From: Macrostomum lignano
Lineage: Eukaryota
Direction of reading: 5' to 3'
Length of the DNA stretch: 64,000 bases
Assembly: GCA_002269645.1 (NCBI GenBank)
Contig: NIVC01001143.1
Location: 1 to 64,000, forward strand
The notes under the pieces are model-generated. The model was not told where the DNA came from. It searched no databases and worked only from the letters and a program-made list of their open reading frames with translations. Shown here piece after piece: positions 1 through 64,000 of this stretch. How positions within the stretch are numbered: the first letter of the stretch is position 1; each line of letters begins with the position of its first letter. The translations under genes and the position numbers were made by a program.

Positions 1-1264
1 CGGGACTCCGTCACGTTGAACTCCACCCAGCCCCAGCAGGAGATTTGGTATCGTGTGAGCATCGCAATTCCCATTTTCGGTTCAACATCGCAGCTCCCAG
101 AGCTGGCCGGTTGGTTAATTAAGAACAACGCAGATTCTGTTCCAGGACCTTCCTGCGCGTAAGCTGGTGGCAAAAACTTGCACCAGATAAAGGACACCAG
201 TCTGCAGGGTGCCCGCTTGTGGGTGACTTTGTCCCTGGTGGGATCTGAAATAAGGTCATTTGGAAGCACGAGGCATTGCTCGCTAAGATTCTCTAAAAAA
301 ATTATAGAGGCCCAAAGGCCTCTCTGCACTGCACTCACTGCATTCACTGCATTTTTTCTCTTCTCCAGGCAAAATCAGTGCCTTACTGAATTGCAAGCAC
401 TCATAATATACCGATCTTGAGAACAATAAGCTGTTTTTCTACGGATAAAAAGAATGAAAACTTACTGAGCTCAATGGAATTTGTCAAGTCGTCGAATTGA
501 CTGCTGAGATAGGGCTTCATCCCCCATGTGTAATTGAGACTGTCAAACTTTGATCCGCAGTAAGCCAAACATTTCACAGTAATGCTTAGCGGCATGTTCG
601 GCGTGACCTTTTCACCGCAATTTCTGACACATCTGCAATAAAGTACGGATGGCGTACGAATGGAGGAACTTCCGCTGAAAAAAGCAATCTTAAAAAACTC
701 ACTTCAACCCAACTATTGCTGTCTCTGAGGCCGACGAAAAACAACAGATCAGCGGTGGCTTTTCGAGAATCCTTGTAGATTGCCACTCGAATCACATAGG
801 ACCTATTTGGCAGCAGGTGCCATGAGTTGATAACTGTCTCGTTCAGCATTGGGCCTTCGAGAAAAACACCAGCGCCGTTGCCCCAGCAGCCCCTGAAGCC
901 GATGACACTTTGGTTATCCGGAACGCTGACTCGATCGAAGCTTCCCAATGGGAAGCCGCTGGACTCTGCCTCCTGCCTGCAGTGCCACTGGAACTGCATA
1001 CCTGTTAGGTTTCCGTTCTCAACATCCCAGTCACGAGCGTTTACAGTTAAAACTTCAGTTTGATTGTAGTCAACTGACACATTTGAAGGAGCAAACTGCA
1101 GCGTCAGTGGAGTCTTGGTGACGTTAAGCCAGAAGAACTCAGCAGACACCGGCGGTCGAACTGCGAACATGGACACGTTAAGCAGCACTCTGTACATTCC
1201 ATACCACAGAGTTCTGCTTGGCAGGCTGAGGGTGAACGAGTCGGGCAAGGCCAAGTTTAGAGGC
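1..1264 (-). CDS. REJ domain exons, with apparent frame disruptions
   Basis: [33 protein letters not shown]...C...C...YTW and [13 protein letters not shown]...G...T...ISCWGW follow the REJ consensus. Confidence 0.8.
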
Positions 1265-4200
1265 CGTTAGTGTCCTCGATTCGCCACTGCCGTACAGTGG
1301 TGCTGGTCTTTAAGCAGTTTAACTCTACCAAGCAATCTACTGTCAGTAGCTCTGAACGCATCATCTGCAATGGTGGCTCCGAATCATCTTGCGTAATATT
1401 TCTTCCTTTGTAGGTAAAGTTCAAGGCTGGAGGCTCGCACATCCAATCCAGAACCTCTGCAACAGTGTTGGCTGTGTCGTTGCTGACGTGATTGAAGGCA
1501 AACACGCTTGCGTGATACTTGCCGAGATCCGGAAACGTGTGAGAGAATACAACGGACAGGTTGGTGTAGGACAGTTCAGTGAACTCGGTGCTCCGATTGC
1601 TTGCATGCTGTCTGCACACATCGCCTACTCCAAAGAATTCAACGCTTGAATCGCCATAGTCGATCATAAAACAGCCTCCGGTTCCGAATCTCGCGATTTC
1701 CAGGATGAGTGTTGTTGCATTCGATAGAAATACCGAGCCATTGGTCCGGAAACTAGAAATCTTCACTGCATCGAGCACAATATCCACAGTGATGGGAAGC
1801 AGCTGCCATGAGATAAGGTTTGAGCAGTTCAAGGTGAAGTTCTGGAGCCCCAGTGCGGCTCTTCCGAACTGATGGATCAGCAAAGCCTCAGCACCGTTGC
1901 CAACCTCTGGCACGAACAGATAGCGAGTGCCGAATTTTCCCCAGCTGAAGTGGCAGTGCAGATTGGTGAGACTCAATGAGCTGCTGAGGATGAAGTGCAC
2001 CAGTCCTGGAGTGTACAATACGCTCTCATTGTACTCAATCTGCAAGTCGCTAACAAGGTCTTGCACAACGATTTTCTCAACTAAGATATATTGGCTGCTA
2101 ACGCCATTCCAGCCAAATATGTTTGCGCTATAGTTGCCACTGATATTGAAGATTGCAGTCGCCGTGTCCCCGTAGGCCAGTGAGATCCACTGCCCGTCAC
2201 TGCTGTTCACATTGACTCGAACACCAGTGCCAGAATCCAAGTGTGCCGTGAAGTTTAGCATCTCAGCCCGCTGAACTACCAGAGGGCCTGACCACGCCAA
2301 GCCTGACAAAGCTTCTTGGCATTGAAAGCTGGAGTTTGCTAATTCTATGGATGACACGAGATTCCAGCACGTGACTCTGACCAGCTCGGGACTGGCTAGA
2401 AGAGCCCTGGTACAGCCAATGGACAAATTCGCGAATCCTGAGAAAGAGATATTCTCTGACCGACCGGCAAAACGGATATAACAAGTGGCGTTAGTTGGCT
2501 GTGGTTCTTTATGACTGATGGTCATGATGCCGTGAGAACTGAGCTCGATATATTGAGGAACGTGAATGGACAGTGAGCTGACAGGATTCTGTACTATGAC
2601 ATAGAGTACTTGAACATCCGAATTAGTATGAAAGTTAGTGGCCCTGACAGCCACGTTGAATCCTCCAGGCCTGTTGAAATGCACCGCCACTGTGTCCACC
2701 ATTTGCCAAGCAAACAGGTGTGCAGCAGAATAGTTTGCTGAACTTCCGTTGCCAAATTCCACAAAGTAGACCACGTGACTTCCCTGCTCAACACTCAAAG
2801 TAAGCAAGAATGTTTGATTAGTTCGCACCTGTTGACTCCCATTGATTTGCAGGCCGCTGATGTTTTGCTGCAGAATGACGTAAAATGTTTTCGTTAGTGT
2901 GCTGAGCAAGTTGGAGCAAGTTACATTGACCAGTGTGAATGGCATGTCTGTCGATGCAAATTGAAGAACCTCCTGTTGCGTCATTCGAGGTCGCAGATCC
3001 GCAGTGAAGTTGTTCGGTTCTCTGTCCTGCTGCAACTGAGCGCTGCACGAGGCGATGAGGCGGGAGCTGGGACCGCCCTTCAGCAGCGAGAGCTTGAGGC
3101 TGGCATTAAGCGGCGCGGGTGCTGGCGTGTAGTCGAGGTCAATACGTAGGAACTCAGGCAGGTTAGGCACCACTTCCACACTCAACTCTCGAGTCCAAGA
3201 CGTCAGTGCATTGCTTACATTGACCTGTATGGTGAAAGGCCCAACGTCCTCTCCAAAACTAATGTTCCAGCTTACTGAGTGATGCAAGTAGCTGTCGACG
3301 TGACCGCCAGTCAGCCAGTCCCACGTCAGATGACCGCCATTGCTGAAGTTGGCAGTAATTGAGACTGCAGAACCCTGCATCCAGAACACAGAAAAAGTGA
3401 AAAATTCACCGTATCTTAGTACCGAATCGGATACGCTTGAGCTGACGTTCAACAAAGGCACTTCTGAACAGGAGAGACTGCTCAGCAGAGGCACGCAGTG
3501 CAGGTTGTTAGATACGTCAGTCTCCGTATATGACGAGTGCAAACTGCTGTTAAGCACTGAGCACAGATCCGTGAGGCTTCTACATATATCATAGCTAACA
3601 TTGAATGTCACTTGACAGTTGATAGTGAGATTATGAGCCAGCTCTCTGCGCTGCTCCTCTGCGACACATTCGCTAAATTGCGAGTTAAAGCTGCTGGATC
3701 CACGCAGGAAGGCATGTAGCTCGAAATTGAGTCGCGGTGAAGGAACAGCTTCCACCGGGATGCCATCAATCAGCCGTAGTGCATAGGAAACTGCCAGTGT
3801 GGCAGGATACCGGTGAATCCAAGTTGTGTTGAGAACGCCGAATTCGATTGATTCAAGCGCGGTATCCGCTCCTGGGGTGCAGTTCTTTTGAAGGGGTGCA
3901 CATGCAACCATGTGATTTGGAGTGGCAACCACTAAGCTGGAATTGCCTCCCATTGTGGCGTGCACACACAGAAAGTTGAAGTATTCACAGTCAATCAGAC
4001 CTAGAACCTGTGAACTGTGCACAGCGGTCTACTCCCCAGGCAGCAGAGTGTCTCGTAATTGAATTTTTCCGGCTCCAGAATCTCGTGATCTCTCAAGACA
4101 ACTTACGTTATGGCTGCAATCAGTAGGAGAGTTCAGGACTGTCAGCTCGAAGTTTGAATCTGGTGCCGGGACTGCAGCCACAAAAACTGTCCTGGATGAG

Positions 4201-7200
4201 CTCAACAGAAGAGAGACGTTCACCAAAATTCGAGATGGGATAGTTCGAGTAAAAATCCCTGCTATTGCTATGGATGCTGAGACATTGAGCTCCGGCTGAC
4301 ACATGGCTTCAAAGTCTGAGCACATGACATTGTTGTCAAAATTCTCCTCAATGAACCCTGCCGAAGGTCCGACTTCCACTGCTACACAAATATACGTCAA
4401 TATATGGCACAGTCCACCTGCTGGCACAGTTACCGGAGCCACAACTGTAAACTGACGCTGTGTGCCAGTTGACTGTATGAGAGTGGCATTTCCAGACTGA
4501 ATGTGCAGTGGATCAGTGGATACATTCCGACCGTTTCCACTCAGAAAAGCTGAAAATAAATAATCCGTTGCATAGGATCCGTTAAATTTTTCGGCCAGCA
4601 GACCGAGGCTCAAGTAAAGAGTAACGTTTGTTAGCTGGGCTCTGAGAATTGGATGGGAGGGCTGAACAATCGATACGTTTCTAAAGTTCACATCCGCAAC
4701 TGAAATAAAAATTAGAAAGATATTTTTATAATAATGGAGCCTGCTCTGTCTTTCGAACGATACTAGCTCGTACGAGTTTATAATTTTTCGGTCACAACTT
4801 GCCTGGCACGCATTGGGAGCCCCTCTGGCGGAAGGTGGAACGACAGAGACATCTGGTTTCGAGCACTGGTCCGGCTGATAAGCAGACTGTTTTTGATGTC
4901 AGCGAGCATGCCAGATCCGAATAGCACTGTTCTTCGATTGCCATTGCTGTAAATGAAATTGCCTCTCTTATAAAAAAGAAGTCAATAGTACAAAAATAAT
5001 TGCAGTCACTCACGAGTGTGAATGAATGACTTCTCAATAATCCTCATGAAGACCTGACCCCCAGAAAAGTTGGACCATCGCGCTGAGTCAGAGCGGTTGG
5101 CAGCAGTAGATCCCGTCAGCTTTGTTCCGCTGCAGTCCTTGTACCACCAGCCGCTACCCGAAGAAATAGCACACGATCGAAAGTCGCCATGGTCAAAGGT
5201 GGAAAACTTTGAGCCGTTGAGTGTCTCCATCAGGTGCTGGTCGTCGAAGTCGCTGAAGCAACCTTCCAGCAGCAGCCGGAAGCCGTCAGCCGGCGGTGTC
5301 AGTCGCAGCAGGCCGCACTCCACGTAGCGAAAACTGCCATCCTCATTCCAAATGTCCACTCTCATAGAGAAATCCCTAGTGGCAGTGACTTCACTGAGAG
5401 CCTTCAAGCCAAGCCAACTGACATTTTCGTGTTGAAAGCCGTAGAAATACTCAGCCATGGAGCGGTTCATGGACGCCTCCGTCCCAATGTTTTTGTACAC
5501 AACGATCCAGTCATTGAAACAGCCAGCGATGGTATCTCCGATCTCCGAATCGTTTCGGCTGACGCACGTAGGTTCTGCGTAGATTGCACAGGATTAAACT
5601 ATAGCAATAAATGGATCGAAGCGCATGACAAATACATTTTGATCAGATCTGTTTTGTCCAGATCTGTTTCAGATCTATCTTTTTGTTCAGATTCTGTTTT
5701 GCAAATCAGATCTGTTTTGCATTTTGATCAGATCAGATCTATTATTGATCAGATCAGATCAGATCTATTATTGATCAGATCAGAACTGTTTCAACTTACG
5801 CGGCAAGACGCATCCAAAAAGGTCAAGCTTGAATGCAGAATTAGAACTGTACTCTCTGGGAGCTACTCTGACGTGCATGGCGACCACTTCTGTCACAACT
5901 TTCAGTATGAGTACTTGATTGAGCACGTTTGGTTGTTGAGCGGCTACTTGCCGTCCATAAACCTGCAGTTGAAATGGTTTGGCACAATAGACACTAGCGT
6001 AAGATACAATAATCATTTGAAGAAATACGCATAATTTAGCAGGCCTACACTGTGTGCATCCGCGGTGGCCACCATCCAGTCAAAGGCATTGCCATCAAAA
6101 TACTTCAGCAGCACCAGGTCATAGGCCAGCGCTCCGTTCTGTGCGTTTCTCAGATTGTTACCAGCGCCGGTCACGGCCAGCGCTGTGAAGCGAACGATCC
6201 GACTAAAGGACAACTTGAAAGTAAACAAATTTCCAATGAAAAACCAATTCATATGGTACTCTCGAAAGCTTGATACATAATAGTTAAACAGACATCCATA
6301 GACTTCTTACCTGAATGTAGTATCCGTTAAAGTAATCATTATTTGAACCTATCGCAGAGTATATTACTGAGTCGTTGGTGAACCCAGAAGTAGTATTTGA
6401 TGACATAGTTCTCGATAAGTTGAGTTGATAGTCGAATAGATTTTGCCAGCAATTCTCTAAAATAATTTTTTAGAACAGAAAAGACTGAAAAATATGCGAA
6501 ACAGCTGCAAAGAAGTTAAGTTTAAAGCGTACCTCGGCAAAGCTGTTCGACAAGAATGGAGTTCGGGTTTGACACCAGTTGAGAACCTGTGAAATTCGCC
6601 TGAGCCAGAGCTCCATCTTCAGCTAGTAGACCACCGCATCCGCTTTTTTGACAAGAGTCGAGACTCCTCTGCAGATTGGTGTTGTTGCCTGGTTGCTTAG
6701 CATCCACCGAGGTGTTGTAAAATATGTTGTAGTACGGATTACTGCAGCCTGACTGGTCGGTGTTCTCTAAAGTGTAAAAATTAAATGTCCGTGAGCTACG
6801 AGTATGTAAATTGGGTCGAAGCTGTACGAATAACTCGAGAATGACCTTGGCAACCATGAGTCCTCACCCCTCTCTGTTTGGCAGGCGGTTTGAGCTCCGA
6901 CGCTCTCGCATGGCATCGCCAGCCAGGCTTCTTCGGAGAGCCGGGAGGCGGCGCAATCACCAGGCGGCTTCGGTTCGCCGACTCTCCAGTGCGACCAAGA
7001 CAAACTGGCGTTGGACTCTGACACCCACTGACCGGAGTTGAGGCGGGCACCAATGTGAAATATGGCATCGCCTGGAGTCAGTGGCTCGCTTGATTGTCTG
7101 TGTGGAGTTGTACGAGTGCACAATGTATCCGTTTAAACAGGAGATTCATACAATAAGGTATTGCCGGAGATACGAGCTACCTGTATTCAAAAATGTCAAG

Positions 7201-10200
7201 CGTAGAAGTGATTTGGAACTTCATTCTGGCTTTCAAAACATCAGTCTCAAAAAGGGGTTACCCTATTGTGCATCGTCTGCTGCTAGAATCGAACCAACTT
7301 ACAGACTCCATTCGATGAACGCCAACTTCATTACCGCATACTCGTAGTGGCTAGCTGGTAGAAACAAGGCCCCGGGTCGGTGCCAGTTCAGAGCTGAGCA
7401 AACGTCCCCTGCCAGCTGCCGGGAGACTCCCGTAGTCCCAGCCATCATGTGGTGACGGCAGCGTCCCTCGAAATAGTAGAAATTGACTGGACAGTCTGTG
7501 TGGGAGGTCGCATGTTTTGAATATTTCCCATTAATTTGGCATTTGCTGTTGGAAAATGCGGCTTTCAGCTTCGTTGGACTCACCTTCGGTCGGGCAACCA
7601 AACAAGTCAACGCCAAACTCGTTGATCTCGGACGCATTGGCTGTCAGCTGGCCGACCGTGGCAATGACGGTTCGATTCAACCATACTGAGTTGCTTCCGT
7701 TGCTAACGCTGATCGTCTAAAAAAAGCATTAAATAAGTTTAAGGCTGATTCAGACGCACTTCGGAGAGCTGGAGCATCAAATGTTCCTTACCAAAACCTC
7801 CGATGAATGATCGTTCAATGAGAGACGAATCCAAGCGGTCGGAAAGTTGCTGTTAACGGCAACGCTTATGTTGGTGAGATAGTGAGCCCGATGCAGAGTG
7901 AAGTTTAACACCCGCTGTCCCTGCTGCGAGGACCGATTGAAAACTACGGAGCTGGATGGGATTGGTTCGCACTCTGAAATGTTTGTCGATGTAGGTGCAC
8001 TTCCGTATTCGTCCTCGAGGATATGAAGCACAGGGAGAGGTGGGCTAAAGCCCCAAAATGTCCCCTGCCCTTCCTCCGTCCTGCGCAGGGGCCCTGCTTG
8101 GACTCAACCGCAGGGACATCAGGTCGGTGACCATGGACCTCTCGGTTCATGGCTGTTTTGCCAGACATCGTTAGCTCCAGGGAAAATCCGTAGCGAGGAA
8201 TGCCCCTATGGTGTCGAGAATGCGGAGCATTTCATCTGTGAATGCCCCGCCTTTACTCAGGACAGGCTCGGCTCACCTACCTCGGCCCAAACCCGGACCT
8301 CTCCGACGTTTTCAGGCCCGAGAACCTCTGCCAGCTCGCCCGCTACCTAAGGGCTACCGGGCGAGCGACCATCCACCTCCTAAACTCTCCGGAGGGGGGA
8401 GAGGGAGGAACTCCCTGCACAATACCACAGCATTAGCTTCCTCGCTACATCCGGATGCACAGAGCCCCCCTGCAACTAAGTCAAGTAAGTCAAGAGGATA
8501 TGAAGAACAAATTAAGCCAGCAGAAATCAACACTCACGGACTGGCAGAGCAACAAGTTCAAGCCGCAGTGCCCCTCGCTGGCAACTTTGACGGATGTCAG
8601 GGTGATCAACTTGGCAACGATGGGTTCTGGGAAGTCTTCAACGAGTTCCGCAGAGCCTGTGTTCGTACCCAACAGGGTTCTATTGGGAGGGAACTGCCTG
8701 GCCACCTCCATTGGCCTGTCGGCGTCGTTGACACGCGACTGCAGGTGGAACGTGTCCACGTACGACTCGGCGATGCCTCGGCTGGTCAGACCGAAGACTC
8801 GATGCGGCACAGGGAACTTGACTGTCATTGAGCTGTTGACTGGCAGCGGCATGAGCCCGGGTCCCTGCAGCAGAGAGGCTGTGCCCAATGACCAGGAGCT
8901 CACATTGCCCGGCCTGCGAACTGTCACTTGGTGAGGCCAGTATGGCGCCAATGGAATCTCATCTGAAGCGCCCGGTGTTGGGCAGCCGAACAGCTCAAAC
9001 TTGCCCGCCAGACGGCCCCGAATCAGCAGCGGATGAAACCGGAACAGCCGGCCAGTGACCGGGTGTTGGAGTTTCTCGATAATTGACGTGCAAGTGTCCG
9101 GCCCGTATAAAGTCTGTATGGGAGGAGAGGAGGAAAGTTTTGAGAGAGTATTTTTAAGACCATTGGCCCTCACAAATCACAAAACAGACTTTGCTCCGTA
9201 CTTACATAAGGATACATGCGCCACTGTCTATTGCAGCAGGAGAACAGCAAGATGTACACCAGCAAGGCCTCGTGTGGAAGTCCTGGCAGGCAAAACACGC
9301 CTGACACACCAACTGCGGTGACGGTGACGGTGACTCGAAAGTTCACCTGCAGCCACTCCTCCGGACCGGTAGATGCCGCGCGGTAGAACCCGAAGGTGGC
9401 TACGCTGGAAGCTGAATCAACAAGGGTGGAAACCGGAATAAAATGACGCGGAATGGAAATTTAAAACCCACAAATACTACTTACTTTGAGAGAAGTAGCT
9501 GAACGCTGCCATTTCCGGAGAATGCCCAGTGAGACTTGACTTGGTAGAAATATTTAACAGAACTGGAGAACCTTCCCAGAATGCACCGATGAGCGGATGG
9601 TCGCAATCGGGATCTGAAAATGAATTTTTAATGAGTTTTATCCCGCTAAAAGCAGGTCGCGTCACTGAGATAGCGCAGTGCAGCTAGTGCAGTGCAGCTA
9701 GTGCAGCAGCTTACCATAGCAACTCCACTGAAGCGCCATGGAAGCATTCACATTTGAACTCCGCGTTGACCTCGCTGCGGCTGTGGCGACAGGATCAGCT
9801 AGCAGCACTGCTGTGCAGTTGCCAGTGATGTTTCTTTGGCAGTCAGCGAGTGCAAGAAAAGTTGAGTTGGTCAGGCTGTACTGCTCAATCTGTGTTGTGT
9901 CGTTTTGACTGAGCTGCGATAAGTACAGCCGCTTGCTGCAAGTTCCATCTGAAAGAGTTTTGAGCACTGATTTGTAACCGACTGGAAGCATTTTTTGAAC
10001 AGCAAATCTGCAAAGTTGAGCTGCTCACTGTGGCTGAGAACTGCGGGAATTTCGCATACAAACGGGAAGGCGCTGCTTTCACTCTCGCAGGCCACGCTGT
10101 TCCAGGCCATCCGCTCCCCGATTTCCGCCACAACGCAGCCGTTCGCTGGCGGCTCAGCGTGCCAGCTGTTGAGGTGCAGCCCTAGCGGCGTCCCGTCTGA

Positions 10201-13200
10201 CGCTTCAAACCTGCCGCTGCTGCTGTTGAACTCGCCGTCGATGTGGACAAACTTGTGCGCGGAAACGGCGCTGCGGGATGCAGCAAAACAGATTTTGTTT
10301 TATTGCAAAGTGATCCCAGCACGTTGTGTTCTAAAGGCCAATGAACCCCACCTGTTTAACAGAGGCCTCATCAGACTGCGAATGATCTGCAGCTCCATCT
10401 CGGTGGTCATTCTGGCCAGCCTGCCCGTGCCGTTCCAGGCTGCCGCGGAGCTGCACAGCCGCTGCGCCGCCCGCCTGCTGGCGATGGTGTGGGGCTGCGA
10501 GCCCCCGGTAAGCGGCACCCAGTAGCAGAGGCTGCCGTGGCGAAACGTGTTGACAGGGCAGTCTGCGGGAGAGGCCATGTAGGGCATTTTGTACTTTCAT
10601 GAAGGTACTTTGATTTGTTTTTTCCATGTACATGCACCTTACCGTTCATAGGGCAGCCGCGCAACTGCAGCTGGCTGTCGCTGGGCTGCCAGTTCTCAGT
10701 GAAGTTCAAGGTTAGCGCTGAGGTGCGGACAACCGCGGGCAGACTCTGGCTGGTTCCCAGTGTGCAGCTGAATCTCTAAAAAACAGAAATAAGAGCAGTA
10801 TTATAATTCATTTTCACATCGTGTAGTTTGGCGAAGGAGAACCAGCTCACAAGTTCGTTTCCATGAAGTCTGATTGACTCGGTCGCGCCGTCTCGCATTG
10901 TGACAAACGAGACCGTGAAGGATGCATTGGCTGGAGCGCCGATCAGAGACCAGCCGGTGAGCAAGTGGGGTCTGGCGAGCCGCACCTGCACGGCTGCTCC
11001 AACTAGCTGGGTGGCCATGTCAGATGGTGCCACGAAGCCGCAGTCTACAAAATTGTTTAAAATATTGTTTATACTCGTAACTTCTAAACCAATTCAATTT
11101 CCTTTTTGATTCAGCTCACCATCGGGATAGCCAAGAAGCTCCATCCTGAGCAGGCATTTGCCAACACAACTTGTTGGGCGAATTTTTACGACCTTGGCTT
11201 GTATTGGATTGGTAAGAAACTTCCTGAGAGCGATGTGGGCGTCTGTCAGGCCAGTGTTGATAGTCTGAAGAGTTTGTTTTGGCAATCGCAGATTACAATG
11301 TCGTATTATGAACTATAATATTTTTCCTGATGTTCTGATGAAAAATTGGTCCAGGAGGTGCGGCCGATTTCAAAACTCAGGGAGTCGGCAACTCCAGCCC
11401 GCAGACCACACAGCGAAGCCATTTATCCGGCCCTCGGATCCTTTGAAACTTGAAATAGCAATCCGGCCCGCTCAAGGTTTGTGTTGCTTCTCAGCTCTCT
11501 TTTCCTTCTCTTCTCTCCTCTCCCTTCTCTCCTCTCCTCTCCTCTCCTCTCCTCTCCTCTCCTCTCCTTTCCTCTCCTCTCCTCTCCTCTCCTTCTCTCC
11601 TCTCCTTTCCTCTCCTCTCCTCTCCTCTCCTCTCCTCTCCTCTCCTCTCCTCTCCTCTCCTCTCCTCTCCTCTCCTCTCCTCTCCTCTCCTCTCCTCTCC
11701 TCTCCTCTCCTCTCCTCTCCTCTCCTCTCCTCTCCTCTCCTCTCCTCTCCTCTCCTCTCCTCTCCTCTCCTCTCCTCTCCTCTCCTCTCCTCTCCTCTCC
11801 TCTCTCCTCTCCTCTCCTCTCCTCTCCTCTCCTCTCCTCTCTCTCCTCTCTTCTCCTCTCTTCTCCTCTCTCTTCTCTCCTCTCCTCTCTCTTCTCTCCT
11901 CTCTTCTCCTCTCTTCTCCTCTCTCTTCTCTCCTCTCCTCTCCTCTCCTCTCTCTCCTCTCCTCTCCTCTCTCTCTCTCCTCTCCTGTCTGTACTTTCTT
12001 TTCCTTTATTCCCTCGCCTCCTTTCTTCTATCTCTCTTCTCAATTCCCTCTGGCCCTCTCCTCTCTCCCCTCCTCTGTCCCGCCACGCACTAGATTCTCT
12101 ATCTAGCACTTTAAGTGTGTCTGTGTCTACGTAATTTAATACCATAGACTATAGCTCGTAAAATAAGCACATACGTGCATATAACGTTACAACACTTTAA
12201 AAAAGAATTGGTACTTTTCAGGATAACAGCGAAGGCTTTCAGTTAAAGCATACGAAGATAAAAAAACGACCCGCTAAAAAGTCTTTATAGAATCTGGTGG
12301 TAACTATGAGAGCTTAAACTGTTGCAGCTGCAGTGCTTCTAGTAGGAATCTGTGCTCAAGCAGATGGGCGAGCGCCCGAGTGCTTGCCTGGCAACTACCT
12401 GAACTCAAGCAACTCGCACTACCCACACTGCCGGCCCTGTCCGCCAGGTCTGTACTCGAAATCCGCCGGAACTCCGACTTGAACTTCGCCCTGGCAAGAA
12501 AGAAGGGCCTGACCAGATGCGACTGGTGCCCAGGCGGGGCCACCACTGAGAACAGCCACACTTGCCTCAGTGAGTCCAATGTATCTAATTTAATCTATAT
12601 CTGGTGTAGGCAAGGGGAGGGCCATGACCCCCTCCTAGAAACCGACTCCCCTAAAAAAGATTACCTGTCTCTTCCAAGTAGGGACATTGTTCATTTAGAA
12701 TACCATTTAGAATTTCTATTTTACTGTTTAGAATGTCTATTTTAGAATTTACCTCTTTTAGAAAGTCTATTTCAGGTCCTTAGAATCTCTATTAAAATGT
12801 CTCGGAATATCCGTGAAAATTCGTTTGCAAGAGAGAACCAAACAAAAAATAACTACTTCAGAAAGAGTGAAGCTGCACTGCAAGCCGGGCGACGCCGGTA
12901 GCGAGGTGTGCAAGCGCACAACCGACAGGAAATCCGCCACTTTCGCCACCATCCCGGCCGGCTCTTCGGTGCGCTACCGACTGGAGCGCCCGGCTAAGCT
13001 GGCCAGCATCGTATTCCTGAGAAACAACCACTGCTGCTCAACTGACGTTGAGGACTTGAAGATCACCCTCTCCGACCAGAGCTGGTGCACCCTCGACACG
13101 GAGCGCATTAAAAAATGGAGCACCAGAAAGTACGCGCGCATGAATCACTGCACCTCCCGAGGCAATATCGAGTACTTTGACGTGGCCACTTGGAAAAGAA

Positions 13201-16200
13201 ACGGCAGCATGACACTCCGAGAGATCCAGTTTGGCAGCCTGTAACTAACCGAACTTAAGACAAAATTGCCGAACTATATGAAATTCCGGGCATGTGTTGA
13301 TGTACCGCACCGCTTTCTGATTCATCTGAATTCAGCTGACTCTAAGTTAGCTTAGCTTGTATACACCAATGTACTCGGCCGCCTGTGTACATTCTCTTTC
13401 TCCCCCTTAGCATAAAGATTTTCAGTAGCGAGCAACTCAAAGTTTTAAGCCTAGATAATATACGAAACCTCAAATATACGATTTCGCACCTGACTCATAC
13501 CAAGCCTTGTCTTTGTTTACTGGGCGCGACTTGACAATGGCGTCGCAAGCAAGCAAGCAGCTCCGAGCTAAACTTGGATGACCCAGACACAGCTGAAGCC
13601 TGGCTGCTCAGCTTTGCGGCCGCCGCACGAACCAAGAAACTGACGGACACGGAGGAATAACAGCCAGGGCAGGTCTCAAGGCACTGAGAACACTGAGAAC
13701 ATCGAGACATCATCGATGCGGCAATTCGGTCCAAAAAGTGCCTCGATATTGCCGAAGCGAGCAAAATTTCTCGCTCTTACGAAGGACCCAAGCGAAAGTG
13801 TCGCCCCCTACTACCATTGACTCCTAGCAGCAGCATGCAGCTTTGAGAAGCTAGAGGCGAAACAGTCCAGCGAGGACGAGCTCATCGCCATGTGGTTCGT
13901 GAACGGACTGGCTTCTGTGGACCACAAGCATAGCAACTCTCTGTATAGCATTCTCTCTGTTGGAGAGAATGCAAGCTACCGACATGCTGCTGGATGATGT
14001 GTTGCAAACACTTAGCAACTAGAGCAAATCCGCTGCTAAAACACCAGCACTGGGGCTGTTGCCACCACCGAGGCCAGCATCACCTATGCAGGGCGGCTCG
14101 GCACGCCCTCACAGCCAGCACCGGACACCAGACCACCGAGGAACACGAGCAAGGCAAAGTGCCAATATTGCGGCGGTTCGCACCTGCAAGGCGCATACCC
14201 CGCGCAAGGACCACTAGAAGTTGCCGTTGTATCAGGACGCAACACTCGTAAATATTGTAAAATTATTTGAAGGCCCGCTTGTTTACGTGTATTTATCGGT
14301 ACTTGCCTTCAAAAAAGCATCTACTCGACTTAAGTCGACTGTTTTAAAGAAGCATACACTACATTTGAGCCTCAGAAGCTTCATATAATATGTGTATTTA
14401 TAGTTTATTTAGGCTGTAATCTAGATATTTTGAGTAATTATATCATTATATGCAACTCGTTTTAATATTTCCTAAGGTTTTATGCAGACAGCAGATACTG
14501 CTAGTCATAGTACTGAGAATTCAACAAAGCTTGAGAAAAGGTCAAAGGATCAGAAGGGCTTCTAACTAACTTACTATCAACCAGAAAATAATTTAACCAG
14601 TAAGTCTATATTATTTTATAACTTATAAGCTTAGCCTTTACGCTTTAGCTAGCTATGCCAGGCTATCATATGACATTAGGCCTATCATACTGAAACTCCA
14701 ACAGCTACTAGGCCTATTCCTAGGCCTACCATGAAACTTTTCATTTTGACTGCAATGAAATATTGCGTATTGCCGTTACTTAACTGTACGCCCGCCGCTC
14801 CTACATGTAGATATAGCGCCAAACTTTGTTTTATGTTAAAGAGAACAAAATTTCGAGCAACCTGGCGAAAAAATTATCTTTTTAAGTGCAACCAGTCCGG
14901 AGTTATGAGCATTTAAAGTTCAGCTGCAATGCAAACAAGCGGGCCTTCAAATAATTTTGCAATATTTACGAGTGTTGCGTCCTGATACAACGGTAACTTC
15001 TAGTGGTCCTTGACCCCGCGTTCGGCAAGCGGTGTACCTTCTGCAACAAGAAGAATCACTTTGCAGCTGTGTGCAGGTCCCGCATCGTGCATTTGGAGAC
15101 TTGGGAAAACGATGGCGCCGAGGTAAAACGATTTGTCATCAGACCGCAGTACAGAGAGCGGAACAGCATCTTCCGGCAAGTCAAAATCAATGGCAAGGAA
15201 CTGCAAATGCAGGTAGACGTGAGCCTCATCCCAAAGGGGCCACTGGGAGGCACTTGGATGCCCAGCACTCAGGAAATCCAGACGAATTCTGAGACAGTTT
15301 GGTGGATCGATCATAAGAACCCTGGGAAGAGTTTACTGCCACGTGGGATGACCGAGAAAAGTTCCACGCAGTCGACTTGGTGGTCACAGAGGCTTGCAAG
15401 TCACATTGACTGCTGGGTCTTAACCATCTGGATCGGAACTACGAAGGACAGGCAGCCAGTGCTCAAGGTTCCGTAGTGCAACGCCTCAATTGTCTGAAGG
15501 GCTTTCAGGCCGGGATTAAGCTGCTCGAAGGTGCCGCTGCGCTGCAGACCGCGTCAATCAGGAGTTGAAGCGTCTCGCAGTGTAGCGCATCATTGAGCCG
15601 GTGACGGAAGGCGGCAACGAGTGGGCATCCCCGATCGTCTGCGTTCTAAAACCTAATGGCAATGTCAGAATTTGCGCCGACTACATGTCGAGGGTGAAGC
15701 ATCAGGAGTGCAGAGACACCTACTTCATGCCAACCGTCGAGACGATCTTCTCGGACATCGCCGAAATGACTGACTTTGCCACTCTCGACCTATCTGACGA
15801 CTACTTGCAGGAGATGGAGCTCGAGAAGAGCAGAAAGATCACCACGATTGCTAGACTATAGAAATATAGCTCGTACAATATGCACTTAGGGTGCATATAC
15901 AACAAGGTAAAAGCATTTTCCGACCTCTGGCTTACCTGATTCGAACCAACTGCTCCATCGATGAGGCTGTGCATGCCCAGCTCTGTGTCGCCATAGGAAA
16001 CCTCCAGTTGAGTTATGTAGGCACCGAAGCCGCTTGAACCCGAGTCGCTGATGCCACTGCCTTGCCAGACGAACCCCGTGATCACGTGACGAACGTCCAA
16101 CCAGATTTTCAGAAAACTGCTGGCTCCAGCTGAAATTCAAAGGAGAAGAAATCAATCCCGATCATTGGTTATCCATTGCACCAAGTTTTTTCTTTGCCCA

Positions 16201-19200
16201 AGTGTCACCTGACGGGAAGAGAAGTGCTGGCGGGAGACCGCTAATCTGATGCCTGTTCAGCCCCGCCATCCACGGCGCAGGATAGTGGAAGCTGCTGGCA
16301 GGACTTGTTGTCGGCTCCTGGCCCACTGTCAGCTGAGTCAGCTGCACCCGACCGTCCTCAAGGCCAATGTCCGAGTTGATGTAATCCAGAGACAAGGGGT
16401 CTGTTGGAAAAAATGGCTTGGTGGTTTTCTAAGGAAATCACAGCTCAGAAGTTTTACGAGTCCATGCAGCTTACCAATCAGCGGATAGCCGTAGACCTCG
16501 AACTCGCACACTGAGAAGTTTCCGGCGGAAGAGTTCGCCTGCAGTCCCGCTACGGATGCAATCTGGAGAGATGAAACGCCTGCTGTCTTACTCAAGCCTA
16601 GCACATTTATTACACACTGAAAAGTAAGAGAGGCCGGGCTCGGCTGCTTACCGAATTCACTTGAACAGTCCACATGTGGCTCTTCATGAATCCGCCAGTC
16701 CAAGTTTCCAACGTCACGACGTCCGAGGAGGACACGTCTGTGCTGTTGCTGATAAAGACGCTGACGCCCTGTATTTCTTCGTTCAGGTTTTGGACCGCTT
16801 CTGAAATTAAGAAATTACCGCTTTTAAGAAGTACAGTAATAATAGCTCGTAATATTAATTAATTGATTGAACCTGCCCTAATGGGCAGATTGCAGCCGAC
16901 AGCTCAGCCGCAGCTATTGCGCGGCGCATCTGAAGGCTGCGTACGGCTGTTCAGTCCAAAGACTGGGAGGGCACCACACACACACTCAATTACCCCAGCT
17001 AATGCTGGTACCCATTTTACAGCAGGGTGAACTGAAGCAATGCAGAGTTGAGTAATATCTTGCTTAAGGACACAAATTGTTCCGAGTGGGTCCAGAATCG
17101 AACCCCGATCTTTCAGTCGTGATTCCGACGCTCTAACCAATAGGCTACTCCCTGTAGTAATACAGATAAGTTTTCAATCTTTCGACTTACTGATCGGCTC
17201 AACCATGTCGATAATGAAGATGAACACAACTCGGTGAAGCGCCTGCAGATCAACCAGCCAATAAATCGGCAGATCCTCGCTGCCGCCGTCCGACTGGAAA
17301 CATCGGCCAGATAAAGCGAGGTTCGCAAAATTACCGTCAACCGCAAGGCCAGAGTTGCTGCCGGCGTTCGTGTCCGTGGGTCGGTTTCGAGACAGGAGGA
17401 TCGGGTGGATGGCCTGACTTGTCGAGTCTGCAATTGCGGCGATTGCATGTCAACCCACTGCAATCAACTTGGCCTTGGCTCTGCCCCATCTACTTACTTG
17501 AAGCAACTTGACAGCCGTACAGCTGCCACTTGAGCTCCAGCTTGCGAACCCATTTCACTGGAAACAGTCGAAGCCCTCGGACCAGCGGCTCCGGCAGCAG
17601 GCGATGGCGAGTCACGTGCTTGGCCAAAAAGACGCCGCTGAACTCCTGCAGGAGGAGGAGCTGCCACGTTGTCTTTGAAATTGATAACCGACTGCAATTT
17701 TACCATCATCCACTCACCCTGCCGTTTCGATGCATCATCCAGTACCTGCCATCGTCGCTTACTGCTAACCTGAAGCTGGTCACGTAGGTTGATGAGTCAG
17801 CCACTTGGGTAACGTCTGCACCGTCGCTCAGAGCCAGAGCAAATATTCGCGTTTGATAGTTGAATATCGCCTGCGAAAATGACAAAGTATTCGCTTGATT
17901 ATTCCTGGCTTTATATGGAATTAGAAAAAAAACTAGAAAGTATTGAGGATTCACCTGCACGTAGATGTCACTGCGCATGGCGTCCGGAGTCATGCTGGAG
18001 AGAATTCCAGGCGAAAAAGCCGCCATGCTGCTGTTGTCCGGCACTTCAAAGTACACGTGGGGCGCCATGCTCGCCGCTGTGTATGAGTCCGTCTCGACAG
18101 TGAAGCTGCGCTTCTTTCTCTTGCTGAGCTGCACGAAGCCTGAGTAGCCGATCTTGTTCACTGCGATTTTGAACGCGCTGTCCCAGCACCGGGCCAGCTC
18201 CTGGCCCTCGGCCGACACGGTCAGCACTGTGAGAGCTGGGAGCTGCTGCCAGCCAACGCTGATGTTCGCAAAGTCATCGGAATCGAATGCGACGGCGGCT
18301 GTTCCGTTGGCCGGCAGGTCGGCGAGGTGAAAGTCCGCGTGTCCGTAGTCTTTGTGCTCCACGCTGCAGCCGGAGAACTTCACGTGACTCCCGTTGCCGC
18401 TCAATGCAATTATATAGCGTCTCTGAAATTTGTTTGGAATCGGTTTGTGAAATTTAGCGATTTCAAAGACACGAAGGATTAAAACTGCAAATCTTTCTCA
18501 GTTACATTCTGAACAGCCGCGTCGTAGCCAAACTGGTCCGTGAGCCAGACCTTCAGCCCCTGCTGCTGAAGCCTCCCGTAGAAACTGACAAGCTGACGAG
18601 TCAACGCTGCCGCGATCACCGAGTCAGGCATCCACTCCAACCTCACCTGGATGTGCTCGTCAATAGTGTAGTCTAGAATGTTGATGCATTGGATATGCTC
18701 TTGAAAATTAGGGTTTGTTTATTTATTTATCGTTAGAAAACTTAAGCTCACATTCTTTGCCGTACACAATCAGACTAGTGATGCTGAGGAGGCCGAGTTC
18801 GACTCTCTTCACAATGGCCAGAAACCGGGAGGGAGGGCTGCCGGTGCACGGAATGGAATAATTGGTGCCTGTCTGGGGCACTTCAACAGCGCCGCACTGC
18901 TGCCAGTCCCTGAATGCGGACTCGCCCAGTGACTGGTTCCAGGCGGATCCGGTGAGCAGCCGAATCCCGAACTGGCCGCTCCCTGCAATGCCAGCCCGAC
19001 TGCGAGCTCGACTTTCCGGACATCGCATTATCAAAGCGGCAGGTCTGACTCACCTCCAATGATTTCCACTCCGTTCAGCAGATGGGGACTCTTGAGGTCC
19101 AGCAAGAGGCTGTGCATCTCAGTCGCCGCTTGGGCCGTTAGTAACTGAGTAGACACGAGCAGGAAGCCGAGCTCATCGCGACTGGGGCTCAGCTTCTGGC

Positions 19201-22200
19201 CATTAAAGTACACCGACTTGAAGTAGGCCAGGTTGTGGGACCACAGCTGCCCATTCCAAGGCGAATAATCGTGCACTGCAATGGGGCCAGTTTGGCTAAT
19301 GCAAAAACTGAAACAAGCTTAAATGCAGACCAGCCATTTCTCAGAGAAAATCGAGTCTTACAGCAGCTGTGCCGGATGCACGCCTCCATGGTAGAGCTGT
19401 CGACATAGCAGTGCGGAGCGCTTGTCCGGTTTGCTGAAATTCGTCCAAATTCTTATGGAAAATTGATGGAGCAGAATTGTAAAGAAGAAAATTCGCCTTA
19501 CTTAAGTACGAGTCGTACTTACGGCTGATACAGTAGTTGCTGAAGTCCCTCGTCTGGGGAGCATCTGAAGGCCAAAGGTTTTGCAAGCATGCTTTGCCTC
19601 CTGCAGTAATGTTCACTGGGTAGATGAAGTTGTCGGAGTCTCCGAGCACGAGCAGGCAGTTATCTGAAAGTGTCAATTTTTTTTCATCGAAGGGTTACAA
19701 TACGAAGTCTACAACCAATTTAAATTTGCAAATTTATTCAAAATTCATTACGTTTCATTCGGATGCTGCTGCCAAGGACACTCCCTGACGCGTCAAAGTA
19801 GGAAGCTGCGAACGGATGGCCCGACACTTCTGCACCTGTCTGGCCCAGCAGCAGCGGCTGCAGCGAGTCTGAATTGGTTTGGAGCTTTCACATGAGCTGG
19901 GATAATCTTCCTCATGAGGTAAATAATACCAGATTAGGCAGATCACCTTTGTCTCCATCAACAACATCAACAATTCTCGAGTTCTCATCCGGCAGCCCGT
20001 CTAGCAGGTCAGCCGCCGAGCTGGTAGCGAAAATTTCACCGCCCGAAGTTTGCAGATGTCCCAATGAGAACTTGCTCAGCCTCTCGTCCAGCAGATGCAG
20101 CCGGTTGTACAGCAGTTGAAGCGTCGGGCGGGTGCCTGGATCGGGCTGTCTGACAGCAAACAGCTCCGGCTGGTCGCTAAAGTTGCCAGAGTATTTCACG
20201 AAGGCTGCGTGGCTCACACGAAGCCGCTTGCCGCTGCCTTGAAGAATTACAATGGCTTGTTATGAAAAATTTTGATTTGCGCAGCGCTAGCAGATCGCCC
20301 AAAGCCTCACCAAGAGCCTGGGGCACCTGACACGCGAACATCTCCTTCTGCCCGCTTGCGGCCGCCACCAATCCAGCCTGCTGGGTGCTCCACACGCCAT
20401 GGAGCTCAGATGGCTGATGGAATTTCCACAGAGATGCAGCCACGGGGCTTCCGTCAAGCCAGTGCCAGCCTGTCCGGTTCCTCGTCATGCCAACGTGCAG
20501 CTCGAAGTCAGTCCTGGGGGTGCGGCAGGATCCGCTGATGAAGGAAGTGACATCCGAGCAAAAGCAGACTGCGACTCACCATCTGGCGAGCAGGCTCAGT
20601 ATCGCTGCATCCTTCACCATCAGCAGGCTGCCCCTCCCCCCGGCCCAGTGGAATGACTGGCACATGGCCTGGGCAGAAGCCCAGAGAGCTTTCACGGGCG
20701 AGAGGTGGTAGCACAGGTCACCGTGAGGCGCGAAGCCCGGCGGGCAGGAAGTCGGCCGCTTTCCAGTAAATGACAGCTCCAGCGGACTCAGGGAGCCGCT
20801 GATCAGCTGGACACTGAGGGAGATCGGAGCCATTAGGATGGGCAGCTCCAAAGTCTGTTGCGATCGGGTGCTCTCGAACTGCGGTTGGTTCAGTGTTTGC
20901 TTTGCCCATTCAGTGTGGTCAATTCTTAACTATGTAATTCAACGGTGGATTTAATATATGAATATAATTAATCGATAATAGTAATAATATATTAATGATG
21001 ATTGATTACACCTGCCCCAATTGGGCCAGATGTGCAACCGACAGCTCAGCCGCAGCTATTGCGCGGCGCATCTGAAGGCTGCGTACGACTGTTCAGTCCA
21101 AGGACAGGAGGTCGCCACACACACGCACCCTCAATTACCCCAGCTAATGCTGGCACCCATTTTACAGCCGGGTGAACTGAAACAATGCAGATTTAAGCGT
21201 CTTGCTCAAGGACAAATTGTTTCAGTGGGATCGAACATGGAACCCCCGACCTTCAAGTCGTAAGTCCGACGCTCTAACCACTAGGCTAAAATCCCCTGCA
21301 ATACGGATAAAAATTTAAAACTGCAAATTACTCACCAGCCAATCGCTGTCATGGACCTTCACCATTTGGGGCGGCTCTCCAGCGACTTCTGTAAAGGACA
21401 CGACGAAACAGAGGTACTCGGAGCTGGTCCGGTTGATAACTATGCTGTTGAGGTGGTGAACGGTCCCGAAGCTGACGGACAGCGTGCCCGGTTCAGTCTG
21501 TGCGACAAGCGCGTCTGATATCGAGGCCGAGTCTGAAATGCATGTCGGCACAGTTGTTGATGAACAATATCGCAATATCGTTGCTACCTTTGCGCAGATT
21601 GCTGCTCATGTCTTGGCACGTACTTGGGTCACGAGGGTAGCCCAGCAGGTCCAGCTTCAGCTGCAACATCCTACAATAATCAAGCAGTTTAAGCTTAAGC
21701 AGCTTCGCTGAGATGGAGCCGTTAAAGTAGACCCGGGCCACCTCTATTGCGTTTTTGGGTCCGTAGTAGAGGCTCTGAAAGTGAGCAAAATTGCTTTGAA
21801 AGAAAAATCTCCAAAGCTTCAGAACGGACTGACCGCTTTGCGGCTTCACTCTAAGTTTACCTGGTCGCCACTGTTTGGACTTGTAATGTACCGCAGCTGA
21901 TCGCTGTCTCCGCTGGGCGCGTACTGAATCTTGAAAGTCCTGACAACGCCGTAGAGGCCGCTACCGTAGTGCCCGTGACCGCCCTGCATTAGCAGGCCTG
22001 TCAGCCTGAACACCTGCGGCAGGAATATCAGCAGCTTCTGATTCTCCGGCCGCATGGCGTGGTGAAAGCTTTCGTCGCCGGCAAAGTGCAACGGCAGGGA
22101 GTACATATCTCCGGCGAAGTCGCCGCCGCTGTCAACGCCTTCGTGTTGAATTCCAGTTGACGGAAATCTGGTGCCGAGGCCAACTGCAGTTTCGTAAGCT

Positions 22201-25200
22201 CGCGGGGACTCCGTATCGCTAATTTCTAAAAATGGTGAAGATCCCGACGGTTTTTGTGCATAGTTTATAACTAAATGGCTCTTTTTTGAGTTAGCTCATG
22301 ACAGGTTGAAAGCAAAAATCAAAAAAGCAGAAGAGTGTAAATGAGAATTGGTGCTCGGCTGGATGTTGATTTGTTCTTCAGCTTACCAAGAGGGTTGCCA
22401 AACACCTCCAGTTCCATAATTTTGATAGTTGACGAGTTGTGTAAGCCTGCCAGGCCAACCAAGCTGGCTACCTGGAAAGTTTAGGAATGCTGCCCTGTCT
22501 AGAACATTATTTTACCAAACCCTTGAGCTCCATTTGTATTCATTTTATAAAAGTAAAGCACCTGACGGATCGCCACTCGCCACGGGTTCGGCATGAAGGT
22601 AGCCAGGTTCTGATCGACAAGAACGGCATCTGCTGACTGCCTGTAGGTCGAGTGATTTGACACGAAGACCGCCGTGAACTCATTCGGGTCCCTGTACTTA
22701 GCTGGAAATTGCGTTTAGAAGACAAATTTATGCTGTTTTGCGGCAGGAGAGTCCGTGGACTCAAAGGCCAAAACTACATGTAGAGTGCATTTCTCACCGC
22801 GATCGAACTTTGTAAATCCCCAAATGAGCACGAACTCAATCTGTCTCGGCGTCAAAAAGTTGATGGCAACCCACGGTGGGCCGGCTGCAGAGCCCGAGGC
22901 CTCGAAAGGGACACTGGGTATACTAAATGAGTCCCTCCAGCCGTCAATGATGCTCTCATTCACCGCTGAGCTGCCCGCCACCAGCTGGCGGAAGTGGATC
23001 GGCACGGCGGCCGGCCTGAACGGTGCGGCGTCTGCAAAGGCGGTGAAAATGACGGTGGAGCTGCCTGCTTCTAAAGATAAATTGATCGTTGATGGCTATG
23101 CTTCATCGCTGGATGACTCCATATAAACTCAGAAGCCAGACTCACCTGACCTGCAGCCATAGAGCATCCAGCGAGACTCAAAGCGCCTGGCATATAGTGT
23201 GGGAATGCCGTAGAGGCGAAATGCCAGGCCTGTCACCTCGGGGAACAGGCCAACAAACACTGTTGTCGTCATTTGAGCCGGCCCGTGAAAAACCTGCGTG
23301 TTTTTGTTTGTGTGCAGTGCACAGTGCAATTGGCTGGGGCCGGTTGTGTCGACTCTCGCACCTTTACTTGTACCCTTTTGGGCGTTTCTAATGGCTTTGC
23401 CGCTTCTGGCTCGCTGGCCCCCGCTTGCAATCCAGGCTGCTCTGGGGCAGTGGCATAATTTTTCTTGCAAGTTATTTACGACCTAAGCCTGTGACTGGGA
23501 GCCTTTTCGCTCTGAAAGCCCCACCCCAATCCCCATTCCTACCCCTTTCCCAACCCGTACCCCAACCCCTACATACCTAATCCCTTTCCCAATCCGTACC
23601 CCTATCCATACCCAACCCCTACCCAATCTCTACCTCTACCCCAACCCCTACTTAGCCCCTACCCCAATCCCAACCCCAACCCCTACCCCAACCCCTACCC
23701 CAACCCCTACCCAAACCACAATCCCAACCCCCTACCCCAACCCCTACCCCAACCACAATCCCAACCCCCTACCCCAACCCCTACCCCAACCACAATCCCA
23801 ACCCCTACCCCTACTCCAATCCAAATCAAACCTCTACACCCCAACCCCCACCCCAACCCCAACCCCAACCCCTACATGTACCTCTACCCCTACCCCCTAC
23901 CCTTTCGGCTCTCCGAGTCGTTCATCCTTTAAGCTGAGCCGTAGATTCACTCACCAGAGGATAATGAGCGAAAGAGACTTTGTCCACCGAATGGGAGAAG
24001 GCGAATCTCAAGCGATTTTCTTTACTATACCGAATCAAGACACGATCCGAGGCGCCTTGCATTGCCACCACAAAGACTGTGACGGAGCTGGAGAACGTGG
24101 CCTGAAACACAAATTTTAGTTTATACTCGTAGCTGCTAGCTGGTATAGTGATCGTTTAGGTCCACCTGCGGCCCTCGAAGCCTCTCTATCCGGCCCGGGT
24201 CCTTTAAAACCGCTCTCTCTTCTCCTCTCTCCCCTCTTCTCTATTTTCTCTCTTTTCTCCTCTCCTCTCATCTCTCCTCTGCTTTCTTCTCTCCTCTCAT
24301 CTCTCCTCTTATCTTCTCTCTCATCTCTTCTATCATCGTATCTCGTATCTCTTATCTCGCCTCTCATCTCTTCTCTCATCTCTCATCTCCTCTTTCCTCT
24401 ACTCTCTCCTCTATTCCCTCTTTCTTTCTCATCTGGCCCGCAGCAATGATTTCACTAAGAGAAAAGTATTTCTATATACTTAGCAAATTATATCAAAGTG
24501 GTAATCATCAGAACGGTTAGTTAATCTCCAGGCGAAAGCACACAAAAGTACCTGCTTGTACTCCGCAAAGTCGCAAGTGGAGAATCTGAGAGCCGGAGCC
24601 CAGAATCCCAACTGCCGGTCATCTGAAAGCATTTCAATTTTTTCCTGGTTAGCTTTCGTCGGTCATAAAACTTGTTGAGTCTAACACACAACAATCGCAG
24701 AACTTACTGGGCAAATCGAACATGACATGAGCCCTATAGTTGTCCGCGTCGCTGCCGAAGACAGTGTACCCTATGTTTTGAATGTCCAGCGCGTGTAACT
24801 GATTGCCAACTTCAAGGCTGGCTAGCAGAGACTCCCGGACACTGAGGTTGAGACTTCTTGTTGTCCATGACAGTTTGACGGGCTGAAAGTCGTCTGTATC
24901 TGCTGTCACAGAGCTCCCTGCCAGCAGTGACATTACAGACAGCGTGGCAAGGCTGGCAGAGTATCCTGATCGGACAAAATACTCCAGAGCTGACACATGA
25001 GATCCATTGCCACCGATGACAACTTCCCAGCGGGTCTGTGTTGAGTGCAAGGAAGTGGGATTTGTCATTGGTTGGCTTGCAGGGGGGGGGTTGTGAGCAC
25101 TGATGGCAGCCGTCCTGCAGCCGGTGAGGAGGCGAGTACACTCACACAATCACTGACCCACACTCACACATTCACTCACTCACACTCACACATTCACTCA

Positions 25201-28200
25201 CCCACACTCACACATTCACTCACCCACACTCACACCTTCACTCACTCACACTCACACCTTCACTCACCCACACTCACACCTTCACTCACCCATACTCACA
25301 CATTCACTCACCCACACTCACACATTCACTGACCCACACTCACACATTCACTCACCCACACTCACACATTCACTCACCCACACTCACACCTTCACTCACC
25401 CACACTCACACCTTCACTCACCCACACTCACACATTCACTCACCCACACTCACACATTCACTCACCTACACTCACACATTCACTCACCCACACTAACACA
25501 TTCATTTACTCACACTCACACATTCACTGACCCACACTCACACCTTCACTCACCCACACTCGCACATTCACTCACCCACACTCACACATTCACTGACCCA
25601 CACTCACACCTTCACTCACCCACACTCGCACATTCCCTCACCCACACTCACACATTCACTCACCCACACTCACACATTCACTCACCCACACTCACACATT
25701 CATTTACTCACTCACACATTCACTGACCCACACTCACACATTCACTCACCCACACTCACAAATTCATTTACTCACACTCACACATTCACTCACCCACACT
25801 CATACATTCATTTACTCACTCACACATTCACTGACCCACACTCACACATTCACTCACCCACACTCACACATTCACTCACCCACACTCACACATTCACTCA
25901 CCCACACTCACACATTCACTCACCCACACTCACACAGGGTGCCTATTTGTGTTCAGGTTAGTCTTGGCTCACCCCATTAAGGATGTCCTGATGTGTGTAG
26001 AAACTGGTAAACCACAGCTTCAGGCCACTCAGTCTGAGTCTGGTATGAAACAGCAGGCTATTTGTCTGTCTGGCATTACGCATGAGGTCTTCAGGAACCC
26101 GGCGAATGATGACCGAGTGAGCAGTCAAGTCCTCGAGCTTTTCTAGAATTTTTTTTCAATTAGAATGAGCTCCGTTTGAGCAGAAATATACGCTTCTAGT
26201 GTTTTACCACTGATAATAAACTCCGACTCAAACCCACCAACATTACTCAAACCAACTGATCACACAGATTGTCTGGTCTACTGCAGCTCACCTCTGATGC
26301 TACATCCTGTACTCACGCAGCCAACTCACCCTCCTCCGCCACAATCTGCAGGCGCGATATGGACAGCTGTCCAACACCGGCACCTTGAAGAAAAACTGCA
26401 TAGCGACCGCACACGGAGGCGCCGCAGTTCGCGTTCAGAGGCGAAGCGGCATCCTCGGGCAGGTTGAAGCGGTAGCAGACGGGCCACGATTCGAACGCCA
26501 GGTCCGACAGGCTCGATTGCCAGGTGTGGCCCACTCGGACAGTGAAGTTGTTGAGCTGGCCAGCTGAATTGACGGAGTTTTTGGAGCGTTAGGCACCGGA
26601 CATGTCTGCCTGCTCAGAAACTTGATCAGGAAGGCACCTGCCTGCTCAGTCACTTGATCAGGAAGGCACCTGCCTGCTCAGACACTTGATCAGGAAGGCA
26701 TCTGCCTGCTCAGTCACTACTTGATCAAGAAGGCATCTGCCTGCTCAGACACTTGATCAGGAAGGCATCTGCCTGCTCAGACACTACTTGATCAAGAAGC
26801 CATCTGCCTGCTCAGACACTACTTGATCAAGAAGGCATCTGCCTGCTCAGACACTTGATCAAGAAGGCATCTGCCTGCTCAGACACTACTTGATCAAGAA
26901 GGCATCTGCCTGCTCAGACACTACTTGATCAAGAAGGCATCTGCCTGCTCAGACACTTGATCAAGAAGGCATCTGCCTGCTCAGACACTTGATCAAAAAG
27001 GCATCTGCCTGCTCAGACACTTGATCAGGAAGGCATCTGCCTGCTCAGACACTACTTGATCAAGAAGGCATCTGCCTGCTCAGACACTTGATCAAGAAGG
27101 CATCTGCCTGCTCAGACACTTGATCAAGAAGGCATCTGCCTGCTCAGACACTTGATCAGGAAGGCATCTGCCTGCTCAGACACTTGATCAAGAAGGAATC
27201 TGCCTGCTCAGACACTTGATCAAGAAGGCATCTGCCTGCTCAGACACTACTTGATCAAGAAGGCATCTGCCTGCTCAGACACTTGATTAAGAAGGAATCT
27301 GCCTGCTCAGACACTTGATCAAGAAGGCATCTGCCTGCTCAGACACTTGATCAAGAAGGCATCTGCCTGCTCAGACACTACTTGATCAAGAAGCCATCTG
27401 CCTGCTCAGACACTACTTGATCAAGAAGGCATCTGCCTGCTCAGACACTTGATCAAGAAGGCATCTGCCTGCTCAGACACTTGATCAGGAAGGCATCTGC
27501 ATGCTCAGACACTACTTGATCAAGAAGGCATCTGCCTGCTCAGACACTACTTGATCAAGAAGGCTTCTGCCTGCTCAGACACTTGATCAAGAAGGCATCT
27601 GCCTGCTCAGACACTTGATCAGGAAGGCATCTGCCTGCTCAGACACTTGATCAAGAAGGCATCTGCCTGCTCAGACACTTGATCAAGAAGGCATCTGCCT
27701 GCTCAGACACTACTTGATCAAGAAGGCATCTGCCTGCTCAGACACTTGATCAAGAAGGAATCTGCCTGCTCAGACACTTGATCAAGAAGGCATCTGCCTG
27801 CTCAGACACTTGATCAGGAAGGCATCTGCCTGCTCAGACACTACTTGATCAAGAAGCCATCTGCCTGCTAAGACACTACTTGATCAAGAAGGCATCTGCC
27901 TGCTCAGACACTTGATCAAGAAGGCATCTGCCTGCTCAGACACTACTTGATCAAGAAGGCATCTGCCTGCTCAGACACTACTTGATCAAGAAGGCATCTG
28001 CCTGCTCAGACACTTGATCAGGAAGGCATCTGCCTGCTCAGACACTTGATCAAGAAGGCATCTGCCTGCTCAGACACTTGATCAAGAAGGCATCTGCCTG
28101 CTCAGACACTTGATCAAGAAGGAATCTGCCTGCTCAGACACTTGATCAAGAAGGCATCTTACCAAAGTTGATGACAGCAAAACCGAAGCAGTGCGTAGAT

Positions 28201-31200
28201 TTCAGATCAACCAACAGCCGCCAAAAGTGTTCCGGGGTTGCTGTTGTAACTTTCTGCGTGTTGAGGATGGCTGCAAAATCGCTTGTGTATTTTGGAGCTG
28301 CCATTCTGATGCCATTGAAGTAGTAGGCCTTCTGGTAGCCCACAGAGTAGATATCGGTTATGTCTTCATTGTCAGCCAGGTAATTCGGCACTGAAAGTGC
28401 GGCGGTATTCGAAATTTAGAGTAGAATTTACCGCAGCCCGGCACCTCTATCCGAATATGGAAAATGCCGAAGGCCTACCGCAGCGAAAGCCTCCGCTATT
28501 CTGATTGAAGCACTGCTCGTTTCCTGAGGCTGTGCAGCAATTGAAACTCCCGCTGCCGAATGCTGAAATATTTCAGGAAACGTTTTTTTAATCAGCGATT
28601 GGGTATCGAAAAGTGAGCTTGAAAGCCTTGGAAGTAACTAACATGAGCTGCACTGGCTGTATGTCGATGGAAGGTTGTTGAAAGAGGTCCGGCAGGTGCT
28701 CTGGGTCAAGCAGGCGTTGCCGCTGGCGGCCATGCCGATGCCAAAGTCGAAGAACTGGTGATCGTTAGAAATCATGACGCACTTCACGTGGTCTGCAGAG
28801 GATTCAAATGGGGTTATTGTCAAATAAAGTTACTCTTAGTAGTCAAGAAGGGGAATAAGTACTCACCTGCGTATCTGATGGTTGTGCCGGCTACTGAGTA
28901 GTTCACATGCCGCCTGTAGTGACTACTTGACGCCTGAAAACTGACCGACACGTCTCCAGGAATTCCGCCGAACAGCGGCTTCATGCAGCCTGCGATTTGG
29001 GGCACGAAATTTCTCGTTAGTTACTTTCCATTTGACTGCCAGTGACATTTGGACTGCCAGTGACATTTTGACTCCCAGTGACATTTTGACTGCCAGTGAC
29101 ATTTTGACTCCCAGTGACGTTTTGACTCCCAGTGACATTTGGACTGCCAGTGACATTTTGACTCCCAGTAACATTTGGACTCCCAGTGACATTTTGACTC
29201 CCAGTGACATTTGGACTCCCAGTGACATTTTGACTCCCAGTGACATTTGGACTCCCAGTGACATTTGGACTGCCAGTGACATTTTGACTCCCAGTGACAT
29301 TTTGACTGCCAGTGACATTTTGACTCCCAGTGACGTTTTGACTCCCAGTGACATTTGGACTGCCAGTGACATTTTGACTCCCAGTAACATTTGGACTCCC
29401 AGTGACATTTTGACTCCCAGTGACATTTGGACTCCCAGTGACATTTTGACTCCCAGTGACATTTGGACTCCCAGTGACATTTGGACTGCCAGTGACATTT
29501 TGACTCCCAGTGACATTTGACTGCAGTGACATTTTGATTGCCAGTGACATTTTGATTGCCAGTGACATTTTGATTGCCAATGACATTTTGACTGCTAGTG
29601 ACATTTTGACTGCTAGTGACATTTTGACTGCCAGTGACATTTTGATTGCCAGTGACATTTGACTCCCAGTGACATTTTGACTCCCAGTGACATTTTGACT
29701 GCCAGTGACGTTTGACTGCCACCTGTCATTTGATTGATCAAACAGAGGCCACCTTTTACGGCCAGCAAGCGTGGACCTCACTCACTCCAAGCCCAAATCC
29801 TAATATAAATCGTCGATAGAGCTGGTCAAATGTCACTTGCGGGTTTTCGGGCAACATAAGCAAGTGTGACTTTCAGAATCAGCTGATAAGTCGATTACCT
29901 TTCGTAGTCGAGAAGCGATAGTACACCACTTGATTTGTTAGTGCATAACCGTTGCACGTTCCCGTTGAGTAATCTCTTAAATACATATGCTTTTCGGTGT
30001 CCATCGATGTCTCGAACTGGTCAGTGACGTTCGGATCCTGGTTCTGAAGCTTCAGGACCTGCCAGTAGTTCATAGGCCTGTAGAAATTCTGAGCATTGGT
30101 CCAAGCACAAGCCTGGTTCCTGACCAGCACCAGCTCCTCCGACTGCGCACCTGCATCTGAAGGATTCAAGATTCTTGCTTATACTGCTTGCCCCACCACA
30201 GCTGGCCTGCTTGCCTCAACCTTCCTGCTTCCTCACCCTCCTGCTTGCCCCACCACAGCTGGCCTGCTTGCCTCAACCTTCCTGCTTCCTCACCCTCCTG
30301 CTTGCCCCACCACAGCTGGCCTGCTTGCCTCAACCTTCCTGCTTGCCTCACCCTCCTGCTTGCCCATCTACAAACCCGGTTTGACGCCGCCTACCTGGAT
30401 ACTTTTTCACTTCGCAGACGAACGGCAGCTGCTGGGAGCAGTCAACGTCAATCACCAGGGCCAAGTGGGCGTCCAGGGCGGCGCAGTTCGAGGGCGGCCG
30501 GCCCATGTAGAAGGTGCCGGGCTCCGGCTCGCTGCCGTCGCTCCACTCCCATTGGTTGGTGGAGTTCCTCCGCAGGCCGACCAGGAACGGGCCGATGTCT
30601 CTATCGTTGAATCTGCAAAGTTCAGAAGCGGAGATGTCCGTGCAGTGCACGGGCAAAGCACTGCTGGGGAAGCGGGCTGGCATACCCAGGAAACAGGATG
30701 AGGAAGTTTCTCTCCAGCACAGTCTTGGCGTTCAGCAGGCTGGCGGCGACGCCACCCCAGCTCTGCTCAGCGCAGATCTGGCTGGCAACTGCCCAGGTTG
30801 TCGCGGTGTCCTCGATGTGCCAGCAGACGCTGGCCGAGCTGACCCAGCCTGGCGGGCAAGCTGCGGTGCGGTTTGATGCGGCTGATAAAAATTTGTTTTT
30901 ATTACTCACAAGTAGCAAACGTAGACATTTATTTCTGTGTTATGTTCCAGTGCCTGGATTCCAGTTCTCGTGCTTTGATTCCAGCTCTAGTGCCTTGAGT
31001 ATTGTACGAGAATGTACATTACGGTGGCGTTTTTATAAGTCTCGCAGCAACTTAGCTCAACCCAACTCGACCCAACTCAACCCAACTCAACCCAACTCAA
31101 CACAACTCAACCCAGCTCAACCCAACTCAACACAACTCATCCCAGCTCAACACAACTCAACCCAGCTCAACCCAACTCACGTTTAACAGGACAGCCCCGA

Positions 31201-34200
31201 ATTGAGTCCACCGAGTTGACAGTGGATGAGGCTCCAAAATGAAGCTGGATCTCGAGCGGAGCGAGGACAAACGGCACAATGAACTTCTCGACGGTGTATG
31301 TCACCTGAAACTGCAGCAGAGAAGGGGTTGACAACCTGTGAGAAGGTGCACTGTTCGGACACAAGACTGTGGACTCACCAGCCACAATGCGTTTGTCCAC
31401 GGGTGCACGAGGTTCTCCGTGACGTTGCCAACTTTCTTGAATGACATCCAGAAACTGCTGGCTAAAGGCAGGTTGCTGAGCACGAAGCTGGTCAGGTAGC
31501 TGATTCGGGAGAAGCTCACGGTCACAACAGTTTCGTGTGCCAGCTTGGCAACTGAAACTGAGTACTTCTCAGCGGGAATCGGCGGGCAGGCTGCAAATTT
31601 TGCGATTGCAGTTGAACCAAATCCGGGAATCCAGAAGCATCTAGGATCAGGATCTGGGATCGGGATCTGGGATCGGGATCTGGGATCGGGATCTGGGATC
31701 GGGATCTGGGATCGGGATCTGGGATCGGGATCTGGGATCGGGATCTGGGATCGGGATCTGGGATCGGGATCTGGGATCGGGATCTGGGATCGGGATCTGG
31801 GATCGGGATCTGGGATCGGGATCTGGGATCGGGATCTGGGATCGGGATCTGGGATCGGGATCTGGGATCGGGATCTGGGATCGGGATCTGGGATCGGGAT
31901 CTGGGATCGGGATCTGGGATCGGGATCTGGGATCGGGATCTGGGATCGGGATCTGGGATCGGGATCTGGGATCGGGATCTGGGATCGGGATCTGGGATCG
32001 GGATCTGGGATCGGGATCTGGGATCGGGATCTGGGATCGGGATCTGGGATCGGGATCTGGGATCGGGATCTGGGATCGGGATCTGGGATCGGGATCTGGG
32101 ATCGGGATCTGGGATCGGGATCTGGGATCGGGATCTGGGATCGGGATCTGGGATCGGGATCTGGGATCGGGATCTGGGATCGGGATCTGGGATCGGGATC
32201 TGGGATCGGGATCTGGGATCGGGATCTGGGATCGGGATCTGGGATCGGGATCTGGGATCGGGATCTGGGATCGGGATCTGGGATCGGGATCTGGGATCGG
32301 GATCTGGGATCGGGATCTGGGATCGGGATCTGGGATCGGGATCTGGGATCGGGATCTGGGATCGGGATCTGGGATCGGGATCTGGGATCGGGATCTGGGA
32401 TCGGGATCTGGGATCGGGATCTGGGATCGGGATCTGGGATCGGGATCTGGGATCGGGATCTGGGATCGGGATCTGGGATCGGGATCTGGGATCGGGATCT
32501 GGGATCGGGATCTGGGATCGGGATCTGGGATCGGGATCTGGGATCGGGATCTGGGATCGGGATCTGGGATCGGGATCTGGGATCGGGATCTGGGATCGGG
32601 ATCTGGGATCGGGATCTGGGATCGGGATCTGGGATCGGGATCTGGGATCGGGATCTGGGATCGGGATCTGGGATCGGGATCTGGGATCGGGATCTGGGAT
32701 CGGGATCTGGGATCGGGATCTGGGATCGGGATCTGGGATCGGGATCTGGATTTGTCCCTTACCATCTGGACTGGGATAGCCCACGATGTCCATCTGGAAA
32801 GTGTACGTTATGTAGGGCTGTATTGGAACAAAATGCAGCAGCCGTGTCTCCAGCGAGCTGCTCAGTTGCACTTGCGTCGAAGACGAATCGCTGGAGTACG
32901 ACACGGAAACAACCGACTAAAATAGCAATTTAGCAGACAGGGGTATAAGCTGACATGTGTGCGCAGAATTCGGTGACGAAGCCACTTAAACAGCAGCCTG
33001 TCCTTACAGGGAACGGAACGAAGTAGATCGGGTTGGACAGGACCAGCGAGTTGCTCGGCTCGGCCTCAGCGTAAAACATGCTGATTCGACCTCGGTCGAG
33101 CTCGGGTAATCGCGAAAAGCTGACATTGCCGAACAGCACAAAGCCGGTGATCGTGAAGTTGAAGGGGAAGTACACCCGGACATAGTAGGGGCTCAATGTC
33201 AAGGTCGTGCATTGAATGATTGGCCCGCCAGGAACGGTCTTGAAGCTCATCGACAGCGGGCCCCGGTTGGCCTTGTGCTTGCTCAGGTCAACCCAGGCCA
33301 GCGGCATCACCTTGCCCAGACCGGCTTGCACTGTGCTCAGCCGCGACATCTGCTGCACACCTGGCAGGGGTTCCACAGACTGGGGCTCCGGCTCAGCTAC
33401 CCCAGACTACCTGTCTCACACTACCTGTCTCACACTACCTGCATCACACTACCTGTCTCACACTACCTGTCTCACACTACCTGTCTCACACTACCTGCAT
33501 CACACTACCTGTCTCACACTACCTGTCTCACACTACCTGTCTCACACTACCTGTCTCACACTACCTGTCTCACACTACCTGTCTCACACTACCTGTCTCA
33601 CACTACCTGTCTCACACTACCTGTCTCACACTACCTGTGTCACACTACCTGTCTCACACTACCTGTCTCACACCACTTGTCTCAGACCACTTGTCTCAGA
33701 CCACCTGTCTCAGACCACCTGTCTCAGACCACCTGTCTCACACTACCTGTCTCACACTACCTGTCTCACACTACCTGTCTCACACTACCTGTCTCACACT
33801 ACTTGCATCACACTACCTGTCTCACACTACCTGTCTCACACTACCTGTCTCACACCACCTGTCTCAGACCACTTGTCTCAGACCACCTGTCTCAGACCAC
33901 TTGTCTCAGACCACCTGTCTCAGACCACCTGTCTCAGACCACCTGTCTCACACCACCTGTCTCACACTACCTGTCTCACACCACCTGTCTCACACTACCT
34001 GACTCATACTACCTGTCTCACACTACCTGTCTCGCACTACCTGTCTCACACTACCTGTCTCATACTACCTGTCTCACACTACCTGTCTCACACTACCTGT
34101 CTCACACTACCTGTCTCACACTACCTGTCTCACACCACCTGTCTCACACTACCTGTCTCACACTACCTGTCTCACACCACCTGTCTCACACTACCTGTCT

Positions 34201-35182
34201 CACACTACCTGTCCCACACCACCTGTCTCACACTACCTGTCTCATACTACCTGTCTCACACTACCTGTCTCACACTACCTGTCTCACACTACCTGTCTCA
34301 CACTACCTGTCTCACACTACCTGTCTCACACTACCTGTCTCACACTACCTGTCTCACACTACCTGTCTCACACTACCTGTCTCACACTACCTGTCTCACA
34401 CTACCTGTCTCACACCACCTGTCTCACACTACCTGTCTCACACTACCTGTCTCACACTACCTGTCTCACACTACCTGTCTCATACTACCTGTCCCACACT
34501 ACCTGTCTCACACTACCTGTCTCACACTACCTGTCTCACACTACCTGTCTCACACTACCTGTCTCACACTACCTGTCTCACACTACCTGTCTCACACTAC
34601 CTGTCTCATACTACCTGTCTCACACTACCTGTCTCACACTACCTGTCTCACACTACCTGTCTCACACTACCTGTCTCACACTACCTGTCTCACACCACCT
34701 GTCTCACACCACCTGTCTCACACCACCTGTCTCACACTACCTGTCTCACACCACCTGTCTCACACCACCTGTCTCACACTACCTGTCTCACACCACCTGT
34801 CTCACACTACCTGTCTCACACCACCTGTCTCACACTACCTGTCTCACACTACCTGTCTCACACCACCTGTCTCACACTACCTGTCTCACACTACCTGTCT
34901 CACACTAGTCTCACACCACCTGTCTCACACCACCTGTCTCACACTACCTGTCTCACACCACCTGTCTCACACCACCTGTCTCACAGTACCTGTCTCACAC
35001 CACCTGTCTCACACCACCTGTCTCACAGTACCTGTCTCACACCACCTGTCTCACACTACCTGTCTCACACATGTACCAAACCAGTGCTATCAGAAAGCCG
35101 TAAGCTACTCACCGATGTTCTGAGCAGCCGATAGTTGCCAGGCCCCCAGGCTCAGAAGGCAGGTAATGAGACTGATAGCCAT
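1..35182 (-). CDS. Giant multi-exon polycystin-1-like (PKD1/REJ family) receptor with lectin-rich ectodomain; 3' end lies beyond position 1
   Basis: Dozens of minus-strand exons with GT-AG boundaries; phases matched at the junctions checked except in the REJ region below 1270. Order: signal peptide, F5/8C-like, CTL, kringle-like, fucolectin-like, fibrinogen, EGF-like, PKD repeats, REJ. GPS and TM regions are not in the window. Confidence 0.85.
1265..4699 (-). CDS. PKD repeat region (exon 4107-4699 and large exon from 4007)
   Basis: PKD motifs: VEFGNGSS...[24 protein letters not shown]...[29 protein letters not shown]. Intron 4008-4106 (GTAAGT...CAG) joins the two ORFs in phase 0. Confidence 0.85.
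4803..4955 (-). CDS. EGF/EB-like cysteine module exon
   Basis: CYSDLAC...VC...[16 protein letters not shown]; the exon ends at a GC donor. Confidence 0.65.
5010..5570 (-). CDS. Fibrinogen C-terminal (FReD) domain exon
   Basis: DWIVVY...EYFYGF...WLGLKAL...MRVDIWN...KFSTFDHG...C...GWWYKDC matches the fibrinogen-related domain signature. Confidence 0.85.
5641..5782. repeat. Degenerate GATCAGATCT low-complexity repeat (intronic)
   Basis: Repeated gatcagatct units are visible. Confidence 0.7.
5797..16395 (-). CDS. Further F5/8C, C-type lectin and PAN-like exons
   Basis: F5/8C motifs [10 protein letters not shown] (11115-11285), EWLQVNF (about 9350) and FKLDLFGC (about 5810). CTL exons at 10040-10590 and 6790-7560 (WSHWRVGEP...CAAS...W...C). 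Confidence 0.75.
8029..8493 (+). mobile_element. 5'-truncated non-LTR retrotransposon (I/R1/LOA-like) 3' fragment
   Basis: 12-bp TSD GAGGATATGAAG at 8017-8028 and 8494-8505; CCHC-like tail ([14 protein letters not shown]); short TAAGTCAAG 3' repeat; homologous to 61340-61995. Confidence 0.85.
11503..12075. repeat. (CTCCT)n pentanucleotide microsatellite
   Basis: Tandem array with degenerate ends. Confidence 0.95.
12306..13244 (+). pseudogene. Nested two-exon pseudogene: signal peptide, TNFR/GCC2-GCC3-like Cys repeat and fucolectin/galactose-binding-like domain
   Basis: Exon 1 12306-12569: [18 protein letters not shown]...CLPGNY...[10 protein letters not shown]...T*...CDWCPGG...C. Donor A|GTGAGT and acceptor ttcag|AA are both phase 1. 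Exon 2 12862-13244 is open. Exon 1 has stops at 12315 and 12480 and a net frameshift. Confidence 0.7.
13290..15860 (+). mobile_element. Degenerate Ty3/Gypsy LTR retrotransposon (gag, protease and RT remnants), interrupted at 14205-15012
   Basis: gag-like AEAWLLSF and [10 protein letters not shown]; zinc knuckles CQYCGGSH and [14 protein letters not shown]; protease remnant [13 protein letters not shown]; RT remnants [21 protein letters not shown] and [10 protein letters not shown]. The putative LTR at 13290-13520 is uncertain. Confidence 0.85.
14205..15012. mobile_element. Non-autonomous TIR DNA transposon (808 bp, P-like or hAT-like)
   Basis: 80-bp TIRs starting CAAGGACCACTAGAAG with 2 mismatches; 8-bp TSD ACCCCGCG at 14197-14204 and 15013-15020. 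Confidence 0.92.
16500..22230 (-). CDS. Cassette 2 exons: F5/8C, C-type lectin, kringle-like and two fucolectin-like domains
   Basis: F5/8C: LTGLLMQGG...[12 protein letters not shown]: [13 protein letters not shown]...WHWLDG. Kringle-like: ITAGGKACL. Fucolectin-like: LAVDGNF...[12 protein letters not shown] and CEFEVYG. Confidence 0.75.
16871..17153 (-). mobile_element. tRNA-derived SINE, copy 1
   Basis: Minus-strand head has A-box TAGCCTATTGGTTAGAGC and B-box GGTTCGATTC, then GTGTCCTTAAGCAAG and a CTGTAAAATGGGTACC core; homologous to 21010-21297. Confidence 0.8.
21010..21297 (-). mobile_element. tRNA-derived SINE, copy 2
   Basis: Colinear with 16871-17153 over the full length. Confidence 0.8.
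23523..23905. repeat. C-rich CCCCAACCCCTA-type degenerate repeat (G-rich on the minus strand)
   Basis: Dozens of C3-C4 runs separated by 1-3 nt. Confidence 0.85.
24215..24432. repeat. CT-rich low-complexity tract
   Basis: Degenerate (TCTC) array. Confidence 0.8.
25141..25935. repeat. 22-bp minisatellite CACTCACCCACACTCACACATT
   Basis: Intronic tandem array. Confidence 0.92.
26313..30900 (-). CDS. Cassette 1 exons: C-type lectin, kringle-like and fucolectin-like domains
   Basis: CTL: [13 protein letters not shown]...[18 protein letters not shown]...[10 protein letters not shown]. Kringle-like: [10 protein letters not shown]. Fucolectin-like: [11 protein letters not shown]...[15 protein letters not shown] across intron 26564-28162. 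Confidence 0.75.
26606..28158. repeat. 32/35-bp minisatellite CTTGATCAAGAAGGCATCTGCCTGCTCAGACA(CTA)
   Basis: Tandem array without spacers, filling intron 26564-28162. Confidence 0.95.
29030..29720. repeat. 18-bp minisatellite CCAGTGACATTTTGACTC
   Basis: Tandem array with a 234-bp higher-order duplication. Confidence 0.92.
30186..30362. repeat. 57-bp unit x3
   Basis: Three tandem copies in the intron after a CTL exon. Confidence 0.85.
31052..31180. repeat. 10-bp repeat CCCAACTCAA
   Basis: Tandem array. Confidence 0.85.
31190..33360 (-). CDS. N-terminal discoidin/F5-8C-like exons
   Basis: Exons 33008-33360, 32763-32916 and 31590 downward join in phase; the F5/8C-like end motif [12 protein letters not shown] is present. 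Confidence 0.65.
31644..32750. repeat. 13-bp minisatellite GGGATCTGGGATC (about 85 copies)
   Basis: Essentially invariant array inside intron 31591-32762. Confidence 0.97.
33407..35070. repeat. 14-bp minisatellite ACACTACCTGTCTC
   Basis: Array filling most of intron 1 of the polycystin-like gene. Confidence 0.95.
35113..35182 (-). CDS. First coding exon of the polycystin-like gene (signal peptide)
   Basis: ATG at 35182 gives [23 protein letters not shown], then a phase-1 donor G|GTGAGT that matches a phase-1 acceptor into the 32930-33376 ORF frame. This exon is absent from the ORF track. Confidence 0.8.
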
Positions 35183-35799
35183 TGTCTCTATGGAAACCAG
35201 TCTGACCTTAGCCTTGCTTTGGAAATTGCAAGTTTTGGGCAAATAAATTCTATCTTCAGATTTGAAATTCAGTTGGGAATTTCAGGGTGGGATCTGCGGC
35301 AGCTTACTCGGGCGGCCAATATCACTGGCATTTATTTCCTGCCACACTGGCGCACCTGTGCTTATCGCTGTCACCATGGAAACAGAAAAATATTGCAGAT
35401 TTTTGGCATCAGGGTGAAACAGAAGCCGCTCATTAAAGGAGTGGCTGACTGAACCTGCCAGCGGATTTCAATGAAATCAAATCAAATTAAAAGAAAAAAT
35501 ACTTGAAAGTCAAAAGGAAAATATTTTCAGATTTTCCATTTTTCGTGCGATTTAAAAATCAGCTCAATGGAGCAGGTGGAGTTGGTCCTTGAAGCCAATT
35601 ATCGCAATTAAATATCAATATTCACTCGAAAGACTGAATTGTCTTTTTTTTCATCTTCATACTCTTTATTACTTTTTATCAGCCCTACTATTAGTAGGCG
35701 GGGAGCGCTTGAAAAAATAAAAATGAGAAGAAAAAACTTGGCGAAAATATTTTAATCAACTAATGAGGCCACACGAAATGAGGCATTTCAGTTCAAACC

Positions 35800-36650
35800 C
35801 GGACCCATTGAGTCATCGCACTTCTAAGGGAGACCTGGACCCATTGAGTCATCACTCTTCTAAGTGAGACCTGGACCCATTGAGTCATCACTCTTCTAAG
35901 TGAGACCTGGACCCATTGAGTCATCACTCTTCTAAGGGAGACCTGGACCCATTGAGTCATCACCCTTCTAAGTGAGACCTGGACCCATTGAGTCATCACT
36001 CTTCTAAGTGAGACCTGGACCCATTGAGTCATCACTCTTCTAAGGGAGACCTGGACCCATTGAGTCATCACCCTTCTAAGTGAGACCTGGACCCATTGAG
36101 TCATCACTCTTCTAAGTGAGACCTGGACCCATTGAGTCATCACTCTTCTAAGTGCCTGGACCCATTGAGTCATCACTCTTCTAAGTGCCTGGACCCATCG
36201 AGTCATCACTCTTCTAAGTGAGACCTGGACCCATTGAGTCATCACTCTTCTAAGGGAGACCTGGACCCATTGAGTCATCACCCTTCTAAGTGAGACCTGG
36301 ACCCATTGAGTCATCACTCTTCTAAGTGAGACCTGGACCCATTGAGTCATCACTCTTCTAAGTGCCTGGACCCATTGAGTCATCACTCTTCTAAGTGCCT
36401 GGACCCATCGAGTCATCACTCTTCTAAGTGAGACCTGGACCCATTGAGTCATCACTCTTCTAAGTGAGACCTGGACCCATTGAGTCATCACTCTTCTAAG
36501 GGAGACCTGGACCCATTGAGTCATCACCCTTCTAAGTGAGACCTGGACCCATTGAGTCATCACTCTTCTAAGTGAGACCTGGACCCATTGAGTCATCACT
36601 CTTCTAAGGGAGACCTGGACCCATTGAGTCTCTTTTCAATGTGAGACCTG
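35800..36650. repeat. 36/33-bp minisatellite GAGACCTGGACCCATTGAGTCATCACTCTTCTAAGT
   Basis: Tandem array with a duplicated block. Confidence 0.93.
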
Positions 36651-37654
36651 GACCCAGTGAGTTACTGGTGTGAAACAGGCTCAATATGCTATAACGTTCT
36701 AATTATTGTTTTGCAGAATTTCATGCGCAGCCAGTTTCAAATTATCAGAATTTCTGACCAAAAAAGTCAAATGACACCCAGAGCCTTTTAACTTTAACTT
36801 CGGTTAAACTTGCGGAAAATCTTTCCAATCGTTAATCCCTGTATTTATGGGCCTACTTTACAACCCTAGAATTTTTTGCATTTCTTGTTGCAAGATCCAG
36901 CCAGCCGAGTGCATAGCGGATGCATCTCTGCCTACTGCCGGGCCGCAGAGGCCAGTAGGCAGGCTGGCAAATGCATAGGGTAATAAACACCAGCTTATCT
37001 CGGGAGGGACCCTGCTTTTGTTTATCTTACCCAGCCTCAGCCCCCCTCCATCATTAATTAGCTGCACCCCTGCATGCAGGCAGATGGCAGCCAGACCCCA
37101 GAGATGCAGCTCACGCTCAGCTCAGCAGAGTCCAGCGGAGAGAAAATTACACAGTTTCAAGACTGTTATTAGCACTGGCGCACACCTGAGACCCACCTTG
37201 ACGCGACCCACCCGAGTCGAGAGGCGCTGGAGGGCGAAGCTCAACAGTCGCGGCTACGCTGCCCGACTTCCAGCTGCGTAGGGGCGGGGCGGCCTCAGCA
37301 GTTGAGCAGCCGCACAAAATGAGCAAAATAAAGTCTGAGCTGAGCTGTGATGGAGAGAGAGACTGCCGGGAAAGTGGAATTAATTTTCTCATGGCTGGCT
37401 GCCACATGGCAAGTGCAAGGCTGCAAGGCTCTGCCTTTTTTAATTTAAATTGCCAAGGTCGGTCTGGGCGCCGCAGTCACTCGGGAGGAGTCTTGAGTCA
37501 ATTTTGGCCATCCTGTGCCCTGCCAGTGCGCTGCTCTGCATCTGCGAGTGCCTGGCAACAACTGGGTTTAGCCAGGGGCTTAAAGCTGGATAAGACAACA
37601 GAAGATGGAAATAAGGTGGCGCGTGGCTTTACTGTTCACAAACCTTACAACCAA

Positions 37655-38058
37655 TAAACCTCACAACCAACAAACCTCACAACCAACAAACCTCACAACC
37701 AACAAACCTCACAACCAATAAACCTCACAACCAACAAACCTCACAACCAACAAACCTCACAACCAACAAACCTCACAACCAACAAACCTCACAACCAACA
37801 AACCTCACAACCAATAAACCTCACAACCAACAAACCTCACAACCAACAAACCTCACAACCAACAAACCCTAAAAACAACAAAATTCAGAACCGACAAACC
37901 TCACAACCAACAAACCTCACAACCAAAAAACCTCACAACCAACAAACCTCACAACCAACAAACCTCACAACCAAAAAACCTCACAACCAACAAACCTCAC
38001 AACCAACAAACCTCACAATCGACAAACCTCAAAAATCCGCAAACCTCACAAACAACAA
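37655..38058. repeat. 16-bp minisatellite AACCTCACAACCAACA
   Basis: Tandem array. Confidence 0.92.
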
Positions 38059-39189
38059 ACTCCCAAGCCCAAATTTAACAACCTAAAAATATTATTACAT
38101 CATCAATATTGAAATGCCTCCGGACTCAACTGGAGGCCTTCACACTGCATTTATTTTATCTATTTCAAAAATCACTCGACAGGAGAGGTCTGACTCCCCC
38201 CGGGGGGGGGGGTTCAAGCTTTGCCTTCTCTCGCATGGCAACAGCCTAACAACCGGCCTGACAACCAAGCACATCGAATAAGCGCGATGATTTGCCCCCC
38301 CCCCCCAGGGAACTGTTGCCTCAGGATCGCGACTGAAGAGGCTCCCCACCGATTTTATCCCACAGCTGATTAGCATAATCTCCCAGCACCCAGTCCGGAT
38401 GGAGGGAGGCTGAGTGGGTGAGTCACTGAGAAAACACATCAGCCCACGTTGATCGGGGCGGACCAGATTCGAATCTCAGGCCCGAAGCAAGCAAAACAAT
38501 GCAGGAAACTGGGGAGCACAGATTGCCTGATTGTTGCTGCCTGTCTGCCTGTCTTTCAGTGCCTACGGAGGTGGGCAGGGGGGTCTCCGTCCGCCCTAAA
38601 AAGCGGCTTAAGGCTAGGATTTCCCGGCAGCTGTCAGTCTTCCCTATTCGCGGGTTTCAAAGCCAGCACAGCAGCGGTGCCGTGGAATGGGAGAAATTCC
38701 CCGCGTCTGAGCACACAGCGCGGACTGAGAGGCCCCGGGAGGCCGTCTCAAGTTGGTCCTCAAACCCCTTCAATTGCGCGAACTGATCCCGCTGAATTCA
38801 ATCGATTCACTACTGGAATCAGAGCCGGGGACCCGGGAGCAAAGCAGATCGGATTTTGAGTCCCCAGCCCAGTGTCAACAACTCAGCACAAAGGACTGAT
38901 TTTTGTCAGAGATTGACTTTCCTAATCAGTGCGTGGGCTGCTGGCTCTGCCGTCCCTCGTCTGCCCTTCCCGCTGCCTCGGCTCGCTCTGCTTTGCTCCA
39001 CTATCTGGACTCCTTAAAGTTCCACCTGCCTGTGGGAAGGGGCGTCACTCAGGGCTGCTCAGCTCACCGCCGCCTCTGCTCAATGAGGCTCTTGATTGGG
39101 GAAACTTGCACCGGAGAGTTTGAGCACTTGGCAGATTGGGCTTCACCGAGCTGGAGTTGAAAGTCGGTAAAAATCTAAAATCTATGGAA

Positions 39190-39620
39190 GAGGGTGATGG
39201 AGAGGGTGATAGGGAGGGTGATAGAGAGGGTGATAGAGAGGGTGATAGGGAGGGTGATAGAGAGGGTGATAGGGAGGGTGATAGAGAGGGTGATAGAGAG
39301 GGTGATAGAGAGGGTGATAGAGAGGGTGATAGGGAGGGTGATAGAGAGGGTGATAGGGAGGGTGATAGAGAGGGTGATAGAGAGGGTGATAGAGAGGGTG
39401 ATAGGGAGGGTGATAGAGAGGGTGATAGAGAATGTGATAGAGAGGGTGATAGAGAGGGTGATAGGGAGGGTGATAGAGAGGGTGATAGGGAGGGTAATAG
39501 AGAGGGTGATAGAGAGGGTGATAGGGAGGGTGATAGAGAGGGTGAGAGAGGGTGATAGAGAGGGTGATAGAGAGGGTGATAGAGAGGGTGAAAGAGGGTG
39601 ATATAGAGGGTAATAGAGAG
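39190..39620. repeat. 12-bp minisatellite GAGGGTGATAGA
   Basis: Tandem array. Confidence 0.93.
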
Positions 39621-40043
39621 GGTAAGACGGCAAGGACAGGAGAGACCGGATATCCTTAAACAACCTGCAGAGCCCTTTACTCTCCCTAGATGAGGTGAGG
39701 TGCACTGGATGCGTCGGAGTGAGACTCAAAGCTAAATGTAGCAAAAATATGAAAATGAGAGTCTGCGACAGCCAAATTCTCTGATTGCAAAAGCAGATAA
39801 TGCAACTCATGCTTGCTGTGTATTTGCCAATTTACTTCTAATATGCACCCGAACCAGTGCACCCCTACCTGACCCCCTGTTTCCAAGACAGACGGCAGGC
39901 CTGCTTGAACTCTTCTGATTGGCCAGCTCCGGATAGCCAACCAGCGGAGCGCCTGGCCAGCAGCCGGCCCCGGGTTTCCTCAAAAACGTCTGGCAAGCGA
40001 AATCTGACGAAGCAGAAGACCCGGCCAACGAGCGAGAGAGCAG

Positions 40044-40225
40044 GTGAGAACTTGGAGCTCCGCGCCACGGCTGACAGACGGGAGAAAGCGAAGCAGAGCT
40101 GTCCTTTTTGGCCTCCATCGCGACTGGCTGGCCCAACTCGAACCGGAAAATTGGCGAGATTCGATCCCACCGGAGCTCCTGCTGGATCACTCTGGTCAGC
40201 GGCCGCAGAGTTTGACACATGACAG
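40044..40225 (+). CDS. Possible exon of an unidentified plus-strand gene
   Basis: Open frame ...AVLFGLHRDWLAQLEPENWRDSIPPELLLDH... ends at a strong donor CAG|GTGAGT (40226) followed by a minisatellite. No homology recognised and no clear acceptor. Confidence 0.25.
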
Positions 40226-40242
40226 GTGAGTGTCGGTCCGTC

Positions 40243-40478
40243 ACCGGGGTGAGACTGTCTGACACCGGGGTGAGAGTGTCTGATACCGGGGTGAGAGTGT
40301 CTGATACCGGGGTGAGAGTGTCTGATACCGGGGTGAGAGTGTCTGACACCGGGGTGAGAGTGTCTGATACCGGGGTGAGACTGTCTGACACCGGGGTGAG
40401 ACTGTCTGACACCGGGGTGAGAGTGTCTGATACCGGGGTGAGAGTGTCTGACACCGGGGTGAGAGTGTCTGACACCGG
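40243..40478. repeat. 21-bp minisatellite CCGGGGTGAGAGTGTCTGACA
   Basis: Tandem array. Confidence 0.92.
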
Positions 40479-42397
40479 GATATCGTAGGCTGAAACCTGA
40501 ATACTATAGCCGGACACAGGGGCATCAAATTTGTCCAGATCTGCCAGGAGACGCAAGCCTTCAACGCATTCAATGCTCCCCAAAGACATCCGCTATCCCA
40601 GCGTGCATCTCCAGTCTCCCGATTCAACGAAGCCATTCAGTGTTTCACGCGCTTCTTGTGGTGCAAAACTGTAAAGTTTAGTGCCGGCGGCCGCTCCTCC
40701 CGAACCTCCCGCCGCCGGCTGCAAGCAACGGAAGTGGAGCTTGGACCCCGAGCTGTCCCGTCCTTGACTCTTGCGTGTCAGCTGTTGCCAGGGCTGCCCC
40801 AGCCGGATCAGAGACACTCCTGGGAAGCCTCCCGCCGTCCATTCTCGGCTGCGGGACAAGCGTGAAAAATACCCCCCATTAGTTGTGGCATTTTTTCGTG
40901 AACTCCCGCGCTTCTTAAGACTGGAATTTTAGGCAGGCTTACTAGGTTGCCATGGCAGCCGCCTGGTCCTCGGCTCCCAGCTTCGCTCCCGCCATCACCA
41001 ACCGCTGTTCCCAGCCGCAATCATCCCCCAAAAACCCCGGCCACTTGAGAGCCCCCAACTAATCCTCTGGACCGACCGGGAGGGCTTCAAGGCCAGGGGA
41101 AGATGAGGATAAAGAAGAGGAAGGGCCCGACTGAGCTGAAGTGCCGAGCAGCCCCGCCTGCACCGCAGGGCCGTCTTGAGCAGTGCGGCTGGCAAAGTTG
41201 GGTGATGGAGAAAGAAGAGCGGAAGGAAGCTGGGCGCAGGCAAACTCCAAGGATTTCCACTGGCCGGCTGAATGAGGCTGGCTTCCTTGGGGTTGGGGGA
41301 GCAAAGATCGCGCTAAAGTCCCAGCGCACAGGCTGGCGTGTCAGGTGGCTCAGGTCTCACGGGATCTGGCCTGACGCCCTCCCCTAGTTGTTATCCCTCA
41401 CTAAATCCCCATCACAAAGCAGGAGTTGAAGCCCCCAAAGTCGGGGTCCGATCAGATTTCCAGCGAGTCGCTTCCTTCTGCGCCCCGTGCAAAAAGTTGC
41501 GCAGCTTCTCAAGCAACTGAGGCTGGCGGCCGCCCCCCTCCGGCATCCTTGATCTTCCTCTTCTCCCCCTCATCAGCGCGGTCGAGCGGAGATCGGGGGA
41601 GACGGAGGGAGGGAGGAGGCACCAGCGCGGCGCTGTCGGCTCGGCCCCGATCGGATTAGCGGCGAGATTAGCGAGCGGGCGGGAAACCGGAGCGGGAGCT
41701 GGGGAGGGGATGACCGACTGCGGGAGGGGAGATTCTTCCCGCAGCCGGGCAGGGCAGCAGCTTGTCAGAGAGCAGCGCTGAGTCGGTGGCAGGGACGATA
41801 CGCGCTCGAGAAAGACCTTGTGGGACCCCCGCTGCGCAATGCTTATTATTTTGGATTAGCCATGCCGGCCCCTTGGCTTGTAGGCGGATTTCCCCCCGCA
41901 ATTTTCCGCTTTTGTTGAGCAGCAGCAGCGGTGGCGAAAGAATCGCGCCGGGGACGCTGAGTCACTTCTCCTCTGCGCCAGTGGGGAAGTCGGTAAAATA
42001 AGGGGAGAAATTAGTCGGCCTTGTTTTTGCTCCCCATTCATCCGGCCGGCCTGATTTGGACGCGCCGTGATTGGCGGCTCCAGCTTCCTAATCGGTCTGC
42101 GATTCCGAATCCCCTTGTTCGTTCCGTGCGCCTCATCAGGCCCGGCCGGCCCCTCCCGCTTTGGCCTTCACAGCGGGACTCCCCGGCCGCAAACTTCCTT
42201 GGAACTGATCCCGGCTCCAAATGCTTGTCCGGGCGTGGGTGCTGAACAGGCCCTGTGTTAGGGCTGCATGGGTGCTGCTCGAGTAATTACTGCTCTTGTT
42301 TACCTGCGCTTCAATTTTTCTGAAGCGATAGAAGCATCACATCTGAGGGATGTCCGTCTTAAAAGTTTCCCACATTCAGAGAGATTTCCCAAACCCC

Positions 42398-43345
42398 AAG
42401 ATTTCCCACATCTGAGAGATTTCCCACATCTGAGAGATTTCCCACATCTGAGAGATTTCCCACACCCGAGAGATTTCCCACACCGGAGAGATTTCCCACA
42501 CCCGAGAGATTTCCCACACCCAAGAGATTTCCCACACCGGAGAGATTTCCCACACCCAAGAGATTTCCCACATCTGAGAGATTTCCCACATCTGAGAGAT
42601 TTCCCACACCCGAGAGATTTCCCACACCCAAGAGATTTCCCACACCGGAGAGATTTCCCACACCCAAGAGATTTCCCACATCTGAGAGATTTCCCACATC
42701 TGAGAGATTTCCCACACCCGAGAGATTTCCAACACCACAAGAGAATTCCCACACCCGAGAGATTTCCAACACCACAAGAGATTTCCCACACCCTGAGAAT
42801 TCCCACACCCTGAGAATTCCCACACCCGAGAGATTTCCCACACCAGAGAGATTTCCCACACCGGAGAGATTTCCCACATCTGAGAGATTTCCCACATCTG
42901 AGAGAATTCCCACACCCGAGAGATTTCCAACACCACAAGAGATTTCCCACACTCTGAGAATTCCCACACCCTGAGAATTCCCACACCCGAGCGATTTCCC
43001 ACACCACAAGAGATTTCCCACACCCTGAGAATTCCCACACCCTGAGAATTCCCACACCCGAGAGATTTCCCACACCGGAGAGATTTCCCACACCGGAGAG
43101 ATTTCCCACACCGGAGAGATTTCCCACATCTGAGAGATTTCCCACATCTGAGAGAATTCCCACACCCGAGAGATTTCCCACACCACAAGCGATTTCCCAC
43201 ACCACAAGAGATTTCCCACACCCAAGAGATTTCCCACACCACAAGAGATTTCCCACACCACAAGAGATTTCCCACACCACAAGAGATTTCCCACACCACA
43301 AGAGATTTCCCACACCACGACAGATTTCCGACACCCTGAGAATTC
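42398..43345. repeat. 18-bp minisatellite GAGATTTCCCACACCCGA
   Basis: Tandem array with variant units. Confidence 0.92.
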
Positions 43346-44145
43346 CCACTGATTAGAATTCCCACCTGAGAAATCCTGCCGAAGGAATCTTCAGAGAGAA
43401 TTCGCAGGTGAATCTTCCTTGATGCAGCGAAGGCTCACCGACAATAAGCTTTAGATAGCGTCAAACAGAGGACTCGCATGCCTTCAGGCCAACCAAACTG
43501 TCCGCCGGCTTTGTTAGTCAACAATCACTCAGTATGCCCCCAGCCCCAGCCTCTCTAAGCTCCATCACCGCCGCCGCCCAGCCTCCCCGCCGCCTGCCCG
43601 CATGAATCAGCCGGGCCGGGGGGGGCGAAAACGGAATGCGCAAGCAGCGGCACAAAGGAATTTCCCGGCGCGGGGGCCGCCGTGACAAAAGGGGAAAAAT
43701 GGGAGTGGAAGACAGAGAGCTCAGAATGGGTCTGACAGTTTTCCTCTATTGTCCCCATTTATTCCTCACCAATCCAGCCTCATCTAAGCGCTCCATCTCT
43801 ACTCTAGCCGTCCGGGGTGCAGATCCCGCCTAGGGATCCGGCTGGCCACTTCCCCGCCCCGCCATGCGGACTGGCCGGCCGGCTTGAAGTGGCGTCGCGC
43901 CGGGGCGGCGGGCGAGGACTGAAATGCCTGCTGGGCGGGGCGGCTGAGTGCCGCAGCTCATCAGCTATGCGCGGCTGCCACGGCTGGAGGTGCAGAGAGA
44001 AAAGAGGGAGGAGGGGGAGCTCAGCCTCCCACCTGCCAGCTGCCGCCTGCTCTGTTGTTACTCTTTGTCCGCTAATTATAATAATCCACACCCGCTTTCC
44101 CACTGGCTGCCCATGCTTTGCTTATTCCACTGTTTTGTCTGTCTG

Positions 44146-45118
<973 letters not shown>

Positions 45119-45777
45119 TTTCAATATCAGCTTTCCTAGAAAAGCGCAGTATTTCCCAAAGCTCGGCCCGGAAACGCAGCTGCAAATCCCCAAAACCGAT
45201 CCCATTCATAATTAATAATCATGCGATCGCATGAAACCCGAGATATGGCAGAGCAATTCACCGCAAGTGGAATATTCTCAACCGTGAGAGCCGCTTAGGT
45301 GAGAAAGATGGCGACGGAGAGTCTGGGGCAGATGAGGCGCTGCCCGGCTCAGAGGCTGGCGGAGACGGCAGTGAAATTGCGGCCCATTTTACAGCCGCAG
45401 TTTCCTCTGCTTGCCGCTGAATTCGACACGGGTCGCTTTTAACAACCGGTTCGCGTGTTTGGCGGCTCACGCAATGGCGGGGGGGGGGTCTGGGGAGGCG
45501 CCGAGACTGCAAAACCGGCACCTACTGAGGTGAGCAACTCACTGCATGACGCAGCGGAGTAGCGGGAAACTGAGGCAGTGAGCAGCGGCCCAGCTCGGAA
45601 TAACAATGGCTGACCTTCCTTCACAGACCTGCGCAATAAGGCGGCATTCAGTCAACTCCCGCCTCTGTAAGGCTTGAATAGCGCTAGGCCCAAGGACTTC
45701 TAGATCTACCTTCCTAGTGGTCCTTGGCTAAATTGTGGCTTTAAAACTGTTACTGGTGACTCTATGTGAGCCAAACA

Positions 45778-46065
45778 GCACACCTGTTCCCGAACCCACA
45801 CACCTGTGCCCGAACCCACACACCTGTGCCCGAACCCACACACCTGTGCCCGAACCCACACACCTGTGCCCAAACCCACGCACCTGTGCCCGAACCCACA
45901 CACCTGTGCCCGAACCCACACACCTGTGCCCGAACCCACACACCTGTGCCCGAACCCACACACCTGTGCCCGAACCCACACACCTGTGCCCGAACCCACA
46001 CACCTGTGCCCGAACCCATACACCTGTGCCCGAATCCACACACCTGTGCCCGAACCCACACACCC
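45778..46065. repeat. 20-bp minisatellite CACACCTGTGCCCGAACCCA
   Basis: Array directly abutting the acceptor at 46068-46069. Confidence 0.93.
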
Positions 46066-46069
46066 ACAG

Positions 46070-47382
46070 ACCACCGCAGCCGCTCAGGAGGCCGCAGCCA
46101 GCTCAGGCAGCAGCCGCCGGCTCCCTCCGCATTCGCGGACGCGGCGGCCTTCCTCCAGCGCATCGGAGCCGGCGGGTTCGACGACGAGGCCGAAGAGGCG
46201 AGGAAGGGAGCGGATCAGCTGGACGATGAAGCCGCCGGAGGCTGGAAGCAGCAGCAGCGGCGGCCGCGACGCCAGCGCCGACCCTCAGAATCGCTGGGCC
46301 GCCGACTGCGCAACTTCCTGATGCGGCCGCGGAGACGGCAGTCGGCCTCAGACGCTGCGACGGCGATGGCTGAGGCGGAGTCGGAAAGCTGCTCAGAGCT
46401 GCAGGACTATGTGTACACGCGCTGGGTCTTCCACCGACGCTGGCGCGGCTCCCCGGAGCGTTCGCTGTCGCATGATCACCTGCGAAGCCCTGCCGCGGCT
46501 GCCGCCGACGCTTCCACCGGCGTGGCCACCTCCAGCATCAACGAAGCCGCGGCTGCGATGCCGCGAACTGCCGAGGCGACATCCGCGCTGCCGTCATCGT
46601 CAGGTCGACGATTGTCGAGGGCGAACGGCGGCTCGGCGATGACGAAGAGCGCGAGCGCCAGGATGGTCCGCTTTCGCTGCCCCTACGACTCGTCCGGCTC
46701 CGACCAGGACTCCACCTTGGTGAGGCCTTTGAGAACTAGGGGCCAGCTGGGATAGAGCAGTGGTACAGCAAAGGTCAAAGCTGTTTGAGGTCGCCTGACA
46801 ATCATTCTGTTCCCTGCTCTGCATTGCCAGGTGAGTCCCTACCTGACTTCCGCCTTCCCCTGCCTGCCGCTGCCTCCTGGCGGCTCCGTCTCGAGCGGCT
46901 ACAGCTCCGACCGGGACACCCCGCCGGAGGCGGCTGCGGCAGTTGCAGCGGCAGCGGCGGCCTCGCAGCACTGGGTGACCCGCGAGGAGGACATCGACTG
47001 CCTGCTGCTGCGACGGCCGCCCAACGCCGCTGCCGCCGACCCCGGCGCTACCAGCTCCGCCATTCAAGTCGGCGACGACGACGACTTCGACCTGGTCGAG
47101 CTGGACGTGTCGGCCTTCTTTGCGGCGGCCCCCTCGGCCGGGCCGAGCAGAGCAGCCCGGTGGACGGGCGGCAGGAACGGCGAGTACCGGACCCTGCCGC
47201 TGCCGCCGCCCCCGCTGCCGCCCCGCTGCCACCGGAACAGCCACCAGAACCTGCCAGACGGCGCGCAGCGTGGCGGAGCGGCAGTCTACTACGACCCAGT
47301 GGCTGACGAAATCGACCGTCTGGTTGGCGAGGTCGTGCGGCTCGGCGGTGCCACCTGGGGCCGACAGCAGCGCCTGCCCTGA
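46070..47382 (+). CDS. Last two exons (46070-46719, 46831-47382) of an unknown low-complexity protein gene
   Basis: GC-rich open frames; acceptor cacag|AC (phase 1), donor TTG|GTGAGG and acceptor gccag|GTG (phase 0), stop TGA at 47382. No recognised domain; upstream exons not located. Confidence 0.65.
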
Positions 47383-47749
47383 CCATCTCGGAGCCTGGCA
47401 AAGCTCTTCATCTGCCTGTTCCCAGCCTCATTGCCTCCCCTCATACTACATACTAGTCACACCCAGCAGCCAAGCGCCCCTGCACCTGAGCACCTGCCGA
47501 CTTTCACAGTCGATCAACTTTACTGAGCAGCTCGCGCACCGCACAAGCAGATCCCGCTATTTCCATATTTCGCTTTTCAAAAGTACTGCAAGTAATTTTT
47601 TCTGTTGCCACCGCTTTCAAGTGCATAAATGCATCAGCCAACCTGTGCATAGTTTTCTTGGCTTTGTCGGATCTGAGTATGATTGGTATAGCATACTCAA
47701 CAGCTAGATCGACTTGAGTCCTTTGGCCAAGAACCCATTTTTGCATCCT

Positions 47750-48024
47750 GTCAGTCAGTCAGTCAGTCAGTCAGTCAGTCAGTCAGTCAGTCAGTCAGTC
47801 AGTCAGTCAGTCAGTCAGTCAGTCAGTCAGTCAGTCAGTCAGTCAGTCAGTCAGTCAGTCAGTCAGTCAGTCAGTCAGTCAGTCAGTCAGTCAGTCAGTC
47901 AGTCAGTCAGTCAGTCAGTCAGTCAGTCAGTCAGTCAGTCAGTCAGTCAGTCAGTCAGTCAGTCAGTCAGTCAGTCAGTCAGTCAGTCAGTCAGTCAGTC
48001 AGTCAGTCAGTCAGTCAGTCAGTC
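47750..48024. repeat. (AGTC)n microsatellite
   Basis: Perfect array. Confidence 0.97.
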
Positions 48025-48984
48025 GAGCTGTTGCACTTTCTTTTTTTCAAAAGAAATGCTGCATTTCCATCTCGTTGACCTCGCGATAATTAGGCGAGGG
48101 CGAGAGGGGAACGGAGAGGGGAAGTGGCCGGACTGGAGCAGCTCAGCCGGGGAGGGGCATCTGCGTGAGCTGATCCAGCCGAGGTGCTCACGCACCGATC
48201 AGAGGCTCTTGAACGTCAGTTGCTCCTTTTGCTCTTTCTTTTAAACTGTCCTTCTGCTCCTGCTCAGGGTGCGAGTGCTTTCGCTGAGCTGCAGCCTTCA
48301 TTTACCCACTGAAACCGCTGAGCAGAGCCGAGGCCGCTCCCAACTCAGAACTGCGGCTCCCACGGCCAGAGTTTTCGCTAACCGGCTGACTCACTGCTAA
48401 AGAATTTTTTAAACACAGAAGCAGATGACAGAGGTCAAAAACAATGTTTTGCTTTTTTGTATCAAAACTGAATTGAACGCAGGCAGCACCGACCGGAGGC
48501 AGCACACGGGGAGCCGGAGGGAACGCGCGGCTGCGGAATTCCTAAAAGGGGATTAACCCGGAGTTGCAGCAGGCAGAGGGGAAGTGAAACAACTTTGCTT
48601 TTTATATCGATTTGCAGATCTGCGGGCAATCCCTGGCGCAGAGGGGGGTGGCTGTCCAGATTGCCACGAATTCCTCGCGCAGAAATCCCCGTCCAGAGGG
48701 AGGATGCTGGCCAAGCTCAATTTATCTCCATCATCGCCGGCCCGGCCAGTCTGGAGGCCGCATGGCTGGCCACTTCCCGCAGGGCTGAGCTCGTTCAACA
48801 AGTCACTCAAGCAACTCATTTAGCAAACCCTGTGCGAGTCACCCCGGATAACCCTGGCGGATTCCTCGCCCATGGCCGAGCAGTGAGCAGATCCCGCGCA
48901 TTCCTCGGTGCTGCCATTTTAGTGGAGCTTTTTCTGAAATCAATCACAGACAGCTATAGAGACAAAGCATTTTCTGGTCTGGGA

Positions 48985-49825
48985 GGGTGGGCTGTCCAGT
49001 TTGAGGATCTGGGAGGGAGCATGCTGCTCAGTTTGAGGGTCTGGGAGGGTGGGCTGTCCAGTTTGAGAATCTGGGAGGGAGCATGCTGCTCAGTTTGAGG
49101 GTCTGGGAGGGTGGGCTGTCCAGTTTGAGGATCTGGGAGGGTGGGCTGTCCAGTTTGAAGATCTGGGAGGGTGGGCTGTCCAGTTTGAGGATCTGGGAGG
49201 GAGGCTGCTCAGTTTGAGGATCTGGGAGGGTGGGCTGTCCAGTTTGAGGATCTGGGAGGGAGCATGCTGCTCAGTTTGAGGGTCTGGGAGGGTGGGCTGT
49301 CCAGTTTGAGGATCTGGGAGGGTGGGCTGTCCAGTTTGAAGATCTGGGAGGGTGGGCTGTCCAGTTTGAGGATCTGGGAGGGAGGCTGCTCAGTTTGAGG
49401 ATCTGGGAGGGTGGGCTGTCCAGTTTGAGGATCTGGGAGGGAGGCTGCTCAGTTTGAGGATCTGGGAGGGTGGGCTGTCCAGTTTGAGGATCTGGGAGGG
49501 AGGCTGCTCAGTTTGAGGATCTGGGAGGGTGGGCTGTCCAGTTTGAGGATCTGGGAGGGAGGCTGTCCAGTTTGAGGATCTGGGAGGGTGGGCTGTCCAG
49601 TTTGAGGATCTGGGAGGGTGGGCTGTCCAGTTTGAGGATCTGGGAGGGTGGGCTGTCCAGTTTGAGGATCTGGGAGGGAGGCTGCTCAGTTTGAGGATCT
49701 GGGAGGGAGGCTGTCCAGTTTGAGGATCAGGGAGGGAGGCTGTCCAGTTTGAGGATCTGGGAGGGAGGCTGTCCAGTTTGAGGATCTGGGAGGGTGGGCT
49801 GTCCAGTTTGAGGGTCTGGGAGGGC
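48985..49825. repeat. 29/30-bp minisatellite CCAGTTTGAGGATCTGGGAGGGTGGGCTGT
   Basis: Tandem array. Confidence 0.93.
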
Positions 49826-49870
49826 AACTGTTGAACTGATTAAAGCCACATGTACTCGCATTTACATTTA

Positions 49871-50158
49871 CTCGCAAAGCCCTCAACCCAAAGCTGAGCC
49901 ACATTTTGACGTCCACGTGCAACCTTAACCTGTTCAATACTCATGAATCTGTAAATGTACAGTTTCTCGCAAAGCCCTCAACCCAAAGCTGAGCCACATT
50001 TTGACGTCCACGTGCAACCTAACCTGTTCAATACTCATGAATCTGTAAATGTACATTTTCTCGCAAAGCCCTCAACCCAAAGCTGAGCCACATTTTGACG
50101 TCCACGTGCAACCTAACCTGTTCAATACTCATGAATCTGTAAATGTACAGTTTCTCAG
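49871..50158. repeat. About 95-bp unit x3
   Basis: Copies start at 49871, 49966 and 50060. Confidence 0.9.
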
Positions 50159-50861
50159 CAAACGCACTCAAATTACCTTAATATCGAAGGCCCGAATTCA
50201 AACTGCATGGGCAATATTGAATATCAGCTACTTCTACCCGTAATTAAGCGAGCTTCTTGGCCCAAAAGCAAGCTAAAAGCATCGGTAGGAGCTTCTGTTG
50301 GAATCGATCACTGGATGCCAACAGCATGCGGAGCACCCGGGCGCTGAGCTGATGTGCTAATTAAAATACCTGAAGTCCCAGGCAGGCTACAAATTGGCTA
50401 CAATCTGAATGCAGCAGTAAAAAGCCTCTTTCCCCTAGTAGCAGAAGAAGCCAAGCCGTATTATGATTGTAGCGAATGCTGTGAATTGAAAATTCAGCAA
50501 AATTGTTACTGAGCCAGAAATTTTACTGTTACTGAGCGCATTCATGTGCATAGCTACAGCTCTGCAAACTCAGCCAGATACCTGGGAAAGGTCTGATAAA
50601 ATTATTTCCTCTTTATTTTTGCACAAATACATTTTAAGAACGGAAAACGCGCAGGTTAAAAAAGACCGCCGGAAAAATGGCGGCCGGTCCGTGCGTAAAA
50701 ACCAAAATACGTAAATACGTAAATACGGATTCGCTGCTATTCGGGGGTCTGCGAACCGGCTGCGCGCAGATTACAGTGCATGGCGGGAGATCTTGGGGGA
50801 GGCTTGAAACTTGGGTTGCGGAGAGGTCGTGAGGGAGGGGTGATTCCCCGTGCGACGGAGA

Positions 50862-51392
50862 GGTGAGGAAGAGGGGTGAGGGAGAGGGGTGAGGGAGAGG
50901 GGTGATGAAGAGAGGTGAGGGAGAGGGGTGAGGGAGAGGGGTGAGGGAGAGGGGTGATGAAGAGAGGTGAGGGAGAGTGGTGAGGGAGAGGGGTGAGGGA
51001 GAGGGGTGAGGGAGAGAGGTGAGGGAGAGTGGTGAGGGAGAGGGGTGAGGGAGAGGGGTGAGGAAGAGAGGTGAGGGAGAGGGGTGAGGAAGAGGGGTGA
51101 GGGAGAGGGGTGAGGGAGAGGGGTGAGGGAGAGGGTGAGGGAGAGGGGTGAGGGAGAGAGGTGAGGGAGAGGGGTGGGGAAGAGGGGTGAGGGAGAGGGG
51201 TGAGGAAGAGAGGTGCGGGAGAGGGGTGAGGGAAAGGGGTGAGGAAGAGGGGTGAGGGAGAGGGGTGAGGGAGAGGGGTGAGGAAGAGGGGTGAGGGAGA
51301 GGGGTGAGGGAGAGGGGTGAGGGAGAGAGGTGAGGGAGAGGGGTGAGGAAGAGGGGTGAAGGAGGTGCGAGAGAGAGGGTTGAGGGGAGAGG
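50862..51392. repeat. 13-bp purine-rich minisatellite GAGAGGGGTGAGG
   Basis: Tandem array. Confidence 0.92.
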
Positions 51393-51728
51393 GGTTGCAA
51401 GATTAGTCAAGATTAGAGAGCCCTAACTAACTTAGGAGGTCAAGAGACACAGGTGAGAGACAGGGAGGCATAGATGAGGCAGAGAAAAAACCTGCCTATC
51501 GCGCATTGAAAACGCAAGAGAACAAAAAGAGAGCAAGAGACCTCAGCTCAGCTGGCAAGAATGCACAAAGCATTGAGCAGAGCTGAGCAGGCAGAGCAAA
51601 AGCAGACATGTAACGGATAAAACAGTGAAAGAGCCGTATTGAAAAGAATCCGCTCGAATCTAAGCCATAAGTACACAATTTCGTAAACGGCTTGAAGAAG
51701 CCACACGCCCGGCGCCCCGGACCCGCTC

Positions 51729-54062
51729 CTAGGCCTCCGCGCCCTCGCTGTTGCAGACTTCGCTGACGGTGGAGTACGAGAGCCCCGAGGGGGCCGGGGA
51801 CGCGGCACCGGAAGAACAAGCCAATGGAACCGATGCCGAATCGGAGGCACCGGCGCCTTTTTGCTCAACATCGTCGCCCTCGCCCTCACATTCGCTGGCG
51901 CCAAAGCGCGGCAGCAGGAGGCCGCAGGCGACGTCGGGTGGTACGACGACCCGGCCGAGGCGCAGGGGCTGCAACGTCGAAGCTTCCTGGGCTTTCACGG
52001 TGCCGAGGGCGGCGTCTTCGGCGGCCTGCAGAGCGGCGTCGGCGTCGGCAGGCTCGGCAAAGGTCACGAAGCCGAAGGCCGGCTTGCCCTGGGCTGCCCG
52101 CACCAGCCAGAGGTCGACAACGCGACCATGGACGCTGAGGCGCTGGCGCAGCTCCGCCTCGGTGGCCTCCGAAGGCGCGTTGGCCAGGTAGAGCCGGTGC
52201 CGCCAGTCCGGGCACTCGCGGACCAGCTCTCGCAGCAGCGGGTCCGCGCCGGGCTGGTTGGCCGGCCGGCTGACGCACAGGCGCTTCCCGACTGAGCGAG
52301 TGAGGCACCAGAGTGACAGCTGAGTGACAGCTGAGTGACAGCTGATGAGCTGAGCGAGTGAAGCATCAGAGTGACAGCTGATGAGCTGAGCGAGTGAGGC
52401 ACCAGAGTGACAGCTGATGAGCTGAGCGAGTGAGGCATCAGAGTGACAGCTGATGAGCTGAGCGAGTGAGGCACCAGAGTGACAGCTGATGAGCTGAGCG
52501 AGTGAGGCATCAGAGTGACAGCTGATGAGCTGAGCGAGTGAGGCATCAGAGTGACAGCTGATGAGCTGAGCGAGTGAGGCATCAGAGTGACAGCTGATGA
52601 GCTGAGCGAGTGAGGCATCAGAGTGACAGCTGATGAGCTGAGCGAGTGAGGCATCAGAGTGACAGCTGATGAGCTGAGCGAGTGAGGCATCAGAGTGACA
52701 GCTGATAAGCTGAGCGAGTGAGGCATCAGAGTGACAGCTGATGAGCTGAGCGAGTGAAGCATCAGAGTGACAGCTGATGAGCTGAGCGAGTGAGGCACCA
52801 GAGTGACAGCTGATGAGCTGAGCGAGTGAAGCATCAGAGTGACAGCTGATGAGCTGAGCGAGTGAGGCACCAGAGTGACAGCTGATGAGCTGAGCGAGTG
52901 ACGCATCAGAGTGACAGCTGATGAGCTGAGCGAGTGACGCATCAGAGTGACAGCTGATGAGCTGAGCGAGTGAGGCACCAGAGTGACAGCCATCATTCAA
53001 GTCACAACCCAAGACACTCACGCAGCGACACAGTGTTGAGGCTCTCAATGGCCAACAGGGCGGCCTCGGGCAGCAGGAAATTGGCAAAAGCGAAGCCCCT
53101 GTTGATGCCGCCGGGCCGATGCCGATGGGCCAGGAGGGTCACCGGTCCGAACTCGGACAGCAGGTCGGTGAGCTGCGCGTCGGTGACGCGGGCAGGCAAG
53201 TTGCCGATGTACACCCGGCTGAGCAGCACCACGGCGTAGGCGCGGTTCAGCCTCGGCTGGCTCTGCAGTTTGGGTGGGAGATGCGCTACAGAGCGATTCT
53301 GGTGGCGTTACAGGGCTGAGATGTCAAGGCTCACTGGGGGAATTGCTGAGATGTCAAGGCTCACTGGGGGAATTGCTGAGATGTCAAGGCTCACTGGGGG
53401 AATTGCTGAGATGTCAAGGCTCACTGGGGGAATTGCTGAGATGTCAAGGCTCACTGGGGGAATTGCTGAGATGTCAAGGCTCACTGGGGGAATTGCTGAG
53501 ATGTCAAGGCTCACTGGGAGAATTGCTGAGATGTCAAGGCTCACTGGGGGAATTGCTGAGATGTCAAGGCAAATATGATTCACGAAGGGGGCACTAGATT
53601 GCTAATTCTGCAATAAAGGTTTAGTGCAGCTTTTAGTGCAACAACATATCCGTAAGCAATATTCGGAGAGCAAAGACATCTGCCCAGCTGACTGGCAGCT
53701 CACATTCAGTCTGGCTCGAGTCAATAAGATTACTGAGTCCTAATGCTAACGCTTTCAACACTATCCATGAGAGTCTCATGAGAGCGAATCGCACGAATAC
53801 CCAAATTTTGGCTCCGTCGGAATCGAACTCAGGGGCCGTAGCGACCCGGCCGCCGCCTTACCAGCTCCGGCCCGGCCCGGCACAGCGCGAACCGCACAGT
53901 CTCCCGCCTGGCGAACTGCGCCGCCCGACGCCTGGCGCGCCGCTGGCCAGCGTCGCCTGCGGGCAGCTCGAAAGTCGCAACGGCGCGACCGCGGCTGCCG
54001 ACGGCGACTCCGGAGCCGAAAGCCAGCTCGCCGACCTGGACGAAGGAGTCAGCTGACCCGTG
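51729..54062 (-). CDS. Two-RRM RNA-binding protein (ELAV/Sxl-like layout); exons 53862-54062, 53022-53262, 51729-52291
   Basis: RRM1 has RNP2 VYIGNL and RNP1 RGFAFANF, with LNTVSLLGKRLCVSRP across the junction. RRM2 has LYLANA and PAFGFVTF. Splice phases 0/0 and 1/1 match. No Met codon in the 334 spliced sense codons. Confidence 0.85.
52293..52990. repeat. 36-bp minisatellite CAGAGTGACAGCTGATGAGCTGAGCGAGTGAGGCAT
   Basis: About 19 copies filling RRM gene intron 52292-53021. Confidence 0.95.
53316..53570. repeat. 30-bp minisatellite GCTGAGATGTCAAGGCTCACTGGGGGAATT
   Basis: Tandem array in RRM gene intron 53263-53861. Confidence 0.93.
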
Positions 54063-54075
54063 CTGAAGATTGAGC
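54063..54075 (-). promoter_or_regulatory. Unpaired splice acceptor (candidate trans-splice site) at the 5' end of the RRM ORF
   Basis: ctcaatcttcag|CAC GGG is in frame with the RRM ORF; no ATG-bearing exon with a donor was found in 54063-54875. Confidence 0.55.
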
Positions 54076-54875
54076 AAGCTTATGATGCGTACTTGCGTGT
54101 GGATACTGGTTTGCACTTTTAGGCGCGGATTAAGACAGGATTAAAGTAGGCTACGGACAATTTGAAGAGTGGTTGACAGTTTCTTCTGTTGAGACAAGAA
54201 TCTAAAATTTCACAAACAGGAGCTGAACACCTGATTATCCGCGCAAGTCACCTTGGCTTAATGAAAGTCACAAACAAAGACCAAAACAAAGAGTTTATTT
54301 TCCTTCAACGGAAGCGCTCTGCACTTAGCAAACAGCGCCCAGACAGGTATATTTACATTTATTTAGCATCGCATAGTTGCATAAAAAGCCTATCAAGTGC
54401 CTACTAACAGTAGCTAGGGCAGAGAATTACACCGGCTAAAATAACAGAGTTTATCCGAAAAGAGTAACGCAAAAATGATGAGAGAGGAGCAAAAGGTAAA
54501 CAAGTTAATTTCCGGGGATGATACAAAATTGATTAGCTTAATTATTGGAGTTTGTCGCAATATGCAGTCGGACAGGCCAAGCAAACTGATAATGAGTCAG
54601 GGCAGTCGGTAACCGCTAAGCACAACACTGAAATGCGGATATAAATAGCATTATAATTATAGTACATTAGTATAGTACAGGGAGCTGCCCATTCTGCCTG
54701 AATCAATGAGCGACAACCAGGCAGACATTGCGGTGAAAAAATGCCGCATAGAAATAAAGGAGTTTTTAAGTAGCAAACGGGATTACACGACAGAGCAGGT
54801 CGGCGAAACTAATGCAGATAATGAGCGACACGAGGCGAGGACGCCGAGGGCACCGTGGCAGCGGCTAAGGAAGCT

Positions 54876-57800
54876 TCAGGCGCCAACCTCAACCTCGATG
54901 TCGGAGCCCTCCTCCTCCTCGATCTCCGAGTCGGACAGCGGCACCATCTGGCTGTGCGGGTGGTGGTGGCCGATGCCGCCCACCACGGCGGACGGGATGG
55001 CCTGGATGATCTGCGGCATGCCGGCGCCAGCGGCTGCGGCGGCCCCGGCAGCTGCGGCCTCCAGCTTGCGCTGGGCGTGCACCGACTCGAAGTCGGGGAC
55101 GACGGCCTCGCGCCGCTCGTACAGCGCGTTGACGAAGAATCGCAGCGAGGGCGGCACGGACTCGATGATGTCGTCAACCGGCTCGTTGTTGGTGGCCAGC
55201 TGGTAGCCCAGCGAGCGCAGCACGGCCGTGTCGTCCGAGATCTCGAAGGTGTGGTCGAAGGTGAACAGGTACTCCAGCTTGTCCTTGGTGATGTTGCAGT
55301 CGGTGACAGTGTTGGGCGGGCAGGAGATCACCAGGAACGGCAGGTGCAGCAGGGAGGCTTTAGGCGCCTGGCCGTACATCTGCTCATTCTCCCGGTTCCG
55401 CTTGACCAGCTGCTTGAAGGCGATGAGCTGGCACACCTGAGGGAGACGGGAGGGATCAAAAGTCAGGCTGCAGTGGGAGCACAGATCCCACCAACAGTCA
55501 GGCTGCAGTGGGAGCACAGATCCCATTAACAGTCAGGCTGCAGTGGGAGCACAGATCCCACCAACAGTCAGGATGCAGTGGGAGCACAGATCCCACCAAC
55601 AGTCAGGATGCAGTGGGAGCACAGATCCCATCAACAATCAGGCTGAGGTCACGCGGAGGGATTCAACACAAGGGAAGGCACCCAGTCAGCACCCAGCAGA
55701 TGTCAGGCCAACCAACCTTCTCGGAGATCTCGTTGGCCTTCTCCCGAATCCGCTTGAGCCGCTCCTCCCGCTCCTCCTGCAGCTTGCGGCACTGCACGAT
55801 GGCGTTGAGCGGCATGCCGACCCAGGTGATCTCCTTGTTGTCCCGGCGAATGACGCCCATGGCCAGCAGGACGTTCAGAGTGTCGTAGGCCCTGCGGCGG
55901 ATGTTCTTCTGATGGTAGATGAGCTGGTCCTGCGGCATCAGTGGGTGCTCAGCCGCGAATTCGTGCACGAGCTCGTCGGCCACCTCATAGTAGGAGGTGA
56001 TGGTCTTGTTCTGCAGCTTCTCAACCACTGCGCCGGCGTACTTGCGCAGGCCGGAGCCGCCGCGGGCCCCCGAGCCCGCGTAGTCGTCGTCGTCTATCCA
56101 GTCCTCGGCGCCAGCCGGGCCGGCGGAGCCGCGGGCGCGCGGCGCGAAGCCCAGGCCGAAGCCGGCGCCGCCGCGCACGGAGGTCGGCGTGACGGCCTTC
56201 AGCTTGGGGTCGGGCAGGAAGCCGCGCGCCTGAACGGCGCCACTGCCGAGCTTCCGCTGTTGCTGCTGCTGCATCGGGAGGCTGCGCACCTGCAATGCAA
56301 AGTCAAATCAATCAGGAGATATTGACAGACCGTTGACAATGACAGTAAAAATTAGACCTGTAATACATGATATTTGTTAGAATTGATAAGACAACGATAG
56401 TGCCGGTGATTTTACACGATTTGCAGTTTTACACGACTACTGTCAGCTTGCGCCTACTGATAAGTAGAAAGTATAGAGTGTGGCGCGAAAATTATAAGTC
56501 GAAAGTCTATTTATTTTTCGAACGAAATGAATTATTATGAAAGTTACTCAGCTAAAAGTGAATTCAGTCCAACCTGAATGATCCGCTGCGCCCCGGCAGC
56601 GGTGATGACGCGCAGAGTCTGGCCGCCCTGCTGCTGCATTCCCCCCGGGCCGACCTGCCGGACAATCTGCTGCTGCTGCTGCTGCTGCTGAGACCGCGGC
56701 GGCAGCGTGATGATCTTGATGCTGCCTGTGCCGGACTGCTGGCTCCCCGCTGCCAGCTTCTGCACCGGCAGGCGAATCACCCGCACCGGCTTGCCGCTGC
56801 CGTCTCCGACGCCGCCAGCGCCGGCACTGCTGACGGTTGGAGCCGCCATGGCGACCGAGTGCCCGGCCGATCCGGCCGTTGTCTGAATGCGGATCACGCG
56901 GGGCTGCGACGCGGCCGCCGACGGATGAACCTAGCAGGTAGGGCAGTTGGCGGGGTCAGAGAAAGGTCAAATTTGGCAACACTTGGCAACGATCGACACC
57001 ACTTAGCAACATACCTATCGACACCAGTTAGCGACATATCTTATCGACACCAGTTAGCGACATACCTATCGACACCACTTACCGACATACCTTATCGACA
57101 CCACTTAGCAACATACCTATCGACACCAGTTAGCGGCATACCTTATCGACACCACTTAGCAACATACCTATCGACACCAGTTAGCGGCATACCTTATCGA
57201 AAGCACTTAGCGAGATAGCTATCGACACCAGTTAGCGGCATACTTTATCGAAACCACTTAGCGAGATAGCTATCGACACTAGTTAGCGGCATACCTTATC
57301 GACACCACTTAGCGAGATAGCTATCGACACCAGTTAGCGGCATACCTTATCGACACCACTTAGCGACATACCTATTGACAACAGATAGCGACATACTTAT
57401 CGACAACAGATAGCGACATACCTATCGACACCAGTCAGCGACATACCTATCGACACCACTTACCGACATACCTTATCGACACCAGTTAGCAACATACCTA
57501 TCGACACCACTTAGCGAGATAGCTATCAACACCAGTTAGCGGCATAACCTATCGACACCACTTAGCGACATACCTATTGACAACAGATAGCGACATACCT
57601 ATCGACAACAGATAGCGACATACCTATCGATAACAGATAGCGACATACCTATCGACACCAGTGAGCGGCATACCTTATCGACACCAGTCAGTGACATACC
57701 CATTAAAGCCCTGCTTCTCACATACCTGAATGACAGTTGGCTGTCTGGCTTCGCCGCCGGGCGACTCTTCAACCCCAGTAGTTGTGGGCTCCCGCTTGAG

Positions 57801-57926
57801 CTGGCCGCCAGAGCTTTCTCGAAGCTGCGCAGAAGCAAAGGCGGAGGACTCGGCAGCATTGCCAACAACAACTTCTTCAGCCACATCTGACTCCATAAAG
57901 TCCAGCGATTCTACATCAACATCCAT
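54876..57926 (-). CDS. Dp: Transcription factor Dp (E2F dimerisation partner, TFDP family), about 563 aa; exons 57726-57926, 56574-56930, 55717-56289, 54876-55436
   Basis: DNA-binding domain TSYYEVADELVHEF...NIRRRAYDTLNVLLAMG...KEITWVGMP; coiled coil QLIAFKQLVKRNR; LPFLVI...DCNITKDKLEYLFTFDHTFEISDD. All junctions are phase 0. Confidence 0.95.
55462..55640. repeat. 35-bp minisatellite CAGTCAGGCTGCAGTGGGAGCACAGATCCCACCAA
   Basis: About 5 copies in Dp intron 3. Confidence 0.9.
56992..57695. repeat. 25/26-bp minisatellite (ATCGACACCACTTAGCGACATACCT-type)
   Basis: Variable-unit array filling Dp intron 1. Confidence 0.9.
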
Positions 57927-57999
57927 GATTGCTATTGGGTTTGAACTGCAAGTAGAGGAATGATGTATTTATTTATGAGCTTATTTTTAATTAATTCCT

Positions 58000-58482
58000 T
58001 TGTTTAGTATCTGGGTCTCAAATTTTGAATGCAAACCATAAACTTATAATGCCATTGGCATCAGTCATCAAAGTGGTGCAAAGTATCTCAGCAGTAAATG
58101 TGTCTGAGGCATCAACTTTGTTATCAGTGGGTCTTTCCCCAACCTTTCTAATGCCATACTAGCACTAAAGGATGCCAAGGCCATATGGGCAGCCCTCATC
58201 TCTGATGTCTCAGAGCTGGACTTGTTAATGACTTTTTTGGCTAGGCTCTACAGGTAGGGGAACTACAAGAATAGTACAACCAACTATGTGCGATTGAATG
58301 AAATTGAAAACTGTGACCCACTCACTACCCACCTGCCCTACCATTTGTATAGGTTGCTGCAGTGCACATGCTGGTTCTCTTCCACCATGAGGTCGTTGAT
58401 CACTTGCCAGGTGGTGCTCTATGTAATCTGCTAAACAATAGTTCCCAATTGGCTGCTGCTGCTCCCAAGGGCAATGTTGCAT
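58000..58482 (-). mobile_element. Possible highly decayed LINE reverse-transcriptase remnant
   Basis: YIEHHLASDQRPHGGREPACALQ loosely resembles the L..LL...QHGFR.GRSC.TQL region of non-LTR RTs; weak. Confidence 0.3.
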
Positions 58483-59469
58483 ATGGGGTGTCTTGCAGTA
58501 CTAGATGCTAAAATTCCTCCTAAACGCTAAAAATGTCATTTTACTTTGCAAGTATGTTTCTTAAAAAAACCATCTCTTAAAGTATATCATTTTTTAATAT
58601 TACAATTTATTTTGATTGTAAACAAAAATAAAATTTTAGTTATAACTCAAAATTACTAATGTATAGTTTTTAGGGATTAAAAGCCAAAAAATACTTCAAA
58701 CCTAAATGGTTCAAATTGAAATTACTAACTTCCTTCTTTCCTTCCTAAATATGGCAAAGGTTAGGACATAAGAATAGAAAATCCATATAAGAAATACATG
58801 TAAAAATTAATATAGGTAGATTAAAGAATTCTATTTGGAGGGGCTAAAAATGGGTGCTGACCAATTTGGCCACAAACAAATGTAGCAATTTGGTAACAGA
58901 AATTCACAAAAGCAAATTTGGCAAAAATCTAGTTGAATTTGGTGACAAAAATTAAGGAAGAATAATTGAGTATAATCTTATTATTTTTTTGGACAATTGT
59001 ATTAGTCATAGCATATTAGCTTTTCCTCTTTAGTTTTTTTCAAATTGACAATCAGATAAGATAATATGCATTTTGACTTGTCATTGCATCTGGGTAAAAG
59101 CTCTTTACAATGCCAATGGCTTTAAGGAAGCAGACAGAAATGCATAGCTAAATTTCAGGAAAAATGGAACTTTCACAAGCATTTAAAAAAACTGTATATG
59201 TAATTTTCTTTAACTTTAGCTATAACTCATTTTTAGTATATGGAATTATAATATAAAAGATTTGTTGCCAAATTTGCTTTTGCCAATTTGTCTATATTAA
59301 ATCTCTGTTGGCAAATTTGTGTGCATTAAAAAACAGGCATTAGCTAAATCTAAGTGCTTCTATACTTTTTGAAATAATTAAATGTTCTAAGATTAAAAAG
59401 ATAAACTTGAATTTTTTACAAAATTCCAACTGTTTTAGCAAATCAACTTTGTTATGTTAACCATGCTAT

Positions 59470-59900
59470 GTTGTCAAATGTATGCCACTGGCTTGTGATC
59501 AAAGCACTCAACAGAGGTGAACACCCAAAAGACATTGCAAGGTTGCTTAATATAGAAGAAAGATGGTTTACAGCATCCATTAGCATGTTGAAACCACTTC
59601 TGGCATAGGTTGCCTGTGAAAGGTGGCAATCACCAAGGCAAGTTGCTAGAGACACAGGTCCAACTGCTACTTAATGCAATTGAGACGTACCCTTTGTTGA
59701 CATTGCAGAAAAAGCAACAGCAATTGAAGGAACAGTTCCAGTTGGTTATCAGATTTGAGAAGAGCTCTGGAAAAGCAACTGAAAATTACCAGTATAGACG
59801 CTGACATTCCAGCGGTGCGCAACAACCCTTAGGTGGTTGTGAGAAGGCAAGAGTTTGCCATTGGCTCACAAGCATTTGGACCAAATTGATGCTTGTTGGA
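59470..59900 (+). mobile_element. Decayed IS630-Tc1-like transposase remnant
   Basis: LVIKALNRGEHPKDIARLLNI and GGNHQGKLLETQVQLLLNAIETYPLLTLQ resemble the HTH region of Tc1-like transposases. Confidence 0.45.
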
Positions 59901-61339
59901 CCAAATTAAATGCCGCTGCACCAGCCTTGCTACCATAGACAAAAGCTCTGTTACATTGGCAAACATATCCTGGATTAAATTCAATGCGCATAAGCCCAAA
60001 TGGGCTAGAAAAGCTATAACTAAGAGCAAACAAGCACCTAATGAATTTTTCTATAGTAAAGTAAAGTATATTTGTTAATACATTCAAAGTTGATTACATT
60101 GAATAATTTAAAATTAAAAAATGGAAAATATATTATAAAATTTCCTTTTATTAATTGTACTTTATTAGGTATAATTTTTGTTTTTAAATCTATGATGCAG
60201 TTTACAAAGGTATTTTTGTTTTACTCTACCTGTTTCAATTTTTTTAAATTTATAACTATGGCTATAGGAATCTATAGAATATGACAGCAACTACTATAGT
60301 TCTATAGTCTTAGCTGTAAGAGCAGCTCTCTATTGTAGGCATATCCATAGTTGTTATAAGCACCTATTTTACAATATTTGCCATAAGATCCCATAGCTAT
60401 AGCTGTAGCTACAGCAAAACACTGTTATTAATGCCAATTAACTAATTAACATTTATTAAAAGATTGGTATCCCAAAGTTCAGAAGGTGACATATATGCTG
60501 AGATTTCTTAGCATACAACATGGGTCTTACTATTTTTAACATACATCAGGGTATATCCTAGCATACATGACAGTCGATACATTGAGTCAAATGACAATTT
60601 TTTGGTATTGGCATACAAACCCAACATATAAATGAGGTCTCATCATTTTTCTAGCATTAAATCTAATATACACTAATATACAATCCAAACTATGGCTAGT
60701 ACCCAACATTGATAGTTAGAGTTAGAGCTTACTGGTTCTTCTAAAAATGGAAAACTAATTTTAAAAAAACTATTACTTACTTTTTAAGAAATTAAAATTA
60801 AATAAAAAATAGTTAAAAGAAACTAGGCCTAGTTTTTTTAACAATTCAATAAAAAAATTCTTTTTTACTTGTTATCTTTTAATCTTTAAAGATCTAACCT
60901 TAAAAAATTTAAAAGCATTAAATATTGGTCATAATATGTAAACTTTTTTTGCCATTTTTTTGTATACAATAAAAAGTCCATGGCATTGGTATACATAAGC
61001 TAGGGAAGCAATTTTCATTCCAGTGTATACTGGTATACAATCCTAACTGACTTCCAAGTACTGTTACAAATGTTTTGATGACTCTTGTTGTTTGTGATTT
61101 ATTTTTATCAATACAACAATTTGAACAATAGATAAAATGAATTTAAAAAGCTAAAAACATATTGCCATTGGGCATAGAAATTGGTTAAATAAAAAGTTAA
61201 TAAAGAATTGACTATATAAAATCAACTAGTAATATAGAAAAATTAGTAGAGAAAAGGTTATTAAAAGTTTCTCACTGATTGCATTGTATGATAAACATCA
61301 TTACAATAGCATTATTGCCTATAAGTTATGGAATGTCAT

Positions 61340-61995
61340 TCGCCTTCAATCATTATGGTTAATGTGTCATGGAAGGTCCCCTGCCTATGGCCTTTATCCC
61401 TATCGCCGTTGTCACCACTTGTATCAACCAGTGGCAGTGGGTGACTTCTAAGCACAAGGAGAGATGGGCTAATACCCACAACTGCCAGCAATCCTGTGCA
61501 GCTGTCCCCTGTCCTTTCTCTGCCTTGCGCAAGGCCCTGCTTAGACTCAATTGCAAGGACATCAAGATAATGACCATGGCCCTCTTGGGTCATGGCTGCT
61601 TTGCGAGGCATCGTCACCTCTAGGGGAAAATCCACAGTGAGGAATGCCCTTTTTGTCACTCTGGTGTTGAGAATGTGGAGCACTTCATCTGTGAATACCC
61701 CCTCTTTACTCATGACAAGCTCACCTACTTTAGCCTAAACCTAGACCTCTCCAACATTTTCAGGCCCAAGAATCTCTGCCAGTTCATCCATTAGCTAAGG
61801 GCTACCAGGCAAGCAACAATCCACCTCCTGGACTCTCCAGAGGGGGACCGCACTGTGGACACTGGCACCACTAGAACTCCTTGCGTGACACTGCAGCATT
61901 AGCTGCCCATGGTTGCCAGAGGCTAGCAAAGTATGTGGCAACGCCACCTTGCTGTCTCTGGACACACGGAACCCCCTGCAGCTAAGTCAAGAAGT
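61340..61995 (+). mobile_element. Old copy of the same non-LTR retrotransposon 3' end as 8029-8493
   Basis: Colinear homology; LLRLN...MALLGHGC...CPFCHSGVENVEHFIC; ends in TAAGTCAAG. Confidence 0.85.
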
Positions 61996-62180
61996 GATGG
62001 AAGGTCACTTTGCGACAGAGAATAGGCCTATCAAGTGCTATACATAGAATGCAAACAAGCAATAAGAAAGTGAAGCTGATTTTTGCGTGCAATATTTTTA
62101 TCTGGGCACTTGCCTTTGGGCCAGAAATGGTAATCTAATGAATAATTGCTGGAAGCAGTGCCATATACTAAGCTCAAAAT

Positions 62181-62368
62181 CAGTAGCGCAACCAGAAATT
62201 TTTCAAGGGGGGGGGGGCGGATTCTGAGGGTAAAGTCCCAGGAGGGGGGGCGGCGAAGGGGTGGCTGTTTTTGGCGAAAATTCGCTTGGTCCCCCCTTTG
62301 ATTTTTTTCAGTCCCCCGCCTAAGGGGGGGGCGACCGCCCCCCGCCCCCCCCCCTGGTTGCGCCACTG
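62181..62368. mobile_element. hAT-type MITE (188 bp)
   Basis: 15-bp TIRs CAGTAGCGCAACCAG / CTGGTTGCGCCACTG and 8-bp TSD CTCAAAAT (62173-62180, 62369-62376). Confidence 0.9.
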
Positions 62369-63277
62369 CTCAAAATAGATTATTAAGAGAATTGTTACAT
62401 ATGTATTTGCTATTAACAAGTCGCATTAGCGAAAATAATGAACTTAATGAAATTATTTGGCCTATATAATTAACGAAAATAATTTGGCCTAATTTGTCTA
62501 AGCCGTAAGGCCAAAAGAGAAATGACCGGCTTTGTGGTGAAATTGGCTTTACTTTTGTCCTATGCATTCCTTTAGCGGTTGGCATTCTATGTATAGCGCT
62601 CGATATTCTCTGCCTTGCAATTATTTAAAACGCACAAATAAAAATTGCCATGAAATTTTTTTTATATGATCTAGATTTTATCTATTTTAGAATCAGAAGA
62701 CACATAGAACTTTGGTTTTTAATGTATGAATAGATAATAGAATAAAGTTAACTGACTCGACGATCGATCGACAGTGTCCGACACATAGATCTTTATTCTA
62801 AAAGAGAATAACGCTCGATATATATATTCTCTGTATTCTAATGATCTATGATCCGACATTATTAAAAACATAGAAACAACTCAGAAAAACAAATACTCAA
62901 AAATGGTGCCTTTTATAGCGTTGCTAAAAATAAATTGCTTTATTTTTCATTTTATTAGATTTACTGTCTATTTTTTTTTTGTTTCAGGAACTAAATCAAC
63001 TACATTTAGAAGTCATCTTTGCATTTTTAACAAAGAATAAAGAAGCGTGTTTTACATTGCCTAGTCAGAATTTAGTATCAGCTTAGAATGATAGATAATG
63101 GTTGAAAAATGCTAAATATTAGAAAGTATTTCTTTTCAAAAATTGAATTTTGTGTACAATGACGGCAAGTTTTGAATGACCTCGAGGAAATTGATTTAAC
63201 GTTCATTCCTATGATTCGGGTAAAGTTTTCAACAATAGATTTTTTAATATTAAACCCTAATCATATAATTTCACTAA

Positions 63278-64000
63278 ATGGAATCAAGCGGAGCATCAAA
63301 CAGTTCAAGCCCAGGAGGTACTGCACCAAATTCGTCTCCGAGCTTTACTCCACCAATTAAAAGTGAACAGCTCCCTGTTGGAAAGAAGCTGACTAAAGAT
63401 CTTGTGTTGTCGAAGTCTAAAGGAGGGAGTCTCATTGAAATTAAAAAGATCGTTGTATGGTATGTTATTTTTTGTTTCTTTGATCTTTTATAGAAACACA
63501 TAGCTTTGGTGGGGAAATTTCTCTTCCATTTGTGAATGTATACTCAACAACATTAACAAGTCGCCACCTTTGAGAGTGCGCAGCAAATTCTAGCTCAGTA
63601 TTGACTTTTGAGTGACACAACTTGCGCCACGCGAATTGGGCTAGGTGTGGAGGGATCGGGAGGAGTGGAGGGCGAAGATTGGACGGATTGAAGCTTTCGC
63701 CTGGTTTTAATTTTTTTCAAGCATTTTTTAAATATCAAAATAGTTAGGTGATGTGTAGACGCTGATCAAAGACACTGCTCACTGGGGCAAAGGTTGGCGA
63801 CTTCAATGTTCCTGAGTATATTTTAATTTAATATTAAAAAGTGAAAATTAATCAGAAATTTAATCGAAAGCTGATTTTTCTGGGTTATTCTTTAATGGAA
63901 AACCAGAAAGGTTTAACTGTAGCAGATTTTGTTTGAAAACATGCTTTTAACCTACCTGTTTTGCTATTTTAGGGGACAGAAGATCACAGACTGCAGTATT
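63278..64000 (+). CDS. 5' exons (63278-63454, 63973 onward) of an unidentified gene
   Basis: MESSGASNSSSPGG...KKIV|GTATGG (phase 0) joins ttttag|GTEDHRLQY in frame; too short to identify. Confidence 0.5.

What the first reader, a model, noticed from the sequence alone, without database searches (positions are those of the whole stretch)
51729..57926. Met-less RRM gene 800 bp downstream of Dp: SL-supplied start codon in an operon, or a Dp-RRM chimera
Seen: the spliced RRM ORF is intact but has no ATG. It starts at an acceptor (54063) exactly in frame 0. Dp stops at 54876 on the same strand, with AATAAA signals near 54360 and 54295, and no ATG-plus-donor exon was found in between. Established: flatworm spliced leaders end in AUG, which can act as initiator Met, and trans-splicing resolves operons. 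Inference A: a dicistronic Dp-RRM unit whose RRM protein exists only after SL addition (M-HGSADSF...). Inference B: all Dp donors are phase 0, so splicing Dp exon 1, 2 or 3 to 54062 would give an in-frame Dp DNA-binding domain fused to two RRMs. Either links a cell-cycle factor to an RNA-binding protein.
Basis: partly seen in the sequence, partly recalled or inferred. Interest (0 to 1): 0.8.

Follow-up and report, generated by a model that had tools for sequence, protein, structure and literature searches.

The report
ATG-less PUF60-like gene behind Dp
A gene for a splicing-factor-like RNA-binding protein sits just behind a cell-cycle gene and has no start codon of its own, so it most likely borrows one from a trans-spliced leader RNA, a trick already documented in flatworms, though no RNA data were available to prove it here.

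Summary
On the minus strand a four-exon Dp gene (57926-54876, 563 aa) is followed 813 nt later by a three-exon ORF (54062-51729, 334 aa) that contains no Met codon. The ORF begins directly after a CTTCAG acceptor, and no ATG is contiguous with it upstream.

The "RRM gene" is more precisely a divergent PUF60/half-pint-like protein. It has the N-terminal helix, RRM1, the family linker and RRM2, but no UHM domain. Exon A is real coding sequence in frame 0, shown by codon-position GC pattern and by homology to PUF60 N-termini (0 of 2000 shuffles reach its score).

Joining a leader-borne ATG at 54063 gives a 335-codon ORF. Each of the 12 AGs upstream of it gives at most 19 codons.

The best reading is therefore inference A: a spliced-leader AUG initiates translation. 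This mechanism is known in flatworms (Cheng et al. 2006). It remains unproven here, because there was no RNA evidence, no SL gene in the window and no species identification.

Operon status is open. The distance from poly(A) signal to acceptor is about 230 nt, but the Dp/PUF60 adjacency is absent in the four other flatworm loci examined. The Dp-RRM chimera rests only on phase compatibility.

Verdict: a new, predicted member of a known kind, of modest interest.

The parts
57946..57951 (-). TTGCAG acceptor-like motif 19 nt upstream of the Dp ATG. It is a possible trans-splice site for Dp. A leader AUG joined here would be out of frame and would open a 10-codon uORF ending in a TGA that overlaps the Dp start.
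   Evidence: Read from the sequence. It matches the [T/C]TNCAG motif reported for M. lignano trans-splice sites. Its use is inferred, not shown.
57726..57926 (-). Dp exon 1 (ATG at 57926-57924; 201 nt; donor CAG|GTATGT)
56574..56930 (-). Dp exon 2 (357 nt; donor CAG|GTTGGA)
55717..56289 (-). Dp exon 3 (573 nt). It encodes the E2F_TDP winged-helix DNA-binding domain. The donor is AAG|GTTGGT.
   Evidence: The exon 3/4 junction is colinear with human DP1, whose sequence I supplied from memory.
54876..55436 (-). Dp exon 4 (561 nt). It encodes the DP dimerisation domain and an acidic tail. The TGA is at 54878-54876.
54063..54875 (-). 813-nt spacer with GC 0.43, against 0.56-0.75 in the exons. It comprises the Dp 3' UTR plus the intercistronic region or outron.
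   Evidence: There is no long ORF, and the only ATG+GT combinations have weak donors.
54358..54363 (-). AATAAA poly(A) signal candidate 1 for Dp
54294..54299 (-). AATAAA poly(A) signal candidate 2 for Dp, about 230 nt upstream of the acceptor
54063..54068 (-). CTTCAG acceptor, the predicted spliced-leader trans-splice site
   Evidence: It is the only [TC]TNCAG in the last 560 nt of the spacer, and the only AG in the last ~200 nt of the spacer where a leader ATG opens a long ORF (335 codons against 19 or fewer).
53862..54062 (-). PUF60-like exon A (201 nt, 67 codons, no ATG in any frame). It encodes the family's N-terminal motif and helix.
   Evidence: GC1/2/3 is 0.79/0.63/0.84 in frame 0 only. 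It scores 9.3 bits against an HMM of PUF60 N-termini, against -1.7 and -1.9 for the other frames, and 0 of 2000 shuffles reach it.
53022..53262 (-). PUF60-like exon B (241 nt). It encodes RRM1 (RNP2 VYIGNL, RNP1 RGFAFANF). Its acceptor is also phase 0.
51729..52291 (-). PUF60-like exon C (563 nt). It encodes the end of RRM1, the VSRPANQPGADPLL linker, RRM2, the LRLGRVVVPP motif and a 70-aa tail. The TAG is at 51731-51729.

Best explanation
The downstream gene encodes a divergent, UHM-less PUF60/half-pint-like RNA-binding protein whose genomic reading frame has no initiator codon.

Its pre-mRNA is trans-spliced at the CTTCAG acceptor (AG at 54064-54063) to the organism's spliced leader. Flatworm leaders end in AUG, so the junction ...AUG|CAC GGG UCA... 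places the leader's AUG in frame. Translation then gives M-HGSADSF..., 335 residues. Without trans-splicing no protein can be made from an AUG.

Shown here:
- the gene models;
- the absence of any contiguous ATG;
- the coding nature and frame of exon A;
- PUF60-family affinity;
- the uniqueness of the 54063 acceptor.

Inferred:
- that the organism is a flatworm with an AUG-terminated SL;
- that the site is actually trans-spliced.

Whether the pre-mRNA is a Dp-PUF60-like dicistron (an operon) or starts at its own promoter in the spacer is open. I put it at roughly even odds.
For: (1) The ORF is 334 codons across three exons with intact GT-AG introns and zero Met. The upstream in-frame extension hits a stop without an ATG.

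(2) Exon A is coding in frame 0:
- The GC3>GC1>GC2 pattern matches Dp and exons B+C in frame 0 only.
- It scores 9.3 bits against an HMM of PUF60 N-terminal regions, aligned colinearly over residues 9-62. The other frames score -1.7 and -1.9. None of 2000 shuffles reaches it (maximum 5.0).
- BLASTP to a nematode PUF60 orthologue starts at residue 40 in both proteins, so the ORF starts about where family N-termini start.

(3) GC jumps from about 0.4-0.5 to 0.68-0.82 exactly at the acceptor.

(4) A leader ATG joined at 54063 gives 335 codons. The 12 upstream AGs give 19 or fewer. CTTCAG fits the [T/C]TNCAG trans-acceptor motif of M. lignano.

(5) There is no ATG in any frame from 54357 through the first 604 nt of the mature model, so the leader AUG would be the only AUG a scanning ribosome meets.

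(6) Flatworm affinity:
- All 13 Dp hits are flatworms, and their alignments extend further than the one to human DP1.
- The PUF60-like protein shares three rare residues with one M. lignano protein alone among 120 family members.

(7) Literature:
- All reported flatworm SLs end in ATG (PMC12582326).
[quoted passage not shown] 2006).
- Macrostomum annotators keep the SL's final ATG for this reason (PMC10468722).
Against: - No RNA evidence of any kind was obtainable. Neither predicted protein has a near-identical entry in the protein collection, so no transcript contigs could be retrieved.
- No SL RNA gene lies in the window.
- The species was not identified. Dp core identity to human DP1 (50%) equals that to flatworms, so the phylum assignment is suggestive rather than proven.
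- This genome uses non-consensus donors (GTTGGT and GTTGGA in Dp), so the weak ATG+GT candidates in the spacer cannot be excluded on consensus alone.
- PUF60 N-termini vary in length, so a short extra 5' exon is compatible with the homology.
- The M. lignano relative has an ordinary genome-encoded ATG.
- The protein is very divergent, at 24-32% identity to family members depending on the alignment.
- For the operon part, the 813-nt gap fails the <=300-bp rule used for parasitic flatworms, and the gene pair is not conserved elsewhere.
Confidence: 0.55

Rival explanations
1. Conventional gene with an unrecognised 5' exon. A short ATG-containing exon in the 813-nt spacer (or further upstream) is cis-spliced to the 54063 acceptor from the gene's own transcription start.
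For: - In-frame ATG...GT combinations exist: ATG 54749/54728/54692 with AAT|GTACTA; ATG 54667 with GTGTTG, GTTACC or GTTTGC; ATG 54369 with GTTTGC.
- The genome tolerates GTTGGT and GTTGGA donors.
- PUF60 N-terminal extensions vary from about 12 to 100 aa.
- Flatworm acceptors are often shared between cis- and trans-splicing (PMC12582326).
Against: - All candidates have poor donors and AT-rich, Tyr/Asn/Ile-rich codons, in a gene with GC3 of 0.85.
- They start upstream of the last Dp poly(A) signal, inside the likely Dp 3' UTR.
- GC is flat and low throughout the spacer, with no exon-like island.
Confidence: 0.12
2. Dp-PUF60-like chimera. A Dp donor from exon 1, 2 or 3, all phase 0, is cis-spliced to 54062. 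This would give a fusion protein as a main product.
For: - All three Dp introns and exon A are phase 0, so any such join is in frame.
- Chimeric gene models at flatworm operons are common in annotations (PMC12582326).
Against: - The only support is phase compatibility, which has roughly a 10% chance given the usual excess of phase-0 introns.
- None of the 13 flatworm Dp homologues carries an RRM.
- The join would have to skip strong Dp acceptors and two AATAAA signals.
- The cited paper attributes such chimeras to misannotated polycistrons, and reports depletion of cis-reads at operon-resolving acceptors.
Confidence: 0.05
3. The locus makes no AUG-initiated protein. It is either a decaying or untranslated PUF60 paralogue (a pseudogene or non-coding transcript), or it is translated from a near-cognate non-AUG codon.
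For: - It is extremely divergent from the family, at 24-32% identity depending on the alignment.
- The UHM domain is missing.
- High GC makes open frames cheap. Other frames of the same exons carry only 0-2 stops each.
- No close homologue is known.
Against: - The frame is open through 334 codons and three exons with intact splice sites.
- Codon-position GC periodicity is retained.
- The RNP1 and RNP2 aromatic residues of both RRMs, the family linker and the LR[VL]G+..PP motif are all kept.
- The upstream in-frame stretch is only 26 sense codons before the stop, with no good near-cognate start in a favourable context.
Confidence: 0.15

Closest known systems
Flatworm mRNAs that use the spliced leader's 3'-terminal AUG as initiator (Cheng, Cohen, Ndegwa & Davis 2006, J Biol Chem 281:733; 'slORFs' in PMC9851317)
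   Same: The ORF begins at a 3' splice acceptor in phase 0, has no genome-encoded initiator, and has no in-frame stop after the junction. More than 40 S. mansoni cDNAs of this type have been reported.
   Different: The junction is only predicted here. The SL sequence and the species are unknown. This ORF also lacks Met entirely and sits in a ~580-nt genomic ATG-free run (about 900 nt counting spacer plus spliced mRNA).
SL-resolved operons of flatworms (S. mansoni, cestodes, Macrostomum lignano)
   Same: The two genes are on the same strand, and the downstream gene starts at an acceptor. The distance from poly(A) signal to acceptor is about 230 nt, comparable to the S. mansoni intercistronic mean of 233 nt. 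The pair is within the 1-kb rule used for M. lignano.
   Different: The stop-to-acceptor gap of 813 nt exceeds the 300-bp rule. No polycistronic RNA has been shown. The Dp/PUF60 pair was not found adjacent in four other flatworm loci.
PUF60 / half pint / RNP-6 (poly(U)-binding splicing factor 60)
   Same: It has the N-terminal AKKYAMEQSIK-type helix (here AAQFARRETVRFAL), tandem RRM1-RRM2, the V[GS]RP.N.P.A.P linker and the LRVG+..PP motif. The best continuous PDB match is PUF60 RRM1-2 (E 2e-17).
   Different: There is no UHM (third RRM) anywhere in the window. Identity is only 24-32% depending on the alignment. There is a 9-residue insert in RRM2.
Macrostomum lignano BOX15_Mlig033248g4 (P0270, 361 aa)
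   Same: It is the only one of 120 family members sharing Y[IV]GN, VSRP and Y[VL]AN with the window protein. It has a similar length. No UHM lies within 10 kb downstream.
   Different: Identity is 24-30% depending on the alignment. It has a genome-encoded ATG with no acceptor in front. RRM1-RRM2 lie in one exon. No Dp lies within 10 kb upstream.

Membership tests
SL-AUG-initiated flatworm mRNA | The main ORF has no genome-encoded in-frame AUG at or upstream of its 5' end. | tested here: met
   There are zero Met codons in 334, and the upstream extension reaches a stop without an ATG. Only weak ATG+GT candidates exist in the spacer.
SL-AUG-initiated flatworm mRNA | An AUG placed at the acceptor is in frame with the main ORF, with no intervening stop. 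| tested here: met
   ATG joined at 54062 gives 335 codons. The 12 upstream AGs give 19 or fewer.
SL-AUG-initiated flatworm mRNA | The organism has an SL RNA whose leader ends in AUG. | not testable with these tools
   No SL RNA gene is in the window, and the species was not identified. Flatworm affinity is only inferred. All reported flatworm SLs end in ATG.
SL-AUG-initiated flatworm mRNA | An SL-to-exon junction is observed in RNA. | not testable with these tools
   No transcript data for this organism could be reached. Spliced proteins could not be looked up, and no near-identical proteins are in the collection.
SL-resolved operon | The genes are on the same strand with a short intercistronic distance. 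| tested here: inconclusive
   The gap is 813 nt from stop to acceptor and about 230 nt from the last AATAAA to the acceptor. It fails the <=300-bp rule and passes the <1-kb rule.
SL-resolved operon | There is a polycistronic precursor and trans-splicing of the downstream cistron. | not testable with these tools
   No RNA data were available.
SL-resolved operon | The gene pair is conserved in related species (supportive, not obligatory). | tested here: not met
   No RRM or PUF60 lies within 10 kb downstream of Dp in Clonorchis or Heterobilharzia. No Dp lies within 10 kb upstream of PUF60-like genes in M. lignano or Paragonimus.
PUF60 / half pint | Tandem RRM1-RRM2 with the family-specific linker and flanking motifs. 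| tested here: met
   PDB phmmer aligns query 73-266 to PUF60 20-206 (E 2e-17). BLASTP to a nematode orthologue gives E 3e-31. See also alignment A2.
PUF60 / half pint | Conserved N-terminal helix (AKKYAMEQSIK). | tested here: met
   The match is weak but significant: 9.3 bits, with 0 of 2000 shuffles reaching it.
PUF60 / half pint | C-terminal UHM (third, protein-binding RRM). | tested here: not met
   tblastn with full-length nematode PUF60 (P0166), and with human PUF60 supplied from memory, finds no UHM anywhere in the 64-kb window. The same P0166 query does detect a UHM exon in Paragonimus.
DP (TFDP) transcription factor | E2F_TDP winged helix followed by the DP dimerisation domain. | tested here: met
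   Pfam PF02319 (E 3.2e-11) and PF08781 (E 2e-33), both above their cut-offs. Identity to flatworm Dp cores and to human DP1 (the latter supplied from memory) is about 46-51%, with one fragment at 61%.

The most novel reading that the evidence does not exclude
A paralogue of a 3'-splice-site/poly(U)-recognition factor (PUF60-like, UHM-less) is translatable only after spliced-leader trans-splicing, and it is co-transcribed with the cell-cycle factor Dp. This would make a feedback loop in which the output of the trans-splicing machinery gates production of a splicing regulator, coupled to E2F/DP expression in proliferating cells. The complete absence of Met codons and the long ATG-free run (~580 nt of genomic sequence) would then be selected features that make the leader AUG the sole initiation site.
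Probability: 0.07. Interest if true: 0.6.

Novelty: new member of a known kind. Interest (0 to 1): 0.3.

Why it matters
If confirmed, this is a very clean example of obligate leader-supplied initiation: a 334-codon ORF with no AUG anywhere.

- It is a useful test case for gene finders that demand an ATG. Such tools would drop or truncate this gene, which may be why no close homologue is annotated anywhere.
- It would add a splicing-factor paralogue to the list of SL-dependent genes.
- It does not reveal a new mechanism. Cheng et al. (2006) established one for flatworms, and later surveys treat it as routine.
- The Dp linkage is not conserved in the other flatworms examined, so a deep functional coupling of the cell cycle and RNA binding is not indicated.

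Tried and rejected
- **Transcript or orthologue retrieval.** The word-indexed search with the spliced 334-aa protein gave only two weak, non-orthologous hits. An exhaustive HMMER search with exon C gave generic multi-RRM proteins, none above 43% identity.
- **Species identification.** Dp hits are all flatworms at 37-49% identity, with none near-identical. M. lignano is in the collection but its PUF60-like protein is only 24-30% identical depending on the alignment, so the organism is not M. lignano.
- **SL RNA gene in the window.** Rfam gave nothing. The M. lignano SL with up to 3 mismatches gave nothing. A generic ATG|GTRWG scan with an Sm-like site found only coding-exon donors.
- **UHM exon downstream of the stop.** None was found by an ORF scan of 51760-47400 or by tblastn. 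A hidden longer gene model is therefore rejected.
- **ATG-bearing extension of exon B.** From my reading of the sequence, the in-frame stretch upstream of 53262 hits TAA after 15 codons with no ATG.
- **Synteny.** Five look-ups were made, of which one (P0203) found no record. The other four show no conserved Dp/PUF60 adjacency.
- **tRNA-like element in intron A.** ARAGORN was negative.
- **Bacterial promoter/terminator scan.** Not run, because it is inapplicable to a eukaryotic locus.

Full report
**Observation**

I read 51000-58500 on the minus strand and fixed the exon boundaries by script.

The Dp gene has four exons: 57926-57726, 56930-56574, 56289-55717 and 55436-54876. Their lengths are 201, 357, 573 and 561 nt, so all three introns are phase 0. 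The product is 563 aa, with Pfam E2F_TDP and DP domains above their cut-offs.

After the TGA at 54878-54876 comes an 813-nt spacer with GC 0.43. It carries AATAAA at 54363-54358 and at 54299-54294.

The second gene has three exons:
- Exon A is 54062-53862, with acceptor aatcttcAG|CACGGG and donor CTG|GTAAGG.
- Exon B is 53262-53022, with donor C|GTGAGT.
- Exon C is 52291-51729, ending in TAG.

Together they make 1005 nt and 334 codons, with two RRM_1 matches (E 1.4e-21) and not one Met codon. Reading upstream of 54062 in frame gives 26 sense codons and then a stop, with no ATG.

**Is exon A really coding, and in that frame?**

This matters because in 75%-GC sequence open frames come cheaply. 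Frame 1 of exon A is also open. Two independent tests say yes.

- Frame 0 of exon A has GC1/GC2/GC3 of 0.79/0.63/0.84. This is the same GC3>GC1>GC2 order as Dp (0.69/0.45/0.86) and exons B+C (0.73/0.52/0.85). The pattern rotates in the other frames.
- I built an HMM from the last 80 residues before RRM1 of the non-redundant sequences among 61 PUF60-family proteins. It aligns colinearly to residues 9-62 of the frame-0 translation at 9.3 bits. Frames 1 and 2 score -1.7 and -1.9. None of 2000 shuffles exceeds 5.0.

GC also steps from 0.4-0.5 to 0.68-0.82 exactly at the acceptor.

**What the protein is**

- A PDB sequence search gives PUF60 RRM1-RRM2 as the best continuous match. Query 73-266 aligns to chain 20-206 (E 2e-17), including the inter-RRM linker.
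- BLASTP to P0151, a Bursaphelenchus PUF60 orthologue (names), gives E 3e-31. The alignment runs from residue 40 in both proteins. The window ORF therefore begins at about the point where family members begin.
- A profile search recovers the PUF60/half-pint family, including trematode, cestode and Macrostomum members.
- The C-terminal UHM that defines full-length PUF60 is absent from the whole window. The same P0166 query does find a UHM exon in a Paragonimus locus.
- Among 120 family members, only M. lignano BOX15_Mlig033248g4 shares the rare Y[IV]GN, VSRP and Y[VL]AN states. It also lacks a nearby UHM. Its overall identity to the window protein is only 24-30% depending on the alignment, and it has a normal genome-encoded ATG.

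The gene is best described as a fast-evolving, UHM-less PUF60-like paralogue lineage. The RNP1 and RNP2 aromatics of both RRMs are kept, which argues for function.

**Where could an AUG come from?**

- The spacer holds nine ATGs, all opening ORFs of at most 41 codons.
- Every ATG...GT pair that would splice in phase 0 has a poor donor (GTACTA, GTGTTG, GTTACC, GTTTGC). All have AT-rich codons and start upstream of the last AATAAA. They cannot be excluded outright, because Dp itself uses GTTGGT and GTTGGA donors.
- From 54357 downstream there is no ATG on this strand for 578 nt of unique sequence.
- The spliced model has none in any frame for its first 604 nt (P about 0.016 by shuffling).
- I joined ATG at each AG in turn from 54257 down through exon A. 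The 54063 site gives 335 codons. The 12 AGs upstream of it give 19 or fewer. AGs inside exon A give shorter ORFs when they are in frame.
- That site is CTTCAG. It matches the [T/C]TNCAG motif enriched at M. lignano trans-splice acceptors (PMC8629364), and it is the only such motif in the last 560 nt of the spacer.

**Background from the literature**

- All reported flatworm SLs end in ATG (PMC12582326).
- According to PMC9851317, citing Cheng et al. 2006, the SL AUG is in frame in 28% of S. mansoni trans-spliced transcripts, and more than 40 cDNAs need it.
- Macrostomum genome annotators explicitly keep the SL's final ATG as a potential start (PMC10468722).

It remains a prediction.

**Is the organism a flatworm?**

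- All 13 Dp hits are trematodes or cestodes at 37-49% identity. Their alignments run about 50 residues further than the one to human DP1, although core identity is the same at 50% (human sequence from memory).
- The PUF60-like protein's three shared rare residues point to a Macrostomum protein.
- No near-identical protein exists in the collection, so the species is not represented there. No SL RNA gene lies in the window.
- Flatworm affinity is likely but not proven.

**Operon or not**

- The distance from the last AATAAA to the acceptor is about 230 nt. This is close to the S. mansoni intercistronic mean of 233 nt.
- The 813-nt gap is inside the 1-kb rule used for M. lignano but outside the 300-bp rule used for parasitic flatworms.
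- No PUF60 or RRM gene lies within 10 kb downstream of Dp in Clonorchis or Heterobilharzia.
- No Dp lies within 10 kb upstream of PUF60-like genes in M. lignano or Paragonimus.
- The pair is therefore not an ancient operon. Monocistronic trans-splicing from a promoter in the spacer is equally possible.

**Chimera**

Phase compatibility is real, but it is the only argument. No flatworm Dp homologue carries an RRM. The flatworm literature attributes such fused models mostly to misannotated polycistrons.

**Verdict**

- Interpretation A is the best-supported reading, at about 0.55.
- The operon is undecided, and interpretation B is unlikely.
- This is a new, predicted member of a known class, not a new mechanism.

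Noticed in passing
window 56992-57700, 55457-55645, 53315-53570, 52333-52990, 50858-51395: Four of the five introns of the two genes consist largely of minisatellite arrays: 25/51 nt x28, 35 nt x5.4, 30 nt x8.5 and 36 nt x18. A 13-nt x41 array lies just 3' of the PUF60-like gene. Similar arrays fill much of the window (ORF list).
   Followed up: partly
window 53830-53819 (minus strand): A Pol III B-box-like or tRNA T-arm-like motif, GAGTTCGATTCC, lies 30 nt into intron A in a GC-rich stretch. ARAGORN finds no tRNA. It may be a remnant of a tRNA-derived SINE.
   Followed up: partly
window 54357-53780 (minus strand): A 578-nt run of non-repetitive sequence without any ATG spans the last 295 nt of the spacer (expected ~4.8 ATGs, P about 0.004), exon A and the start of intron A. 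I cannot tell whether this reflects selection or chance. It was noticed post hoc.
   Followed up: partly
window 57951-57946 (minus strand): A TTGCAG acceptor-like site lies 19 nt upstream of the Dp ATG. If Dp is trans-spliced there, the leader AUG is out of frame and opens a 10-codon uORF overlapping the Dp start.
   Followed up: no
L004 33953-34192 (Paragonimus heterotremus, GCA_013368495.1): The annotated 353-aa PUF60 model (P0236) looks truncated. A UHM-like exon matches nematode PUF60 residues 710-788 about 5 kb past the annotated gene end. Several trematode PUF60 models of 312-398 aa may share this problem.
   Followed up: partly
window 58000-64000: An AT-rich block (GC 0.35) directly upstream of Dp contrasts with 0.47-0.63 in the rest of the window. 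Its content was not examined.
   Followed up: no
window 56900-56575 (Dp exon 2) and the start of exon 3: The Dp N-terminal half carries five copies of a short [IV]R[IV]I-type motif (VIRIQT, VRVIRLP, IKIITLP, LRVITAA, RIIQV) and a poly-Q run. Coverage of up to 84% by a Mesocestoides Dp suggests that flatworm Dp proteins share this extension.
   Followed up: no
window 586-33400 (minus strand): There are large ORFs and exons for N-glycosylation-site-rich extracellular proteins. By eye they include fibrinogen-like (5006-5500), C-type-lectin-like (6767-7123, 30348-30683) and discoidin-like (17706-18404, 24649-25149) domains. Several exons end in ...GYP..|GT.
   Followed up: no

What the first reader, a model, noticed from the sequence alone, without database searches (positions are those of the whole stretch)
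57950..62050. Sharply bounded 4 kb CpG-deamination scar, with an internal control
Seen: about 20 CpG in about 4 kb by eye (one in 60000-61330), while the rest of the window, including introns and TEs, is CpG-rich. The LINE copy at 61340-61995 differs from its relative at 8029-8493 at most CpG sites by CG>TG or CG>CA (gtcgag>gttgag, tgcgga>tgtgga, ccgacg>ccaaca, cgggcgagcg>caggcaagca). Established: this is the signature of germline 5mC deamination. Inference: a focal methylated domain of old TEs next to Dp and the 63278 gene, in a mostly unmethylated genome; methylation follows position rather than TE family.
Basis: partly seen in the sequence, partly recalled or inferred. Interest (0 to 1): 0.7.

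Follow-up and report, generated by a model that had tools for sequence, protein, structure and literature searches.

The report
CpG-decayed transposon island upstream of Dp
A 4.2 kb stretch of dead transposons just upstream of the cell-cycle gene Dp has lost about 85% of its CG dinucleotides to TG/CA, the classic scar of inherited cytosine methylation, while the neighbouring genes, introns, repeats and related transposon copies elsewhere kept theirs; the genome appears to be a Macrostomum-type flatworm, where the location of DNA methylation has reportedly not been mapped.

Summary
Window 57950-62050 has 21 CpG against 125 expected (O/E 0.17), and all five sub-segments lie at 0.00-0.24. The 107 non-tandem 1-kb windows outside it range 0.60-1.15, and the equally AT-rich right flank is 0.90. 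TG/CA is in matching excess. The window's other CpG-free stretches are minisatellites whose unit has no CG.

Two independent TE families show that the loss happened after insertion. Polarised with two outgroups, the block's LINE copy has 14 CpG transitions against 0 in its relative at 8 kb, with no excess of other changes (7 vs 13). A DNA-transposon relic is 83% identical to a Macrostomum lignano element and has lost 17 of 44 CpG bases against 23 of 224 other G/C bases. An inverted-repeat element straddling the right edge is CpG-poor only on the half inside the block.

RIP-like editing, APOBEC-like editing, a host-DNA misjoin and Dp gene-body methylation are all rejected.

Best reading: a sharply bounded domain of germline 5mC over an intergenic island of TE relics, in a genome otherwise free of CpG decay. 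The edges lie within about 75 bp of the Dp start codon on the left and at 62.14-62.43 kb on the right.

Methylation itself is inferred, not measured. This is a known kind of signature in a lineage where it is informative, so interest is moderate.

The parts
57927..62180 (.). CpG-depleted domain: an intergenic island of TE relics between the Dp start codon and the neighbouring gene's upstream region
   Evidence: O/E 0.17, 21 CpG against 125 expected; change-points 57854 (57849-57923) and 62187 (62135-62251, or 62161-62430 without the MITE); no tandem arrays inside
57950..58530 (.). Sub-segment b1: unclassified sequence, GC 42%, 3 CpG against 25.8 expected
   Evidence: no Pfam hit in either strand's translation
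58900..59289 (.). Foldback or MITE-like inverted-repeat element inside the AT-rich sub-segment b2 (58531-59440, 0 CpG against 15.5 expected)
   Evidence: 28-nt arms 89% complementary, extendable to about 60 nt; CpG count
59463..60032 (+). 5'-truncated relic of a TIR DNA transposon (helix-turn-helix transposase N-terminus plus right TIR), with stops and one frameshift
   Evidence: 83% nt identity over 567-582 bp to the M. lignano element L003 9944-10697, which has 147-bp TIRs; only protein hit is P0174 of M. lignano; weak HTH_29 match; O/E 0.23 against 0.73 in the M. lignano copy
60033..61335 (.). Sub-segment b4: AT-rich unclassified sequence (GC 26%), 1 CpG against 22 expected
   Evidence: no ORF, Rfam or repeat match
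61340..62000 (+). 5'-truncated LINE 3' end (ORF2 C-terminus with CCHC knuckle), in one frame with 2 stops; CpG O/E 0.15-0.24
   Evidence: Alignments to the copy at 8 kb and to outgroups L001 and L002; outgroup P0005 carries RNase H
7990..8493 (+). Comparator: dead copy of the same LINE family (stops and frameshifts) that kept its CpG (O/E 0.66)
62014..62614 (.). Inverted-repeat element straddling the right boundary (arms about 62016-62056 and 62578-62614)
   Evidence: 25/28 core match, 1.6e-5 expected by chance; two of three mismatches are CpG>CpA or TpG on the inner arm; left part O/E 0.17, right part 1.12
62181..62368 (.). Young hAT-like MITE nested in that element: 15-nt TIRs, poly-G/C core, 8-bp target-site duplication CTCAAAAT. 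It hides the exact right edge.
54876..57926 (-). Dp (E2F dimerisation partner) gene: coding exons 57926-57726, 56930-56574, 56289-55717, 55436-54876, giving 563 aa. CDS CpG O/E 0.99; unique intron 2 O/E 1.27.
   Evidence: Pfam E2F_TDP and DP; clean spliced ORF; sequence
57946..57982 (-). Acceptor-like ttcctctacttgcag ending 21 nt upstream of the Dp ATG. It could be a cis or spliced-leader acceptor; a TATA-like ataaataaata plus CAGT initiator is the alternative reading.
   Evidence: Read directly from the sequence; no consensus donor on the minus strand in 62050-63277; SL trans-splicing affects 10-30% of Macrostomum genes (PMC10468722, PMC8629364)
63278..63460 (+). First coding exon of the divergently oriented neighbouring gene (function unknown). 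Its 1.1 kb upstream region is AT-rich but CpG-replete.
   Evidence: ORF and gtatgt donor; O/E 0.90-1.26; no Pfam hit

Best explanation
The block is an intergenic island of at least five dead transposon fragments that has been CpG-methylated in the germ line (in flatworms, the neoblast and germ-cell lineage) for a long time, while the DNA on both sides was not. Spontaneous deamination of 5-methylcytosine turned CG into TG or CA about ten times faster than other substitutions accumulated, driving CpG O/E from about 0.7-0.8 down to about 0.17. The methylated domain stops within about 75 bp of the Dp start codon on the left. On the right it stops inside a small inverted-repeat element at about 62.14-62.43 kb, roughly 1 kb before the neighbouring gene. 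Shown by analysis: the depletion, the reciprocal TG/CA excess, the polarity and CpG-specificity of the substitutions in two TE families, the boundaries, and that the block belongs to the same (Macrostomum-like) genome. Inferred: that the cause was 5mC, that it acted in the germ line, that it targets this place as a silenced TE island bounded by two active 5' gene regions, and that it persists today.
For: Depletion and controls matched for GC. TG/CA excess inside the block only. LINE pair polarised with two intact CpG-replete outgroups: 14 CpG transitions in the block lineage against 0 in the 8-kb copy, while non-C>T changes are 7 against 13, so the block copy is not simply older. Second family against the M. 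lignano copy: 17/44 CpG bases against 23/224 other G/C, and 0/12 in reverse. Pooled contexts: CpG 45%, CpA 11%, CpC 8%, CpT 14%. CpG to non-CpG rate ratio about 10. Within-element contrast across the right edge: O/E 0.17 against 1.12, and both arm CpGs decayed only on the inner arm. Sharp change-points. Dp CDS, Dp intron 2 and the CG-bearing minisatellites are not depleted. Literature: M. lignano retains DNMT1 and DNMT3 and has low-level 5mC (PMC11292947, PMC10658182, PMC9246332). TE-only methylation with unmethylated genes and low-complexity repeats exists in a few animal lineages (PMC12460157).
Against: No methylation measurement is available. This is one locus in one 64-kb window. The positional claim rests on one within-genome TE pair, one pair whose comparator may be from another species, and a 600-bp element with few CpG sites. 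Part of the 8-kb LINE copy's divergence could have arisen in an active master lineage, so that copy could have inserted later than the block copy. There is also a milder excess of non-CpG C>T in the block lineage (13 against 7), and the block is AT-rich, so a general GC-to-AT bias acts here too. The species is inferred and not identified; parasitic flatworms and planarians lack DNMT1 and DNMT3.
Confidence: 0.68

Rival explanations
1. Time, not place. The lineage once methylated more of its genome, and the block is simply the oldest neutral DNA in the window. It keeps the scar, while everything else non-coding (minisatellites, MITEs, the other TE copies) arrived after methylation receded.
For: Much of the remaining non-coding DNA is demonstrably young or homogenised: 24% of the window is minisatellite, and the MITE has an intact TSD. 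The 8-kb LINE's insertion date is not known independently. Flatworms as a group have repeatedly lost DNMTs (PMC9246332).
Against: The 8-kb LINE copy is itself dead, with stops, frameshifts and as many non-C>T derived changes as the block copy (13 against 7), yet it has 0 CpG transitions. Unique AT-rich DNA in Dp intron 2 and at 62.37-63.28 kb shows no depletion. A single inverted-repeat element is decayed on one side only.
Confidence: 0.15
2. Linked to a transcription unit. The block is the Dp 5'UTR intron or the outron upstream of a spliced-leader acceptor, and CpG loss reflects intragenic methylation or transcription-associated deamination of that transcribed segment.
For: The left edge coincides with an acceptor-like ttcctctacttgcag 21 nt before the Dp ATG. 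SL trans-splicing is common in Macrostomum and enriched in conserved and stem-cell genes (PMC8629364, PMC10468722).
Against: The rest of the Dp transcription unit is not depleted (CDS 0.99, intron 2 1.27). The decay products show no strand asymmetry (TG 286 against CA 298). No consensus donor lies upstream on the minus strand. Invertebrate gene-body methylation normally spares the 5' end, not the reverse (established knowledge).
Confidence: 0.1
3. Inherited or foreign composition. The block is a misjoin, host or contaminant DNA, a horizontally acquired piece, or is built from TE families that are intrinsically CpG-poor.
For: GC 35% with O/E 0.17 resembles vertebrate DNA, and there is a composition switch at 57.95 kb.
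Against: The LINE in the block is 78.6% identical to one at 8 kb in the same window. The transposon relic's only relative in 5.8 billion proteins is from M. lignano, at 83% nt identity. Relatives of both families are CpG-replete (O/E 0.66-0.83), so the families are not intrinsically CpG-poor. An inverted repeat spans the right edge. AT-richness continues to 64 kb without CpG loss.
Confidence: 0.03
4. Hypermutation unrelated to methylation: RIP-like or APOBEC/AID-like editing of repeats.
For: The targets are TE relics, and there is some excess of non-CpG C>T (13 against 7).
Against: The preference is for CpG (45%) and not CpA (11%). CpA and TpG are enriched, not depleted ((CpA+TpG)/(ApC+GpT) = 1.48). 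There is no TpC or CpC 5' preference (6/93 and 12/100). RIP is not known in animals (established knowledge).
Confidence: 0.02

Closest known systems
Classical CpG depletion by 5-methylcytosine deamination (vertebrate bulk DNA; methylated compartments of mosaic invertebrate genomes)
   Same: O/E about 0.2, reciprocal TpG/CpA excess, CpG transitions about 10-fold faster than other changes, and sharp transitions to unmethylated CpG-replete DNA near gene 5' ends.
   Different: Here it covers a single 4.2-kb intergenic TE island in a window that is otherwise undepleted. Gene bodies, the usual invertebrate target, are spared.
TE-restricted methylation without gene-body methylation, as described for the chaetognath Paraspadella gotoi, early-diverging nematodes and ctenophores (PMC12460157)
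   Same: Genes and low-complexity or tandem repeats appear unmethylated and TE-derived DNA appears methylated. The lineage also uses spliced-leader trans-splicing, the association noted in that paper.
   Different: Only a sequence proxy is available here. Two other TE relics in the window (LINE at 8 kb, LTR-gag fragment at 15 kb) are not depleted, so targeting is not simply 'all TEs'. The state of this genome's DNMT3 domains is unknown.
Low-level 5mC reported for Macrostomum lignano, which retains DNMT1 and DNMT3 (Wasik et al. 2015, as cited in PMC11292947, PMC10658182 and PMC9246332)
   Same: Same or closely related genus. Low global methylation is what a few focal methylated islands in an otherwise CpG-replete genome would produce.
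   Different: [quoted passage not shown] I could not read the primary paper.
Repeat-induced point mutation (RIP) of fungi
   Same: C>T decay confined to repeated or TE DNA, producing AT-rich blocks with sharp edges.
   Different: RIP favours CpA and depletes CpA/TpG. Here CpG is the target and CpA/TpG are enriched. The host is an animal.

Membership tests
5mC-deamination footprint (historically methylated DNA) | CpG observed/expected far below 1 after correcting for base composition | tested here: met
   O/E 0.17 (21 against 125.3 expected); controls matched for GC give 0.90 and 1.27
5mC-deamination footprint (historically methylated DNA) | Reciprocal excess of TpG/CpA | tested here: met
   Odds ratio 1.25 in the block against 0.99-1.04 in the right flank
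5mC-deamination footprint (historically methylated DNA) | Substitutions polarised CG>TG/CA and enriched over other contexts | tested here: met
   14 against 0 CpG transitions with outgroups; 17/44 against 23/224; pooled 40/89 against 8-14%
5mC-deamination footprint (historically methylated DNA) | 5mC actually present on the DNA in germline cells | not testable with these tools
   No methylome or read-level data for this genome are available
5mC-deamination footprint (historically methylated DNA) | Genome encodes DNMT1 and/or DNMT3 | not testable with these tools
   Neither is in the window. The literature says M. lignano has both (PMC11292947, PMC9246332), but the species of the window is only inferred.
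TE-only methylome (chaetognath, ctenophore or early-nematode type) | Gene bodies unmethylated | tested here: met
   Proxy only: Dp CDS O/E 0.99 and intron 2 1.27. The PKD/REJ gene at 0.60-0.77 is slightly lower.
TE-only methylome (chaetognath, ctenophore or early-nematode type) | Transposable elements are methylated as a class | tested here: inconclusive
   All TE relics in the block are depleted, but the LINE relic at 8 kb (O/E 0.66) and the region of the LTR-gag fragment at 15 kb (0.74-0.85) are not. These are short fragments lying inside a gene.
TE-only methylome (chaetognath, ctenophore or early-nematode type) | Low-complexity or tandem repeats not methylated | tested here: met
   Proxy: minisatellites whose unit contains CG keep it (O/E 1.07 and 1.43)
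TE-only methylome (chaetognath, ctenophore or early-nematode type) | DNMT3 lacking the PWWP and ADD domains | not testable with these tools
   The gene is not in the window
Invertebrate gene-body methylation (of Dp) | CpG depletion across the exons and introns of the transcription unit | tested here: not met
   CDS 0.99; intron 1 1.25; intron 2 1.27
RIP-like hypermutation | CpA>TpA bias, with (CpA+TpG)/(ApC+GpT) below about 1.03 | tested here: not met
   Index 1.48; CpA sites changed 14/129 against CpG 40/89
Foreign or misjoined DNA | No sequence relationship to the rest of the contig or to the host lineage | tested here: not met
   LINE 78.6% identical to the copy at 8 kb; transposon relic 83% identical to M. 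lignano; inverted repeat spans the right edge

The most novel reading that the evidence does not exclude
Macrostomum-type free-living flatworms, which kept DNMT1 and DNMT3, use them only for focal silencing of intergenic TE islands and have no gene-body methylation. This would be a further independent (or anciently shared) 'retargeted' methylome in a trans-splicing lineage, alongside chaetognaths, ctenophores and early nematodes. The methylated domains would end abruptly at active gene 5' ends and would be chosen by location or chromatin state and not by TE family.
Probability: 0.3. Interest if true: 0.6.

Novelty: new member of a known kind. Interest (0 to 1): 0.42.

Why it matters
CpG decay is a free, long-term record of where germline methylation has been. 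[quoted passage not shown] This locus predicts what such a methylome should look like: unmethylated genes and minisatellites, with a few sharply bounded methylated islands of TE relics that can sit right next to a housekeeping gene's start. That prediction can be tested directly with existing long-read or bisulfite data. It also bears on the proposed link between trans-splicing and loss of gene-body methylation (PMC12460157). On its own, though, it is one locus showing a textbook mutational signature.

Tried and rejected
1. The window's other CpG-free stretches are all minisatellites without CG in the unit, so they are not comparable.
2. I added outgroups and a second family to compensate.
3. 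Pfam on translated relics gave only a weak helix-turn-helix match. Rfam (gathering threshold on the whole window, E-value threshold on the block) and tRNA scans found nothing.
5. My first stitching of the transposon relic across frames was wrong in the middle. The M. lignano protein showed that frame 0 continues there.
6. A consensus-donor scan for an upstream Dp exon found no site scoring 6 bits or more. This is weak evidence, because this genome also uses GTTGG donors.
7. The CpG-poor stretches of the M. lignano locus L003 are all tandem arrays, so there is no second example of a non-tandem block there.
8. No clear target-site duplication was found for the 62014-62614 inverted-repeat element, so its status as a TE is only probable.
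9. The primary M. lignano genome and methylation paper is not held in the library.
10. The sample label BUSI22-1 of outgroup L001 could not be traced.
11. I considered a mitochondrial-DNA (NUMT) origin for the AT-rich parts. No recognisable mitochondrial protein segments appear in the six-frame translation.
Full report
OBSERVATION

A 1-kb sliding CpG observed/expected profile drops from 0.9-1.17 at 55-58 kb to 0.05-0.22 across 58-62 kb, then returns to 0.7-1.0 by 62-64 kb. Base composition predicts 125.3, so O/E is 0.17 (Poisson P = 1e-30). All five sub-segments are depleted (0.12, 0.00, 0.23, 0.05, 0.24).

AT-richness does not explain this. The right flank 62370-64000 has the same GC (33%) and O/E 0.90, and the unique Dp intron 2 (GC 35%) has 1.27. 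The lost CpGs reappear as TpG/CpA: the odds ratio is 1.25 in the block and 1.04 in the flank. Among non-tandem 1-kb windows, the 16 lowest all lie in the block, and the 107 windows outside it range from 0.60 to 1.15.

They are minisatellite arrays whose unit has no CG. Such arrays make up 24% of the window and 0% of the block.

BOUNDARIES

A likelihood change-point model places the left edge at 57854 (2-lnL support 57849-57923), within about 75 bp of the Dp start codon. It places the right edge at 62187 (62135-62251), or at 62161-62430 if a young MITE is masked.

SURROUNDINGS

Dp lies on the minus strand, with Pfam E2F_TDP and DP domains. Four coding exons (57926-57726, 56930-56574, 56289-55717, 55436-54876) splice into a clean 563-aa ORF with GC3 of 0.86 and CpG O/E of 0.99. 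Its introns are not depleted: intron 1 is a CG-bearing minisatellite at 1.25, and intron 2 is at 1.27. Gene-body methylation of Dp is therefore excluded.

A second gene starts at 63278 on the plus strand, so the block sits in a 5.3-kb divergent intergenic region and occupies the 4.2 kb nearest Dp. Twenty-one nucleotides upstream of the Dp ATG the minus strand reads ttcctctacttgcag|TTCAAACCC. This could be a cis acceptor of a 5'UTR intron, a spliced-leader acceptor, or a TATA-like box plus a CAGT initiator. No consensus donor lies further upstream, and trans-splicing is common in the inferred genus (PMC10468722, PMC8629364). The sequence alone cannot decide between these.

WHAT THE BLOCK IS MADE OF

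There are no tandem arrays and no ORF over 125 aa. Recognisable pieces are:
- A foldback or MITE-like inverted repeat at 58900-59289.
- A 5'-truncated TIR DNA-transposon relic at 59463-60032.
- A 5'-truncated LINE 3' end at about 61340-62000.
- The left half of an inverted-repeat element at 62014-62614, which carries a nested hAT-like MITE (62181-62368) with an 8-bp target-site duplication, CTCAAAAT.
Two segments remain unclassified: 57950-58530 and 60033-61335.

TEST 1: THE LINE PAIR

The only repeat shared between the block and the rest of the window is 61503-61846 against 8059-8398, at 78.6% identity. In the aligned core, 23 of 45 CpG bases of the 8-kb copy are T or A in the block copy, against 18 of 157 other G/C bases, and reverse changes are rare.

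A protein query built from both copies found two intact relatives in ENA metagenome contigs (64-65% amino-acid identity, CpG O/E 0.78 and 0.83). Polarising with these:
- Derived in the block copy: 34 changes, made up of 14 CpG transitions, 13 non-CpG C>T or G>A, and 7 others.
- Derived in the 8-kb copy: 20 changes, made up of 0 CpG transitions, 7 non-CpG C>T or G>A, and 13 others.

The 8-kb copy is itself dead, with stops and frameshifts. The block copy has therefore not accumulated more clock-like change, and its excess is CpG-specific. The CpG to non-CpG rate ratio is about 10, the magnitude known for methylated CpG.

TEST 2: A SECOND FAMILY, AND THE ORGANISM

The transposon relic's only significant hit among 5.8 billion proteins is a hypothetical protein of the free-living flatworm Macrostomum lignano. 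Its locus (GCA_002269645.1, NIVC01001942.1) aligns to window 59463-60018 at 83% nucleotide identity, and it belongs to a 754-bp element with 147-bp TIRs. That locus has the same minisatellite-rich architecture as the window.

Dp's nearest named relatives in an exhaustive HMMER search are also flatworms, though only at 53-56% identity. The window is therefore most likely from Macrostomum or a close relative. The species is not established.

Against the M. lignano copy, 17 of 44 CpG bases are transitions in the block copy, compared with 23 of 224 other G/C bases (Fisher P = 1.5e-5). In the reverse direction no CpG bases changed (0 of 12). O/E is 0.23 in the block copy and 0.73 in the M. lignano copy.

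TEST 3: WITHIN ONE ELEMENT

The inverted-repeat arms at 62029-62056 and 62578-62605 match at 25 of 28 positions, where 1.6e-5 such matches are expected by chance. Two of the three mismatches are the outer arm's CpGs reading CA or TG on the inner arm. The element's left part has O/E 0.17 (1 CpG against 5.8 expected) and its right part 1.12 (8 against 7.1). The numbers are small, but the direction is as predicted for a process that depends on position and acts in place.

ALTERNATIVES EXCLUDED

Pooled over both families, C>T changes toward the block occur at 45% of CpG sites, against 11% at CpA, 8% at CpC and 14% at CpT, with no TpC preference. The RIP index (CpA+TpG)/(ApC+GpT) is 1.48. RIP-like and APOBEC-like editing are therefore rejected. 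A host-DNA misjoin or foreign origin is rejected by the three links to the same genome and lineage. TG and CA counts are equal (286 and 298), which argues against transcription-strand-biased deamination.

WHAT REMAINS OPEN

The main open rival is time rather than place: the block could be the oldest neutral DNA and record an era of broader methylation. The dead but CpG-intact LINE at 8 kb, the undepleted unique AT-rich DNA nearby and the half-decayed inverted-repeat element all argue against this. Insertion dates cannot be fixed from one window, however. There is also a milder general GC-to-AT drift in the block lineage (13 against 7 non-CpG C>T).

COMPARISON WITH WHAT IS KNOWN

The signature is the textbook footprint of 5mC deamination. 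The pattern has three parts: genes and tandem repeats spared, TE-derived DNA hit, in a trans-splicing lineage. It most resembles the TE-only methylomes described for a chaetognath, early nematodes and ctenophores (PMC12460157). Membership of that class is not shown, because two TE fragments outside the block are undepleted and the DNMT toolkit of this genome could not be examined.

[quoted passage not shown] I could not read the primary M. lignano paper, so some of this may already be known.

VERDICT

This is a new instance of a known kind of feature, of moderate interest. It becomes more interesting if a genome-wide scan or methylome shows that this is how Macrostomum deploys its methylation.

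Noticed in passing
window 5726-57700 (26 arrays; e.g. 26605-28159, 31639-32749, 33406-35070, 56992-57700): Minisatellite arrays with periods of 4-36 bp make up 23.9% of the window and 42% of 23-58 kb. Several lie in introns, and at least one runs through an ORF. Arrays whose unit contains CG keep it (O/E 1.07 and 1.43).
   Followed up: partly
window 62181-62368: A 188-bp hAT-like MITE with 15-nt TIRs (CAGTAGCGCAACCAG / CTGGTTGCGCCACTG), an internal poly-G/poly-C palindrome and an intact 8-bp target-site duplication CTCAAAAT. It looks recent.
   Followed up: partly
L003 9944-10697 (M. lignano NIVC01001942.1): The annotated 'hypothetical protein' BOX15_Mlig015650g2 lies inside a 754-bp element with 147-bp terminal inverted repeats, so it is a transposon-derived ORF and not a host gene.
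   Followed up: partly
window 586-25149, minus strand: A large polycystin-1/REJ-like gene (PKD, REJ and Fibrinogen_C domains; lectin-like and discoidin-like ORFs further 5') with slightly lower CpG O/E (0.60-0.77) than the rest of the window. The cause was not examined.
   Followed up: no
window 57950 (boundary) and 54876-57926: There is a sharp composition switch. The Dp CDS has GC 67% and GC3 0.86, whereas everything from 57.95 to 64 kb is 26-37% GC. AT-richness extends beyond the CpG-poor block, so the two properties are separable.
   Followed up: partly
window 51729-53087, minus strand: A 452-aa ORF with an RRM domain reads straight through a 36-bp minisatellite (52333-52990), giving about 18 tandem 12-residue repeats. 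It is unclear whether this part is coding or intronic.
   Followed up: no
window 15003-15476, plus strand: An LTR-retrotransposon gag fragment with a zinc knuckle and a protease-like segment ([17 protein letters not shown]...). It has no Pfam hit, and CpG in its region is not depleted (0.74-0.85).
   Followed up: no
window 62740-62860: A cluster of CG-containing palindromic motifs (gactcgacgatcgatcgacagtgtccgac) about 450 bp upstream of the 63278 gene. This may be a promoter element for one or both divergent genes.
   Followed up: no
L001 (ENA ERZ28573545, BUSI22-1_SAMN19433712_METAG) and L002 (ENA ERZ27249365): Short 'metagenome' contigs that encode intact, CpG-replete LINE ORF2 C-termini 64-65% identical to the window's family. 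These are eukaryotic (probably invertebrate) DNA within metagenome assemblies, and the host is unidentified.
   Followed up: partly
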